Assembly: GCF_000014785.1 (NCBI RefSeq)
Contig: NC_008340.1
Location: forward strand, 2,820,001 to 2,852,000
Source: Alkalilimnicola ehrlichii MLHE-1
GTDB lineage: Bacteria > Pseudomonadota > Gammaproteobacteria > Nitrococcales > Halorhodospiraceae
Length of the DNA stretch: 32,000 nt
Direction: 5' to 3'
In this document: in pieces, positions 1 to 32,000 of the stretch
How the letters are laid out: each line of letters opens with the position of its first letter
How positions within the stretch are numbered: the stretch's first letter is position 1
The notes under the pieces: model-generated
The model's input: only the letters and a program-made list of their open reading frames with translations
Told to the model about the DNA's origin: nothing
The model's database searches: none
Made by a program: the position numbers and the translations under genes

Positions 1-2
1 AC

Positions 3-1100
3 ACCGACCCGGGGGCCACCGGCCGGCTCTGGTTCCACAACGCCGACGACCGGCCCGGCGACAGCGGCATCCTGGCCAGTGCCGACCAGCTCACCCGGGA
101 GCTGCGGCATACCCAGGTCACGCTGGTCAGCAAGGACGTCAACCTGCGGGTCCGTGCCCTCGCCAGTGGCCTGCGCGCTGAGGATTACCGCAGCGACCGG
201 GTCACCGAGGATCTGGACCTACTCCAAAGCGGCATCGACACCCTCCCGGACGCCGTGTGGACGGCGCGTCGCGAGACGCTGCTGGAGAACGGTCAGGAGG
301 GGGTGCGCATCCCGCTGCCCGAGGGCACCCACTGGTTCCCCGGCCAGTGCCTGCACCACGACGAGAGCGGCTTTGAGGGCATCGTCCGGCAGGCGGAGCC
401 GGGGGCCTGCTGGGTGGAACCGGTGCAGGATTTTCGCGGCGACGGCGGCCCCTGGGGGGTGCGCGCCCGCAACCAGGAACAGAACTTCGCGCTGAATCTG
501 CTGATGGACCCGGAGATCGACTTCGTCAGCCTGCTCGGCCCCGCCGGCACCGGCAAGACGCTGCTGACCCTGGCCGCCGGTCTGGAGCAGACCCTGGAGC
601 TGAAGCGTTTCGTGGAGATTGTCATGACCCGCGCCACCATCGCCCTGGGCGAGGACATCGGTTACCTGCCCGGCTCCGAGGAGGAGAAGATGACACCGTG
701 GATGGGGGCGCTGGCGGATAACCTGGAGGTGCTGGGTCAACCGGAGAGCGGTGGCGACTGGGGGCGCGCGGCCACGGCCGATCTGGTGCAGTCGCGCATC
801 AAGCTGCGCTCGCTGGCCTTCATGCGCGGCCGGACCTTCGTGCGCCGGCTGCTGATCCTGGACGAGGCGCAGAACCTGACCTCGAAGCAGATGAAGGCGC
901 TGATCACCCGGGCCGGGCCGGGCACCAAGGTGGTCTGCATGGGCAACCTGGGGCAGATCGACACTCCCTACCTGACCGAGTCCAGCTCCGGCCTGAGCTG
1001 GGCGGTGCAGCGCCTGCGCGACTGGCCCCACAGCGGGCACATCACCTTGCAACGGGGCGAGCGCTCGCGGCTGGCGGATTTCGCCAACGAAGCGCTGTGA
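3..1100 (+). CDS. PhoH-like ATPase with N-terminal PIN domain (YlaK type); 5' end cut by window edge
   Basis: The listed ORF 255..1100 has Walker A GPAGTGKTLLTLAAG and Walker B LLILDEAQN. The same frame stays open with no stop back to nt 3 (TDPGATGRLWFHNADD...VTLVSKDVNLRVRA), which fits the PIN part of this family. Stop codon TGA at 1098-1100. Confidence 0.85.
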   Translation, partial: TDPGATGRLWFHNADDRPGDSGILASADQLTRELRHTQVTLVSKDVNLRVRALASGLRAEDYRSDRVTEDLDLLQSGIDTLPDAVWTARRETLLENGQEGVRIPLPEGTHWFPGQCLHHDESGFEGIVRQAEPGACWVEPVQDFRGDGGPWGVRARNQEQNFALNLLMDPEIDFVSLLGPAGTGKTLLTLAAGLEQTLELKRFVEIVMTRATIALGEDIGYLPGSEEEKMTPWMGALADNLEVLGQPESGGDWGRAATADLVQSRIKLRSLAFMRGRTFVRRLLILDEAQNLTSKQMKALITRAGPGTKVVCMGNLGQIDTPYLTESSSGLSWAVQRLRDWPHSGHITLQRGERSRLADFANEAL

Positions 1101-1144
1101 CGCGTTGACCCAGCATCACCACGGACGGAGGGGCTTCGGATAGC

Positions 1145-1184
1145 GCCGTTGGGTGGGGTCGCGGCCGCGACCCCACCCAACGGC
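1145..1184. terminator. Perfect 40-bp GC-rich palindrome between convergent genes (possible bidirectional terminator or REP-like element)
   Basis: GCCGTTGGGTGGGGTCGCGG|CCGCGACCCCACCCAACGGC has 20-nt arms that are exact reverse complements, centred on GCGGCCGC. It lies between the PhoH stop (1100) and the perM stop (1212). There is no U-tract on either side, so a terminator role is uncertain. Confidence 0.4.
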
Positions 1185-1211
1185 GACACCAGCGAAAGGA
1201 TGGTTGCCTCA

Positions 1212-2291
1212 TCAGGCCTCGCCCTGGGCTTGCTCCCGGTGGCTGGCGGCGGACGGCCAGGCCTTGATGACCGCCTGGATCAGGGTCGCCAGCGGGATGG
1301 CGAAGAACACCCCCCAGAAGCCCCACACCCCACCAAAGACCAGGATGGCCACGATGATGGCCACCGGGTGCAGGTTGACCGCCTCGGAGAACAGCAACGG
1401 GACCAGCACGTTGCCGTCCAGCGCCTGGATAATGAAATAGGCCACCATCAACCAGGCGAACTCCGGGCTGACCCCCCACTGGAAGTAGGCAATGATCGCC
1501 ACCGGCAGGGTCACCACCGCCGCACCCACGTAGGGCACGATCACCGACAGCCCCACCATCACCGCCAGCAGCATGGCGAACTGGAGCCCGAACAACGAAA
1601 AGGTGATGAAGGTGACCGCCCAGACGATGATGATCTCGACGAATTTGCCGCGAACGTAGTTGCCGATCTGCAGGTCCACCTCGCGCCAGACCTCCGAGGC
1701 CAGGCCCCGGTCCCGCGGCAGGTGGTCGCTCAGCCACTGCAGCATCAGCCGCTTGTCCTTCAGGAAGAAGAACACCATGAACGGCACCAGCACCATGTAG
1801 ACCAGCAGGGTGACGATGACCACCACCGACTGGAAGGAGAACGAGGTCACCACCCGCTGGGCCCAGTCGATGAGCTCGCGGCGCAGGCCGTCGATGATCT
1901 CCCGCATCTGGGCCTCGCTGAACAACTGGGGATAGTGCTCCGGCAGTTGCAGCAACAGCGCCTGCCCCCGCGCCAGGATCGCAGGCAACTGCTCAACCAG
2001 CTGCACCAACTGCCGGTAGAGCACTGGGAAGAGGACCAGGAAGAGGGCCAGCAGGAAGGCGGTAAAACTGAGGAACACCACCGTGACCGCAGCGAGTCGC
2101 GGCACCCGCCACCGCTCCAGATAGCGCACGAACCCCTCCAGCAGATAGGCCAACACCAGGCTCGCCAGCACCGGCGCCAGCATATTGCCCATGAAGAGCA
2201 CCACGCCGAAGCCCAGCAGCAGGACCAGGCCCAGCACCACCACCTGGGGGTCGTTGAACGTTCGGGAGAACCAGTCTCTGATCAGTTGCAT
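1212..2291 (-). CDS. perM: AI-2E family transporter (PerM/YhhT, UPF0118-type permease)
   Basis: Polytopic hydrophobic protein whose translation from MQLIRDWFSRTFNDPQVVVLGLVLLLGFG... is typical of the family. I chose the ATG at 2291 rather than the ORF start at 2423, because 2423 would overlap bepA and add a non-hydrophobic extension. Divergent from bepA, as in E. coli perM-bepA. Confidence 0.75.
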   Translation of the reverse strand: MQLIRDWFSRTFNDPQVVVLGLVLLLGFGVVLFMGNMLAPVLASLVLAYLLEGFVRYLERWRVPRLAAVTVVFLSFTAFLLALFLVLFPVLYRQLVQLVEQLPAILARGQALLLQLPEHYPQLFSEAQMREIIDGLRRELIDWAQRVVTSFSFQSVVVIVTLLVYMVLVPFMVFFFLKDKRLMLQWLSDHLPRDRGLASEVWREVDLQIGNYVRGKFVEIIIVWAVTFITFSLFGLQFAMLLAVMVGLSVIVPYVGAAVVTLPVAIIAYFQWGVSPEFAWLMVAYFIIQALDGNVLVPLLFSEAVNLHPVAIIVAILVFGGVWGFWGVFFAIPLATLIQAVIKAWPSAASHREQAQGEA

Positions 2292-2421
2292 GGGTATCCC
2301 GTGGGATTCGGTCGTCCTGTCCGCCGGCGCCCCGACATCATAGCCACAAATGCCCCCCGGCGGTAACCTGTAGCCAGTGACGGAACCCCTCATCAAGCCC
2401 GGGGGTCTCAACAAGGTGATC

Positions 2422-3879
2422 ATGAACGCCCGCCAAGCCTTTCAGTTGTTCATCGCGGCGCTCGTGGCAGTGGCCATGCTGCTCGCCAGCGTGACCGCCG
2501 CGCGGGCCAGCGAGGAGTTGCGCCTGCCTGATATGGGCAACCCCGCCGCTCAAGTCCTTTCGCCCAGCGACGAGCAGGCGATCGGGGACGAGCTGATGCG
2601 CCAACTCCGGCAACACCTGCCGCTCGCCGATGACCCTGAGATCACCGCCTATATCGATGAGCTGGGCCAACGGCTGGCGGCTCACAGCGACATGCCGGGG
2701 CTGCGCTTCACCTTCTTCGTGGTGGAGGACGACAATATCAACGCCTTCGCCATGCCCGGCGGCTACATTGGCATCAACACCGGCCTGCTGGACGCGGCGC
2801 GCTCGGAGAGCGAACTGGCCGCGGTCATGGCCCACGAGATCGCCCACGTCACCCAACGCCATATCGCCCGGCATTATGCCTCGGCCCAGCGCTTGAATCT
2901 GCAAACAGCCGCCGCCCTGCTGGCCGCGGTACTGATCGGCGCCTACGACCCCCAGGCCGGCAGCGCCGCCGCCATGGCCGGCATTGGCGGCACCCTTCAG
3001 CAGCAACTGAGCTACTCCCGGGGCTTTGAGCGCGAGGCCGATCGCGTGGGTTTGCGTATCCTCGCCCGTTCCGGGCTCGACCCGCAAGGCATGCCCGGCT
3101 TCTTCGAGCGCCTGCTTGAGGCCAGCCGCTACCGCGAGCGCGCCCCCGAATACCTGAGCACCCACCCGCTGACAGAAAACCGCATCACCGAGGCCCGCGC
3201 CCGCGCCGACGCCTACACCGTGGACGCCCCCCTGGAGAGCGGCCGGTTCCACGTCATGCAGGCCCGCCAGCAGGTGCTCGCGCAGGGCGATGCCCGCGAG
3301 GCCGTTCAGCGCTTCCGCGCCCGCGCGGAGCAGACCCGGGGTGCGGAGCAGATCGCCGCCCGTTACGGGCTGGCCCTCGCATTGATCCGCGATCGGCAGT
3401 TCGACGAGGCCGAGGCCCTGCTCTCTAAGCTGGAGGCGGACCTCTCCGGCCAGCCGGCATGGCTGCTGGCGCGCGGCCGCCTGCAGCAGCGCTCCGGCGA
3501 CCCGGCACAGGCGGCGGCCACCTTGCGCAAGGCTCAGGAGCTGTTCCCGGGCAACCGCGCCGCGCCCACCTACCTGGCGGACGCCCTGTTGGATGCCGGG
3601 CAGCCCAATGAGGCCCGGCAGGTGCTCACCCGCGCGGTACGCGACCACCCGAACCACCCGGAACTCAAGCGGCGCCTGGCGGAGGCGGCCAACGAGGCCG
3701 GGCGCCCGGTGGACGCCCACCTGGCCATGGCCCGCTACTACCACCAGCTCGGGGACCTGAACAGTGCCCTGGGGCAGTTGAGAGAGGTGGAGCACCACCC
3801 GCAAGCCGATTACTACCAGGCGTCCCGGGCGGCGGCGCTGAAGCGGGACTGGCAGCAAGAGGCCGCGCAACGGGACTGA
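2422..3879 (+). CDS. bepA: Periplasmic M48 zinc metalloprotease with C-terminal TPR repeats (BepA/YfgC-like)
   Basis: HEIAHVTQRH zinc motif (HExxH). Signal peptide MNARQAFQLFIAALVAVAMLLASVTAARA when translated from the ATG at 2422. TPR-like helical C-terminal half. Size is about 485 aa. Confidence 0.8.
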   Translation: MNARQAFQLFIAALVAVAMLLASVTAARASEELRLPDMGNPAAQVLSPSDEQAIGDELMRQLRQHLPLADDPEITAYIDELGQRLAAHSDMPGLRFTFFVVEDDNINAFAMPGGYIGINTGLLDAARSESELAAVMAHEIAHVTQRHIARHYASAQRLNLQTAAALLAAVLIGAYDPQAGSAAAMAGIGGTLQQQLSYSRGFEREADRVGLRILARSGLDPQGMPGFFERLLEASRYRERAPEYLSTHPLTENRITEARARADAYTVDAPLESGRFHVMQARQQVLAQGDAREAVQRFRARAEQTRGAEQIAARYGLALALIRDRQFDEAEALLSKLEADLSGQPAWLLARGRLQQRSGDPAQAAATLRKAQELFPGNRAAPTYLADALLDAGQPNEARQVLTRAVRDHPNHPELKRRLAEAANEAGRPVDAHLAMARYYHQLGDLNSALGQLREVEHHPQADYYQASRAAALKRDWQQEAAQRD

Positions 3880-3903
3880 TCGCCTCGGACACAAGCCGCC
3901 CCC

Positions 3904-3931
3904 TTACCCACACTGGTAACGGTGATAGACT
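3904..3931 (+). promoter_or_regulatory. Possible promoter of phaEC (extended -10)
   Basis: TGaTAGACT at 3923-3931 (TGn-extended -10) with a weak -35 TTACCC at 3904-3909 and a 16-nt spacer, about 30 nt upstream of the phaE GTG. By-eye match only. Confidence 0.3.
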
Positions 3932-3962
3932 GACGCCCCAGCACAGGGGGAAATCGGCCGCA

Positions 3963-4838
3963 GTGTCTGACCAAGGGGAGCAAACCCATAGCGACTGGCG
4001 CGCCTGGGCGGATGCCGCCCGGGAGCAGGTCCGTGCGTTCTGGTCCACCACGGTTGAGCTGTGGTCGGAGCAGCACCTGGGCCCGGCACTGGCAGTCCTC
4101 CAGGCGGCTGAGAGCGAGGGCGAGCGCCCCGACCCTGCGGCCCTGCACGCCGCCCTGGCGCCCCTGCGACAGCAACTCGAGCAGGGCTTCCGTCATCTCC
4201 ACCAGACCCTGGACTGGGGGCAGGGCCTGCGCCAAACCCTGGGCAGCGACACCCAGGACACCCCGCCGCCCGCCTGGCTGCGTCCCTGGCTCGACCTGGT
4301 CGCCGCCCGGCTCGGCCCCTGGGCGGACCATCAGGCCCGTCAACAGGCACTGATAGAGGCCGGGCTTCGCCACCAGATGGCTCTGGAACGCTTCCTGGGG
4401 CAGACCCGCGAGGCCGCCCTTGCTGGAGTGGAGCGATTGGCCGATGAGCTGGCGGCCTCGCCGCCGGCCCCACCCACCCTGCAGGCGGTACGTGATCGCT
4501 ACCTGCAAGCGAGTGAGCAGGCCTGGGAGGAGCGGCTGGGCACCGACGACTATCGCCAGGCCTTCGTCGCCCTCAGCGAGAGCAGCCTGGGCTACACCCG
4601 TGCGCTGCAGCAACACCTGGACCACTGGCTGGGCCTGCTGGATCTGCCCACCCGGCGCGGCCTGCACAGTACCCAGAAGCGGCTGCATGAACTCCGCCAG
4701 AGCCATCGGGCCCTGGCCAAGGAACTGGAACGGGCCGATCTCGACGGCTTGCGGGACGAGGTCCGCGCGCTGCGTGAGGAGGTCCGCCGGCTGCGGGGGA
4801 CCGGCGCTGATGGGCGGACCGGGGAGAGGCCGGCGTGA
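3963..4838 (+). CDS. phaE: Class III PHA synthase subunit PhaE
   Basis: Trp-rich N-terminus (DWRAWADAAREQVRAFWSTTVELWSEQ). C-terminal LLDLPTRRGLHSTQKRLHELRQ matches the L-x-LPTR...coiled-coil PhaE box as I recall it from cyanobacterial PhaE. GTG start. The stop overlaps the phaC start (GTGA at 4835-4838). Confidence 0.75.
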   Translation: MSDQGEQTHSDWRAWADAAREQVRAFWSTTVELWSEQHLGPALAVLQAAESEGERPDPAALHAALAPLRQQLEQGFRHLHQTLDWGQGLRQTLGSDTQDTPPPAWLRPWLDLVAARLGPWADHQARQQALIEAGLRHQMALERFLGQTREAALAGVERLADELAASPPAPPTLQAVRDRYLQASEQAWEERLGTDDYRQAFVALSESSLGYTRALQQHLDHWLGLLDLPTRRGLHSTQKRLHELRQSHRALAKELERADLDGLRDEVRALREEVRRLRGTGADGRTGERPA

Positions 4839-5926
4839 CCTCAGGCCTACCCCCGGAACGCGGGGAAGACTCCCTTAACCCGTCAATGGCCGCTCTGCAG
4901 GCGGTCCTGGATGAGTGCGCGGCTCTGCAGCCGGTCACCGTGGGCGAGACCCCGCGCACCGCCATCCACACCCTGCCGCCCGCCACCCTCTACCATTACC
5001 CTCCGCCCGCCGATACCCAAGCCCCGGAACCAGAGGCAAGGCGCCCGCTGCTGGTGCTCTACTCCCTGGTCAACCGCCCCTATCTACTGGACCTCTCTCC
5101 CCAGCGCTCATTGCTCCGGGGTCTGCGCGACAGCGGCCTGCCGGTCTATTTGCTGGACTGGGGTCGGCCGGAGCCGGCCGACCGTTTTCTCGGGCTGGAC
5201 GACTACCTCTGCGACATCCTGCATGAGGCGGTGAAGGAGGTGAGCCGCCGCCATGGCGGTCAGCCGGTGGACCTGCTGGGGGTCTGCCAGGGCGGTACCT
5301 TCTCGCTCTGCTACACGGCCCTGCACCCGGAGCGGATCGGGCGGCTTGCGACCCTGGTCACCCCCGTCGATTTCCACTGCCCCGGGGACACCCTCGGCGC
5401 CCTGGCCCGGGAACTGAACCTGGGGCTGGCGGTGGAGACCCTGGGCAACATCCCCGCCGATCTGCTCAACCTGGTCTTTATCAGCCTCAAACCGGCCGAA
5501 CTATTGTCCCGGCGCTACCTCCAGCAGCTCCCGCAGTTGCGCCACAACCGCGATGCCCTGCAGGACTTCCTGCGCATGGAGCGCTGGATGTACGACAGCC
5601 CGGACCTCAGCGGCAGGGCCTTTCTGGAGTTCGTCCGCGAGTTCTATCAGGACAACGCCCTGGCCCGCGGCACGCTCACCATCGGCGGCCGCGAGGTGGA
5701 CCCGACCCGCATCCGGCAGCCGGTTTTCAACGCCTACGCCACCGCGGATCACCTGGTACCCCCGGCCGCGGCCCGCGCCATGGGCACGCTGCTGAGTAAT
5801 GCCGACTACCGGGAGGAGGCGGTGCCCGGGGGACACCTGGGGGTGATGCTGAGCAAGAAGGCCCGACTGGGCCTGCACCAGCGCCTGCAGGATTGGCTGG
5901 CACAGCCCCTCCCAGCGGCCCCATAG
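4835..5926 (+). CDS. phaC: Class III poly(R)-hydroxyalkanoate synthase catalytic subunit PhaC
   Basis: About 363 aa, the class III size. Lipase-box-like GVCQGGTFS with the catalytic Cys. Downstream ATADHLVP (Asp) and GGHLGV (His) are positioned as in the Cys-Asp-His triad. Translationally coupled to phaE. Confidence 0.9.
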   Translation: MTSGLPPERGEDSLNPSMAALQAVLDECAALQPVTVGETPRTAIHTLPPATLYHYPPPADTQAPEPEARRPLLVLYSLVNRPYLLDLSPQRSLLRGLRDSGLPVYLLDWGRPEPADRFLGLDDYLCDILHEAVKEVSRRHGGQPVDLLGVCQGGTFSLCYTALHPERIGRLATLVTPVDFHCPGDTLGALARELNLGLAVETLGNIPADLLNLVFISLKPAELLSRRYLQQLPQLRHNRDALQDFLRMERWMYDSPDLSGRAFLEFVREFYQDNALARGTLTIGGREVDPTRIRQPVFNAYATADHLVPPAAARAMGTLLSNADYREEAVPGGHLGVMLSKKARLGLHQRLQDWLAQPLPAAP

Positions 5927-6006
5927 CCCAGTGGCCCGCTTGGAAAAACCGGCAAGACAGCACGTTATGACGCCTTGCTCATGATGCGGCGCGTCAACGA
6001 AAGTAC

Positions 6007-6034
6007 TTGCCATGACGATTTGCCGCACTACAAT
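6007..6034 (+). promoter_or_regulatory. Candidate sigma70 promoter pointing into the phaC-phaB intergenic island
   Basis: TTGCCA (6007-6012), 16-nt spacer, TACAAT (6029-6034). No plus-strand CDS follows. The next plus-strand signal is the intrinsic terminator at 6264-6292. Confidence 0.4.
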
Positions 6035-6097
6035 GGCTTCCCATCAGCTGGTTGAGACAATATGCCGCAGAGCAGCCAGCCGGACGGTGTAGCAGGC

Positions 6098-6123
6098 AAA
6101 AAAAACCCCCTCGGGAGAGGGGG
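6098..6123 (-). terminator. Rho-independent terminator (minus strand)
   Basis: On the minus strand: CCCCCTC-TCCC-GAGGGGG followed by TTTTTTTT. On the plus strand this is A8 at 6098-6105 and the stem at 6106-6123. Confidence 0.7.
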
Positions 6124-6263
6124 CAAGAGGAAGGCGACGTTTACCTAGGATACGCGCCGCCAGGAGGAGACCGACTAATAACTATAACAAGCAGTCCTTG
6201 CCAAGGCGCTCCATAAAAAGCGCCTGTCATCAGACAGGGCAAACAACAGCGCCACTACCCGCC

Positions 6264-6292
6264 GGGGAGCCGCCACCGCTCCCTATTTTTTT
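6264..6292 (+). terminator. Rho-independent terminator (plus strand)
   Basis: GGGGAGC-CGCCACC-GCTCCC followed by TATTTTTTT. Confidence 0.65.
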
Positions 6293-6301
6293 GCCCCTCT
6301 G

Positions 6302-6318
6302 ATGTTGCTGTGCAACAT
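6302..6318. promoter_or_regulatory. Perfect 17-bp palindrome ATGTTGC-TGT-GCAACAT; putative PhaR-type operator
   Basis: The 7-3-7 arms are exact. It overlaps the last 2 nt of the minus-strand -10 and the predicted +1. A 13/17 related copy lies in the phaB leader (7254-7270). Confidence 0.5.
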
Positions 6319-6345
6319 TCTATGACGGCCGATTCACCTTGTCAA
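6317..6345 (-). promoter_or_regulatory. Strong sigma70-type promoter (minus strand)
   Basis: On the minus strand: TTGACA (6345..6340), 17-nt spacer, TAGAAT (6322..6317). Confidence 0.6.
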
Positions 6346-6418
6346 CGCCTGGTCAGGTAATTTTACCGAACCGTCACTCAGAGAAGGGCGCGTCCTGGTC
6401 GGCGGCGCCCTGCCCCCC

Positions 6419-7165
6419 TTAGAAACTGCAGAACAGCCCACCATTGACCGGGATGTTGGCGCCGGTGATGTAGCCGGCGTCATCCGCCGCCAGGAACCGC
6501 ACCACCCGGGCGATATCGGCCGGCTGGCCCATACGGCCGGCGGGCACCTGGGCCACGATGGCCTCACGGACATCGTCCGGCATGGCGGCCGTCATCGCGG
6601 TGTCGATGTAGCCCGGCGAGACGGTGTTCACAGTCACCCCCTTGCGGGCGCCCTCCTTCGCCAGGGCCATGGTGAAGCCGTGCATACCCGCCTTCGCGGC
6701 CGAGTAATTGGTCTGACCAAACTGTCCGGTCTGGCCGTTCACCGAGGCGATATTGATGATCCGCCCGAACCCGCGCTCGCGCATGCCGACCACGAACTGC
6801 CGGGTGACATTGAACACGCTGTTCAGGTTGACGTTGAGCACCGCGGCCCAGGCGTCCGCGTCCATCTTGTGGAGAAACGCATCCTTGGTGATCCCGGCCA
6901 CGTTGACCAGCACGTCCACCGGGCCGTGGGACTCCTCGACCTGCCGGGCCATGCGGGCACAGCTTTCGAAGTCCGCGACATCGCACTCCACGTAGGCGGC
7001 ATCGACGCCCTCGGCGTTCAGCTCCGCCTGCCATCCGGCCAGGTTCTCCTTCTCGGCGTCCAGGCAGGTGGTGATAACCCGGTAGCCGGACTGCCCCAAC
7101 TGACGGCAGATCTCGGTGCCGATACCACCGTTGCCACCGGTTACAAGTGCCACGCGTTCTGCCAT
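6419..7165 (-). CDS. phaB: NADPH-dependent acetoacetyl-CoA reductase (SDR family)
   Basis: MAERVALVTGGNGGIGTEI (Rossmann TGxxxGIG). NYSAAKAGMHGFTMALAKEGARKGVTVNTVSPGYIDTAM closely resembles the PhaB YxxxK region. About 248 aa from the ATG at 7165, preceded by AAGAGGGG. The longer ORF start at 7267 is rejected. Confidence 0.9.
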   Translation of the reverse strand: MAERVALVTGGNGGIGTEICRQLGQSGYRVITTCLDAEKENLAGWQAELNAEGVDAAYVECDVADFESCARMARQVEESHGPVDVLVNVAGITKDAFLHKMDADAWAAVLNVNLNSVFNVTRQFVVGMRERGFGRIINIASVNGQTGQFGQTNYSAAKAGMHGFTMALAKEGARKGVTVNTVSPGYIDTAMTAAMPDDVREAIVAQVPAGRMGQPADIARVVRFLAADDAGYITGANIPVNGGLFCSF

Positions 7166-7253
7166 GACGATACCCCTCTTCCAATCAAAAATGGCGACGG
7201 AGCAGATGCCGCTCACGCCCGAAAGCGGTGTGACCAGCAAGGCCGAAGGCCCC

Positions 7254-7270
7254 GTGTTGCGGTGCACAAT
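7254..7270. promoter_or_regulatory. Second copy of the TGCAC-N-GCAACA motif (putative PhaR operator) in the phaB leader
   Basis: Minus-strand ATTGTGCACCGCAACAC versus ATGTTGCACAGCAACAT at 6302-6318: 13/17 identical, and the core TGCACnGCAACA is identical at all 11 fixed positions. It starts 15 nt downstream of the phaB -10. Confidence 0.45.
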
Positions 7271-7285
7271 CGCTGATTGGAGCTG

Positions 7286-7314
7286 ATAGTAGGGTCAGTT
7301 CACCCCGGTGTCAA
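7286..7314 (-). promoter_or_regulatory. sigma70-type promoter of phaB
   Basis: On the minus strand: TTGACA (7314..7309), 17-nt spacer, TACTAT (7291..7286), about 120 nt upstream of the phaB ATG. Confidence 0.55.
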
Positions 7315-7354
7315 CGGGTGACGCGTCGTTCAGGTCGGTTTTGTGATCTGTGCC

Positions 7355-7888
7355 TCAGCGCTTGGTGCGGGTGCCGCCCTTGCCCTTTCCGGTGGACTTC
7401 CCGCCGCGTTCCCCGTCGGCGCCCGAGCCCTGCTCATCATCCTCGGCACCCTGGGGCTCGAGGCCGCTCATGGCCTGCCACATGGAGAGGTTACGCTCGG
7501 CGAATTGGGTGAGGACGTTGATGGGGCTGTGGTCCATGAAGGTGCGGGTCCGCTCCTGCAGCATCCGTTGCTGGTCGAACCAGAGCTCCAGGCTTTTCTC
7601 CAGGTAGGTGGTCAACACGTTCTGCATGTTGCCGCCGTAGGCCCGGATCAGCTGGGCGAGCAATTCACTGCTGAAGATGGGCTCACCACCCTCCTCCTCC
7701 TCGGCGATGATCTGCAGCAGGATACTACGGGTAATATCCTGCCGCGTTTTCGCATCAATCACCTGGAAATCCACCGCATCCAACACCAACCCCTTGACGT
7801 CCGCCAGGGTGATGTAGCTGCTGATGGCGGTATCGTAGAGGCGGCGGTTGGGATACTTTTTGATGACGCGGATTTCACTCATGACCAT
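7355..7888 (-). CDS. phaR: Polyhydroxyalkanoate synthesis repressor PhaR
   Basis: The N-terminus M(VM)SEIRVIKKYPNRRLYDTAISSYITLADV is the hallmark PhaR motif. Start is the ATG at 7888 or at 7882; GGAG lies 4 and 10 nt upstream respectively. Basic Gly/Lys tail. The 255-aa ORF start at 8122 is rejected. Confidence 0.9.
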   Translation of the reverse strand: MVMSEIRVIKKYPNRRLYDTAISSYITLADVKGLVLDAVDFQVIDAKTRQDITRSILLQIIAEEEEGGEPIFSSELLAQLIRAYGGNMQNVLTTYLEKSLELWFDQQRMLQERTRTFMDHSPINVLTQFAERNLSMWQAMSGLEPQGAEDDEQGSGADGERGGKSTGKGKGGTRTKR

Positions 7889-7967
7889 TACGCTCCGGGC
7901 AGGACGCTTCAGGTGTGTACTGGGGTATAATGGTGACCGGGCAGGGCCGGGGTGACACCCCCTGGCT

Positions 7968-8008
7968 TGCGGCGCCGCACCATTCGCTAAAACCACAGTA
8001 TGGTGCGG
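7968..8008. promoter_or_regulatory. Dyad symmetries around the phaR promoter and leader
   Basis: CCGCACCAT (7975-7983) pairs with ATGGTGCGG (8000-8008), bracketing the -10 and +1. A perfect 12-bp palindrome TGCGGCGCCGCA lies at 7968-7979. Confidence 0.35.
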
Positions 8009-8023
8009 GGCCAAGCCTGTCAA
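7995..8023 (-). promoter_or_regulatory. sigma70-type promoter of phaR
   Basis: On the minus strand: TTGACA (8023..8018), 17-nt spacer, TACTGT (8000..7995). Confidence 0.55.
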
Positions 8024-8081
8024 GCCAGTGCGCCAAAGTGCAGCATTGACCCCCATTCGTAAGCGGCAACGCGAGGTCGGC

Positions 8082-8909
8082 ATGAGCACCTCCGCCCTGG
8101 AAAGCCTACAGGACCACGACACCCTGCCGCCGCTACCCTACGTAGCCCACGAGATCCTGCTGGCCGCCAACCGGGAAGAGCCCGACATCGCCGAGGTCTC
8201 GGACAAGCTGGCCCGCGAGCCGGGGCTGTCCGCGCGGGTGGTGGCCATGGCCAACTCGGCCTTCTTCGCCGGTCAACAACCGCTCTACTCCATCCAGCAT
8301 GCCATCATGCGCCTGGGGCTGGTCCGGGTCCGGGTGCTGGCCGCCTCGGTGCTGCTGAATAAGCTCTTCGACCCGGGCCGCTGCCCGGCCTTCAGCGCGC
8401 CGCGCTACTGGCATGACGCCATCGCCACCAGCTACACGGCCACCCGGCTGGCCCCCCACCTGGCCCCTTCGGACACCGCCGACGCCGCCTACATCTCCGG
8501 CCTGCTCCACAATATCGGCCTGTTGCTGCTGGTGCATTTCTTCCCCGGCCCGATGAACGAGGTGCTCGGCGAGTACGGGAGGCGCCCGGAACAATCCCTG
8601 GTGGCGCTGACCCGGTCGGCGCTGGGCTGCGACCACGGCGAGGCGGGCCGGCTACTGCTCAAGGCCTGGGAGCTGCCGGAACCGGTGGTGGCCGTGGCCT
8701 CGCATTTCCACTCGCCCCATTATCGTGGCGAACACGCCGAGCTGGTGCACCTGGTCCGACATGCCGCGGAATGGCACGAGGCGGGCTTCGAACTGCCGGA
8801 GGCGCACCCCCTCAACCGGGCGTTGCCCGCCGCGGTACGGGCTACGGAGGCGCGCCACTGCCAGCGTGAGACCGAGCGGTTGGCCGCCTTCGCCAGGCTG
8901 CTCGCCTGA
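8082..8909 (+). CDS. HDOD domain-containing signalling protein
   Basis: LPPLPYVAHEILLAANREEPDIAEVSDKLAREPGLSARVVAMANSAFF...IQHAIMRLGL is a typical HDOD N-terminal region. ATG at 8082 has GAGG 5 nt upstream. Confidence 0.8.
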   Translation: MSTSALESLQDHDTLPPLPYVAHEILLAANREEPDIAEVSDKLAREPGLSARVVAMANSAFFAGQQPLYSIQHAIMRLGLVRVRVLAASVLLNKLFDPGRCPAFSAPRYWHDAIATSYTATRLAPHLAPSDTADAAYISGLLHNIGLLLLVHFFPGPMNEVLGEYGRRPEQSLVALTRSALGCDHGEAGRLLLKAWELPEPVVAVASHFHSPHYRGEHAELVHLVRHAAEWHEAGFELPEAHPLNRALPAAVRATEARHCQRETERLAAFARLLA

Positions 8910-8952
8910 ACCGCCCGGGCACAAGCCACCGCCGCCGCCCGGGATTTCGGCC

Positions 8953-10305
8953 CTACCGCCGGCCATCATCCGCCAGCAGCAGAAAGGGCCGGGCCTTGTC
9001 GACCGTTTCACACAGTTCTGCCTGCTCCTCGGAGTCGGCCACCACGCCACCACCGGCCCAGTAGCGGATCTCGCCATCGCGGCACACGGCGGTCCGGATG
9101 GCGATGTTGGTGTCCATGTCGCCATTCCAACCGATGTAACCGATCGCCCCACAGTAGACACCGCGGGGCCCGGGCTCCAGCTCGTCGATAATCTCCATGG
9201 CGCGCCGTTTCGGGGCCCCGGTGATGGAGCCGCCCGGTAGGCAGGCGCGCAACAGGTCGGTGGCGGTGCGTCCCGGCGCCAGCCGGCCGCTGACGTGGCT
9301 GACCAGGTGGTGCACCGCCGGGTAACTCTCCAGCCGGCAGAGGACCGGTACCCGCACCGAGCCGGTCTCGCACACCTGGCCGATGTCATTGCGCAGCAGA
9401 TCGACGATCATGACGTTCTCCGCCCGATCCTTCGGGCTCTGCTGCAGGGCCTCGGCCAGGCGGCGATCCTGCTGCGGGTCCCCGCCACGGGGGCGCGTCC
9501 CCTTGATGGGGCGGGTATCCACCTCGCCCCCCTGCAGGCGTAGAAACCGCTCTGGTGACAGACACAGGACCTGCTCGTCGGGGAAGCACTGCCAGGCCCC
9601 GAACGGCCCCTGCGCCCGGCGACGCATGCGCAACCAGGCCCCCAGCGGATCGCCCCGGTAGGCGGCGTGAAACCGGCGGGCGAGATTGACTTGGTAGCAA
9701 TCACCGGCGTGCAGATAATCGCGCACCCGGTGAAAGGCCCGCCCGTAGTGTTCGGCATCCGGCGCCCGCCGCAACGGCCCGCGCAGGGCAAAGGCCGGGG
9801 CGGCGCCGTCCCGGGCGGCGAACACCTGGTGCCGCAACCAGAGCAGGGAGGCCTCGTCGATTTCGCCCAGCACAGCGGTCAACCGCTGGTGGTGGTCGGT
9901 CACCAGTGCCCAGTCGTACAGCCCCACCCGCATCTCCGGACCGGCCCCGGACCGCACCGGCAGGCCGTGCAGCCGCCGGCCCAGGTCGTAACTGAAGTAG
10001 CCCACCGCCCCGCCCGAGAAGGGCCAGTGCGCGCTGGGGCTGCCACCACCGGCCTCACCCAGGCAGCGCTGCAACACCGCCAGCGGATCCTCGTCGGTTT
10101 GTTGCACCGGGCCCCGACCGGCCACCCGGGTCCGGCCACCGGCCGATTCCAGGGTGATCCGCGGGCGCATCACCAGGATGTCGAACCGTCCGGCGCCACT
10201 GCCCGGCCAGCCGCTGTCCAGCCACTGACACCAGGGCTGGCGCCCGATCCGCCGTAGCAGCCGGGTGCCATCCGCCAGATATGGCATGGGGTAATACGCG
10301 GGCAT
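8953..10305 (-). CDS. pabB: Aminodeoxychorismate synthase component I (chorismate-binding enzyme, PabB-like)
   Basis: C-terminal GGSITGAPKRRAMEIIDELEPGPRGVYCGAIGYIGWNGDMDTNIAIRT is the chorismate-utilising signature. Size of about 450 aa and lack of the TrpE regulatory N-terminal motif favour PabB over TrpE. Confidence 0.7.
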   Translation of the reverse strand: MPAYYPMPYLADGTRLLRRIGRQPWCQWLDSGWPGSGAGRFDILVMRPRITLESAGGRTRVAGRGPVQQTDEDPLAVLQRCLGEAGGGSPSAHWPFSGGAVGYFSYDLGRRLHGLPVRSGAGPEMRVGLYDWALVTDHHQRLTAVLGEIDEASLLWLRHQVFAARDGAAPAFALRGPLRRAPDAEHYGRAFHRVRDYLHAGDCYQVNLARRFHAAYRGDPLGAWLRMRRRAQGPFGAWQCFPDEQVLCLSPERFLRLQGGEVDTRPIKGTRPRGGDPQQDRRLAEALQQSPKDRAENVMIVDLLRNDIGQVCETGSVRVPVLCRLESYPAVHHLVSHVSGRLAPGRTATDLLRACLPGGSITGAPKRRAMEIIDELEPGPRGVYCGAIGYIGWNGDMDTNIAIRTAVCRDGEIRYWAGGGVVADSEEQAELCETVDKARPFLLLADDGRR

Positions 10306-10409
10306 CTGTGAATCCTGCTATGCTCAGAATCAACTATGGGCCCGAGTTGATCGGGCGGTTTGCTGCACTTTGGCAGGCCGTTTACCGCACCCCGACGAGA
10401 AGACCAGTC

Positions 10410-12155
10410 ATGGCGACCAGTCAGCACTCAGCGCAGGCGTTCTACGACGGTCTCCCCTGGCAACACCACTATGGCGAGGGGGTGTCCACCGAGTTCCAAC
10501 CCCTGCCCGAGAGCAGCCTGGCGGAGATGCTGCGCCAGGCCGCCCATCACCATCCCGAACGGACCGCCTTCACCACCTGTCTGGACAACGGTCTGAACGC
10601 CAGCCTCGACTACGCCACCACGGACCGGCTCTCGGACCATTTCATGGCCTGGCTGCTGCGGGAGGCGGGGCTGGGCCCCGGCGAGCCGGTGGCCATCCAG
10701 ATGCCCAACTGCCTAGCCTATCCGGTCACCGCCTTCGGCGCCCTCAAGGCCGGCACCCCTCTGGTCAATATGAACCCGTTGTACACGGCGCCGGAGATGC
10801 ACCATCAGCTCGCCGACAGTGGCGCGCGGGTGCTGGTCATTGTGGACCTGTTCGCCGATAAACTGGAGCAGGCGCTCAACGATACCGCGGTGGAGCACGT
10901 GGTGCTGACCTCGGTGGCCGATTTCTTCCCGAAACCGCTACGCTGGCTGATCCAGGGGGTGCTGCGCTGGCGCGGTGAGCGGCCGCCGCCGCCCGCCGGG
11001 GTACACCACCTCGGCCGCACCCTGGAAGAGGGCGCGGCGCATCTGGGCCAGTTTACCCCACCGAGCCCGGCGGCGGATGACCTGGCCCTGCTGCAGTACA
11101 CCGGCGGCACCACCGGCCGGGCCAAGGGCGCGATGCTGCGCCACCGCCACCTTCTGGCCAATGTCGCCCAGATTGAGGCGGTGGCCGGGCCGGCACTGCG
11201 CGGGCACCAGGACACCGTGCTCACCGCCCTGCCCCTTTACCACATTTTCGCCTTCACCTTTAACCTGCTGGTCTTTCACCGGCAGGGGTCGCACAACGTG
11301 CTCTGCCCGTCGCCGCGCCCGGTGGACCGCCTGCGCAAGGCCTTCGCCCGCTACCCGGTCACCAAGTTCTCCGGCGTTAATCTGCTGTTGCACGGCCTCT
11401 GTCAGGCCGAGTGGTTCCGCAGCCAACCGCCACCGCAACTGGACCTAACGGTGGCCGGTGGCACCGCCCTCAACCCCCGCGTGGCGGAACGCTGGTCGGA
11501 GGTCACCCGCAGTCGGGTGCTGGAGGGCTACGGGCTGACCGAGACCGCACCGGTGGTGGCGGTGAACCCGCCCCAGGGCGAGGCGCGGTTGGGCACCGTG
11601 GGCCTGCCGGTGCCAGGCACTGAGGTGCGTATCGTCGACGACAACGACCGGCCGGTTCCGGCCGGGGAACGGGGCGAGGTGGTGGTCCGCGGCCCACAGG
11701 TCTTCGACGGGTACTGGAAGCAACCGCAGGAGTCCGAACACGCCCTGCGGGGCGGCTGGTTCCACACCGGCGATGTGGGCGTGATGGATGAACAGGGCTA
11801 CCTGCGCATCGTCGACCGCAAAAAGGACATGATTGACGTCGGCGGCTTCAACGTCTTCCCGCAGGAGGTGGAAGAGGCGCTGCTGGAACACCCTGCCATC
11901 ATCATGGCGGCGGTGGTGGGGGTCCCCGCCGGGGGCGACGCCGGTGACGAACAGGTGGTGGCCTACGTGGTCTGCGATGAGCGCGAGTCGGCCCCGGACG
12001 AGGACGCCCTGCGCCAGTTCCTGAACCGGCACCTGACCCGCTACAAGATCCCCCGCCGTATCCTGTTCCGCGACAGCCTGCCGGTCACCACGGTGGGCAA
12101 GGTCCTGCGCCGGGAGTTGCGCGAACAGGCCCGCGAGGAGGTGGGCCCGGCTTGA
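10410..12155 (+). CDS. fadD: Long-chain-fatty-acid--CoA ligase (AMP-forming acyl-CoA synthetase)
   Basis: AMP-binding motif LQYTGGTTGRAKGAMLRHRHL, plus GYGLTETAP and WFHTGDVGVMDEQGYLRIVDRKKD. I chose the ATG at 10410 (MATSQHSAQAFYDGLPW); the ORF start at 10281 would overlap pabB. Confidence 0.85.
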   Translation: MATSQHSAQAFYDGLPWQHHYGEGVSTEFQPLPESSLAEMLRQAAHHHPERTAFTTCLDNGLNASLDYATTDRLSDHFMAWLLREAGLGPGEPVAIQMPNCLAYPVTAFGALKAGTPLVNMNPLYTAPEMHHQLADSGARVLVIVDLFADKLEQALNDTAVEHVVLTSVADFFPKPLRWLIQGVLRWRGERPPPPAGVHHLGRTLEEGAAHLGQFTPPSPAADDLALLQYTGGTTGRAKGAMLRHRHLLANVAQIEAVAGPALRGHQDTVLTALPLYHIFAFTFNLLVFHRQGSHNVLCPSPRPVDRLRKAFARYPVTKFSGVNLLLHGLCQAEWFRSQPPPQLDLTVAGGTALNPRVAERWSEVTRSRVLEGYGLTETAPVVAVNPPQGEARLGTVGLPVPGTEVRIVDDNDRPVPAGERGEVVVRGPQVFDGYWKQPQESEHALRGGWFHTGDVGVMDEQGYLRIVDRKKDMIDVGGFNVFPQEVEEALLEHPAIIMAAVVGVPAGGDAGDEQVVAYVVCDERESAPDEDALRQFLNRHLTRYKIPRRILFRDSLPVTTVGKVLRRELREQAREEVGPA

Positions 12156-12237
12156 TCCCGGGGGGTACACTGGCCCCACTGCCGCCCCCGGCAGGACCGG
12201 CCTGCGCCACCCCCGATCCGGCCAAGGAGTGCCCCGT

Positions 12238-13278
12238 ATGACAGAAGCCCCACTGTCCCACCCGTTGGCCCTAGCGCTTCAGGGCGGCGGCGCCCACGGC
12301 GCCTTCACCTGGGGTGTGCTCGACCACCTGCTCGCGGCCGGACTCAGGCCCGCGGGCCTGAGTGGCACCAGCGCCGGCGCCCTCAACGCCGCGGCCCTGG
12401 CCTCCGGCTGGGCGCGCGCCGGCCAGGAGGGTGCGCGCGCCACCCTCACCACGCTCTGGGAGGGGGTCAGCGCCCTGGGTGGACCGCTGCAGCCGTCGCC
12501 GGCCAGTTACCTGGTGCACGGCTGGAACCAGGACTGGTCGGTGCGCTACCAGGCCTTCAAGGCGACCACCCAGGTGGCCTCGCCCTATCAGTTCAACCCG
12601 GCCGGCTTTAATCCGCTCCGCGAGCTGCTGCAGGACTGCCTGGACTGGTCTGCGCTGACGGGGCCCGACGCCCCGCCGCTGTTTGTCAGCGCCACCGAAG
12701 TGGAGACCGGCCGCCTGCGCATCTTCGACAACCACTCCCTGGACGTCACCGCCCTGCTCGCCTCCACCTGCCTGCCCACCCTGTTCCAGGCGGTGGAGCG
12801 CAACGGACGCCACTACTGGGACGGCGGCTTCGCCGCCAACCCGGCGCTGCACCCGCTGCTCACCCACGCCAGCGCCGATGATCTGCTGCTGTTGCAGCTC
12901 ATGCCCCAGCGGACGGCCGACGGGCCGCCGCGCGAGCCGGGAGAGATCCTGCGCCGGTCCCGGGAGCTGAGCTTCAGCACCCACCTCTACCGGGAGTTGC
13001 AGTGGCTGGCGCTGCAGCAGGCCGATTGCGGCCCCGGGTCGCGCTGGTCGCTCTCGCCCCTGCGCCGGCGGATCGCCCGGCTGCGCTTCCACCACCTGAC
13101 CGGCGACCGTGACTTGGCCGGGTTGGGCACGGCCAGCCAGTTGAACGCCGACTGGCCCTTCCTATGCCACCTGCGCGATGCCGGCCGCAAGGCGGCCGAT
13201 GACTGGCTCGCCACTCATGGCGGGCAGGTGGGCCGGACCAGTAGCCGCCCACTGAGCGATTTTCTGCCCACCGACTAG
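12238..13278 (+). CDS. Patatin-like phospholipase family protein
   Basis: Oxyanion GGGAHGAF, nucleophile elbow GTSAGA (GxSxG) and catalytic Asp in [12 protein letters not shown] lies 8 nt upstream of the ATG at 12238. Confidence 0.85.
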
Positions 13279-13300
13279 CCGCCGCCCGCAGCGCCGGGGA

Positions 13301-13309
13301 TGGTAGAAT
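13301..13309 (+). promoter_or_regulatory. Extended -10 promoter element upstream of yebC-ruvCA
   Basis: TGgTAGAAT at 13301-13309, about 38 nt upstream of the yebC ATG. Confidence 0.4.
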
Positions 13310-13346
13310 CCCGGCCAACGACGGCAACACGACGATGGACGGGGCT

Positions 13347-14087
13347 ATGGCAGGACACAGCAAGTGGTCCAACATCCAGCACCGCAAGAAGGCGCAGGAC
13401 GCCAAGCGGGGCAAGATCTTCACCAAGCACATCAAGGAGATCACCGTGGCGGCCCGCATGGGCGGCCCGGACCCGGACAGCAACCCGCGGCTGCGCCTGG
13501 CCATCGACCGGGCCTTCGCCCAGAATATGCCCAAGGACAACGTGGAGCGCGCGATCAAGCGCGGCGCGGGCCTGGATGAGAGCGTCGAGTACGAAGAGTT
13601 GCGCTATGAGGGGTATGGCCCCTCCGGCGCCGCCCTGATGGTCGACTGCATGACCGACAACCGCAACCGGACCGTCTCCGACGTGCGGCACGCCTTCACC
13701 AAGTGCGGCGGCAACCTGGGCACCGACGGCTCGGTGAGCTATCTGTTCCAGCACCGCGGTGTCCTCCTCTACCCGCCCGGGACCGACGAGGACCGGCTCA
13801 TGGAGGCGGCCCTGGAGGCCGGGGCCGAGGACATCGTGCACAACGATGACGACTCCCTGGAGGTCCTGACCACTCCCGAGGACTACCGGCCGGTGCGCGA
13901 CGCCCTGGTGGCCGCGGGGCTGGAGCCCGCCGAGTCCGACGTGACCATGCGCCCGGACATCATGGTCACGGTGGAGGGCGAGGACGCCCGGCGCACGGCC
14001 CGGCTCATCGACATGCTGGAGGATCTGGACGACGTGCAGCGGGTCTACACCAACGCCGACATCGCCGAAGAGGCCTACGCCGACTGA
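13347..14087 (+). CDS. yebC: YebC/PmpR family DNA-binding transcriptional regulator
   Basis: [27 protein letters not shown] is the invariant family N-terminus. The stop overlaps the ruvC start (TGATG). Confidence 0.95.
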
Positions 14088-14584
14088 TGCCCCGCATCCT
14101 CGGCATCGACCCCGGCTCCCGCATCACCGGCTACGGCGTGGTGGAGGGCAGCGGCAGTGCCCCGCGCCACGTGGCCAGCGGCTGCGTGCGCCTGCCCACC
14201 GGCCCCTTCCCGGACCGGCTGCGGGTGCTCTACCGCGCCCTGAGCGAGCTGCTGGCACAACACCGGCCGGAGGCGGCGGTGGTCGAGCAGGTCTTCGTCA
14301 GCCGAAACCCGGATTCCGCCCTCAAGTTAGGGCAGGCGCGGGGCGCCGCCATCTGCGCCTGCGTCAACGCCGGGCTGCCGGTGGCCGAGTACACCCCGGG
14401 CGAGATCAAGCAGGCCCTGGTGGGCCACGGTCGTGCGGGCAAGGCCCAGGTGGGTTACATGGTCCGCATGCTGCTGCGCCTGGACGCCACCCCTGCGGAG
14501 GACGCCGGGGACGCCCTGGCCGCGGCCCTGTGCCACCTGCACCAAGCGGACATGCAGGCCCGCCTGCGGAGGGCCGGGGCGTGA
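14087..14584 (+). CDS. ruvC: Crossover junction endodeoxyribonuclease RuvC
   Basis: [19 protein letters not shown] (catalytic Asp in IDPG), 165 aa, conserved yebC-ruvC-ruvA order. Confidence 0.95.
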   Translation: MPRILGIDPGSRITGYGVVEGSGSAPRHVASGCVRLPTGPFPDRLRVLYRALSELLAQHRPEAAVVEQVFVSRNPDSALKLGQARGAAICACVNAGLPVAEYTPGEIKQALVGHGRAGKAQVGYMVRMLLRLDATPAEDAGDALAAALCHLHQADMQARLRRAGA

Positions 14585-15207
14585 TCGGGCGGTTGCACGG
14601 CACCGTCGCGGAACGCCATCCACCGGCGCTGCTACTGGATGTGGGGGGCGTGGGCTATGAGCTGGAGGCGCCCATGTCCACCTTCTACGCCCTGCCCGCC
14701 GGCGACCAGGCGGTCACTCTGTGGACCCACCTGGCCGTTCGCGACGACGGCCAGGCCCTGTACGGGTTCGCCAGCCGCGCCGAACGCGACCTCTTCCGGG
14801 TGCTGATCCGGATCAGCGGCGTCGGGCCCAAGCTGGCCCTGGCCCTGCTCTCCGGCATGAATGCCGAGGGCCTGCAACGCTGCATCGAGCGCGAGGACGT
14901 GGCCACCCTCACCCGCCTCCCCGGGGTGGGTCGCAAGACCGCTCAGCGGCTGATCGTGGAACTGCGCGACCGGCTGGACGGGCTGCTGCCGGCCGCATCG
15001 GGCGGCGTGCCCGCCCGGACCGGGTCCGGCGAACAGCTAGACGCGCCAGCCGGCCCCCAGGGGTCCCGGGAGGATGCGGTCAGCGCCCTGGTGGCCCTGG
15101 GTTATAAGCCCGCCGAGGCCGGCCGGCTGGTCAACGCCGTGCCCGGCGCCAACGACCTGCCCAGTGAGGAACTCATCCGCCGCGCGCTGCAGGCGGCGGT
15201 ACGCTGA
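14581..15207 (+). CDS. ruvA: Holliday junction branch migration complex subunit RuvA
   Basis: GTG start giving (M)IGRLHGTVAERHPPALLLDVGGVGYELEAP. HhH motifs ISGVGPKLALALL and LPGVGRKTAQRL. GTGA overlap with the ruvC stop. Confidence 0.95.
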   Translation: MIGRLHGTVAERHPPALLLDVGGVGYELEAPMSTFYALPAGDQAVTLWTHLAVRDDGQALYGFASRAERDLFRVLIRISGVGPKLALALLSGMNAEGLQRCIEREDVATLTRLPGVGRKTAQRLIVELRDRLDGLLPAASGGVPARTGSGEQLDAPAGPQGSREDAVSALVALGYKPAEAGRLVNAVPGANDLPSEELIRRALQAAVR

Positions 15208-15243
15208 CCCACCAGCGTCGGTACCGGGCGCCTGCGACCGGGC

Positions 15244-15471
15244 TCAAGGGGTTTCATCCAGGATCGTGAACGCCGCCAGCACCGTCCCCAGCAAAATCGC
15301 CGGGATGGCGGTAACCGGCGCCAGGATCATCAGCAGACCGGCCCCGATCCACAGGTCCCGGACCCGGCGCTGCTTGCGCCGGTAGTGGCGGGTGGTCCGG
15401 CGCCAACTGGGGTGGCGGGCCCGGTCCTCTTCGGAAAGCCCCGGCGGCGGGCGAACGATGCGGTACCACAT
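15244..15471 (-). CDS. Small hypothetical membrane protein (75 aa)
   Basis: GAGGAG lies 6 nt upstream of the ATG at 15471. Arg-rich N-terminal half followed by one or two hydrophobic helices (LWIGAGLLMILAPVTAIPAILLGTVLAAFTIL). No family recognised. Confidence 0.45.
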   Translation of the reverse strand: MWYRIVRPPPGLSEEDRARHPSWRRTTRHYRRKQRRVRDLWIGAGLLMILAPVTAIPAILLGTVLAAFTILDETP

Positions 15472-15626
15472 GACGGGCTCCTCGCGGCCGGTGGGGCACC
15501 CGCTACGGCCGGACAACGGGCCATGGCCCGCCTGCCCGCCCACCGGGTGCCACGCTGCCCAATGGTCCCCCCAGGATAGGCCATGGCGGGCCGCCCCGCT
15601 GCCGGCACCGGCGGCGCTACCCGTTT

Positions 15627-17843
15627 TCAGAACATGTCCTGGGGGTCCACGTCCAGTGACCAGCGCGCCTGCCGGGCGGCGGGCAGTTCGCTCAACCCGG
15701 GGACCCAGCGCTCCAGCAGCCGATGCAGGGCCGCACGGCGCCCGGCTTGCAGCAGCAGTTGGGCCCGGTAGCGGCCAGCCCGCCGCTCCATGGGGGCGGG
15801 AACCGGACCCAGCACCATCACCCCACCCGCCTCCGACCCGGTCAGCGCGCGCGCCCGCTCAGCGGCGGCCTGCAGGAAGCCGCGCGCCTGTCCCGCCTGC
15901 ACTGCCTCGGCCCGTAACAGCGCCATGGCGGCGAAGGGCGGCAGCCCCGCGGCGCGCCGCTCCTCCAAGTGGGCGCGGGCGAAGGCGTCATAGCCCTGCC
16001 CCAGCAGGGTGTGCAGCAGCGGGTGCTCCGGGTGGTGGGTCTGGATCAGCACCTCACCGGGGCGCTCGGCCCGCCCGGCACGCCCGGCCACCTGGATAAG
16101 CAACTGGGCCATGCGCTCCAGGGCACGGAAGTCCGCGCCGTACAGACCATGGTCCGCGTCCAGCACCCCCACCAGGGTCACATCGGGGAAGTGGTGGCCC
16201 TTGGCCAGCATCTGGGTGCCAAGCAGGATGCGGGGGCCGGGCCGGCCGGCCTCCGCCAGCAGGGCATCCAGGGCGCCCCGCCGGCGGGTGCTGTCCCGAT
16301 CGATGCGCAGCACCGGCACCTGCGGATAGAGCTCTGCCAGGGCCCGCTCCACCCGCTCGGTGCCCTGACCCACCGCCCGCAGGTCGACGCTGCCGCAGTC
16401 GGGACAGGCCCGCGGCACCGGTCGCTCGTCGCCACAATGATGACAGCGCAATCGGCCGGCCCGGCGGTGCCAGGTGTAACGGGCGTCACAGCGGCGGCAC
16501 TCGGCCACCCAACCACACTCATGACAGAGCAGCGTGGGGGCGAAGCCCCGGCGGTTGAGAAAGAGCAGCACCTGGCCGTCGGCGGCCAGATGAGTGGCCA
16601 TGGCCTCCTGCAGCGCCGGGGACAGGCCCTCGCGCAACGGCCGACCGCGCACGTCCAATACCCGGAAGGAGGGCATCGCCGCACCGCCGGCGCGGTGCCT
16701 GAGGTGCAGGTGGGCGTAGCGCCCGGACAGGGCGTTCTGAAGGCTCTCCAGGGAGGGGGTGGCGGTGCCCAGCAGCACCGGCACCCCCAGCCGCCGGGCC
16801 CGCATCACCGCCAGGTCGCGGGCGGAGTAGCGAAAGCCGTCCTGCTGCTTGAACGAGGTGTCGTGCTCCTCGTCCACCAGGATCAGCCCCGGCTCGGGCA
16901 GCGGGGCGAAGACCGCCGACCGGGTGCCGATCACCACCCGGGCGCGCCCCTCGCGGGCCGCCAGCCAGGCGTCCAGGCGCTCGCGGTCGTTCAGCCCGGA
17001 GTGAAACACCGCCATGGGCACCGCCAGACGGCGGCGGAAGCGGTGCAGCAACTGCGGGGTCAGGCCGATCTCCGGCACCAGCAGCAGCACCTGCCGGCCG
17101 GCGGCCAGGGCCTGTTCGGTGGCCCGCAGGTAGACCTCGGTCTTGCCGCTGCCGGTCACCCCCTCCAGCAGGATAGGCTGAAAACCATCCCCCGCCGCCT
17201 GCAGCCGGTCCAGCACCGCCTGCTGCTCCGGCAGCGGCTCGGGGCGCGGCTCGCAGCCCTCCCCCTCCAGCAGTTCCGGGTTGGCCCGCTGTTCGCTCAC
17301 CGCCAGGCCGCGATCGGCCAGGGCCCGGGCCGCCCGCCGCGCCTGGCCCGGGATCTCCGCCAGTTCGGCGGCATCCAACCCCCGCTCGCCCGCGGCCTGC
17401 AACCGGGCCAGCAGTTGTGCCTGGCGCACGGCGCGCTTCAGTTCCGAGGGGTCGGTCTCACGCCCCTGCGCGGTGATGAACCAATGCTCCCGGGCGCGCC
17501 ATTCGGCCGGTTCGCCCTGGCGCAGCAGGGTGGGCAGGGCGGCATCCAGCACCTCACCCAGGGGGTGGTGGTAGTAGCCGGCGGCCCACTCCAGCAGCGA
17601 AAGCAGCGGTTCGTCCAGCAGCGGGGCCGGGTCCAGCCAAGCCTGGGCCCGGCGCAGCTTGTGACGAGGCACCCCGGTGTGGTCCCCGGTGCCCACCACC
17701 ACCCCCACCCGCCGGCCGCGCCCGAAGGGTACCCGCACCCGGCAGCCACGACCGGCGCCGGCCGGTGCCGGGCCGGGCGGTGGCAGGTAGTCATAACAGG
17801 TGTAGAGCGGCACGGGCAGCGCCACGCGCAGGATGCGAGCCAT
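15627..17843 (-). CDS. priA: Primosomal protein N' (replication restart helicase PriA)
   Basis: Walker A GVTGSGKTEVY, DEEH box LILVDEEHDTSFKQ, and the Cys-rich zinc-binding insert CHECGWVAECRRCDARYTWHRRAGRLRCHHCG...CPDCGS. 738 aa. Confidence 0.95.
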   Translation of the reverse strand: MARILRVALPVPLYTCYDYLPPPGPAPAGAGRGCRVRVPFGRGRRVGVVVGTGDHTGVPRHKLRRAQAWLDPAPLLDEPLLSLLEWAAGYYHHPLGEVLDAALPTLLRQGEPAEWRAREHWFITAQGRETDPSELKRAVRQAQLLARLQAAGERGLDAAELAEIPGQARRAARALADRGLAVSEQRANPELLEGEGCEPRPEPLPEQQAVLDRLQAAGDGFQPILLEGVTGSGKTEVYLRATEQALAAGRQVLLLVPEIGLTPQLLHRFRRRLAVPMAVFHSGLNDRERLDAWLAAREGRARVVIGTRSAVFAPLPEPGLILVDEEHDTSFKQQDGFRYSARDLAVMRARRLGVPVLLGTATPSLESLQNALSGRYAHLHLRHRAGGAAMPSFRVLDVRGRPLREGLSPALQEAMATHLAADGQVLLFLNRRGFAPTLLCHECGWVAECRRCDARYTWHRRAGRLRCHHCGDERPVPRACPDCGSVDLRAVGQGTERVERALAELYPQVPVLRIDRDSTRRRGALDALLAEAGRPGPRILLGTQMLAKGHHFPDVTLVGVLDADHGLYGADFRALERMAQLLIQVAGRAGRAERPGEVLIQTHHPEHPLLHTLLGQGYDAFARAHLEERRAAGLPPFAAMALLRAEAVQAGQARGFLQAAAERARALTGSEAGGVMVLGPVPAPMERRAGRYRAQLLLQAGRRAALHRLLERWVPGLSELPAARQARWSLDVDPQDMF

Positions 17844-17916
17844 CGGTCCTCCATGAGTGCGGCCAGCGGCGGGATTGGGCTGGGCCGCCGGCGCCCCCTA
17901 TCCTATACTGCCGGCC

Positions 17917-18528
17917 ATGCATGTGCCGCCGGAACAGGACCTGGAACCGCTGCTGCCGCAGATCCTCACCGTGTTGCGGGCAAACCCGGACGGGCTTAGC
18001 GAATTCGAGCTGGTCCGCGCCCTGGACGAGGCGGCCGTGGGCCCCTTCCGGCGCGAGGCCCTGCGCGATACGGCCGAACTCTTCCGCAGCCACTTCCTGC
18101 TCTTCCACTGCCTCTACCGCCTGCGCCAGCGACTGCGCGAGCGGGGCGAGGACCTGCTCATCCACTGCACCCGCATTGCGCTGGCCCCGGGGCCGTCGCC
18201 GGCGGCGTCCACCAACGCGCCCGCCACCCCGTTGAGCGTCGCCGACCCGCTGGCGGCCTACTACTTGGACCTGAAGCACCTGGCCGCCGCCGACCTGGCC
18301 AGCGTGGAGGCCATGCTCGCCGACGGCTGGCGCCGGATCCGCCGGGGCGGCCATCGCGAGCAGGCATTGGCTGAACTGGAACTCCGTGAACCGGTGAGCG
18401 ACAAGCAGATCCGGCGCCAGTACCGGCGCCTGGTCATGCGCCACCATCCTGACCGCGGTGGCGACACGACCCGCATGCAGCAGGTGGTCAGGGCCATGGA
18501 GACCCTGGGCCTGGCCCGCAATCGCTGA
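17917..18528 (+). CDS. DnaJ-related protein (C-terminal J domain)
   Basis: C-terminal IRRQYRRLVMRHHPDRGGDTTRMQQVVRAMETL carries the HPD motif. ATG at 17917 (MHVPPEQDLEPLLPQIL...). No SD; TATACT ends 7 nt before the ATG. Confidence 0.75.
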   Translation: MHVPPEQDLEPLLPQILTVLRANPDGLSEFELVRALDEAAVGPFRREALRDTAELFRSHFLLFHCLYRLRQRLRERGEDLLIHCTRIALAPGPSPAASTNAPATPLSVADPLAAYYLDLKHLAAADLASVEAMLADGWRRIRRGGHREQALAELELREPVSDKQIRRQYRRLVMRHHPDRGGDTTRMQQVVRAMETLGLARNR

Positions 18529-18748
18529 CACCCCCCGGGCGGCCCCGACCGCCAACCCATGTATTCAATATTTATTATTTTACCGGTGGGCACTATGTAC
18601 CACCGCCCCCTCCCTGCGTCCCGATAGCCTTTCAACCGTGCGCCGTTGCCCCCCACACCAGGGCGAGAGCGCATCAAAGGATGGAGGAGCACCGGGCCGC
18701 TGACACGCCCCGCGATGCTCCGCTACAGCGGTACAAGGGGAGTCCATA

Positions 18749-20062
18749 ATGAAACGTCTTACCGCAACCACTGTTCGCGGCCTGATCACCGGCGCGGGTC
18801 TTGGGGGCCTGCTGATCCCGGGGCTGGCCCTCGCCACCAACGGCTACCAGCTCACCGGCCTGGGCAGCCACGAAAAGTCGCTCGGCGGGGCGGTCACCGC
18901 CGCACCGCGCAGCGCGATGACGGCCATCAGCAACCCGGCCGGTATCGGCCGCATCGGGTCCCGCGTCGACTTCTCCATGGAGGTCTTCAGCCCCGAGCGG
19001 AGCACCGACTTCCGGGCCCTCGGGGGCGAGAAGGTCACCAGCGACACCGACACCTATATCATTCCGAGCCTGGGCTGGGCGGCCCCCATCACCGAAGACC
19101 GCCGCCTGTGGTTCGGCGGGGGCTTCTTCGGCACCTCCGGGCTCGGTGTCGATTACGCGGTGACAGACGTCATGCCCAACGGGCAGCTCATGAACGGCCA
19201 CACCCAGTGGGACGGCTACAGCTCGATCTTCTTCGCCCAGATGACGCCGGTGCTTTCACTGCGGGTGAACGACCGCCTCACCGTTGGCGCCGGCCCGGTG
19301 CTCGCGCGCCAGCAGGTGGCCCTGAAACAGCGCTTCCACGACATGCCGGTCGGGCCGGGCATGGTGATGGACACCAACTTTGACCTCAGCAAGGCCAGCA
19401 GCGCCCTTGGTGCTGGTGTCAGCCTGGGCCTGATCTACGACCTTGGCACCCGGTGGCGGCTGGGCGCCACCTACCAGAGCAAGATCCACTTCGAAGACCT
19501 GCGCTACAACCTGGCCGCCGGCGACATTCATGGCCAGGACAGCAACGGCGAGTTCGTCGACGGCGAGGCGGGCACCTGGCGGCTGGGCCTCGACTACCCG
19601 CAACAGGCCAGCGTGGGCCTGGCCTGGGCGGCAAACAACACCCTCACCCTCTCCGCCGACGTGAAGTGGCTCAACTGGTCCGACACCATGGATGAGTTGA
19701 CCGTAAAGGGCCCCAATGGCAGCCGCTTCGCCCTGGACCCCGGCTGGGACGACCAGTGGGTCTTCGCCGCCGGCGCGGAGTGGGTGGTGAACCCCGAGCG
19801 GCTCACCCTTCGCGCCGGCGTCAACTACGCCGAATCCCCCCTCGATGACGAGGACGTGGCCACCAACCTCCTGCTACCGGCGGTGGTGGAACGCCATGTC
19901 GCCCTCGGCGGCACAGTGCGGATGGTCAACGGCTGGGACCTGGGCTTCCACCTCAAGCACGCCCTGAAGAACAAGCAGACCCAGGACGGCGGCCCCTTTG
20001 ACGGCGTCTCGGTGGAGATGGACCAGTGGTCCGCCGGACTCAATATCGGCTACGCCTTTTGA
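18749..20062 (+). CDS. Outer-membrane transport protein of the OMPP1/FadL/TodX family
   Basis: Signal peptide ending ALA-TNGYQL. Family-typical N-terminal GYQL..G....S.GGA.TA......A..NPAGIG. Alternating beta-strand pattern with C-terminal ...GLNIGYAF (terminal Phe). RBS AAGGGGA. Confidence 0.85.
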   Translation: MKRLTATTVRGLITGAGLGGLLIPGLALATNGYQLTGLGSHEKSLGGAVTAAPRSAMTAISNPAGIGRIGSRVDFSMEVFSPERSTDFRALGGEKVTSDTDTYIIPSLGWAAPITEDRRLWFGGGFFGTSGLGVDYAVTDVMPNGQLMNGHTQWDGYSSIFFAQMTPVLSLRVNDRLTVGAGPVLARQQVALKQRFHDMPVGPGMVMDTNFDLSKASSALGAGVSLGLIYDLGTRWRLGATYQSKIHFEDLRYNLAAGDIHGQDSNGEFVDGEAGTWRLGLDYPQQASVGLAWAANNTLTLSADVKWLNWSDTMDELTVKGPNGSRFALDPGWDDQWVFAAGAEWVVNPERLTLRAGVNYAESPLDDEDVATNLLLPAVVERHVALGGTVRMVNGWDLGFHLKHALKNKQTQDGGPFDGVSVEMDQWSAGLNIGYAF

Positions 20063-20102
20063 CCCCTAGCGACAGCAGCCAAGCCAGACAGGAGAGAGCA
20101 CC

Positions 20103-20648
20103 ATGAGCACGACCCGCGAGCAAACCACGGTGGTGGAACACCCCACGCAGGAACAGCCGGAACCGCAGCCCAAGCGCATGTCCATCATTGTCACCAAGGG
20201 CACACTGGACTGGGCCTATCCCCCCTTCATCCTGGCCACCACCGCGGCGGCCATGGACGTCAAGGTCGACCTGTTCTTCACCTTCTACGGCCTGCAACTG
20301 CTCAAGAAGGACCTCAGCCACCTGCGCATCTCTACCCTGGGCAATCCGGCCATGGAGATGCCGATGATGGGCATGCACATGGCCATGCCCAATCTGGTCT
20401 CGGCACTGCCCGGGGTGGACCGAATGGCCTCGGGGATGATGCGCCGGCTGATCAAAAAGAAGGGCGTCGCCTCGGTGGAGGACCTGCGCCAGACTGCCCT
20501 GGACTGCGATGTCGGCATGGTCGGCTGCCAGATGACCCTGGACCTGTTCGAGTTCCGGCGCGAGGACCTGATCGACGGGGTGGAACTGGCCGGCGCCGCC
20601 ACCTACATGGAGACGGCGCTGAACTCCGACATCAATCTCTACGTCTGA
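20103..20648 (+). CDS. DsrE2/DsrE3-like sulfur-relay protein (DsrE/DsrF-like family, COG2210 type)
   Basis: MSIIVTKGTLDWAYPPFILATTAAAMDVKVDLFFTFYGLQLL plus the conserved active-site context VGMVGCQMTLDLF...DLIDGVELAGAATYME. AGGAGAGAG RBS. It starts 40 nt after the FadL stop. Confidence 0.8.
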   Translation: MSTTREQTTVVEHPTQEQPEPQPKRMSIIVTKGTLDWAYPPFILATTAAAMDVKVDLFFTFYGLQLLKKDLSHLRISTLGNPAMEMPMMGMHMAMPNLVSALPGVDRMASGMMRRLIKKKGVASVEDLRQTALDCDVGMVGCQMTLDLFEFRREDLIDGVELAGAATYMETALNSDINLYV

Positions 20649-20722
20649 GCGCTATTCCCTTTGGGATAGTGTGACCGCCCATGGGCCGCCGTATACTCGA
20701 AATCGATCCCTGTTGCAGCAAG

Positions 20723-20748
20723 GGGTGCCGCCGCCGCAGGCGGCACCC
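20723..20748 (+). promoter_or_regulatory. 10-bp GC-rich stem-loop in the dsrE2-to-RHH/tusA spacer
   Basis: GGGTGCCGCC-GCCGCA-GGCGGCACCC, 27 nt upstream of the 20775 ATG, with no U-tract. An imperfect dyad CTATTCCC-TTT-GGGATAG lies at 20652-20669, and TATACT at 20692-20697. Confidence 0.35.
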
Positions 20749-20774
20749 GCATCATCGATGGAGAGGGCGTCTGC

Positions 20775-21416
20775 ATGGCCGTGGTCAGCGATCGACTGAT
20801 GGAGGAACCCCGGGCCCGGGCGGGCGAGGCCGACAGCGGCCTGCGCCGTGGCCCCAGCCCGCTGGAGCGCCTGTTCAGCCTGTGTGCCCCGGAGGACCGC
20901 AAGGGGTACGAACCCGGACGACGCTCACTGCGCATCGACGGCCACTGCACCACCATCCGCCTGGAGCAGGCCTTCTGGTCCGTATTGGAGGAGATCTCCG
21001 CCGAGGAGGGCATGACCATCCCGGAGATCATCGCCCAGGTGCAATACCACTGTCAGAGCGTCAACGACAAGAATATGGCCAGCTGCCTGCGGGTGCTTTG
21101 CCTCAAGTACATCAACACCTGCGCCTGGGCCACACCGGGCGAGGGCACTCCCGGGACGCCAGCCCTGCCCCAGCCCGGCCCGCGCATGGAGTTGGACACC
21201 CGGGGCCTGAGCTGTCCGCAACCGATCCTGCGCACCAAGAAGGCCCTGCGCGGCCTGGAGCCGGGCGAGGAACTCCGGGTGATCACCAGCGACCGCGGCT
21301 CGGCCATGGACTTTGACGTGTTCTGCCAGGCCATGGGCCACCGTCTGGTCTGGGAGCGGGAGACCGAAGAGGCCTACGTCTTCCTGCTGCAGAAGGGCAC
21401 CGGCGGCGCGGTCTGA
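20775..21416 (+). CDS. Fusion protein: N-terminal ribbon-helix-helix (RHH_4/COG4321-like) domain, Pro/Gly linker, C-terminal TusA/SirA sulfurtransferase domain
   Basis: Single uninterrupted frame. RRSLRIDGHCTTIRLEQAFWSVLEEISAEEGMTIPEIIAQV...NMASCLRVLCLKYI resembles RHH_4. The linker is ATPGEGTPGTPALPQPGPR. MELDTRGLSCPQPILRTKKALRGLEPGEELRVITSDRGSAMDF is a canonical TusA with a CPxP cysteine. GGAGAGGG lies 8 nt upstream of the ATG at 20775. Confidence 0.75.
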   Translation: MAVVSDRLMEEPRARAGEADSGLRRGPSPLERLFSLCAPEDRKGYEPGRRSLRIDGHCTTIRLEQAFWSVLEEISAEEGMTIPEIIAQVQYHCQSVNDKNMASCLRVLCLKYINTCAWATPGEGTPGTPALPQPGPRMELDTRGLSCPQPILRTKKALRGLEPGEELRVITSDRGSAMDFDVFCQAMGHRLVWERETEEAYVFLLQKGTGGAV

Positions 21417-21442
21417 GGGCCGCCGGTGCGCCAGGGGCGGGG

Positions 21443-22669
21443 TCAGAAGCTGTACTTCGCCGAGACCTGCACGCGGTTCAGCTCGCCGCTGTCCTCACCA
21501 TAGGCGTCCTCGCCCTCGATCTCCCGCTCGGCCCAGATGTACTCCACGCCCACGTCCACGTTCTGCACCGGTGTATAGATCAGGTTGAGGTGCACCGACT
21601 GGATCTGCTCGTTGGCCGTCTCCGGGGCGCTGCTGGGGTTGTCGGCCTTGGCCAGGCTGTAGACCAGGCTGCTGCGCAGGGTCTGATTCCACCAGTGCCG
21701 ATAGGACACATACCCACCCCAGATGCTCAAGGAGTCCAGATTGCCCTGGTCGTCGATAAAGGCATCGGGAAAGGCGTTCAGGCCGAGGTAACGGCCGAGT
21801 CCGTCGCCGTAGTTGAGCTGAAAGCGGACATCATTGCGCCCTCCGGCCTTCACCACGCCGGTCAGGCTGAGTGCGCCCACCCACTCGTCGTCGTCCACGT
21901 CGGCGCCGAGTTCCCGCGAGGTGCTGCGATCGACCCGGAGATTCCGGGCGACGCCAGCCAGGGAGCCGTGGCCCCAATCCCCCGAGACGTTGTAGCGGGC
22001 GACGAACTCCGGCCAGCGGTCATCCCGGGCGTTGCGGATGGCATCGCCCGGATCGGCCTCACCCAACGTCGCCTCGGAGGCCAGGGTGGTGAAGGGCTGT
22101 TCCACCGCCAGCATCAGGCTGTTGCCCTGCTCCAACGGCAGGGTGTAGCGCACCTGGATATTGCGATTGAACACCGTGCCGGCGGGCCCGACGAAATCCA
22201 GGGTCTCCGGTTTGGTGGTAACGTTGTAGAAAGTGCCCCAGGTCTGCCCGGCCAGCCAGTTGCCCAGCTGACCGAAGGCGTGCCGTAGCCGCGGGGGCTG
22301 GTTGCCCACCAGGCGGTTGCGGTCGATGGCGGCATCCTCGAGAAAGTCCACTTCGAGAAACGTGGTCAGATCCCCCAGGCCGGTGGGCGTCTGCGTGCGC
22401 AGGTTGACCCGACTCTCACGCACGCTGTAGCGGGTGACATTCCGTGAGTCCTCCTGCCCGTCCAGCGGGATCAGGGCGGGGATCATGAAGGCCTCGCTGC
22501 GGTCGTTGGCGGCACGGTTGGTCACATCACTGAAGTGGGCATCCATCTTCACGTAGCCGCCGAAATCGACGGTGGTCTCCGCCCACGCCGGTGAGATGAT
22601 CAGCCCCAGCAGTGCGGCGGTGGCCACCCCCAGGCAAACCGGTTTTTTGGTATGGCATGTGCTGCGCAT
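21443..22669 (-). CDS. Outer-membrane porin (DcaP-like beta-barrel)
   Basis: From the ATG at 22669 (AGGAGA 8 nt upstream): signal peptide ...IISPAWA-ETTVDFGGYVKMDAHF. LRHAFGQLGNWLAGQTWGTFYNV..PETLDFVGPAG is typical of this porin family. The C-terminus is SAKYSF. Confidence 0.65.
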   Translation of the reverse strand: MRSTCHTKKPVCLGVATAALLGLIISPAWAETTVDFGGYVKMDAHFSDVTNRAANDRSEAFMIPALIPLDGQEDSRNVTRYSVRESRVNLRTQTPTGLGDLTTFLEVDFLEDAAIDRNRLVGNQPPRLRHAFGQLGNWLAGQTWGTFYNVTTKPETLDFVGPAGTVFNRNIQVRYTLPLEQGNSLMLAVEQPFTTLASEATLGEADPGDAIRNARDDRWPEFVARYNVSGDWGHGSLAGVARNLRVDRSTSRELGADVDDDEWVGALSLTGVVKAGGRNDVRFQLNYGDGLGRYLGLNAFPDAFIDDQGNLDSLSIWGGYVSYRHWWNQTLRSSLVYSLAKADNPSSAPETANEQIQSVHLNLIYTPVQNVDVGVEYIWAEREIEGEDAYGEDSGELNRVQVSAKYSF

Positions 22670-22899
22670 GGTCGTTATCTCCTGACGGTGTGCAGTGTTC
22701 GCGATGACAAAGCGACGGTGCCCGAAGGCCCCCAGACACCGTCCCGTAGGAGTGTCGCCGGCCCCAGCCGACCCACCATGCGCATTAATACTTACTCGGT
22801 TTTTACTTAGTTTCCGGTTGCCTACGCAATTCCCCGGATGCGCCCGGGGCACCTGTTCTGCTGGACTGGCGGGAGATCCGGTTCAGGAGACCCGATGCC

Positions 22900-23949
22900 A
22901 TGCCCAGCAACAGCAGACGACAGTGGGGCAGCGCCAGGATCGCGGCGCTGGCTGTGGCCCTTGCGGTGACGGGGCAGGCCCACGCCCGCCTGCCGGTGGT
23001 CGACCCGCCGCTGATGCCCGAGGCGCCGGCGGATTACCGCGCCGCCAGCCTCTCCGGGGGGCCCGGGAAGGACGGCATCCCGGCCATCGACAACCCCGCG
23101 TTCCAGGCCGCCTCGGAGGCCGACGCCCGGCTCGACGACGGCGACCGGGTGGTGGGCCTCTACCATGACGGCGAAGCCCGGGCCTATCCCCAATCCATCC
23201 TGGTCTGGCACGAAATCGTCAACGACACCGTGGCCGGCGAGAACATCGCCGTCACCTACTGCCCCCTCACCGGTACCGCCCTGGGTTACCTGCGCGGCGA
23301 GACCACGCTGGGCGTCTCCGGCCGCCTGGTGAACAGCAACCTGATCATGTTCGACCGGGCCAGCGACAGCCTCTGGCCCCAGATACTGAGTGCCGGCATC
23401 GGCGGCCCCCACGAGGGCCAGGGGTTGGAGGAAGTGCGCGTGGTCTGGACCACCTGGGGCCGTTGGCGCGAGCGCCACCCGGACACCCGGGTGCTGACCA
23501 CGGACACCGGCTACCTGCGCAATTACAACCGCGACCCCTACGGCGGGTATAACCCGGTCCGGGGCTATTACGCCCCCAACGCATCGCCCATCTTCCCGGT
23601 CCGCCCGAGCAGCGACCGCTACCCGCCGAAAGAGGAGGTCTTCGGCATCCGCACCGCCAGTGCCGCGGTGGCGCTGGATCGGGACCACCTCGCGGCGGCG
23701 GGCGTGGTGAACATTCCGCTGGGTGATGACCACCTGGTGGTGGTCCACGACCCCGGCCTGGATACCGGTTGGGCCTTTCGTGCCGACGAGGCGGTGGCGC
23801 TGGACCCGACAGCGCTGCGGTTCGGGCCCGAGGGCCCGGTACACCCGGAGTTGGCGGACCTGGAGCGAGTGAACGGCTTCGAGGCCATGTGGTTCGCCTG
23901 GTACGCCTTCTATCCGGATACGGTGGTGGTCGATGGCGCTGGCCGCTGA
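22900..23949 (+). CDS. Secreted DUF3179 domain-containing protein
   Basis: Signal peptide MPSNSRRQWGSARIAALAVALAVTGQAHA. GKDGIPAIDNPAF...RVVGLYHDGEARAYPQSILVWHEIVND...IAVTYCPLTGT...MFDRASDSLWPQ matches my recollection of DUF3179 (PF11376) conserved blocks. Confidence 0.8.
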   Translation: MPSNSRRQWGSARIAALAVALAVTGQAHARLPVVDPPLMPEAPADYRAASLSGGPGKDGIPAIDNPAFQAASEADARLDDGDRVVGLYHDGEARAYPQSILVWHEIVNDTVAGENIAVTYCPLTGTALGYLRGETTLGVSGRLVNSNLIMFDRASDSLWPQILSAGIGGPHEGQGLEEVRVVWTTWGRWRERHPDTRVLTTDTGYLRNYNRDPYGGYNPVRGYYAPNASPIFPVRPSSDRYPPKEEVFGIRTASAAVALDRDHLAAAGVVNIPLGDDHLVVVHDPGLDTGWAFRADEAVALDPTALRFGPEGPVHPELADLERVNGFEAMWFAWYAFYPDTVVVDGAGR

Positions 23950-24472
23950 TCCGGTGCCCCGCCGCGCCGCCCTGGCCGCGGGGCTGGGCTACGCGGCGCT
24001 TTATCTCTGGCTGACCGGTGATCTCGACCTCACGGGCGACACGGCCTGGCGCTGGCAGTTGGGGCGCCTGGAATGGGCACATGTAATCCAGGCACGCGCG
24101 CCGTTTCTCTACGAAGCCGTTGCCCTCGTCCAGGCGGGCCGCCTGATGTGGCTCATCAGCCCGCTGAACCTGCTGATCACCGCCCTGCTTGCGGGCCTGC
24201 TGGCCGCCAATGTGCACGGCATGCTGACCCTGCGCCGTGGCGCGGCCACCCATTGCCGCAGCGGGCGGGGGGGCGCGGCCAGCGGCGCCCTGCCGGCATT
24301 GCTGGCCGGCTCCGCCTGTTGCGCCCCCGGCATCCTGCTGCTGTTGGGCATTCCGGCCCTGGGGGCCTTTGTCGGGTTGTTCGCCTGGCTGATCCCCCTC
24401 TCCCTGCTGCTGCTGGCCCTGAGCCGCGGCTGGCAGCGGTGGTGGGGCGCGCCCCCGCTCCTCGGGCGCTAG
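23933..24472 (+). CDS. Hypothetical 4-TM inner-membrane protein with intramembrane vicinal cysteines (MerT-like SACC motif)
   Basis: Four hydrophobic segments. LLAGSACCAPGILLLLGIPALG places Cys129-Cys130 (nt 24317-24322) inside TM3. The ATG overlaps the DUF3179 gene end by 17 nt. The stop shares CTAG with the convergent kinase gene. Confidence 0.6.
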   Translation: MALAADPVPRRAALAAGLGYAALYLWLTGDLDLTGDTAWRWQLGRLEWAHVIQARAPFLYEAVALVQAGRLMWLISPLNLLITALLAGLLAANVHGMLTLRRGAATHCRSGRGGAASGALPALLAGSACCAPGILLLLGIPALGAFVGLFAWLIPLSLLLLALSRGWQRWWGAPPLLGR

Positions 24473-25800
24473 TACCGCAGGGTGACGTCGAAACGCGCTC
24501 CGCCGAGGGTTTCGGAGCGGTCCACGGTCACCTGGCCACCCCGGACGGCGGCCAGGTCGCTCACCACCGCCAGGCCTATCCCCTGCCCCGGGTGGCGTTC
24601 ATCGGCCCGGCCACCGCGGGCCAGGATCCGCTCCACCTGTGCCGCCGGGACACCGGGGCCGTCGTCCTCCACCTGCAGCCACAGGCCCTCGCCGTTGCGC
24701 TGGCCCGCGCTCACCACCACCTGCGAGCGGGCATGGCGCACGGCGTTGTCCAGCAGGTTGCCGGCCAGCTCCATCAGCTCCGCCTCGCCACCAGCGAAGC
24801 GCACATCCGGCGGGCAGTCCAGCCGCAACCGCACGCCAGGGTCCAGCTTCCGCAGCGCCGCCAGCAGCCGTTCCAGCACCGGCCGCACCGGCAACCGGTC
24901 ACCCAGCGGGGCCGGTCCGTGGCCGGCCCGGCGCAGGTGGTAGTCGATGGCCTGGTCCATCCGCCGGAGCTGGGCGGTGGCCGTATCGGCCCCGTCGGCG
25001 GGCAACTGGCTGCGCAGCACCGCCAGCGGGGTCTTGAGACTGTGGGCCAGGTCCCCCAGGGCCTGCTGGTGGCGCTCCATCCGTTGTTGCTGGGCGGCCA
25101 GGAGCTGGTTGAGTCGGCGGGTCAGGGCGCTGAGCTCCGGCGGGTGGTCCTCACCCAGCCGGCGGACGCGGCCGGCCTCCACCGCCTGCAGCTCACGGCC
25201 GATACGGCGCAACGGCTGCAGTGTCCAGCGCAGCAACAGCAACTGGGTGAGCAGCAATCCCCCGGCGGCCACCGCCAGCCAGCCCCAGAGCGCCTGGCGG
25301 AAGCGGGCCAGTTCACCGGCGAAAACGGCCTGCTCCTCCAACACCTGCAGGGTGAAGCGACCGCGTTCGCCATCCGCCTCCTCCCAGGCGATCCCGTAGG
25401 CCAGGCCGTGCAGCGGCGCCCCGTCGGCGGGGGCCACGCCACCCTCCTGGGTCTCGCCGGGCGCCAGCCGGGGCGGCGCGGGCAGGGTCCGGTCCAACAG
25501 TGAGGGCGAGCGCCAGCGGATGGTGCCACCGTCGTCGATCACCTGGGCATAGAGCCCGGAGCCGGCGCTGCGCAGCCGCGCATCGGGCAGTTCCCCGGCC
25601 AGGACCAGGGCCTGATCGCGCAGCTCAGCGGCGGCCAGCAGCCCGAAGATCTGCCCCTGGAGGCGCTGGCTGCGGGCCTCCTCGGCACCCTCGCGGAAGG
25701 CGTGGTCGACCACCAGTCCGGTGGTGCCCAACAGCAGAAGCAGGGAGGCGCCGGCCACCCAGAGCACCCGGTGCAGCAGCGGGAGGCGCCGCAGACGCAT
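24469..25800 (-). CDS. Sensor histidine kinase (PhoQ/QseC/BqsS-like: TM, periplasmic domain, TM, HAMP, HisKA, HATPase)
   Basis: H-box LGDLAHSLKTPLAVL, N-box NLLDNAVRHA and G-boxes EDDGPGV / GQGIGLAVV. Two TM segments flank a periplasmic domain of about 145 aa. The start ATG at 25800 overlaps the regulator stop (ATGA). Confidence 0.9.
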   Translation of the reverse strand: MRLRRLPLLHRVLWVAGASLLLLLGTTGLVVDHAFREGAEEARSQRLQGQIFGLLAAAELRDQALVLAGELPDARLRSAGSGLYAQVIDDGGTIRWRSPSLLDRTLPAPPRLAPGETQEGGVAPADGAPLHGLAYGIAWEEADGERGRFTLQVLEEQAVFAGELARFRQALWGWLAVAAGGLLLTQLLLLRWTLQPLRRIGRELQAVEAGRVRRLGEDHPPELSALTRRLNQLLAAQQQRMERHQQALGDLAHSLKTPLAVLRSQLPADGADTATAQLRRMDQAIDYHLRRAGHGPAPLGDRLPVRPVLERLLAALRKLDPGVRLRLDCPPDVRFAGGEAELMELAGNLLDNAVRHARSQVVVSAGQRNGEGLWLQVEDDGPGVPAAQVERILARGGRADERHPGQGIGLAVVSDLAAVRGGQVTVDRSETLGGARFDVTLRY

Positions 25801-26480
25801 CACCCCGCCCTCGCCAGCCTTAACCGGTAACCCCGGCCGCGCAGGGTCTCGATGGGTTGGAGGGTGCCGTCGGGGTCCAGCTTGCGGCGCAGGCGGCGGA
25901 TGAAGACCTCCATCACGTTGCTGTCGTGCTCGGCCGCGTCGGGGTAGAGGTGTTCCTCCAGCCGGGTCTTGGACAGCACCGCGCCCTGGTGCAGCATCAT
26001 GTAGTGCAGCAACCGGAACTCGCTGCCGGTCAGCTCGATCCGGGCACCGTCGCGCCAGGCGGTCTGGCTGCGGGTGTCCAGCGCCAGCGGCGGGCACCGC
26101 AGCACCGGGTCGGCCCAGCCCCCCGCACGGCGCAGCAGCGCCTGGACCCGGGCCAGCAGCTCCGGCATCTCGAAGGGTTTGACCAGGTAGTCGTCGGCCC
26201 CGGCCTCCAGGCCGGTCACCCGATCCTGCCAGTGCCCCCGGGCGGTGAGGACGAGCACCGGCAGGGTGCGTCCGTCCGCGCGCAGCGCGCGGATGAGTTC
26301 CAGGCCGGAGAACCGCGGCAGGCCCAGATCGATGATCGCCAGATCCAGCGGGTAGTCGCGGGCCATGTGCAGCCCCTCGCGACCGTCTGCCGCCTGGTCC
26401 ACCACGTAGCCCGCGCGGCCGAGCGCGTCGGCCAGTTGCCGGCGCAGGGCGGGTTCGTCCTCGACCACCAGCAGCCGCAT
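25800..26480 (-). CDS. OmpR/PhoB-family response regulator
   Basis: MRLLVVEDEPALRRQL...DLAIIDLGLP (receiver Asp) with a winged-helix C-terminus ...IETLRGRGYRL. The ATG at 26480 overlaps the upstream PepSY stop (TGATG). Confidence 0.9.
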   Translation of the reverse strand: MRLLVVEDEPALRRQLADALGRAGYVVDQAADGREGLHMARDYPLDLAIIDLGLPRFSGLELIRALRADGRTLPVLVLTARGHWQDRVTGLEAGADDYLVKPFEMPELLARVQALLRRAGGWADPVLRCPPLALDTRSQTAWRDGARIELTGSEFRLLHYMMLHQGAVLSKTRLEEHLYPDAAEHDSNVMEVFIRRLRRKLDPDGTLQPIETLRGRGYRLRLARAG

Positions 26481-26713
26481 CAACGGACCTCGCCGGTGCG
26501 GGCATCGACCCGGAAGACACGCACTTGGCCCGGGGCGACCAGCACCCGGACCCGGTAATGATTGCCGCGGCGCTCGACCCCCAGGACCCGGCCGTCGGTG
26601 TGCTCGCGCACCCGGGCCACGGCCTCGCGTTCACTCAAGCCGGCCGGCGCCGGGGTCGCGAGCAGCAGCAACGGCGTGGCGCAAAGCAGGCGCAGGCAGG
26701 TTCTACGGTTCAT
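26480..26713 (-). CDS. Small secreted PepSY-like domain protein
   Basis: MNRRTCLRLLCATPLLLLATPAPA signal peptide, then LSEREAVARVREHTDGRVLGVERRGNHYRVRVLVAPGQVRVFRVDARTGEV, which is the PepSY pattern. Translationally coupled to the regulator. Confidence 0.65.
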   Translation of the reverse strand: MNRRTCLRLLCATPLLLLATPAPAGLSEREAVARVREHTDGRVLGVERRGNHYRVRVLVAPGQVRVFRVDARTGEVR

Positions 26714-26765
26714 GCCGTTAATGTACACCAGTGCGCGTGCCCGGTGCCGCCACCCGCGGCCGCCG

Positions 26766-27281
26766 TCAGTAGTGGTCCGGGGTGACCGAGACGCGCAGGC
26801 GGATACGGTCGCCGGGGTGACTGTTGGTGCGCGTGGTGTACTCGCGGCCATCGTAGCGGTAGCGCACCCGGTAGCCGTCGTGGCGCTCCTCGGTCCGGCG
26901 GTCGTAGACGGTCCGGCACTGGCGCTCGTTGACTGTGTAGGTCCGCGACTCGCTCCCGCTCAAACCGTCCGCGATGCCGGCACCGGCCAGCGTGCCCGCG
27001 GCGATGGCGGCATCGCGCCCGCGGCCGCCGCCAAAGCGGCTGCCCACCAGGCCGCCGGCCACGCCGCCGGCGATCACCGCGGCGGTGTTGCGCTGCCCCT
27101 GGGTGGTCCGCTGCACCGGCTGGTCCCAGCACTCCTGGCGCGGGTTGGAGACCTCCACCGTGCGGTACTGCGGCGTGACGCTGAGCACTTCACCGTAGGC
27201 ATACTGGTCACCTGCGGCCTGGGCCAGCCCCGCCACCAGCAGGCCGGCGGTTGCCAGGGCAGTGATCATCGGCTTGTTCAT
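26766..27281 (-). CDS. Glycine-zipper (Rick_17kDa_Anti / SlyB-like) outer-membrane protein
   Basis: Signal peptide MNKPMITALATAGLLVAGLAQA. Glycine zipper AAVIAGGVAGGLVGSRFGGGRGRDAAIAAGTLAGAGIADG. AGGAGAGG lies 6 nt upstream of the ATG at 27281. Confidence 0.8.
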   Translation of the reverse strand: MNKPMITALATAGLLVAGLAQAAGDQYAYGEVLSVTPQYRTVEVSNPRQECWDQPVQRTTQGQRNTAAVIAGGVAGGLVGSRFGGGRGRDAAIAAGTLAGAGIADGLSGSESRTYTVNERQCRTVYDRRTEERHDGYRVRYRYDGREYTTRTNSHPGDRIRLRVSVTPDHY

Positions 27282-27334
27282 GGCACACCTCTCCTGTTCT
27301 TGTTCGGCCAGACGGGGACAGGATGCCCGGACGT

Positions 27335-27373
27335 GGCTGAACGCAGGCTGAACGGCGACACGAACGGCTGGAC
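27335..27373. promoter_or_regulatory. Tandem direct repeats GGCTGAACG x2 at 11-bp phasing, plus a third degenerate copy; candidate response-regulator box
   Basis: GGCTGAACG at 27335-27343 and 27346-27354, and GGCTGGAC at 27366-27373. The repeats lie 54-92 nt upstream of the glycine-zipper gene ATG, on its upstream side. Confidence 0.4.
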
Positions 27374-27430
27374 GGTGGTGGTGGCGTTGGTGCGGGCGCC
27401 GGGGCGGGGATCGTCCGCTGGGGCGACTTA

Positions 27431-27547
27431 TGCGCACCGAGCAACGCAGGGAAAAATCGGGAAAAGCGCGTGCCTGTTCGAGCGAAGCGAGTTCACGCGC
27501 GCCGATTTTTCCCGAGTAGCGCAGGGAACCCCCGAAGGGGGTGCGCA
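27431..27547. repeat. ~117-bp nested inverted-repeat element (MITE/REP-like element or structured leader)
   Basis: The outer repeat is TGCGCAC (27431-37) / GTGCGCA (27541-47). The middle repeat is GGGAAAAATCGG (27449-60) / CCGATTTTTCCC (27502-13). The inner repeat is GCGCGTG (27466-72) / CACGCGC (27494-500). There is also a direct repeat CGCAGGGAA (27444-52 and 27520-28) and a CCCCC-GAA-GGGGG hairpin (27529-41). Confidence 0.5.
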
Positions 27548-27619
27548 TTTGGAGCCCCGGGGGACGACCCCCCGCCCCGGCGCCCGCGCCAACACCACGA
27601 CTTGGTTTAGAATGGCCCC

Positions 27620-27988
27620 ATGGCCAAACGACTGATGAACCTTCGCAACGTCCCCACCGACGAGGCGGACGAGGTGCGCGACCTGCTGACCCGGGAAGGG
27701 ATCGATTTCTACGAGACGCCGCCCAACCGCTGGGGCCTGAGCGCCGGCGGTATCTGGCTGCGCGACGAGACCCAATACACCGAGGCCCGCCGCCTGCTGG
27801 ACGACTACCAGCGCGAACGCCAGCGCCGCGCGCGCGAGGCCTACGAACAACAAAGGCGGGACGGCACCGCCGAGACGGTGACCAGCCTGTTCCTGCGCAA
27901 CCCGCTCAAGGTGATCCTCTACCTGGGCATCGTCGGCACCATCCTCTACTTCTCCATCCGACCGTTCTTCTCCCTGGGGGCGGGCTGA
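27620..27988 (+). CDS. Hypothetical protein with soluble N-terminal domain and C-terminal TM anchor (122 aa)
   Basis: MAKRLMNLRNVPTDEADEVRDLLTREGIDFYETPPNRWG..., then a basic coiled segment, then LKVILYLGIVGTILYFSIRPFF. No SD. TAGAAT (27608-13) would place +1 on the ATG. Confidence 0.55.
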   Translation: MAKRLMNLRNVPTDEADEVRDLLTREGIDFYETPPNRWGLSAGGIWLRDETQYTEARRLLDDYQRERQRRAREAYEQQRRDGTAETVTSLFLRNPLKVILYLGIVGTILYFSIRPFFSLGAG

Positions 27989-28017
27989 CCGGCCCCCGCA
28001 ACGGATCAAGGGCTGCC

Positions 28018-29049
28018 ATGACCACTGCGCCACGCGACCTCTGGCCCCATTGCGGCTATACGACCCTGCAGGCCACCGCCGGCGGCCTGCGCCCCACGGC
28101 CGATCTCTACCGCCACCTGCTGCGCCGCCCTGAGCTTGCCCCGCCGGAAGAGGCCGCCGCGGCGGAACAACGTCTCCACCGCCGGCTGCTGGATGACCCC
28201 CTGCTGCCGCTCAACGCAACGGTGCTCCAGACCCTGGGCGACCCCGACGCCGAGGCCAATTACCAGGTCTACCGCGGGTTCCGCGACCTGCTCGAAGAGG
28301 CCGGTACCCTGGAGGTGGCCTACCTGCGCATCGCCCGTGGCCAGACCGACGGCCCGGTGCCCCCGGTGTTGATGGACTGGCTGGCCCAACTCATCGTCCG
28401 CCACCTGCTGGGCCCGCAGCCCGATGCCTTCCGCGCCCGCGCCGGCGAGCTCTTCTTCCGCGAGCAGAAGGTGGCCCTGGAAGGCGGTGTGGTGTTGGCC
28501 GACCACGCCTACCTGGAGACTCAACGGGGCACCCCCGGCGGCCCCGACATCCTCCAGTCGCTGCTGCGCGAGGCGCAGGGCCTGGCTGCGGATGGCCGGC
28601 CAACCCTGGACGTGCTGAACATGGAGACGGCAGCGCACTACCTGGAAGCGAGCGAGGCCCACGACCTGGCCTTGGATATCAGCTACGACAGCCCCGGTCT
28701 GCTGGCACTGGCCGGGCTGCTACGGGATTGGCTGTACCACTTCACCGGGCTGGAAGGCCGGCTGGCACCGGTGAAGGCCATCGACGACCATCGCTGGCGC
28801 TGGCATGTGGGCCTGGACGCCGCCAGTACCGATCTGCTCAACCGCCTCTACCAGGGGCACGAACCGCGCCCCGAGGAACAGCGCCAGATTCTGGCCCTGT
28901 TCACCCTGGAGTTGGACGACCAGGCACGGCTACGACCCGACGCGGTCGGCTACCCGGTGCACCTGGGGCTGGCGATGAGCCGCCAGGGTTTTCTGCGCCT
29001 CAAGCCGCAGAACTTGCTGATCAACCTGCCCCTGCGCGAGGACGGCTGA
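28018..29049 (+). CDS. Conserved hypothetical protein (343 aa, no motif recognised)
   Basis: Coding-like composition from the ATG at 28018 (MTTAPRDLWPHCGYTTLQA...), 29 nt after the preceding gene. The upstream part of ORF 27541..29049 is Pro/Arg/Gly-rich and overlaps the 27620 gene, so it is rejected. Confidence 0.6.
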   Translation: MTTAPRDLWPHCGYTTLQATAGGLRPTADLYRHLLRRPELAPPEEAAAAEQRLHRRLLDDPLLPLNATVLQTLGDPDAEANYQVYRGFRDLLEEAGTLEVAYLRIARGQTDGPVPPVLMDWLAQLIVRHLLGPQPDAFRARAGELFFREQKVALEGGVVLADHAYLETQRGTPGGPDILQSLLREAQGLAADGRPTLDVLNMETAAHYLEASEAHDLALDISYDSPGLLALAGLLRDWLYHFTGLEGRLAPVKAIDDHRWRWHVGLDAASTDLLNRLYQGHEPRPEEQRQILALFTLELDDQARLRPDAVGYPVHLGLAMSRQGFLRLKPQNLLINLPLREDG

Positions 29050-30013
29050 AGCCCGCCCGCAGCCGCTCGACCAGCGTAGGCTCCAGCCAGTAGCGGGGCC
29101 GCCAGGGCCGGCCGTGAACGAAACCCAGATGGCCGCCACCCGGGCTCAGGGCCAATCGCACCCAGGGTGACAGGGCGCCGGGCGGCGGCAGGGTGGCGGC
29201 CGGGCAGAAGGGGTCGTCGGCGGCGTTGATCATCAGCGTGGGCACCCGGATGCCATCCAGGCGCTGTTCCGGGGCACAGCGGCGGTAGTAATCGGCGGCG
29301 CCGGCAAAGCCATGGAGCGGGGCGGTGAGCCGGTCGTCGAAGGCCCACAGGCTGCGGACCCGCAGCGCCGCCTCGATCTGTGGCGGGGCGCAGCCAGCGG
29401 CCCGCTTGCGGCGCAGCATGGCCTTGAGGTCGCGGACCATGGCCCACTGGTAGAGGCGGGCGAACCCCTGATCCAGCCGGCGCGCGCATTCGGCGAGCCT
29501 CAGCGGGGCCGAGACCACCACCGCCGTCGCCACCCCGGCCTCTGCCCCCGTCCGGCCGAGCCAGTTCAAGGCCACAATCCCCCCCATGGAGAAGCCCACC
29601 AGCGCCAGCGGCCGGTCGGGGTGGCGACGGCGGATGTAATCCACGGCCTGTTGCAGATCGCCGGTCTCACCGGCATGGAAGAACCGGGGCAGACGGTTGG
29701 GCCGACCACCGGCGCCACGCGCCTCCATCACCACCGACCCCATCCCCGCCTGCGCCAGGGCGGCCTTAAGCGCGAGCACGTAGGTGGAGCGGGCGGAGCC
29801 GGCCAGGCCGTGCAAGATGAGCACCAGCGGGCCACCGGCCGGATCAGGCCCCCAGACGAGGTTCAGCACATCCCCATCCGGCAGGGCCAGACGCTCCGCC
29901 GCCTGCCGGACCCGGGGCGGCCGGCGGACCAGCGCCGGCCACAGGGTCTGGGCATGGGGGTTGGCCAGCCACGCCGGCGGGGTGAACGGCGGCGGGTTCA
30001 GCGGCTCAGGCAT
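29021..30013 (-). CDS. Alpha/beta-fold hydrolase, YheT type (COG0429)
   Basis: The N-terminal F.PP.WL.N.H.QT pattern (FTPPAWLANPHAQTLWP), LVLILHGLAGS, the nucleophile elbow GFSMGG, and a C-terminal GGHLGF histidine. Confidence 0.85.
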   Translation of the reverse strand: MPEPLNPPPFTPPAWLANPHAQTLWPALVRRPPRVRQAAERLALPDGDVLNLVWGPDPAGGPLVLILHGLAGSARSTYVLALKAALAQAGMGSVVMEARGAGGRPNRLPRFFHAGETGDLQQAVDYIRRRHPDRPLALVGFSMGGIVALNWLGRTGAEAGVATAVVVSAPLRLAECARRLDQGFARLYQWAMVRDLKAMLRRKRAAGCAPPQIEAALRVRSLWAFDDRLTAPLHGFAGAADYYRRCAPEQRLDGIRVPTLMINAADDPFCPAATLPPPGALSPWVRLALSPGGGHLGFVHGRPWRPRYWLEPTLVERLRAGFSRPRAGAG

Positions 30014-31257
30014 TCCACCCGGTCACGTCCCAGGTGCTTGGCCCGGTACAGGGCCTCGTCGGCCCGCCGCACGAGGGTCCTGCAGGTGTCGTCATCGCGC
30101 AGGGCGCAGACCCCGAAACTGGCCGTCACCGGTGCGCCGTGGGGAAAGCGGTGGGCGGCCACCCGCTCGCGCAGCTTCTCCGCCAGCTCACCGGCCGCCG
30201 CCAGCGGCGTTTCCGGCAACAGCACCATGAACTCCTCCCCGCCCCAGCGGGCGACGGTGTCGGCGGTGCGCACGTTGGCCAGCACCAGCCCGGCCAGAGC
30301 CTGGAGCACGGCATCACCCGCCTCGTGGCCATGCGCGTCATTGACGGCCTTAAAGTGGTCCAGGTCAAACATCAGCAGGGACAGCGCACCACCATAGCGC
30401 CGGCAGCGCTCATAGTCCCGCTCCAGGAGTTGCTCGAAGCTGAGGCGGTTGGCCAGCCCAGTGAGGGCGTCGGTGGTGGCGGCACGCTTCAGTTCCTCCT
30501 CCATCCGCACCCGCTCCGTGATGTCCTTGCCGGTGGCCACGTAACGCACCACCTGGCCCTGGTCCGCCCGCACGGGGGTGATACTCTGCTCCAGGTAGAA
30601 CAGCGCTCCGGAACGGTTGCGGTTCAGGAAGGTGCCGCGGAAGGTCTCGCCGCGCTCCAAGGTGGTCCAAAGGTCCCGGTAAAAGCGGGCACTCTGCTCA
30701 CCGGAGTTGAGCACAGCCGGGGTCTCGCCGAGCACCTCATCGCGGCGGTACCCGGTGATTTGCTCGAAGCCGCGATTGACGTAGACGATGCACCCCTCGG
30801 TGTCGGTGATGAGGATGCTGGCAGCGGAGGACTCCACCGCGGTGCTCAACAGTCGCGCCTCCTGCTCCAACTCGCGCTCGTGGGTGACATCCCGCTGGAT
30901 CGACAACCAGGCGGTGATCCGGCCGCTATCGTCGCGCACCGGCGAGATCAACCACTCCACGTGGTAAGGCCGGCCGTCCTTGCGGTAATTGATGGCACTG
31001 CCCTCGAACCCCTGCCCCGCCGCCAGCCGCTGGCGCAGGGTCCGGAGCACCGCCGGATCGGTCGCCGCACCCTGCAGGATCTTGGGCGTGTGTCCGATCA
31101 GCTCCTCCCGCGTGTAGCCGGTCATGCGCTCGAAGGCGGCGTTGACATAACGGATCCGCTGCCCGGCACCCTCCAGCCCGGGGTCGGTGACCACGACGGC
31201 GTTGTAGGACTGCTCCACCGCCGCCCTCAACAGGCTCTCATCCAGCCCCTGCTCCAT
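29998..31257 (-). CDS. Diguanylate cyclase with two PAS domains (PAS-PAS-GGDEF)
   Basis: The two PAS domains are VVVTDPGLEGAGQRIRYVNAAFERMTGYTREELIGHTPKILQG and ILITDTEGCIVYVNRGFEQITGYRRDEVLG. The GGDEF domain has ATTDALTGLANR, DLDHFKAVNDAHGHEAGD and the active site RWGGEEFMVLL. ATG at 31257 has GAGG 7 nt upstream. The 3' end overlaps the yheT-like start by 16 nt. Confidence 0.9.
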   Translation of the reverse strand: MEQGLDESLLRAAVEQSYNAVVVTDPGLEGAGQRIRYVNAAFERMTGYTREELIGHTPKILQGAATDPAVLRTLRQRLAAGQGFEGSAINYRKDGRPYHVEWLISPVRDDSGRITAWLSIQRDVTHERELEQEARLLSTAVESSAASILITDTEGCIVYVNRGFEQITGYRRDEVLGETPAVLNSGEQSARFYRDLWTTLERGETFRGTFLNRNRSGALFYLEQSITPVRADQGQVVRYVATGKDITERVRMEEELKRAATTDALTGLANRLSFEQLLERDYERCRRYGGALSLLMFDLDHFKAVNDAHGHEAGDAVLQALAGLVLANVRTADTVARWGGEEFMVLLPETPLAAAGELAEKLRERVAAHRFPHGAPVTASFGVCALRDDDTCRTLVRRADEALYRAKHLGRDRVECLSR

Positions 31258-31382
31258 ATCCGGACCTCGACCATGGGTGTCCCTAAGGTGTTTATGGTAG
31301 CGGATGTCGGCTCCGATTGTTCGGTGTGGTGGGGGAATGCCGCTGTGATGCAGTGACCGCCCCCTGCGACGCACCCTGATGT

Positions 31383-31396
31383 GCCATGATCATGGC
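31383..31396. promoter_or_regulatory. Perfect 14-bp palindrome GCCATGATCATGGC in a divergent intergenic region
   Basis: Exact dyad between the GGDEF gene (start 31257, minus strand) and the NuoE-like gene (start 31466, plus strand). Confidence 0.25.
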
Positions 31397-31465
31397 GAGA
31401 CAAGCCATCCAGCGGGGTAACGGCCAGCGGCCCGCCACCACCCCGCGAGCGGAGGATCGCCGGTC

Positions 31466-32000
31466 ATGCCACAACCGCCCCAATCACCGCCCGCCCCCTC
31501 ACCTCGCCGGTCACAGCCGCGGGGCCGCCGCCCCCGCCCCGCGGACATCCGGGCGGTGCGGGCGGTATCCGGCGGCCTGCCCCCTACCCGGGACCTGCTC
31601 ATCGAACACCTGCACTGCCTGCAGGACCACTACGGCCACCTCAAGGCCGAGCACCTGGTGGCATTGGCCCACGAACTAAACCTCGCCCCGGCCGAGGTTT
31701 ATGAGGTGGCCACCTTCTACCACCACTTTGACGTGGTCCACGACAATGCGGCGCCACCACCGCCAATCACCGTCCGCGTCTGTGACGCCATCGGCTGCGC
31801 GCTCTCCGGCGCCGATGACCTGGTGCAGGCGTTGGAGGCCGGACTCGGGGACGGGGTGCGGGTCCAACGGGTGCCCTGCGTGGGCCGTTGCGACCAGGCC
31901 CCGGTGGCGGTGGTCGGGTGCAACCCGGTGGGGCAGGCATCGCTGGCGACGGTTCAGGCCCGGATCGCGCAACGGGCGCTGCGGCCCGAGCTGCCGGCAG
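31466..32000 (+). CDS. NuoE-like [2Fe-2S] thioredoxin-fold domain protein, probably the N-terminus of a NAD-linked formate dehydrogenase or hydrogenase diaphorase subunit; 3' end beyond window
   Basis: Not in the ORF track because there is no stop before the window end. My own translation from the ATG at 31466 (GGAGGA 9 nt upstream) gives ...LIEHLHCLQDHYGHLKAEHLVALAHELNLAPAEVYEVATFYHHFD...ITVRVCDAIGCALSGADDL...VPCVGRCDQAPV. This shows the NuoE C-x4-C...C-x3-C cluster pattern. Confidence 0.8.
   Translation, partial: MPQPPQSPPAPSPRRSQPRGRRPRPADIRAVRAVSGGLPPTRDLLIEHLHCLQDHYGHLKAEHLVALAHELNLAPAEVYEVATFYHHFDVVHDNAAPPPPITVRVCDAIGCALSGADDLVQALEAGLGDGVRVQRVPCVGRCDQAPVAVVGCNPVGQASLATVQARIAQRALRPELPA

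Follow-up and report, generated by a model that had tools for sequence, protein, structure and literature searches.

The window, the whole 32 kb stretch of Alkalilimnicola ehrlichii MLHE-1 DNA that was analysed, contains a PHA locus with the gene order M48 peptidase, PhaE, PhaC, spacer, PhaB, PhaR and HDOD protein. Gene calls in the window place the M48 peptidase (2377-3879), PhaE (3963-4838) and the class III PhaC (4835-5926) on the plus strand. These face PhaB (7165-6419) and PhaR (about 7882-7355) on the minus strand, and the HDOD protein lies beyond PhaR on the plus strand. The phaC-phaB spacer is 492 bp long and has no gene call in the annotation of the source genome. A preliminary description of this DNA had noted a lower-GC island between phaC and phaB with PhaR encoded nearby, and both observations hold: the spacer forms a trough with a GC content of 0.55-0.57 against 0.65-0.73 in the flanking genes, and PhaR is found at 7355-7882. 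The spacer had also been called the 'phasin position' of the locus. This label is apt as an analogy only. No phasin domain occurs among the 30 likely genes of the window, and no conserved ORF lies downstream of the predicted PhaR-controlled promoter.

PhaC-anchored searches gave 20 genome loci and 21 metagenome loci (numbered here with the prefix L), nearly all of Ectothiorhodospiraceae type (Halorhodospira, Alkalilimnicola, Aquisalimonas, Spiribacter and MAGs). The arrangement of M48, PhaE and PhaC facing PhaB and PhaR is kept in these relatives, whose spacers are homologous. Common to the plus strand of these spacers are [TG]TGC-N3-GCA[AG]C, AACGAAAG, a TTGCnn -35 and a TAnnnT -10 at 16-17 nt and, in order, an invariant core, a variable hairpin, a conserved helix and a terminator with T6-8. 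L021 and L022, which represent the same or a near-identical strain, add no information. The closest relative, L023, is 72% identical in PhaC and 92% in PhaB.

The minus strand of the spacer carries the promoter previously reported, TTGACA-17-TAGAAT at 6345..6317. This promoter, P2, matches the consensus at 11 of 12 positions in its two hexamers (6345-6340 and 6322-6317). The perfect 17-bp palindrome said to overlap its -10 and +1 was likewise found, at 6302..6318. It forms a box, O2 (ATGTTGCTGTGCAACAT, ATGTTGC-TGT-GCAACAT), whose span includes 2 nt of the -10 hexamer as well as the expected +1 (about 6310). An intrinsic terminator had been placed about 210 nt downstream; it lies 213 nt from the expected +1, at 6098..6124, and consists of GCCCCCTC-TCCC-GAGGGGG followed by T8, in a segment that also provides a 5' hairpin of the plus-strand RNA described below. 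With its start placed from the -10 hexamer, the predicted minus-strand sRNA is about 213 nt long (6098..6310). Its 3' domain (6175-6098) is made up of a seed, CUCCUCCUGG, a hairpin, a CU-rich spacer and the terminator, and the fold z-score of the RNA is -3.1. In the surrounding 2-kb region promoter-like sites number 3 against 0.4 expected, and terminator-like sites 7 against 1.0 expected.

The spacer had been described as holding this unit alone. The minus-strand unit stands, and an overlapping unit on the plus strand had been overlooked. The plus-strand promoter, P1 (TTGCCA-16-TACAAT, 6007..6034), matches 10 of 12 consensus positions, and the start set by its -10 hexamer gives a predicted sRNA of about 252 nt (6041..6292). 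A terminator scan places the end of this RNA in GGGGAGC..GCTCCC, A, T7 at 6264..6292. The 3' domain (6203..6255) is formed by GGCGCU (6205-6210) and AGCGCC (6248-6253), which pair around a hairpin CCUGUC..GACAGG, and the fold z-score of the whole RNA is -3.2. A second box, O1 (TGATGC-GGC-GCGTCA, 5982..5996), has its centre at about -52 relative to the plus-strand start and sits immediately 5' of the -35, with the conserved AACGAAAG following it. The two units are convergent and overlap by about 195 nt, and the plus unit ends 10 nt before O2.

A PWM built from the spacer boxes (consensus TGyTGC-N3-GCArCA; shuffle maximum 12.1 bits) gives five above-noise matches in the 32 kb window, every one of them in the PHA locus (5841-7985) and three of them outside the training set. 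The best match in the window is O2 (6300-6320, 24.8 bits), and O1 scores 16.7 bits (5979-5999); both of these belong to the training set. The three others are a box in the phaB leader (7252..7272, 17.4 bits), where the preliminary description had correctly noted a relative of the palindrome, a phaR box (7965..7985, 13.2 bits) and a box inside the phaC 3' end (5841-5861, 15.0 bits). The phaB-leader box is downstream of TTGACA-17-TACTAT (7314..7286) and the phaR box just downstream of TTGACA-17-TACTGT (8023..7995); the three minus-strand promoters of phaR, phaB and P2 share TTGACA-17-TAnnnT and then a downstream box. In relatives the phaB leader and the region before phaR again give PWM boxes, as does, in Spiribacter, the region before the thiolase gene phaA. 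The phaB-leader position is occupied in most loci, the phaR-promoter box is also present in L023, L004 and L025, and loci that lack P2 still have a box at the O2 position. Searched for as a plain pattern, the palindrome has 1 match in the 32 kb where 0.64 would be expected by chance, which alone is not significant; its significance lies in the constant place it has in relatives and in the way the PWM matches cluster.

The PhaR of R. eutropha recognizes the palindrome YTKNTGCRNYGCANMAR, with phaP1 sites immediately before the -35, around the start site and downstream of it (PMC12849132), and the core of the S. meliloti PhaR site is YGCRNYGCR (PMC12542648). When compared with these two consensus sequences, both O2 (TGTTGC-TGT-GCAACA) and O1 (TGATGC-GGC-GCGTCA) are in agreement. 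O2 additionally fits TKNTGC-N3-GCANMA (PMC12849132) and YGC-N3-GCR (PMC12542648). Binding of PhaR to the boxes is thus predicted from their similarity to alpha- and beta-proteobacterial sites, not to sites of this PhaR itself.

Comparison with L023 gives a measure of constraint, for which the third codon positions of phaB (61% identical) serve as the neutral reference. The 51 nt at 6125-6175, which comprise the core and a hairpin abutting it, are 100% identical, the plus terminator is 97% and the minus terminator 89% identical, and the segment that belongs to the plus RNA only (6041-6097) is 61% identical. L023 has the four promoter hexamers and the two palindromes in unchanged form, with both promoter spacers diverged. 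Hexamers that are kept while spacers diverge are the footprint expected of two functional promoters, as these are predicted to be.

Across the family the plus unit is found in 33 of the 35 complete loci, including those of Spiribacter, which are without the minus unit. Its P1/O1 architecture was matched in 29 loci by a regular expression for promoter, core and terminator, the O1 box, AACGAAAG and -35 block being present in 29 loci; the unit was additionally seen by eye in L001, L005, L017 and L025. The form TTGCnn-16/17-TAnnnT of P1 is kept across clades A and B. Its -35 is weak in many loci (TTGCGT), and a strict scanner misses P1 in L005 and L006. The plus terminator is absent in L003 and L004, where the plus 3' domain is also missing. 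In four loci (L007, L010, L013 and L028) a pfkB kinase gene is located between phaC and the element, and there the box, promoter, RNA and terminator are still found together, adjoining phaB. The plus element is therefore not simply a phaC 3' UTR, because it stays intact when pfkB separates it from phaC.

MAFFT alignments of whole clade A RNAs proved too crude for pair counts, and module-level and covariance model (CM) alignments were used instead. In an alignment of 17 distinct Spiribacter-clade sequences AAGAGGAGGAG is invariant, and one hairpin switches among GCACCC/GGGUGC, GCGCCC/GGGCGC, GCAUCC/GGAUGC and GCGUCC/GGACGC. A CM built from Spiribacter-clade sequences only has a plus-strand match in the window (6139-6292, 19.2 bits, E about 6e-4) and in each clade A locus with the plus 3' domain. 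This CM gives no match on any minus strand or in L003 or L004, and finds no extra copies of the plus RNA in the 32 kb window. In the CM-based alignment, which is fitted to the model and leans towards structure, all 13 pairs are 100% paired and 9 of the 13 show double changes (34 cells); the observed level of pair covariation is reached in 0 of 500 shuffles, and slid controls collapse. The plus RNA helices contain nine G·U cells and no A·C cells, and the 3' helices are read on the plus strand for this reason. The 3'-domain helix that is homologous to P3 of clade B has double changes in 4 of its 6 pairs and G·U pairs on the plus strand only. A comparison of strands by MFE is uninformative for this domain, as its A-rich loops turn U-rich on the opposite strand. 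With a promoter, a terminator, no ORF, above-neutral conservation and covarying helices, the plus unit has the sequence features of an independent bacterial sRNA gene, and its predicted product is a structured RNA.

The distribution of the minus unit is narrower. The design of P2, TTGAC[AG]-17/18-TAnnnT-G-palindrome, is found in eight loci (the window, L023, L001, L003, L004, L005, L017 and L020), and an independent scanner confirms it in L005 and L003. The minus terminator (CCCCCTC/GAGGGGG and a T run) is present in seven of these eight, all except L017, and in none of 18 loci without P2; the truncated contig L024 also carries it. A covariance model, R2, scores 94 bits at the minus unit of the window and 58-84 bits in six other loci, and a search of the 32 kb window with it finds no second copy of the minus unit. 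RNAalifold resolves the minus 3' domain into the seed, a 7-bp hairpin, the spacer and the terminator. Within the hairpin, 4 of 7 sequences have a G·U at pair 23/49 and 2 have an A-U; the plus-strand equivalent of the G·U is an A·C mismatch. L003 and L004 have the minus unit intact and the plus terminator gone. In L005 a separate phaB terminator is located upstream of P2, for which reason the minus RNA there would be an independent unit.

A promoter, a terminator, no ORF, above-neutral conservation and strand-specific pairing are thus also found on the minus strand, where covariation is thin, the sample being seven sequences from about five lineages. A check of 6098-6345 against relatives had been called for in the preliminary description, and the region proves to be conserved, with minus-strand pairing judged from those seven sequences. 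The operator-overlapped, terminator-ended, non-coding unit described there finds support in the comparative data (the eight-locus design, the co-occurrence of the terminator and the hairpin G·U), and on these data the predicted minus-strand unit is real.

Both RNAs contain the invariant core, CCAGGAGGAGA on the plus strand and UCUCCUCCUGG on the minus strand (6160..6170), which lies inside the 51-nt identical block. The pattern C[CG]NRGAGGAG is present in every locus. In the plus RNA the core, CCAGGAGGAG, is single-stranded and purine-rich. What had been described as an exposed anti-SD stretch of the minus RNA, UCUCCUCCUG, is complementary to an invariant motif of the plus strand, CCARGAGGAG. 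The exposure is borne out in part: within UCUCCUCCUGG the central five bases (CCUCC..U) are 0.84-0.98 unpaired and the flanks are paired. A second stretch of the minus RNA, UUCCUCUU, is 0.83-0.98 unpaired in the predicted ensemble. As the motif is also invariant in Spiribacter, where only the plus promoter and terminator are present, conservation of the anti-SD stretch is not creditable to the minus RNA alone. The hairpin that abuts the core (GGCGACG...CGCGCCGCC on the plus strand, 6133..6161) can form on both strands. Its position is kept and its stems differ (GGCGACG/CGTCGCC, GGCGACT/AGTCGCC, GGTGC/GCACC and GCGATG/CATCGC). Hairpin stability in loci with the minus unit favours the minus strand, by 0 to +6.5 kcal/mol (ddG); in three plus-only loci the plus strand is favoured (-1.3 to -1.5), a small sample with a consistent direction. 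The G·U pairs of the plus 3' domain point to the plus strand, those of this core-adjacent hairpin to the minus strand.

The Rfam scan proposed for 6098-6345 was run and gave no match at threshold. At gathering thresholds there was no match for the window or nine loci, and searches of the window, L006 and L003 in E-value mode returned noise only (MmgR, anti-hemB and snoRNA-type). Membership of MmgR (RF00519) was rejected. The minus strand at 6091-6162 scores 17.8 bits (E 0.37) against a gathering threshold of 41, and L003 scores 16.7 bits; the sub-threshold match comes from the terminator together with a non-conserved motif of the spacer. A sigma-54 reading of a conserved CTTGC block was rejected by eye, there being no GG at the required spacing. 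Among 23 translation-initiation regions of the window, a duplex-energy target search ranks the phaC GTG-4835 region and the phaE start first and second. In 4 of 7 loci the phaE 3' end has a CGCCAGGAGGU site, which is coding-constrained and is not among the top target matches of L023. The phaE 3' end and the phaC start region are weak candidate targets, and L023 does not reproduce them. The searchable literature reports no sRNAs in these taxa.

The plus gene occurs throughout the family. Halorhodospira- and Aquisalimonas-like lineages have retained the minus gene, which is elsewhere lost together with its terminator. Each predicted unit is under purifying selection within its own set of lineages. 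In an NJ tree of PhaB and PhaC the loci with both units fall on basal, paraphyletic branches; this tree, which is rough and has no support values, suggests that the pair is ancestral and that the minus promoter and terminator were jointly lost several times.

The explanation preferred here, and thought rather probable, is that the spacer contains two convergent sRNA genes with an overlap of ~195 nt, each tied to a PhaR-type operator, which together would form a PhaR-gated pair. In the absence of PHA granules, free PhaR on O2 would block P2, as it would the phaB and phaR promoters of identical design. Nascent PHA would then titrate PhaR and the minus RNA would be transcribed, whose pyrimidine-rich seed may act on purine-rich or SD-like sites in a manner analogous to the PhaR-repressed MmgR. 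At O1, about -52 from the plus start, PhaR could set the output of the plus RNA by repression (compare BS1 of R. eutropha phaP1) or possibly by activation, which is considered given the weak -35 in most loci. In R. eutropha, PhaR is also able to activate phaP3 (PMC12849132). With seeds that are exact complements, the two RNAs could neutralise each other, either via the 195-nt duplex or via interference from convergent transcription, and the net riboregulatory output would depend on PhaR occupancy. A more elaborate version of this scheme, for which the chances appear fairly low, is an RNA toggle. PhaR at O1 would help the weak P1 and at O2 would block the strong P2, PHA granules would flip the output from plus to minus, and the pair would be ancestral. 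One segment would in that case give two functional riboregulators, the plus seed being purine-rich and SD-like and the minus seed pyrimidine-rich and anti-SD-like, and lineages would later have kept one strand (plus in Spiribacter, minus in the Halorhodospira neutriphila group) or both.

Two other explanations give the two strands unequal roles. The plus RNA could be the sole trans-acting regulator and the minus unit a cis device without targets of its own, being either a PhaR-gated antisense promoter or a phaB 3' UTR ending at 6098, which would remove the plus RNA by collision or duplex formation. The near-universal plus unit and a core that is invariant in plus-only lineages agree with such a device. 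Between the phaB stop and P2 there is moreover no strong terminator, just a hairpin at 6410-6386 with a poor U tail, and read-through from phaB could for this reason also cover the region. However, L003 and L004 keep P2, the seed, the hairpin and the minus terminator after losing the plus terminator and 3' domain, and an antagonist would be pointless without its partner. The hairpin G·U pair, which is valid on the minus strand only, and the phaB terminator upstream of P2 in L005 also speak against the device, which is accordingly considered unlikely. The opposite emphasis was that of the preliminary description, in which a single PhaR-repressed minus sRNA is accompanied by incidental plus-strand signals (a phaC terminator and a chance promoter). 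P2 is indeed the stronger promoter (11/12), its operator is perfectly placed, and the weak Rfam matches to sRNAs with a CU seed fall on the minus strand. Nevertheless, P1, O1 and the plus terminator occur in 33 of 35 complete loci, at least 20 of which have neither P2 nor the minus terminator, and remain together despite the pfkB insertion (L007, L010 and L013). With 3'-helix G·U pairs that are plus-specific and a CM that matches the plus strand only, incidental plus-strand signals are improbable.

It is also conceivable that no stable sRNA is made at all. The spacer would then consist of crossed phaC and phaB 3' UTRs with their terminators, and auxiliary PhaR operators would loop the DNA to control phaB and phaC. 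Auxiliary PhaR sites with looping have been proposed at R. eutropha phaP1, and boxes flank the region even where P2 is missing. Such an arrangement does not account for hexamers held at fixed spacing while spacers diverge, a 51-nt block at 100% identity against a neutral 61%, covarying helices with strand-specific G·U pairs, or an element that is intact when uncoupled from phaC, and it is given very little credence. A small protein encoded on either strand has the slightest chance of any of these explanations. The window does contain ORFs of 28-54 codons, and the plus core resembles a strong SD. The minus strand was previously held to have no credible ORF, and this is upheld: the longest are two of 33 codons, neither of which is present in L023. 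Plus-strand ORFs are in a different frame in L023 from that in the window, and the loci compared have no ORF or peptide in common. No start codon follows the SD-like plus core in any clade, and the segment downstream of the core varies by indels that are not multiples of three. The small-protein reading was rejected on the ORFs that are absent or frame-shifted in L023 and never shared across loci.

Of the known systems, MmgR of Sinorhizobium meliloti (alpha-r8, RF00519 'suhB') is the closest in logic. There, EMSA documents PhaR binding, and the sRNA reduces the level of phasin protein and limits PHB (PMC12542648; PMC8401924). Like this PhaR(AniA)-repressed sRNA, the predicted minus RNA is terminator-ended and non-coding, has a box in its promoter, with O2 over the P2 -10 and +1 fitting YGC-N3-GCR, and contains a single-stranded pyrimidine-rich stretch; the likeness is one on paper. 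The differences are considerable. MmgR is 77 nt long and the minus RNA about 213 nt, the organism here is a gammaproteobacterium and the gene is inside the pha locus. The conserved seed is 5' of the hairpin, that of MmgR being between hairpin and terminator, and the minus RNA, unlike MmgR, overlaps a second sRNA gene. As for the CU motif of MmgR, the window has an accessible UUCCUCUU in its spacer, and this spacer is not conserved in L001, L003, L004 and L020. By analogy the minus RNA may work like MmgR, without being a homologue or a member of its family.

Opposite-strand sRNA pairs are represented by SdsR/RyeA of E. coli and CJnc190/CJnc180 of Campylobacter, which are mutually antisense and can antagonise each other (PMC6610125, PMC8687705). 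The spacer resembles them in having sRNA genes on opposite strands of one locus, which are recognised here by their sequence signals. It has no sequence relation to either pair and differs in that both promoters carry boxes for one regulator, each terminator is just short of the promoter of its partner, and lineages retain either strand or both. R. eutropha phaP1 offers a parallel for the boxes. TGTTGC-N3-GCAACA fits YTKNTGCRNYGCANMAR, and one box lies upstream of a -35 (O1/P1) and another over a start (O2/P2); in the spacer, however, the two boxes serve two opposed promoters with products that would be non-coding RNAs. The Gac/Rsm system controls PHB in Azotobacter. The plus RNA resembles CsrB/RsmZ in being purine- and GGA-rich, with GGA in a hairpin loop in some loci. 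It differs in having one or two conserved GGA motifs (a single conserved GGA cluster), in matching no Rfam model, also in E-value mode, and in showing no GacA-type element upstream, and a CsrA-sponge reading finds nothing in its support beyond the GGA content.

PhaR-controlled riboregulation of PHA storage was previously known from one alphaproteobacterial sRNA, MmgR. The present comparison suggests that halophilic and alkaliphilic Gammaproteobacteria with class III synthases evolved this logic independently. It would take an unusual form here, in which PhaR-controlled riboregulation is combined with a mutually cis-encoded sRNA pair, inside the pha cluster and with a shared core. The plus RNA family, with more than 25 distinct sequences, is a possible submission to Rfam, and a compact PHA-responsive promoter-operator-sRNA module may be of use in engineering PHA producers. 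The series of loci with both strands, the plus strand only or the minus strand only would allow the rise and decay of antisense sRNA pairs to be followed, and the locus provides a concrete model, accessible to experiment, of how the titration of PhaR by granules could be turned into post-transcriptional control.

Three tandem promoters on the minus strand of the window, those of phaR, phaB and the predicted sRNA, share a single design. The phaR promoter (TTGACA-17-TACTGT, 8023..7995) is immediately followed by a PhaR-type box, a predicted PhaR palindrome, at 7965-7985, and the phaB promoter (TTGACA-17-TACTAT, 7314..7286) by another at 7252-7272. A further box (TGATGC-TGA-GCAAGA, 15.0 bits) lies at 5841-5861 within the 3' coding end of phaC, whose stop is approximately 75 nt further on. 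This could be an auxiliary operator or a chance occurrence; L023, the closest related locus, contains no PhaR-type box at the matching position. In Spiribacter, where the thiolase gene (phaA) precedes phaR-phaB, a very strong box of 22-24 bits is found upstream of phaA (L006 9825-9845, L007 at ~11097 and L012 at ~9824). In the window, unlike Spiribacter, phaA does not adjoin phaR. No phasin-domain protein was found among the 30 likely genes of the window (1-32000), and no Pfam match was obtained for the 99-residue ORF at 15244-15543 (minus strand) or for the ORFs at 23933-24472 (plus) and 26766-27548 (minus). A phasin gene, if there is one, is located elsewhere in the genome, outside the window.

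Towards its 3' end phaE carries a coding motif, CGCCAGGAGGU, positioned 59-114 nt ahead of the phaC start in the window (4771-4810, in the version CGUGAGGAGGU) and in the related loci L003, L004 and L005. The motif has the same sequence as the core of the predicted plus-strand RNA, and the seed of the predicted minus-strand RNA is its complement. It ranks with the best duplex sites in four of seven loci, and is not among them in L023. The phaC start itself is probably the GTG at 4835, which overlaps the phaE stop (GTGA) and is preceded by the Shine-Dalgarno sequence GGGGAGAGG; in the public annotation the gene (346 aa) begins at ATG 4886, a codon that lacks such a sequence upstream.

Directly after the phaB stop, the minus strand carries a hairpin (GGGCGC..GCGCCC, 6386-6410) with only a weak UUCUCU tail, and phaB transcription may read through into the minus-sRNA region. 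A different, 9-bp hairpin occupies the same place in L023.

In part of the Spiribacter clade (L007 7012-7935, and likewise L010, L013, L028, L031 and L040), phaC is separated from the predicted sRNA gene by an inserted gene for a carbohydrate kinase of the pfkB family. In the pair formed by Halorhodospira neutriphila and a MAG (L003 6877-7140 and L004 7012-7368) the plus-strand terminator and 3' domain are lost in both. Each retains every element of the minus unit, from promoter and operator through seed and hairpin to terminator, and the predicted minus RNA is compact there (~110 nt in L003). An Alkalilimnicola MAG (L017 7100-7372) has no recognisable minus terminator and retains the minus promoter and operator; it may represent an intermediate stage in loss of the minus unit.

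Follow-up and report, generated by a model that had tools for sequence, protein, structure and literature searches.

Cytoplasmic DsrE2 genes lying beside a CPxP TusA domain are known from the rhd-tusA-dsrE2 relay of Allochromatium vinosum and from the DsrE2/TusA sets associated with shdr genes (PMC11094781). A transporter gene is coupled to a TusA-type carrier in the YeeE/YeeD (TsuA/TsuB) thiosulfate uptake system (PDB 8k1r, 8j4c), and CstR, SqrR/BigR, and the ArsR-type SoxR and sHdrR are repressors that respond to persulfide. The passage of insoluble elemental sulfur over the outer membrane, both on uptake and on deposition of extracellular globules, is a long-standing problem for sulfur microbiologists. 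One precedent for an involvement of FadL-type channels is CT2230 of Chlorobaculum tepidum, a FadL-family gene of a sulfide-repressed regulon (preprint, bioRxiv 10.1101/172254).

A locus in which a FadL-type gene precedes a DsrE2/TusA set was analyzed in a 32-kb window (the whole stretch of DNA covered, 32,000 nucleotides) of Alkalilimnicola ehrlichii MLHE-1, a soda-lake sulfur and arsenic oxidizer. The initial annotation had described a FadL/TodX-family reading frame, followed after 40 nt by dsrE2 and then by RHH-TusA on the same strand, and profile matches agree: the three genes are real and correctly named, the last coding for an RHH_4-TusA fusion. The features are as follows.

18559..18631 (+), P1, promoter-like element conserved across module loci, about 120 nt 5' of the fadL ATG
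18749..20062 (+), fadL-type outer-membrane channel gene, 437 aa, Pfam PF03349
20063..20102 (+), fadL-dsrE2 gap, 40 nt, Shine-Dalgarno AGGAGAGAG
20103..20648 (+), dsrE2 sulfur-carrier gene, 181 aa, NCBIfam NF047629 and Pfam DrsE_2
20652..20697 (+), P2, palindrome and -10-like box conserved upstream of RHH(-tusA)
20723..20748 (+), GC-rich hairpin in the presumed 5' UTR of RHH-tusA, no U-tract
20775..21416 (+), RHH_4-TusA fusion gene, 213 aa, Pfam RHH_4 and TusA
21443..22669 (-), DcaP-like porin gene (context only), Pfam DcaP 110 bits, convergent with tusA

The set falls outside the A. vinosum rhd-tusA-dsrE2 type. The Pfam scan of the main ORFs of the window, in line with the earlier claim that a rhodanese is missing, detected neither rhodanese nor dsr or shdr genes, dsrE2 precedes tusA, no dsr or shdr gene is adjacent, and an RHH_4 domain is inserted between the two partners and fused to TusA. 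A rhodanese is present in the sister locus L084, and the place that fadL takes here is occupied by a YeeE-type gene in a sister lineage of the module. Unlike YeeE, which resides in the inner membrane, the product of fadL is an outer-membrane barrel, for which physical contact with a cytoplasmic TusA is impossible, and no inner-membrane step linking it to the cytoplasmic relay is encoded in the window. Resemblance to the CstR, SqrR/BigR, SoxR and sHdrR sensors is functional and hypothetical, and lies in a proposed cysteine-based sensing of sulfane sulfur that would govern sulfur transport or oxidation genes: the putative sensor is here a ribbon-helix-helix protein rather than one of CsoR or ArsR fold, and is fused to, or encoded beside, TusA. 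Pfam detects RHH_4, TusA and a sub-threshold DUF2249 in the fusion protein, and no HTH_5, HTH_20 or CsoR match, which sets it apart from the known persulfide sensors (CsoR-like or ArsR fold, sensing cysteine pair). An ArsR-type gene adjoins the RHH_4 gene in L098, and in Aliiroseovarius an ArsR-type regulator replaces RHH_4 beside DsrE2-TusA. As to CT2230, the comparison holds at the level of FadL-family genes only, the case of C. tepidum resting on transcription start sites and a motif shared with sox and dsr promoters, the present one on gene linkage to DsrE2/TusA (bioRxiv 10.1101/172254).

The dsrE2-RHH_4-tusA module and its upstream elements

Comparison of neighborhoods singles out dsrE2, RHH_4 and tusA as a conserved module, which recurs in seven contexts that differ in their upstream genes.

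FadL: the window and L087, an 83%-identical, fully syntenic relative
Cytochrome c, YeeE and rhodanese: L084-86
Multihaem cytochrome and cytochrome b: L081, L092
DAO, and on the downstream side an SQR-like Pyr_redox_2 protein: L094
Halorhodospira, divergent and unfused: L090
Varunaivibrio, unfused, by sox and a Sulf_transp gene: L099
Metagenomic contig, DsrE2, 16 nt, standalone RHH_4: L095

The module is widespread and undescribed. FadL is missing from the six other contexts; A. ehrlichii and the 83%-identical L087 are alone in having it upstream. We read the locus as a lineage-specific elaboration of the module; comparison of sequences shows that in A. ehrlichii the adjacent RHH_4 and tusA genes have been fused.

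P1 and P2 are consensus-level predictions drawn from aligned upstream regions. P1 consists of the box TGTATTCAATATTTAT (18560-18575), followed after 24 nt by CCACC (18600-18604) and, 20 nt further on, by a -10-like TAGCCT (18625-18630). It lies directly upstream of dsrE2 in L081, L092, L094 and L090, upstream of the cyt c-yeeE-rhd-dsrE2 string in L084, and upstream of fadL in the lineage of the window and L087. This architecture is found once per gammaproteobacterial module locus, with no other copy in 1.14 Mb. With the window and L087 kept out of its input, an nhmmer model matches positions 18560-18630 (E = 5.3e-7), and a model from the four contexts with P1 directly at dsrE2, L084 being left out, gives E = 0.049 for the window. 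A strict P1 box, 16 nt identical to the L094 copy, is also found in the distant RHH_4 locus L097, where it faces Sulf_transp genes.

The position of P1 argues that fadL and dsrE2 are co-regulated; fadL lies between P1 and dsrE2, and therefore the two genes are most likely co-transcribed under the module's own control. The 40-nt gap between them hosts no terminator-like site, and its predicted folding (MFE -11.1 kcal/mol, z = +0.93) indicates no stable structure; the dsrE2 Shine-Dalgarno GGAGAG (within AGGAGAGAG) and ATG are both kept in L087. The length of the gap depends on the dsrE2 start. A 156-aa DsrE2 starting at M26, as formerly annotated in RefSeq, has no Shine-Dalgarno, and Halorhodospira shares the MSTT start; therefore the 40-nt gap stands. 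fadL and dsrE2 very likely make up one transcription unit. The DsrE2 product scores 225 bits against the NF047629 equivalog (cut-off 210) and 168 bits against Pfam DrsE_2 (PF13686), is devoid of a signal peptide, and carries an active-site-type Cys in GCQMT, conserved in all the DsrE2 homologues from the fetched loci. More than 7900 homologues were found, many of them 70-83% identical.

The co-transcription of all three genes, as first proposed, is supported for fadL and dsrE2 only (40-nt gap, no hairpin, P1 5' of fadL); RHH-tusA, preceded by a conserved element of its own, does not fit a plain single operon. The spacer that parts dsrE2 from RHH-tusA, 126 nt long, accommodates the P2 palindrome, CTATTCCC-TTT-GGGATAG (20652-20669), a -10-like TATACT (20692-20697) 22 nt further on, and a 10-bp GC hairpin lacking a U-tract (20723-20748), and therefore RHH-tusA probably has a promoter of its own. 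The pattern TAT(C/T)NCC-N3/4-GG(G)RATA, 20-22 nt 5' of a TAnnCT hexamer, recurs in all RHH(-tusA) upstream regions, including the divergent unfused Halorhodospira locus, and the palindrome is single-copy in the 32-kb window; models leaving out the target lend it weak support, with E = 0.22 (window) and 0.01 (L087). P1 and P2 look different, with no obvious common operator. The hairpin, predicted to fold as GGGTGCCGCC-gccgca-GGCGGCACCC, is found in the window and L087 only, as a ~45-nt insertion relative to other loci.

In the fusion protein the RHH_4 domain spans aa 49-112 (encoded at ~20919-21110), the TusA domain aa 138-207 (~21186-21395). The latter (PF01206, 78.6 bits) superimposes on E. 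coli TusA (3lvj_C) with TM 0.91 and rmsd 1.3 Å, its CPxP cysteine being C146, where LSCPQP aligns to LRCPEP of the E. coli protein. The RHH_4 part (PF13467, 82.2 bits, cut-off 25), poorly modelled as a monomer, matches PDB 3kk4 (BP1543), its only solved and still uncharacterized relative, with E = 6e-15. Residues C37, C58, C93, C104, C109, H57 and H92 are invariant across the fusion clade. The fusion is very rare: among 1.84 billion representatives, a single cluster at 50% identity combines both domains. Other four-cysteine RHH_4 proteins adjoin a DrsE_2, Sulf_transp or ArsR-type gene, and a divergent layout of regulator and target is seen in Halorhodospira (L090) and L097. The four-cysteine RHH_4 subfamily looks like an undescribed candidate regulator of sulfur-trafficking genes.

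The FadL-type channel and its clade

The fadL product, 100% identical to the OmpP1/FadL protein of A. ehrlichii MLHE-1, matches Pfam Toluene_X (PF03349) with 112.2 bits (cut-off 29.7), and in a PDB profile search TodX over residues 26-408 (E = 2e-37). The signal peptide ends with ...GLALA, the mature protein starts with TNGYQL and ends with GYAF. The NPA motif, N62-P63-A64, falls on residues 33-35 of the mature protein, where E. coli FadL is altered in its N33A, P34A and delta-NPA mutants (PDB titles), and N62, P63, A64, G32, Y33 and Q34, the last three from the G-aromatic-Q-L N-terminus, are invariant in 25 homologues. The AlphaFold (AF2) model (pLDDT 82.7, pTM 0.81) has the FadL-type barrel with an N-terminal plug, or hatch; pLDDT is below 50 at residues 1-44, which comprise the signal peptide and the first ~15 mature hatch residues, and higher in the remaining hatch. 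The best Foldseek matches are TodX, FadL, TbuX and CymD (TM 0.64-0.76, ~22% identity).

The protein shares with these PF03349 channels the fold (TM 0.68-0.76), the G-aromatic-Q-L segment, NPA, the signal peptide and the C-terminal aromatic residue. Identity is only ~22% with TodX and 17-18% with E. coli FadL, and the protein falls in a clade apart, with more than 470 members, mainly from sulfur-cycling Gammaproteobacteria, Desulfobulbales and Nitrospirota; its gene is not linked to fadD or aromatic-degradation genes. None of the NCBIfam equivalogs considered is reached, the scores being below the cut-offs for BamG (38.9/250), FadL (22.6/585), FilD (21.1/970) and AupA (14.9/840). The clade is concentrated in Thioalkalivibrio, Thiohalomonas, Thiohalophilus, Thiohalorhabdus and Ectothiorhodospiraceae MAGs, in a list biased by kinship to the query, and has Nitrospirota and Desulfobulbaceae members as well.

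Sulfur-trafficking genes were sought within 8 kb of FadL in 80 genomic loci of the clade, and found in 12, seven of which have them within 1 kb (p ~2e-4 vs. a uniform spread, the Nitrospirota cases being inter-related and independent events overcounted); the other 68 loci have none. FadL directly adjoins DsrE-family or TusA genes in six Nitrospirota loci, in at least three arrangements, with a rhodanese in two. Further architectures are FadL/MBL/YeeE, in a gammaproteobacterial MAG, and rhodanese-DUF302-FadL. The most common neighbors are a two-component system, a hydantoinase B-like gene and asparagine synthetase, any single neighbor being conserved in 13 loci at most. An independent recurrence of the link between the clade and DsrE2/TusA-type genes is supported by the Nitrospirota arrangements; the 68 loci and the six module contexts without FadL speak against a general one.

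Sulfur import and competing explanations

In the mechanism which we favor, and to which, together with the lineage-specific elaboration of the module, we assign slightly less than an even chance, the four-cysteine RHH_4 domain would be a DNA-binding regulator, with the TGTAnnCAATAwwTAT box in P1 as candidate operator. Its state would be set by sulfane sulfur, arriving via DsrE2 and the fused TusA domain, and it would control "cargo" genes importing sulfur compounds. FadL would be the cargo here, most likely passing hydrophobic zero-valent sulfur (S8, organic polysulfanes) over the outer membrane by lateral diffusion. The sister lineage follows the same logic, P1 standing ahead of genes for a cytochrome c of the periplasm, a YeeE-type sulfur transporter of the inner membrane and a rhodanese, with dsrE2 last. 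The uptake of hydrophobic sulfur, as suggested at the outset, is thus supported in part: there is evidence for co-regulation and for recurrent linkage, the substrate (S8, polysulfanes or thiols) and the direction of transport being pure inference. The channel is an unproven candidate route for water-insoluble sulfur. In its broadest form, with the FadL clade as outer-membrane conduit for zero-valent insoluble sulfur in sulfur oxidizers and disproportionators, and the four-cysteine RHH_4 proteins as a new class of sulfane-sulfur-sensing transcription factors switching this conduit and other sulfur importers via TGTAnnCAATAwwTAT, the proposal is speculative and, taken as a whole, improbable. The locus provides a candidate that is concrete and accessible to genetics: here a FadL-clade channel gene stands behind the control region of a sulfur-carrier module, and the candidate is backed by Nitrospirota, in which this clade is independently linked to sulfurtransferase genes; the candidate operators of the ribbon-helix-helix protein are open to gel shift and reporter assays.

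The channel may otherwise serve hydrophobic nutrients or membrane lipids in general, having come to lie beside the dsrE2 module when the A. ehrlichii lineage was rearranged at this place, and any co-transcription would serve no functional end. The restriction of this gene order to the window and its syntenic relative, with six contexts lacking FadL, would be expected in such a case, as would the 68 clade loci lacking sulfur-trafficking genes and the absence of any neighbor shared by more than 13 loci; among solved structures, its nearest relatives are channels for hydrocarbons and fatty acids. Genes for PHA, acyl-CoA-ligase-like and patatin proteins are found 5-15 kb upstream of fadL, but housekeeping genes (yebC, ruvCA, priA) stand in between. 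Chance accounts less well for P1 being exactly 5' of fadL and not in the fadL-dsrE2 gap, for bona fide sulfur transport genes filling the same slot in a parallel lineage, and for the clade adjoining DsrE, DrsE_2, TusA and rhodanese genes in several orientations in Nitrospirota, and YeeE/MBL in the gammaproteobacterial MAG. We regard a fortuitous association as unlikely, though a serious contender; were the channel an ordinary lipid or hydrocarbon port, the finding of the regulator and the module would still hold. Conversely, the channel might work outward or both ways, releasing zero-valent sulfur formed in the periplasm, with the cytoplasmic module sensing the sulfur load and adjusting channel expression. 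Ectothiorhodospiraceae and Thioalkalivibrio, both among the taxa in which the clade is concentrated, form extracellular sulfur. In the FadL family, substrates cross the barrel wall laterally by passive diffusion, its direction being set by the gradient, and co-regulation with a sulfur-sensing module would agree with this reading just as well. The taxon list is however biased by relatedness to the query, the Nitrospirota and Desulfobulbaceae members are more plausibly consumers of S0, and the FadL mechanism, as described, has the substrate pass from the barrel to the outer membrane; the opposite path is, to our knowledge, undocumented. An outward or two-way channel seems very unlikely.

RHH_4-TusA need not be a transcription factor. 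The RHH_4 domain could be an extra sulfur-carrying, metal- or Fe-S-binding adaptor in the DsrE2/TusA relay, another regulator binding the upstream elements: with four or five cysteines and one or two histidines invariant, it could hold a metal or cluster, the solved relative 3kk4 is uncharacterized, RHH_4 genes reside within the dsrE2-tusA string in L095 and L099, as a pathway component would, and P1 and P2 are dissimilar. Against this stand the ribbon-helix-helix family of the domain (Pfam), the divergent layouts in Halorhodospira and L097, the ArsR-type regulator in the equivalent place in Aliiroseovarius, and the co-occurrence of a specific box with RHH_4 genes across distant lineages. An adaptor appears decidedly unlikely, and RHH_4 as a regulator is preferred.

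The DcaP-like porin gene, initially placed immediately downstream, is not a same-strand gene, but lies on the opposite (-) strand, convergent with tusA. It is missing from every other context of the module in the neighborhoods compared. Its likely start is 22669, not 22852, as indicated by the signal peptide and by a 408-aa orthologue in L087, where the gene is syntenic.

Genes and proteins of the fadL-tusA block

The arrangement described in the initial annotation, a FadL-type channel gene in front of a cytoplasmic sulfur relay, is real, with corrections concerning transcription units and the orientation of the porin gene. The genes and elements considered are the following (window coordinates).

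3963-8122, PHA cluster: PhaE-like, alpha/beta hydrolase (PhaC-like), short-chain dehydrogenase, PhaR regulator
10281-13278, AMP-binding enzyme and patatin-like lipase genes
17857-18528, plus strand, DnaJ-related gene
18749-20062, plus strand, FadL/TodX family gene (Pfam PF03349)
20103-20648, plus strand, DsrE2 gene (NCBI equivalog cut-off passed)
20652-20697, window copy of the P2 element
20775-21416, plus strand, RHH_4 + TusA fusion gene (RHH-tusA)
21443-22669, minus strand, DcaP-like porin gene, convergent with tusA
22900-23949, plus strand, DUF3179 gene
23933-24472, plus strand, membrane protein gene with a weak MerT-like CC motif
about 24469-26483, minus strand, histidine kinase and response regulator genes

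Pfam, equivalog and structure matches agree with the identities initially assigned to the three genes (FadL/TodX barrel, DsrE2, RHH-TusA). All three proteins have 100%-identical counterparts in Alkalilimnicola ehrlichii MLHE-1. The FadL protein scores 112 bits to PF03349 and starts with a signal peptide. The mature protein has GYQL near its N-terminus, NPA at residues 33-35 and GYAF at its C-terminus, these residues being invariant across 25 homologues. Its AlphaFold model (pLDDT 82.7) matches TodX, FadL, TbuX and CymD with TM values of 0.64-0.76. Identity to TodX is about 22%, and all scores against NCBIfam equivalogs fall far under the cut-off; the protein is a distant relative of the characterised channels and an orthologue of none. 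DsrE2, the function of which is still called unclear in the literature (PMC11094781), scores 225 bits vs. an NCBI equivalog cut-off of 210. The TusA domain of the fusion superposes on E. coli TusA with a TM of 0.91, and its CPxP cysteine is retained; the structure model of the fusion protein is confident in the TusA half only.

The porin gene, initially placed immediately downstream, is indeed adjacent, but lies on the minus strand; 26 nt separate it from tusA, and two GC hairpins are found there (21400-21470). The porin start at 22852, that of the long ORF, is probably wrong: a signal peptide (MRSTCH...) starts at 22669, and the orthologue in L087, the 83%-identical relative of the window, measures 408 aa. 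The DUF3179 protein (338 bits) is secreted, and its gene shares 17 nt with that of the 179-aa membrane protein (22900-24472), which carries a GSACCAPG motif weakly similar to the paired cysteines of MerT (E = 0.009); both genes are kept in synteny in L087. The G+C content is 0.65-0.67 at 19001-23000 (fadL to porin) and 0.72-0.75 in the flanks, which would fit a block acquired or rearranged at a later time. No sulfur genes were found elsewhere in the window, beyond the fadL-to-tusA block, and yebC, ruvCA and priA stand between the lipid genes (PHA, AMP-binding, patatin-like) and fadL.

The dsrE2/RHH_4/tusA module and the P1 and P2 elements

Across genomes, dsrE2, RHH_4 and tusA, fused or unfused, appear as a constant unit (the module), flanked by genes which vary.

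Contexts of the module in the window and in fetched comparison loci
Window and L087 (fully syntenic): FadL upstream of the module
L084-86: periplasmic monohaem cytochrome c, YeeE-type Sulf_transp, triple rhodanese, DsrE2, RHH-TusA, DsrE
L081 and L092 types: multihaem cytochrome c and cytochrome b upstream
L094: DAO upstream, SQR-like flavoprotein downstream
L090 (Halorhodospira sp.): dsrE2 divergent from an unfused RHH_4 gene, then tusA
L099 (Varunaivibrio sulfuroxidans, an alphaproteobacterium): Sulf_transp divergent from DsrE2, RHH_4 (99 aa) and TusA, beside soxYZA
L095 (metagenomic contig): DsrE2 73% identical to that of the window, standalone RHH_4 16 nt later, contig end there
L100 (Aliiroseovarius): DsrE2-TusA without RHH_4, a divergent ArsR-type gene instead, SoeABC-like genes alongside

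The 40-nt gap between fadL and dsrE2, initially reported with a strong RBS, is unstructured and does hold a strong Shine-Dalgarno sequence. Within the 126-nt spacer between dsrE2 and RHH-tusA lie a palindrome, a hexamer resembling a -10 box and a GC hairpin that lacks a U-tract. A simple promoter/terminator scan of 18400-23000 gave nothing relevant on the plus strand. Rfam gave zero matches at E <= 1 over 18400-24600, and the spacer elements are thus outside every known RNA family.

P2 consists of the palindrome TAT(C/T)NCC-N3/4-GG(G)RATA followed 20-22 nt on by a TAnnCT hexamer. Every RHH(-tusA) start has a copy 55-105 nt ahead of it, also in the divergent Halorhodospira locus, so P2 belongs with the RHH gene rather than with the end of dsrE2. 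The palindrome could be taken for a dsrE2 terminator; this was rejected, as it accompanies the RHH gene also where dsrE2 is divergent (L090), at a fixed distance from the -10-like box. A second P2 palindrome, sought upstream of fadL, is absent from the window.

P1 has the form (T)GTAnnCAAyAwwTAT-N24-CCACC-N20/21-TAnnCT. It is located directly upstream of dsrE2 in L081, L092, L094 and L090, heads the cyt c-yeeE-rhd-dsrE2 string in L084, and lies upstream of fadL in the window (18559-18631, about 120 nt from the ATG) and in L087. Each gammaproteobacterial module locus has one copy, and none occurs elsewhere in the 1.14 Mb of fetched DNA, the 80 loci of the FadL clade included. A P1 model made without the window and L087 matched window positions 18560-18630 (E = 5.3e-7); with a model made from the four direct-dsrE2 contexts only, the window site was still the best non-training match, but at no better than E = 0.049. 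Outside P1, a distant RHH_4 locus (L097) is the sole place where the strict 5' box was found; there it faces the divergent Sulf_transp genes and shares an identical stretch of 16 nt with the L094 copy. P1 and P2 models gave zero matches in the Varunaivibrio and Aliiroseovarius loci.

On the basis of conservation and position, a promoter/operator role may be ascribed to P1 and P2, the P1 box being a candidate operator for RHH_4. The slot between P1 and dsrE2, taken up by fadL in the window, hosts a YeeE transporter and a rhodanese in a sister lineage. The location of fadL between the putative control region of the module and dsrE2 thus supports a predicted co-transcription of fadL and dsrE2, and their co-regulation with the module. 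Co-transcription of all three genes had been proposed; the presence of P1 upstream of fadL favours it for fadL and dsrE2, RHH-tusA being probably a separate transcription unit.

A weaker P1-like match (L084 1404-1445, minus strand, E about 4e-4) resides in the same intergenic region as P1, directed at a divergent Tll0287-like gene. A GCAATAAAT-like box in the Varunaivibrio DsrE2-RHH_4 spacer (L099, about 6700, minus strand) is similar to the P1 box core, and was discarded as evidence of P1, being too short to tell from chance. In two contexts a conserved minus-strand, chaperone-like string of genes lies 3' of the module (L081 8712-14080, L090 1625-6975, L092 8620-14028). It encodes a 130-147-aa protein, Hsp70-like, GrpE and 97-aa DnaJ-like proteins and a 707-744-aa protein without Pfam match, and is an atypical chaperone set.

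Neighbours of the FadL clade

Relatives of the window FadL were sampled through 80 genomic loci (29-54% identity over the best aligned segment) from Thioalkalivibrio, Thiohalomonas, Thiohalophilus, Thiohalorhabdus, Thiogranum, Lysobacterales, Desulfobulbales, Nitrospirota and Syntrophales. A 53%-identical gene occurs in Thioalkalivibrio sulfidiphilus. Even the most widely shared neighbour recurs in 13 of the 80 loci at most. The commonest include a divergent OmpR-type response regulator with histidine kinase, and hydantoinase B-like and asparagine-synthetase-like genes, the last two judged from sequence, without family scan. Recurrence of the FadL/sulfur-relay linkage, central to the initial annotation, holds for part of the clade: a sulfur-trafficking gene lies within 8 kb of FadL in 12 loci, the remainder being without, and is immediately adjacent to it in six Nitrospirota loci (L056, L058, L059, L060, L062, L073).

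Sulfur-trafficking genes near FadL-clade members
L060: DsrE-like (minus), FadL (plus), DrsE_2 and TusA (minus), secreted rhodanese (plus)
L059, L073: divergent from FadL
L056, L062: convergent with FadL
L058: DsrE-like gene upstream of FadL
L064, 6885-9317: rhodanese-DUF302-FadL, one strand
L028, 555-4195: FadL, then convergent metallo-beta-lactamase (MBL)-fold gene, possibly a persulfide dioxygenase, and 422-aa Sulf_transp (YeeE) gene
Three Thiohalophilus loci: tusA-dsrE2 at 3-6 kb, unrelated genes between; dsrE2 only in L031
L043: rhodanese 3 kb from FadL

The Thiohalophilus loci were down-weighted as support for the linkage, since transglutaminase-, TetR- and AhpC-like genes, by sequence reading, intervene. 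The sulfur gene is within 1 kb of FadL in 7 of the 12 loci (binomial probability 2e-4 vs. a uniform spread). Immediate adjacencies (6/80) exceed a rough expectation of ~1%, built on assumed gene counts, and the Nitrospirota cases are mutually related, which bears on the adjacency statistics. The association of the clade with sulfur genes is suggestive rather than conclusive.

In Thiohalomonadaceae-type loci (L020, L038, L043, L046, L047, L048, L051) genes for a histidine kinase and an OmpR-type response regulator are divergent from, and directly upstream of, FadL (about 700-900 nt); in these loci the channel is probably under the control of a two-component system of its own. The kinase and regulator of the window are not orthologues of the pair seen in about 10 such loci, the regulator showing generic 36-40% identity and the kinase being unrelated. 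A second FadL-family paralogue, 26-27% identical, is encoded downstream of the clade member, at a distance of 1-2 kb, in three loci, from Thioalkalivibrio sulfidiphilus and two MAGs (L002 10046-11368; L022 10914-12164; L040 11146-12234).

Proposed sulfur transfer and the RHH_4-TusA fusion

A single fadL-dsrE2 transcript would start from P1, with a predicted start near 18637 (that of P2 being near 20704), and a hydrophobic sulfur species might cross the outer membrane, in either direction, through FadL; genes for an inner-membrane step are absent from the window. The sole precedent found for a sulfur-moving FadL protein is the hypothesis put forward for C. tepidum CT2230 (bioRxiv 10.1101/172254), and this preprint alone was found on searching the literature for FadL/TodX with elemental sulfur or polysulfide. 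A search for A. ehrlichii expression data yielded none. The interpretation given in the initial annotation is partly supported, regulatory and comparative evidence now exceeding what it relied on; the substrate is a candidate only.

A further lead, beside that on FadL and sulfur, concerns RHH_4, which may be a DNA-binding regulator with cysteines responding to sulfane sulfur from the fused TusA and DsrE2. No literature joining a ribbon-helix-helix protein with TusA and DsrE was found in the library searched. Fusions of RHH_4 to TusA are very rare: eight clusters (62-100% identity) came out of a word-based search through 5.8 billion proteins, just one 50%-identity cluster combined the two domains in an exhaustive HMMER search covering 1.84 billion representatives, and a metagenome scan for further fusions gave two loci only, both of the already known L082 type. 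Residues C37, C93, C104, C109 and H57 are common to the RHH_4 proteins nearest to that of the window; BP1543 (PDB 3kk4; solved, uncharacterised) lacks C93 and C104. More distant four-cysteine RHH_4 genes have as neighbours a DrsE_2 gene, a pair of small Sulf_transp genes, or a gene of ArsR type.

Follow-up and report, generated by a model that had tools for sequence, protein, structure and literature searches.

A cysteine-bearing ribbon-helix-helix protein fused to TusA as a candidate sulfur-responsive regulator in Alkalilimnicola ehrlichii

Sulfur-oxidizing bacteria need to match the expression of their sulfur import and trafficking genes to the sulfur supply. In Staphylococcus aureus the thiol-based repressor CstR presides over the cst operon, whose multidomain sulfurtransferases include one with a TusA domain (CstA); CstR has the all-helical CsoR-family fold, and the TusA domain of its system is fused to an enzyme and not to the regulator. 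Likewise cysteine-based are the ArsR-type sulfane-sulfur repressors encoded beside the YeeE-like SoxT (sHdrR and SoxR of Hyphomicrobium denitrificans; also SqrR/BigR and PigS). The abstract of PMC11582611 describes the sensing of external or imported sulfur by such regulators as poorly understood, and the words "ribbon", "RHH" and "DsrE2" are absent from that paper. Here we analyze a 32,000-nucleotide stretch of Alkalilimnicola ehrlichii MLHE-1 (NC_008340.1, positions 2,820,001 to 2,852,000; hereafter the window), in which a gene coding for a ribbon-helix-helix (RHH) protein is joined in frame to tusA. This gene is the fused form of a widespread gene pair that is without description in the literature we searched: the searches returned no RHH/TusA-coupled sulfur regulator, and for RHH_4, PF13467 and COG4321 they gave irrelevant matches only, one of which applies COG4321 to IorA. 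We propose that the gene pair probably switches sulfur-import and sulfur-trafficking genes in sulfur-oxidizing bacteria.

The fusion protein and its domains

An earlier note on this DNA, made from the sequence alone, had read here a single uninterrupted frame of 213 codons joining a cysteine-rich RHH_4 domain to a TusA domain, with a good ribosome-binding site ahead of its start and none ahead of the internal ATG, and had placed a DsrE2-like protein directly upstream. Each of these observations was upheld, and the features concerned are as follows:

20775..21416, + strand: rhh::tusA fusion gene, 213 aa, intact as an ORF and defined in addition by Pfam, homolog alignment and structural model
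20761..20768, + strand: Shine-Dalgarno sequence of the fusion gene, GGAGAGGG, read from the sequence ahead of the ATG at 20775
20859..21122, + strand: Cys-bearing RHH_4 domain, aa 29-116, defined by Pfam, subfamily alignments, AlphaFold, 3kk4 and CopG
21123..21185, + strand: Pro/Gly-rich flexible linker, aa 117-137, with pLDDT <50 at residues 120-132
21186..21395, + strand: TusA domain, aa 138-207, defined by Pfam and Foldseek; the codon of the active-site Cys147 is at 21213-21215

The product is 100% identical to the A. ehrlichii MLHE-1 protein on record, and seven other clusters of proteins (204-214 aa, 57-83% identical) retain the same frame and both domains. The N-terminal methionine is aligned across all homologs, and the purine-rich Shine-Dalgarno sequence looked for at the internal ATG at 21186 is absent.

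The N-terminal half matches Pfam RHH_4 (PF13467) over aa 49-112 with an E-value of 2.7e-23 and 82.2 bits (cutoff 25), covering model positions 3-66 of 67. The domain comprises N-terminal helices bearing C37, the ribbon strand H57-E64 with C58, helix A, the G79-M80-T81 turn, helix B ending at C93, and helix C with C104 and C109. An AlphaFold model of the full-length protein shows this arrangement (strand 57-64, helices 65-78 and 82-92) with a pLDDT mostly above 90, and in the subfamily alignments the polar or basic residues S/C58, T60 and R62 of the ribbon strand appear to alternate with hydrophobic positions. A profile comparison with CopG using hhalign recovered a modest similarity (65% probability, E 6e-5) in the RHH register, with the G-x-T turn also aligned, pairing TTIRLE...EEGMT...IPEII with LTITLS...EMGLS...KSAMI; the equivalent comparisons with NikR and ParD were not significant (2% probability for NikR). 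When the RHH half was modeled by itself as a monomer the strands were lost and the pLDDT fell to 73 (<50 at residues 26-37), a behavior compatible with dependence on a dimer, and a PDB fold search with this poor isolated model found no significant match and no canonical RHH structure. The RHH half is matched by the Bordetella pertussis structure 3kk4 both in sequence (E 1.3e-21) and in fold (E 8.9e-5), at 34% identity. In the literature searched there is no RHH_4 protein with experimentally shown DNA binding, and 3kk4, the sole solved relative, was deposited as uncharacterized.

The N-terminal half carries six cysteines (C37, C58, C93, C104, C109 and C116), four of which, C37, C93, C104 and C109, are near-invariant and mark a distinct RHH_4 subfamily: of the 152 subfamily members 138 have the complete set, and the single generic RHH_4 member that was inspected (P0066) has none of them. 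As this four-Cys signature typifies the whole stand-alone RHH subfamily, the RHH domain is itself a likely sensor, and TusA more likely delivers the signal than constitutes the sensor module. The proposal in the earlier note of a repressor sensing through its TusA thus survives in one part, namely the coupling of a regulator to TusA, for which gene neighborhood, recurrent fusion and an operator-like motif argue strongly, and is less likely in the other, that TusA is the sensor.

The identity of the C-terminal half is clear: Pfam TusA (PF01206) covers aa 138-207 with an E-value of 3.2e-22 and 78.6 bits (cutoff 28.6), and Foldseek superimposes it on Escherichia coli TusA (3lvj_C) with a TM-score of 0.90, an rmsd of 1.1 Å and 37% identity, while also matching it to the YeeD of structures 8j4c and 8k1r; in the full-length AlphaFold model this half, like the RHH half, is predicted with confidence. 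Its C147 lies in a CPQP (CPxP) motif and is kept in all eight fusion clusters, with a linker ahead of the domain that differs in length and sequence among fusion homologs. Against NCBIfam NF001423, the equivalog model for the TusA of tRNA thiolation, it scores 58.9 bits, below the cutoff of 78; it is a TusA-family domain that, by this criterion, is no ortholog of E. coli TusA.

Genomic context and the recurrence of fusion

Two genes precede the fusion in what is a putative operon:

18749..20062, + strand: FadL/TodX-family outer-membrane channel gene (Pfam Toluene_X, E 2.8e-32), the first gene of the putative operon
20103..20648, + strand: dsrE2 (NCBIfam SulfCarrDsrE2, NF047629, 225 bits, cutoff 210; Pfam DrsE_2, E 2.6e-49)

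We compared about 150 related loci overall; the architecture counts are for 88 loci. A conserved dsrE2-rhh-tusA module spans the Alpha- and Gammaproteobacteria, with this gene order in about 55 of 80 reference-genome loci, and dsrE2 is adjacent in about 60 of the 88. FadL-like homologs adjoin dsrE2-rhh in 11 loci, which have a 19-nt motif (below) in common; no YeeE gene is present within the window. Throughout the subfamily the RHH genes always adjoin genes for a YeeE-type transporter, TusA, DsrE2 or a rhodanese. In the other lineages transcription of the RHH gene diverges from that of a split-YeeE/TusA/rhodanese operon, a layout that would be typical of a regulator and its target, and most of these divergent-type loci still have a TusA gene in the neighboring operon. 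Among the loci compared, no other regulator gene is conserved in the neighborhoods. In the reference collection the family is present in at least 232 species, including SUP05/Thioglobus, Sedimenticola, Chromatiaceae, Magnetospirillum and Magnetovibrio.

The fused form is a derived minority and not the basic design: 12 of the 88 loci are fused, 48 are split and 28 have no tusA directly downstream, and in a collection of 1.84 billion representatives just one cluster at 50% identity is a full-length fusion. Stop-codon loss produced the fusion on at least four separate occasions, and the nearest relatives of three fused loci (L022, L029 and L068) are all split; such independent events among split relatives argue for a physical cooperation of the two proteins. 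An internal Shine-Dalgarno sequence and ATG are still in place in L022 and L068, for which reason the fusion is possibly incidental in these two. In the window and in L029 there is no internal start signal, so all TusA should be tethered in those organisms.

A candidate operator and the spacer upstream of the fusion

The non-coding stretches of the operon hold the following elements:

18586..18604, - strand: operator-like 19-nt pseudo-palindrome GGTGGTACATAGTGCCCAC (consensus GGTRGTAYWTATTGCCNAC, dyad core GTAG-N10-CTAC)
18561..18579, - strand: weaker motif-like site AATAATAAATATTGAATAC, 13.0 bits, third-best in the window and weak evidence
20652..20669, no strand assigned: dyad CTATTCCC-TTT-GGGATAG (half-site TATYCCC), clade-specific and perhaps a second operator, at a promoter within the operon
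20692..20697, + strand: putative -10-like hexamer TATACT, 22 nt after the dyad
20723..20748, + strand: GC-rich 5'-leader hairpin with a perfect 10-bp stem, a 6-nt loop and no T tract

The first of these lies 144 bp upstream of the FadL-like gene that heads the string of outer-membrane protein, dsrE2 and rhh::tusA. It scores 25.7 bits with the motif weight matrix, whereas the maxima of 300 shuffles of the window have a mean of 9.2, a 99th percentile of 17.2 and a highest value of 23.2 bits. By motif score the window locus ranks top among 46 held-out loci; 25 of the 46 exceed the null 99th percentile, against about 0.5 expected, and all 25 of these sites are upstream of the RHH gene. The motif has sharp boundaries at 19 nt, recurs at the corresponding regulatory position of most related loci and accompanies the RHH family in three gene arrangements; a metagenome search with the motif alone yielded about 24 independent RHH/YeeE loci, and about 12 further matches that look like chance. 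In the window it is oriented away from the operon and the divergent gene is absent, and three other members of the fused clade (L003, L006 and L012) have only a degenerate copy. The site at 18561-18579 lies 25 bp away from the main one, within an island of AT-rich sequence, and overlaps a palindrome at 18562-18577; it resembles the degenerate variants of L003, L012 and L006. The sigma-54 consensus has a 10-nt GG-to-GC spacing; in the 19-nt motif the spacing is 8 nt and not 10, and the sigma-54 promoter reading was discarded. The motif could also serve some different, unlinked regulator.

We consider 18586-18604 the best candidate for the operator. The earlier note had nominated the dyad and the hairpin as targets, and neither is the best; the interval 18529-18748, which was on its list for EMSA, does contain the best candidate. 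The dyad itself is present and recurs ahead of the RHH gene, in an unchanged position, in every locus of the Ectothiorhodospiraceae clade (L001, L003, L006, L007, L010 and L012), the clade that includes the fused form, but it does not extend beyond that clade. The dsrE2-rhh spacers, in which MAFFT misaligned the dyad, were compared by eye; they are otherwise unalignable, and the dyad is conserved by sequence with no compensatory change. It folds as an RNA hairpin in the window, but the region has a z-score of only -1.87; because relatives keep the sequence of the arms and have no compensated mismatches, we prefer to read it as a DNA site. Run on all loci, a permissive regular expression for this dyad proved too unspecific. 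A TAnnCT hexamer lies 20-23 nt past the dyad in every clade member; its counterpart in the window, TATACT, was not called by the consensus promoter scan. The leader hairpin is unique within the window and was not called by the terminator scan, and it falls in a stretch missing from related spacers; contrary to its nomination as a target, it is probably outside the conserved mechanism. Intrinsic terminators are absent from 18400-21600, a sigma-70 consensus scan of the region gave nothing useful, and the intergenic elements have no Rfam match at E-values up to 1.

Proposed mechanism, alternative readings and comparison with known systems

We lean modestly towards the view that this protein is a sulfur-responsive RHH repressor to which TusA delivers the signal, a two-protein unit contained here in one polypeptide. 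In dimeric or tetrameric form the RHH domain would bind the pseudo-palindrome at 18586-18604, and possibly also the clade dyad at 20652-20669, and would thereby repress the operon of the FadL-like protein, dsrE2 and rhh::tusA. Upon entry of reduced sulfur into the cell, Cys147 of TusA would be charged with sulfane sulfur or a thiosulfonate, either directly or via DsrE2, and the tethered TusA would hand the sulfur to C37, C93, C104 and C109 of the RHH domain; a further acceptor in the fused clade may be C58, which would face the DNA from the ribbon. The persulfide or polysulfide bridges so formed would lower the affinity for DNA and derepress the operon. The analysis itself establishes the identity of the domains, the intact fusion and its recurrence, the gene neighborhood, the conserved cysteines, and the motif and where it lies; we infer DNA binding, a role as repressor and not activator, transfer from TusA to the RHH domain, and the cysteine chemistry. 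A more specific version, in which TusA loaded via YeeE and DsrE2 passes sulfane sulfur to the cysteines of the RHH repressor, with fusion in the Alkalilimnicola clade yielding a one-component sulfur-relay regulator in which C58 is perhaps modified at the DNA interface, we put forward tentatively, as a possibility that may well prove wrong.

The alternative that survives best accepts the regulator but denies TusA any sensory input: the Cys-bearing RHH domain would sense sulfur or redox state alone, tusA would be merely co-regulated and the fusion would have no functional consequence. Sensing could then proceed by reaction of the thiols with low-molecular-weight persulfides or through a four-Cys Zn or Fe-S site; the four RHH cysteines could indeed hold a metal or Fe-S cluster instead, and Zn(Cys)4 sites able to sense sulfane sulfur are described in the abstract of PMC9952342. 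Such a reading is in keeping with a four-Cys signature that belongs to stand-alone RHH proteins, with the separation of the two genes in 48 of the 60 loci that have a downstream tusA, with the 28 loci that have none directly downstream, and with the internal start signals of L022 and L068, from which free TusA is possibly still made. We nevertheless judge it unlikely, if deserving of serious weight, since at least four independent fusions, one of them held across a clade diverged to 57% identity, exceed what neutral accident would be expected to produce, since TusA is wholly tethered in the window and in L029, and since even most divergent-type loci have a TusA gene in the neighboring operon.

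Rather improbable, in our estimate, is that the RHH_4-like domain does not bind DNA. It would then serve the relay between DsrE2 and TusA as a Cys-rich adaptor or an acceptor of sulfur, for instance as a module for docking or storage or as a partner that binds metal, and the 19-nt motif would belong to another regulator. The location of the gene between two sulfur-carrier genes of one operon, the four invariant cysteines and the flexible linker to TusA, as in multidomain sulfurtransferases, would all suit an adaptor; DNA binding is moreover unproven throughout the RHH_4 family, and the fold search with the isolated domain was uninformative. An adaptor would leave unexplained the RHH_4 score and the alignment to CopG in the RHH register with its G-x-T turn, the alternation of S/C58, T60 and R62 with hydrophobics, the divergent transcription from a transporter operon in many lineages, and the co-occurrence of motif and gene in three arrangements with no alternative regulator gene conserved nearby. 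An artefact of assembly or annotation, with a stop codon or frameshift missed between two genes, is a scarcely credible source of the fusion: close relatives do include split forms and the linker of L001 has an in-frame TAA, but the frame is common to eight protein clusters whose assemblies and sources are independent, the window protein is identical to the MLHE-1 record, and the internal ATG has no Shine-Dalgarno sequence.

If that more specific version, a sulfur relay between proteins that ends on a transcription factor, is real, it would be a sulfur analogue of a phosphorelay, and SUP05, magnetotactic and purple sulfur bacteria would have a persulfide sensor of a new structural class. A regulator family is indicated by this locus, one for which both the operator and the signal donor have a defined candidate; the predicted operator offers a handle for predicting regulons, and the A. 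ehrlichii fusion offers a single polypeptide for the direct test of sulfur transfer from carrier to regulator. The locus further suggests that a FadL-type outer-membrane channel belongs in a sulfur-uptake regulon.

Several known systems resemble parts of this arrangement. The RHH half has the beta/helix/turn/helix register in common with CopG, but CopG and the other canonical RHH repressors, such as Arc and MetJ, are without the extra N-terminal extension and the Cys-bearing third helix of the RHH_4 core. NikR, like the fusion protein, combines an N-terminal RHH domain and a C-terminal signal-input domain in one chain; its input is a ligand-binding, ACT-like nickel domain, whereas that of the fusion would be a sulfur-carrier protein. 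The only solved RHH_4 homolog, 3kk4 (the uncharacterized protein BP1543), has no equivalents of C93 and C104 in the HMMER alignment and no known function or sulfur context. The rhd-tusA-dsrE2 cluster of Allochromatium vinosum and the YeeE(TsuA)-YeeD(TsuB) system of thiosulfate uptake use the same carriers (TusA, DsrE2) and the same transporter family, but in the descriptions we found they have no regulator gene between dsrE2 and tusA. As in the RHH family, the genes of the ArsR-type repressors adjoin those for YeeE/PmpAB-type transporters, TusA, DsrE and rhodanese, and for both groups of regulators derepression upon sulfur import is presumed. The ArsR-type proteins have a winged-helix fold with two sensing cysteines, whereas the RHH family has the RHH_4 fold with four conserved cysteines and, as a further difference, a TusA gene immediately downstream or fused.

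Fusion of RHH and TusA domains

We propose, as the best-supported reading of the rhh::tusA locus, a putative sulfur-responsive RHH repressor that controls a sulfur import and trafficking operon and receives its signal through TusA. The relevant features of the window are:

17857-18528: 'DNA-J related' gene, directly preceding the 19-nt motif
18560-18584: AT-rich island TGTATTCAATATTTATTATTTTACC, abutting the motif in otherwise very GC-rich surroundings, with a palindrome inside it (18562-18577)
18586-18604 (-): 19-nt operator-like motif
18749-20062: FadL/TodX-type outer-membrane channel gene, preceding dsrE2
20103-20648: dsrE2, upstream of rhh::tusA
20652-20669: dyad
20723-20748: GC-rich hairpin
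20775-21416 (+): rhh::tusA, 213 codons, uninterrupted
22900-24472: DUF3179 protein gene (E 7.5e-101), then a gene for a small membrane protein that weakly resembles MerT (E 0.009)

The DUF3179 gene pair lies 3' of an opposite-strand DcaP-like porin gene, and nothing was seen to tie it to the sulfur module.

An earlier note, made from the sequence alone, had claimed a single frame joining both domains, a GGAGAGGG ribosome-binding site 5' of the first ATG (20775), an internal ATG (21186) with no Shine-Dalgarno sequence ahead of it and a DsrE2-like upstream neighbour; all of this was borne out, as nothing purine-rich stands before the internal ATG and the neighbour clears the NCBIfam equivalog cutoff for sulfur carrier DsrE2 (225 versus 210 bits). 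The anticipated Pfam families were likewise matched, RHH_4 (PF13467) at residues 49-112 (E 2.7e-23, 82 bits) and TusA (PF01206) at residues 138-207 (E 3.2e-22, 79 bits). An Alkalilimnicola ehrlichii MLHE-1 protein with the same sequence as the fusion (100% identity) carries no annotation beyond 'ribbon-helix-helix domain-containing protein' / 'SirA family'. The fusion is real, because 7 further protein clusters (204-214 aa, 57-83% identical) retain both domains in one frame, which excludes an assembly or annotation artefact as its origin. AlphaFold, run with a 72-sequence alignment, predicts two confident domains (pLDDT mostly above 90) joined by a disordered linker (residues 120-132); the C-terminal domain overlays E. 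coli TusA with TM 0.90 and rmsd 1.1 Å, and the N-terminal domain matches 3kk4, the sole solved RHH_4 protein.

When 1.84 billion representative proteins were searched with a profile, exactly one 50%-identity cluster matched along the whole length of the fusion, all remaining matches being RHH-only (about 100-140 aa) or TusA-only. Across 88 loci, the two genes are fused in 12 and adjacent but separate in 48, while 28 have no tusA directly downstream. Besides the Ectothiorhodospiraceae clade that holds the window, three unrelated loci (L022, L029 and L068) are fused, and the closest relatives of each are split without exception, so stop-codon loss produced fusions at least four times. The sister loci of L022 have a stop codon right after ...KYINLGA, and L022 itself reads through the former spacer, with the old Shine-Dalgarno sequence and ATG still in place; in a Halorhodospira MAG nested inside the fused clade, an in-frame TAA interrupts the linker and leaves two genes. 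Such repeated fusion is classical evidence for joint action of the RHH protein and TusA.

Conserved cysteines and the ribbon-helix-helix fold

Within RHH_4, the stand-alone RHH relatives make up a subfamily of their own, marked by the motifs F..C, HGHSTTIRLE, HDxC and NLASCLRVxCLKY. Four conserved cysteines (C37, C93, C104 and C109 in window numbering) are all present in 138 of 152 members; all four are absent from P0066, the one generic RHH_4 member inspected, and 3kk4, as aligned, is missing C93 and C104. A further cysteine, C58 of the ribbon strand (codon 20946-20948), replaces serine only in the nine proteins of the Ectothiorhodospiraceae clade, comprising its fused forms and the split Halorhodospira form, the position being serine in 138 other members, the three independent fusions included. 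Alternatively, these cysteines could let the RHH domain act as an independent sensor, through thiol chemistry or a Zn/Fe-S site, in which case the fusion, despite its recurrence, would be incidental.

The subfamily profile aligned with CopG (65% probability, E 6e-5) in exact register through the strand, helix A, G-x-T turn and helix B. The hydrophobic residues I61 and L63 are interleaved in this register with C58, T60 and R62; the latter three would lie on the DNA-facing side of the ribbon, judging by the contact residues of CopG. Comparisons of the profile with NikR and with ParD were not significant, a model of the isolated domain lost the strands and its fold search matched nothing, and the searched literature holds no published function for any RHH_4 protein. 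A second alternative, to be set beside the CopG register and the operator-like element described below, is a non-DNA-binding relay adaptor.

Gene neighborhoods and candidate operators

In a scan of one genome per species, the subfamily occurred in 232 species, of which the best 80 loci were analysed. The order dsrE2-rhh-tusA is found in about 55 of these 80 (Ectothiorhodospiraceae MAGs, Magnetospirillum, Thalassospiraceae, Magnetovibrio and Hyphomicrobiales), with a full-length YeeE/YedE 'Sulf_transp' gene divergent in 31. In SUP05/Thioglobus, Sedimenticola, Chromatiaceae, Arenicellales and Methyloligellaceae, rhh stands alone, divergent from an operon coding for both halves of YeeE together with a TusA and a rhodanese, and L007, a relative of the window locus, carries yeeE-rhodanese-dsrE2-rhh::tusA-dsrE in a row. 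No further conserved regulator gene was seen in the rhh neighborhoods compared. YeeE, elsewhere the most constant rhh neighbor, is absent among the window proteins scanned; the transporter partner in A. ehrlichii, if any, must be located elsewhere in the genome. A FadL/TodX-family gene adjoins dsrE2-rhh in 11 loci (the window, L029, L044, L048, L049, L054-L057, L059 and L067) and shares the 19-nt motif; it may be part of the same regulon and admit hydrophobic sulfur species through the outer membrane.

Several other genes recur nearby. Directly 3' of tusA in 34 loci (e.g. L019:5548-5964) is a secreted protein (~138 aa) that bears a CxxC motif, CAWCAKW, and matches nothing in Pfam; an HbpS-like protein comes next in 17 (e.g. 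L034:5948-6445). In the Ectothiorhodospiraceae relatives L001 (1625-6975) and L003 (6712-12080), an opposite-strand HSP70-GrpE-DnaJ-like cluster, together with a 707-728-aa protein without Pfam hits, comes right after tusA.

The 19-nt element, GGTRGTAYWTATTGCCNAC, has a dyad core GTAG-N10-CTAC and is nearly identical across the rhh/yeeE intergenic regions of very distant lineages, with sharp boundaries and flanks without information. In most loci its weight matrix scores best at a corresponding regulatory site. In alpha-type loci this is the gap between yeeE and dsrE2, in gamma-type loci the region separating rhh from the yeeE halves, and in L007-L010 the region preceding the long operon's first gene; where a FadL-like gene is present, the match lies upstream of it or divergent from it. 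Among 46 loci held out of matrix building, the window included, 25 scored above the shuffled controls' 99th percentile, against about 0.5 expected, every match lying upstream of rhh. The window site has the top held-out score (25.7 bits; maxima of 300 window shuffles: mean 9.2, 99th percentile 17.2) and lies 144 bp 5' of the FadL-like start codon, with a weaker second site 25 bp away in the AT-rich island.

Conversely, an exact metagenome search with the motif alone gave 64 matches, 27 with a Cys-RHH gene 23-298 bp away and three more abutting YeeE halves at a contig end, together representing about 24 independent lineages (GC 38-71%). The remaining 34 reduce to about 12 unrelated sequences, most of them within long ORFs, close to the number of chance matches estimated beforehand. 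One of these, a human-gut coding sequence, was sampled 16 times, on contigs with near-identical flanks and the 19-mer in the same long ORF, no RHH/YeeE gene being nearby (L093, L095, L098, L110, L122, L126-L128, L133, L134, L142, L144-L146 and L149 among them); this is a coincidental match.

The earlier note had nominated the dyad and the hairpin as targets. The dyad, an element different from the 19-nt motif, is conserved across the whole Ectothiorhodospiraceae clade but absent from other lineages. Its form TATYCCC-N3-GGGRATA precedes rhh in every clade member, always 20-23 nt ahead of a TAnnCT hexamer, in spacers otherwise not alignable. Relatives keep the sequence of its arms and show no compensatory changes, which favours a protein site at an internal promoter over an RNA hairpin. 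The GC-rich hairpin is an unlikely target, being unique in the window, its stretch missing from relatives. No Rfam family or intrinsic terminator explains the motif, the dyad or the hairpin. In each relative, a GC-rich palindrome of different sequence occupies a similar position between dyad and hexamer (approximately L003:5940-5975, L012:4880-4915, L006:935-965 and L001:945-975), and may reflect covariation or a second binding element. The Cys58 clade is also the one with the additional dyad, and some of its members have a degenerate version of the family motif.

Proposed mechanism and known sulfur regulators

For the putative TusA-served RHH regulator, we infer repression because several lineages have the motif no more than about 30-50 bp from the start codon of rhh, and also just downstream of a TAnnnT hexamer fixed ~16-17 nt 5' of it in gamma-type loci (RHH-context metagenome loci, L089-L147); read as a -10 box, this hexamer would place the motif just downstream of the transcription start. 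Sulfur would enter via YeeE-type transporters, perhaps also the FadL-like channel, and be loaded on DsrE2 and TusA, whose Cys147 would hand sulfane sulfur to the RHH cysteines; their sulfuration would abolish DNA binding and induce the operon. The fusion would render the TusA-to-RHH transfer intramolecular. With an operator candidate, cysteines and a natural fusion at hand, experimental tests are straightforward.

Known sulfane-sulfur regulators beside YeeE, TusA and DsrE genes are the ArsR-type SqrR/BigR, PigS, sHdrR and SoxR, the CsoR-type CstR, and FisR; the putative RHH regulator differs from all of them in fold class. Given these known types, and as no paper in the searched literature links RHH with YeeE, TusA or DsrE2, and the SoxT transporter/signalling paper (PMC11582611) makes no mention of an RHH protein, we propose that the family represents a new fold class of putative sulfur-responsive regulator, with an adjacent or fused carrier protein as its partner.

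Follow-up and report, generated by a model that had tools for sequence, protein, structure and literature searches.

The closest described counterpart of the gene pair analysed here is the MerP/MerT system of Tn501 and Tn21, in which a secreted thiol protein is encoded beside a small inner-membrane protein. MerP has an HMA fold and a CxxC motif. MerT spans the membrane three times and carries a vicinal Cys-Cys followed by Pro (C24-C25..P28) in its first, inside-to-outside helix. Its second Cys pair (C76/C82 in Tn501) lies in the cytoplasmic loop that follows TM2, and its gene belongs to a mer operon that also encodes MerR, MerP and MerA. MerF (Pfam PF11431; PDB 2M67, 2H3O, 1WAZ and 2LJ2) has two helices only and a second Cys-Cys in its C-terminal tail. 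In CcdA/DsbD, membrane cysteines serve specific extracytoplasmic Cys-motif proteins (TlpA, ResA, DsbE) with thioredoxin folds; CcdA itself is a six-helix protein whose two cysteines lie on separate helices. The thiosulfate uptake system YeeE/YeeD (TsuA/TsuB) combines a Cys-lined membrane pathway with a single-Cys sulfur carrier in the cytoplasm, and cysteines play a role in the YeeE pore.

DUF3179 has been listed in selenoprotein surveys as a family of unknown function with a UxxC/T motif (PMC9312934, PMC13188914), and a full-text search of the literature returned three papers that mention it and no functional data on it. Here, a DUF3179 gene and the membrane protein gene overlapping its end were analysed in a window of 32,000 nucleotides from Alkalilimnicola ehrlichii MLHE-1. 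A previous sequence-only reading of this window had likened the pair to MerP and MerT and had proposed a relay from periplasm to membrane for a soft metal or for sulfane sulfur.

Organization of the locus

The genes and the junction considered in this study are the following:

22900 to 23949, plus strand: DUF3179 gene, CxxT subfamily, encoding a predicted secreted, mostly-beta protein of 349 aa (Pfam PF11376, E 7.5e-101)
23933 to 24472, plus strand: membrane partner of 179 aa with four predicted TM helices and an outward-facing beta-domain; no Pfam or NCBIfam model for the family
23922 to 23949, plus strand: gene junction with the SD-like GGTGGTGG (23922-23929), the partner ATG (23933) and the DUF3179 stop codon (23947-23949)
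20103 to 21416, plus strand: DsrE2 (20103-20648) and an RHH_4-TusA fusion (20775-21416), context genes outside the conserved module
21443 to 22852, minus strand: DcaP-like outer-membrane porin, context gene divergent from DUF3179 (Pfam DcaP, E 2.3e-31)

The end of the DUF3179 gene and the start of the partner gene overlap by exactly 17 nt (ATGGCGCTGGCCGCTGA), and the SD-like sequence is located 4 nt upstream of the partner ATG. Junctions of this kind are tight in most loci, with a 4-nt overlap as the commonest value. In this overlap, as in its other statements about the letters themselves, the sequence-only reading agrees with the window. The DsrE2 gene (NCBIfam 225 bits, cutoff 210) and the RHH-TusA gene (TusA, Pfam E 3.2e-22), to which it had also pointed, are present 1.5-2.8 kb upstream of the pair. 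The divergently transcribed porin gene lies in between and probably has its true start near 22669. A similar porin gene is found upstream of the pair in another locus (L037).

The DUF3179 protein

Two elements of the DUF3179 protein are relevant here:

22900 to 22986, plus strand: predicted Sec-type signal peptide, residues 1-29, ending in AHA (read from the sequence)
23254 to 23277, plus strand: TYCPLTGT motif, residues 119-126, with the C121 codon at 23260-23262; Sec at the C121 position in some relatives

The protein matches PF11376 with 337.8 bits (cutoff 27) over profile positions 1-292 of 292, and the family motifs GIP, WHE..N, [YFW]C/U-P-L-C/T and GVSG.L are invariant over the aligned CxxC and CxxT forms. 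Within the family it is a CxxT variant, and C121 is its sole Cys. The sequence-only reading correctly gave CPLC as the usual form of the motif; of the 174 sampled DUF3179 sequences, 73 are CxxC. The N-terminus (MPSNSRRQWGSARIAALAVALAVTGQAHA, followed by RL) resembles a signal peptide of the Sec type, consistent with the earlier assignment and with the hydrophobic N-termini of all homologues. Export via Tat was ruled out because no twin-arginine is conserved among the homologues.

The AlphaFold2 model (pLDDT 89.5, pTM 0.86) does not contain a thioredoxin fold. Sequence-profile searches found no relative in the PDB, and Foldseek returned no significant PDB match for the model (best E 0.11) and none to a redox enzyme.

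The membrane partner

The partner family comprises 343 cluster representatives and is covered by no Pfam or NCBIfam model. The AlphaFold2 model of the window protein (pLDDT 83, pTM 0.75) places helices at residues 8-28, 77-107, 115-137 and 143-170, and hydropathy agrees with these four TM helices, as previously suggested for this protein. The elements of interest are:

24023 to 24157, plus strand: predicted extracytoplasmic beta-domain, residues 31-75, with conserved E61 (AlphaFold2 strands 31-43, 54-56 and 64-75, pLDDT >83)
24254 to 24256, plus strand: C108 (THCRSG), predicted cytoplasmic end of TM2, in the loop before helix 3
24275 to 24343, plus strand: TM3, residues 115-137, with P121, C129-C130 (24317-24322) and P132; MerT/MerF-like segment

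Conservation was assessed in aligned subsets of 150 representatives at 50% clustering. C129 was kept in 142 of 142 aligned representatives, C130 in 140/142 and P132 in 139/142, while C108 was kept in 143/148. Judged from these alignments, the conservation of the cysteines is far beyond chance; CCxP and the cytoplasmic Cys stay near-invariant while the remainder of the protein diverges to about 30% identity. Both the vicinal pair in the third helix and the further Cys in the preceding loop, singled out in the sequence-only reading, are therefore family traits. According to the model, hydropathy and loop charge, the Cys-Cys pair, part of LLAGSACCAPGILLLLG (residues 123-139, helix 3), is inside the membrane and C108 at its cytoplasmic face; the C108 loop is positively charged and therefore predicted to face inward. 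TM3 has the lowest model confidence in the protein (pLDDT 62-71). The beta-domain, which had been missed before, forms a net acidic outward loop and is a candidate docking surface for DUF3179.

A natural fusion of DUF3179 and the partner was not found among the 150 representatives; one 627-aa match (P0285) is a galactokinase-like fusion and probably an artefact.

Pairing of the two genes and co-variation of the motif

In all 79 testable loci the membrane gene is directly preceded by a DUF3179 gene on the same strand. These loci belong to Gammaproteobacteria, Gemmatimonadota, Rhodothermia, Spirochaetes, Desulfuromonadota and Halobacteria, and cultivable carriers include Halomonas, Pseudomonas benzenivorans, A. 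ehrlichii and haloarchaea. When DUF3179 genes were taken as the starting point, the partner was recovered in 3/3 look-ups. The partnered DUF3179 genes form one clade of 81 sequences, all of them CxxT, in which co-occurrence is strict. Among unpartnered relatives, the membrane gene was absent next to 58 of 58 testable metagenomic and 6 of 6 plasmid DUF3179 genes.

The presence of the partner is linked to the second position of the motif. This position is Cys in 58 of the 64 unpartnered relatives, which are mostly CxxC with some Sec forms (UxxT or UxxC), and each of the 73 sampled CxxC sequences is without a partner. TGA codons were found at the first motif position, the C121 site, in 10 metagenomic relatives. 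A Fisher test of motif against partner gave p = 5e-34; as the partnered genes all belong to a single clade, this value does not count independent events. Moreover, UxxT and CxxT forms without a partner exist; therefore, loss of the second Cys need not always require one.

Relationship to MerT, MerF and other membrane families

Judged from its profile scores, the partner is not a MerT member (16.4 bits for Pfam PF02411, cutoff 32.9; 17.4 for NCBIfam NF010314, cutoff 150). Taken singly, 20 of 42 partner-family members nevertheless match Pfam MerT (best E 4.6e-5), and 2 of 42 match MerF weakly. Alignment of the family with MerT by hhalign reached a probability of 24% (E 8e-4) with CC on CC and P on P, and in a profile search of the PDB the MerF structures, the sole solved structures matched, came out on top (E 0.03), the match beginning right after the CC of the partner and spanning the helix-turn-helix. 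By sequence, no known family other than MerT and MerF recurrently resembles the partner; the resemblance is below threshold, and the likeness to MerT could be convergence between hydrophobic helices. No DsbD/CcdA match was obtained at E up to 1 in the 42 members, which gave one DsbB match (E 0.072), and Foldseek of the AlphaFold2 model found no significant match in the PDB (best E 1.3).

What the partner shares with MerT is the vicinal CC then Pro in an inside-to-outside helix (C129-C130-A-P132), the presence of cysteine on the cytoplasmic side, and a TM3-TM4 hairpin that aligns in register with TM1-TM2 of MerT. It differs by two extra N-terminal helices and the beta-domain, so that CC is located in the third of four helices, and by the single conserved C108 before the hairpin, with no Cys following it, in place of a cytoplasmic Cys pair after the hairpin. 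The absence of Cys from the tail and the number of helices likewise set it apart from MerF. DUF3179 is unrelated to the HMA fold of MerP, four times larger and equipped with one Cys, the gene order is reversed, the periplasmic protein coming first, and the MerR/MerA context is missing. The MerT segment of Tn501 cited in the sequence-only reading is 100% identical to annotated MerT genes; of the resemblance drawn from it, the in-register and recurrent CCxP persists, whereas all scores are below the curated cutoffs and the other MerT traits are absent. YeeE shows no homology to the partner (no Sulf_transp match), and its soluble partner is cytoplasmic whereas DUF3179 is predicted to be extracytoplasmic.

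Gene neighbourhoods

Neighbours were counted in 60 non-redundant loci, and those that recur are thiol-redox proteins rather than mer genes. Enriched at the partnered loci are AhpD-like CMD proteins (11) and class-I flavoprotein disulfide reductases (10), the latter directly adjoining the pair in three loci (L091, L017, L021); glutaredoxin (2), a membrane thioredoxin (1) and a CcdA-like protein (1, directly after the pair in L052) were also found. The flavoprotein was rejected as MerA, since it has a CxxxxC disulfide and lacks the C-terminal Cys pair (367 bits, cutoff 454). Unpartnered CxxC forms most commonly neighbour thioredoxin-fold proteins (AhpC-TSA, Redoxin, Thioredoxin_8: 6) of the DsbE/ResA/TlpA-like type.

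Genes related to sulfur and thiophiles comprise DsrE-like (5), DsrE2 (1), rhodanese (4) and YeeE (3), besides ArsM-like (6), DoxX (10) and DUF302 (8) genes. In Natronocella, DUF3179 and the partner are followed by membrane thioredoxin, secreted rhodanese and YeeE. The DsrE2/TusA link, from which sulfane sulfur had been suggested as cargo, is not conserved: DsrE2/TusA beside the pair is specific to this window (1/60). Sulfur-relay genes (DsrE-like, rhodanese, YeeE) recur, but in no more than about 10/60 loci; YeeE, TusA, DsrE and rhodanese genes also recur near DUF3179 genes generally.

Genes for MerT (1), MerP-like (1) and MerR-like (2) proteins are rare in the 60 loci, and metal genes occur in at most 4/60. 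In L060 a true MerR-MerT pair is found at a distance of 4 kb, and L079 has a MerR-like gene just downstream of the module. Two Sec-type DUF3179 genes have a secreted HMA/MerP-like protein gene directly upstream (L159) or an ArsR-type regulator beside them (L170), and in Thiothrix DUF3179 neighbours a GDCCVxC protein, a family found beside MerT and MerP in L081 and L083. Because mer genes are nearly absent nearby, there is little contextual support for mercury or another soft metal as cargo, and this part of the sequence-only reading was not upheld.

Genes for ECF sigma factors and their zf-HC2 anti-sigma factors are likewise enriched at partnered loci and occur in many of them. There is no universal third gene, the apparent clusters 2, 3, 4 and 12 being antisense shadow ORFs of both genes, and no single conserved cytoplasmic acceptor across loci. 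A search for a Cys-rich membrane neighbour of Sec-type (UxxT) DUF3179 genes found none.

A proposed cysteine relay and its alternatives

The case for a joint function is built on the link between CxxT and the partner, the obligatory pairing, the invariant cysteines and the modelled topology. By analogy with MerP and MerT, we tentatively favour a two-part cysteine relay across the cytoplasmic membrane, to which we give slightly less than an even chance. In this relay, the nucleophilic C121 of the secreted DUF3179 protein (Sec in some relatives) would bind a thiophilic species outside the membrane. DUF3179 would then dock on the beta-domain of the partner and pass its cargo to C129-C130, placed in the outer-leaflet half of helix 3, from where it would move along a conserved polar, proline-kinked path (N79, N93, P121, P132) to C108 and on to cytoplasmic acceptors. 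The partner cysteines would thereby replace the second Cys that unpartnered DUF3179 proteins carry in CxxC. From pairing, topology and motif co-variation we infer the hand-off, that is, the contact, the direction of transfer and the cargo.

An intramembrane CC and C108 at the inner face fit the geometry of a relay; as C108 and the Cys-Cys pair would be on opposite bilayer halves, transfer would need helix movement. None of the computable observations that the sequence-only reading had named as refuting it was made. Against the relay stand the hhalign probability and the sub-cutoff MerT scores, the rarity of mer and metal-resistance genes nearby, the missing common acceptor in the cytoplasm, the UxxT and CxxT forms without a partner, and the low model confidence of TM3. 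DUF3179 also offers a lone thiol, which chelates Hg(II) poorly. The earlier relay idea thus keeps its pairing, its near-invariant cysteines and its geometry, and loses MerT membership and the metal context. The cargo may be a chalcogen or metalloid, a soft metal, or electrons; from the neighbourhoods we slightly favour a sulfur-bonding species (sulfane sulfur, selenium, As(III)) over metals of the mercury type.

Transfer of electrons instead of cargo is possible but unlikely in our estimation. DUF3179 would then be an extracytoplasmic redox enzyme with one catalytic Cys/Sec, whose oxidised C121 forms a mixed disulfide with C129/C130; this would resolve into a vicinal disulfide, to which thioredoxin, glutaredoxin or a flavoprotein disulfide reductase in the cytoplasm would supply electrons through C108. 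In this role the partner would resemble a dedicated miniature CcdA/DsbD, and CxxC forms would be recycled by soluble TlpA/DsbE-like thioredoxins. The thiol-redox genes enriched at partnered loci suit such an electron relay about as well as the cargo relay. It is also favoured by the thioredoxin-fold neighbours of unpartnered CxxC forms, which resemble DsbE, ResA and TlpA, and by the coincidence of second-Cys loss with gain of a Cys-supplying partner. Catalytic redox residues typically show the kind of Sec/Cys exchange that is found at the first position of the motif (10 TGA codons; PMC9312934). However, the partner lacks sequence similarity to CcdA, DsbD, DsbB and VKOR apart from the marginal DsbB match, in known membrane electron conduits the two cysteines belong to different helices and lie close to the middle of the bilayer, unlike a vicinal pair with a distant Cys, and the sole family resemblance of the partner is to the cargo transporters MerT and MerF. 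The DUF3179 model, moreover, resembles neither a thioredoxin nor, by Foldseek, another redox enzyme, and there is no substrate to propose.

Uptake or detoxification of soft metals (Hg, Cu, Ag, Cd), in which the partner would be a diverged Mer-superfamily transporter and DUF3179 would stand in for MerP without being homologous to it, is improbable. The MerT and MerF matches with their common CCxP register speak for it, as do the scattered MerR, MerT, HMA/MerP-like, ArsR-type and GDCCVxC neighbours described above; but the three-TM, cytoplasmic Cys pair and mer-operon traits of MerT are lacking, the recurrent flavoprotein is not MerA-like at its C-terminus, metal genes are few, and DUF3179 supplies one thiol only. 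Alternatively, the partner might be no more than an assembly factor, an anchor in the membrane or a co-transcribed protein unrelated to DUF3179, with cysteines that are structural or bind a cofactor of their own. This would agree with the lack of a natural fusion and with a contact that we infer, but is very improbable given the strict co-occurrence and co-transfer of the pair over two domains of life, the correlated change of the DUF3179 motif, and near-invariant cysteines in an otherwise divergent protein.

Taken further, the cysteine relay might be a previously unrecognised type, with folds absent from the PDB, in which the ancestral DUF3179 CxxC was in effect split between a secreted monothiol, with Cys in this window and Sec in relatives, and a membrane CC plus third Cys. 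Across the membrane it would carry either reducing equivalents or a chalcogen or metalloid such as sulfane sulfur, selenium or As(III), and the two genes would have been passed on together by horizontal transfer between halophilic and alkaliphilic members of the bacteria and archaea. As a whole, this extended proposal is doubtful.

DUF3179 is a large family in bacteria and archaea, and the pairing provides the first functional lead for both families. It names residues that can be tested in each (C121 on one side, C108, C129 and C130 on the other) and offers measurable handles in thiol redox state, mixed disulfides and thiophile adducts. If true, the relay would widen the MerP/MerT principle to include a periplasmic protein not homologous to MerP, and perhaps cargo other than metals, and it would explain the loss of the second Cys in one DUF3179 clade.

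Gene pair in the window and its distribution

The DUF3179 protein and its membrane partner are encoded by two overlapping genes. Both proteins are 100% identical to their counterparts in the Alkalilimnicola ehrlichii MLHE-1 genome.

22900..23949, + strand: DUF3179 gene, full-length, 349 aa (Pfam PF11376, E 7.5e-101)
23933..24472, + strand: membrane partner gene, 179 aa, starting 17 nt ahead of the DUF3179 stop codon

A GGTGGTGG stretch is located 4 nt 5′ of the partner ATG. The N-terminus of the DUF3179 protein has the appearance of a Sec-type signal peptide, C121 in TYCPLTGT is its sole cysteine, and the partner has three cysteines in all (C108, C129 and C130). All statements of the sequence-only reading on the sequence, i.e. 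the ORFs, the 17-nt overlap, the TYCPLTGT block, the Cys pair and the loop Cys, were correct. The partner gene and a convergent histidine-kinase gene share 4 nt at their stop codons (24469-24472), which leaves no space for an intergenic terminator. The 721-aa histidine-kinase ORF as called extends too far 5′ and runs into the response-regulator gene (25800-26483). The remaining genes of the window are housekeeping genes unrelated to the pair.

The search for the pairing was performed with one genome per GTDB species and yielded 80 partner loci. A DUF3179 gene was found directly upstream on the same strand in 79 of these; in the remaining locus the contig ends 24 nt from the membrane gene, which renders it untestable. 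The adjacency expected in related genomes was thus found in 79/79 testable loci, and the pairing is obligatory for the partner gene. The junctions are tight, a 4-nt overlap being the most frequent value, and when looked up from the DUF3179 side, Spiribacter, Natronocella and Halofilum (3/3) carry a 181-187-aa partner abutting DUF3179. The pair occurs in Ectothiorhodospiraceae, Halomonas and relatives, Pseudomonas, Alcanivorax, Salinisphaera, Pelovirga, Gemmatimonadota, Rhodothermia, Spirochaetes and several haloarchaea, most carriers originating from saline or soda-lake habitats. No universal third gene beside the pair was found among the partnered loci.

Membrane-partner family

A word-indexed search retrieved 118 partner homologues, none with a Pfam domain, and an exhaustive profile search covering 1.84 billion cluster representatives yielded 343 members at E<=1e-3, 250 of them with E<=1e-10; almost all are 160-230 aa long. 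Identity among family members goes down to about 30% overall. Judged by these sequence comparisons, the partner is a member of a real, hitherto undescribed family. In one profile match, P0285 (627 aa), residues 30-206 form the partner domain and a galactokinase-like (GHMP kinase) C-terminus follows; this fusion most probably stems from read-through or a gene-calling artefact.

Among 150 representatives, C129 is kept in 142/142, C130 in 140/142, P132 in 139/142 and C108 in 143/148 aligned sequences, so that the Cys pair, as had been anticipated, and also the loop Cys are conserved in the family; N79, N93 and E61 are kept in 132, 138 and 128 of the 150. The AlphaFold2 model of the partner is confident (pLDDT 83.3, pTM 0.75) and has four helices (residues 8-28, 77-107, 115-137 and 143-170); residues 31-75 fold into a small beta-sheet domain. 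The positive-inside rule, applied to 131 full-length homologues, placed the N-terminus, the C108-bearing loop and the C-terminus inside, and the net acidic beta-domain and the uncharged TM3-TM4 turn outside. With this predicted topology, the Cys-Cys pair is therefore intramembrane, as the sequence-only reading had it, about two-thirds toward the outer face of TM3, and C108 is predicted at the cytoplasmic boundary. A Foldseek search with the model gave no solved structure of similar fold (best E 1.3).

Likeness to MerT and MerF

The window partner matched MerT models weakly (E 0.009, Pfam; 0.004, NCBIfam), far under the curated cutoffs. Pfam MerT was matched independently by 20 of 42 partner-family members (best E 4.6e-5) and MerF by two; no other family was matched recurrently among the 42. 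The only solved structures matching the family profile were four MerF entries (E about 0.03), with alignments beginning just past the partner Cys-Cys pair. The Tn501 MerT sequence given in the sequence-only reading is correct (100% identity to annotated plasmid genes). In hhalign, using a MerT alignment of five sequences, partner residues 110-171 were aligned with MerT 6-68, Cys-Cys on Cys-Cys and Pro on Pro, at a probability of only 24% (E 8e-4). Unlike the partner, MerT has three helices, carries a pair of cytoplasmic cysteines after TM2 and belongs to a mer operon. The proposed resemblance therefore stands for the recurrent weak matches and the register of Cys pair and proline, but not for the other defining MerT features, and with scores below the cutoffs the partner was rejected as a MerT. 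Functionally it may resemble the two-helix Mer transporter core, to which it is perhaps distantly related.

A MerT-family gene on Salinibacter ruber plasmid pSR60 (NZ_CP030371.1; fetched locus L083:1393-2058) has an in-frame TGA directly 5′ of ACC (..AVAA*ACCTIPLAL..), and the annotated CDS start falls 3′ of this codon. Probably the gene product is a MerT containing selenocysteine and the start has been annotated wrongly; the following gene encodes a GDCCVxC (seleno)protein.

DUF3179 fold, motif variants and selenocysteine

The AlphaFold2 model of DUF3179 is confident (pLDDT 89.5, pTM 0.86) and mostly beta. No PDB relative was found by sequence or by fold (best E 0.11), and the fold search against the PDB detected no thioredoxin fold. 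Invariant family-wide are GIP, WHE..N, CPL and GVSG.L.

All 78 partnered DUF3179 genes encode [TS]YCPLT (CxxT, the first position being C121 in the window). Six distant plasmid-borne genes encode CxxC (6/6), with no partner-family match within 3 kb. Likewise, no partner was found next to 80 metagenomic Thiothrix-type relatives, of which 58 were testable (>=600 nt of downstream sequence); their motifs were CxxC (49), UxxT (5), UxxC (2), SxxC (1) and CxxT (1), U denoting selenocysteine (Sec). In-frame stops at the motif Cys position were TGA in 10/10 cases (metagenomic loci L151, L153 in two copies, L154, L158, L159, L160, L162, L170 and L171), which confirms the selenoprotein status given for DUF3179 in PMC9312934 and PMC13188914. 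The Sec-type motifs were UPLTQ (6), UPLTS, UPLTA, UPLCS and UPLCG, the second position usually being Thr when Sec is present. These codons mark the motif Cys/Sec residue as the functional nucleophile.

A neighbour-joining tree built from 174 DUF3179 sequences groups the partnered genes in one clade of 81 members, every one CxxT. The association of motif and partner is therefore one evolutionary event and not many independent correlations, and since then the two genes have moved together between bacteria and archaea.

Some Gemmatimonadota carry beside the pair a second, divergent CxxT paralogue without a membrane partner of its own (L050:11124-11816, L053:3520-4464, L060:6737-7681, L063:2915-3481, L068:1164-2237, L069:3529-4602, L080:3574-4515). 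In L050, L053 and L063 it is followed by a ~300-340-aa ORF resembling, by eye only, an outer-membrane beta-barrel and without an NCBIfam match; in five of the Gemmatimonadota loci a DsrE-like gene lies upstream.

Neighbouring genes

Genes near the pair in 60 non-redundant partnered loci (fetched flanks about 3.5 to 6 kb on each side)
ECF sigma factor, some with zf-HC2 anti-sigma factor: about 13
AhpD-like CMD: 11
DoxX: 10
Class-I flavoprotein disulfide reductase, often with VTT/DedA gene: 10
DUF302: 8
ArsM-like methyltransferase: 6
DsrE-like: 5
Rhodanese: 4
YeeE: 3
Glutaredoxin; MerR-like: 2 each
Membrane thioredoxin; CcdA-like; MerT; MerP-like: 1 each

The theme common to the neighbourhoods is thiol/thiophile chemistry, not mercury resistance. 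Several of these accessory genes (flavoprotein, VTT/DedA, ArsM-like methyltransferase and ECF sigma factor) also occur at unpartnered CxxC/Sec-type loci, where DsbE/TlpA-like thioredoxin-fold proteins are the most frequent neighbours. Near unpartnered genes, metal-related hints are an HMA protein upstream (L159), an ArsR-type regulator (L170) and a GDCCVxC protein (Thiothrix); a sulfur-related hint is the Haloferax larsenii gene row YeeE, TusA, DsrE, HTH gene, DUF3179. The suggested link of the pair to DsrE2/TusA was not upheld, since these genes adjoin it only in this window among the 60 loci, with a divergent porin gene between. The window gene at 20775-21416, beside the DsrE2 equivalog (20103-20648), encodes a ribbon-helix-helix (RHH_4) domain fused to TusA, which suggests a DNA-binding sulfur-carrier protein.

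The ArsM-like methyltransferase is encoded 2-3 kb away from the pair in Gemmatimonadota and one gammaproteobacterium (L014:2666-3709, L050:1823-2890, L053:8784-9851, L060:8826-9893, L063:7875-8924, L064:9040-10104) and also near two unpartnered genes (L141, L152). It carries N-terminal TGACC/TNACC and C-terminal ACC/GCC, and its best NCBIfam match, arsenite methyltransferase, reaches 184 bits where the cutoff is 263. VTT/DedA domains and class-I FAD disulfide reductases recur by partnered and unpartnered genes (L091:5586-7013; L017:6549-8492, 647 aa with an N-terminal extension of unassigned family; L002; L014), at times fused, as in the single ORF L148:7417-9639; in the reductase the CxxxxC disulfide is present and the MerA C-terminal Cys pair absent. 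In Natronocella acetinitrilica (L092:5648-8719), an operon-like order comprises DUF3179, partner, membrane-anchored thioredoxin (CPHC), rhodanese with signal peptide, YeeE-type transporter and a small Cys-rich protein; L007 is arranged similarly.

Proposed mechanism

As the most likely mechanism we tentatively favour a cysteine relay on MerP/MerT logic. The secreted monothiol DUF3179 would dock onto the outer beta-domain of the partner and exchange a thiophilic species, bound covalently or by coordination, with the intramembrane cysteine pair; this pair would communicate with C108 at the cytoplasmic face. The analysis shows the pairing, the conservation, the topology and the co-variation of the motif, whereas contact, direction of transfer and cargo are what we infer here. 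Somewhat less probable is that reducing power crosses the membrane, the partner serving solely to conduct reductant and so to recycle the one catalytic Cys. This reading agrees with the thiol-redox genes nearby and with the Sec variants; it has no support from homology. A true soft-metal system is improbable beside either of these, and a partner acting as passive anchor or unrelated co-transcribed protein is more doubtful still.

Neither a function for DUF3179 nor a description of the membrane partner was found in the searchable literature. The association of DUF3179 with its partner is real and robust, and it lends itself to clear experiments.
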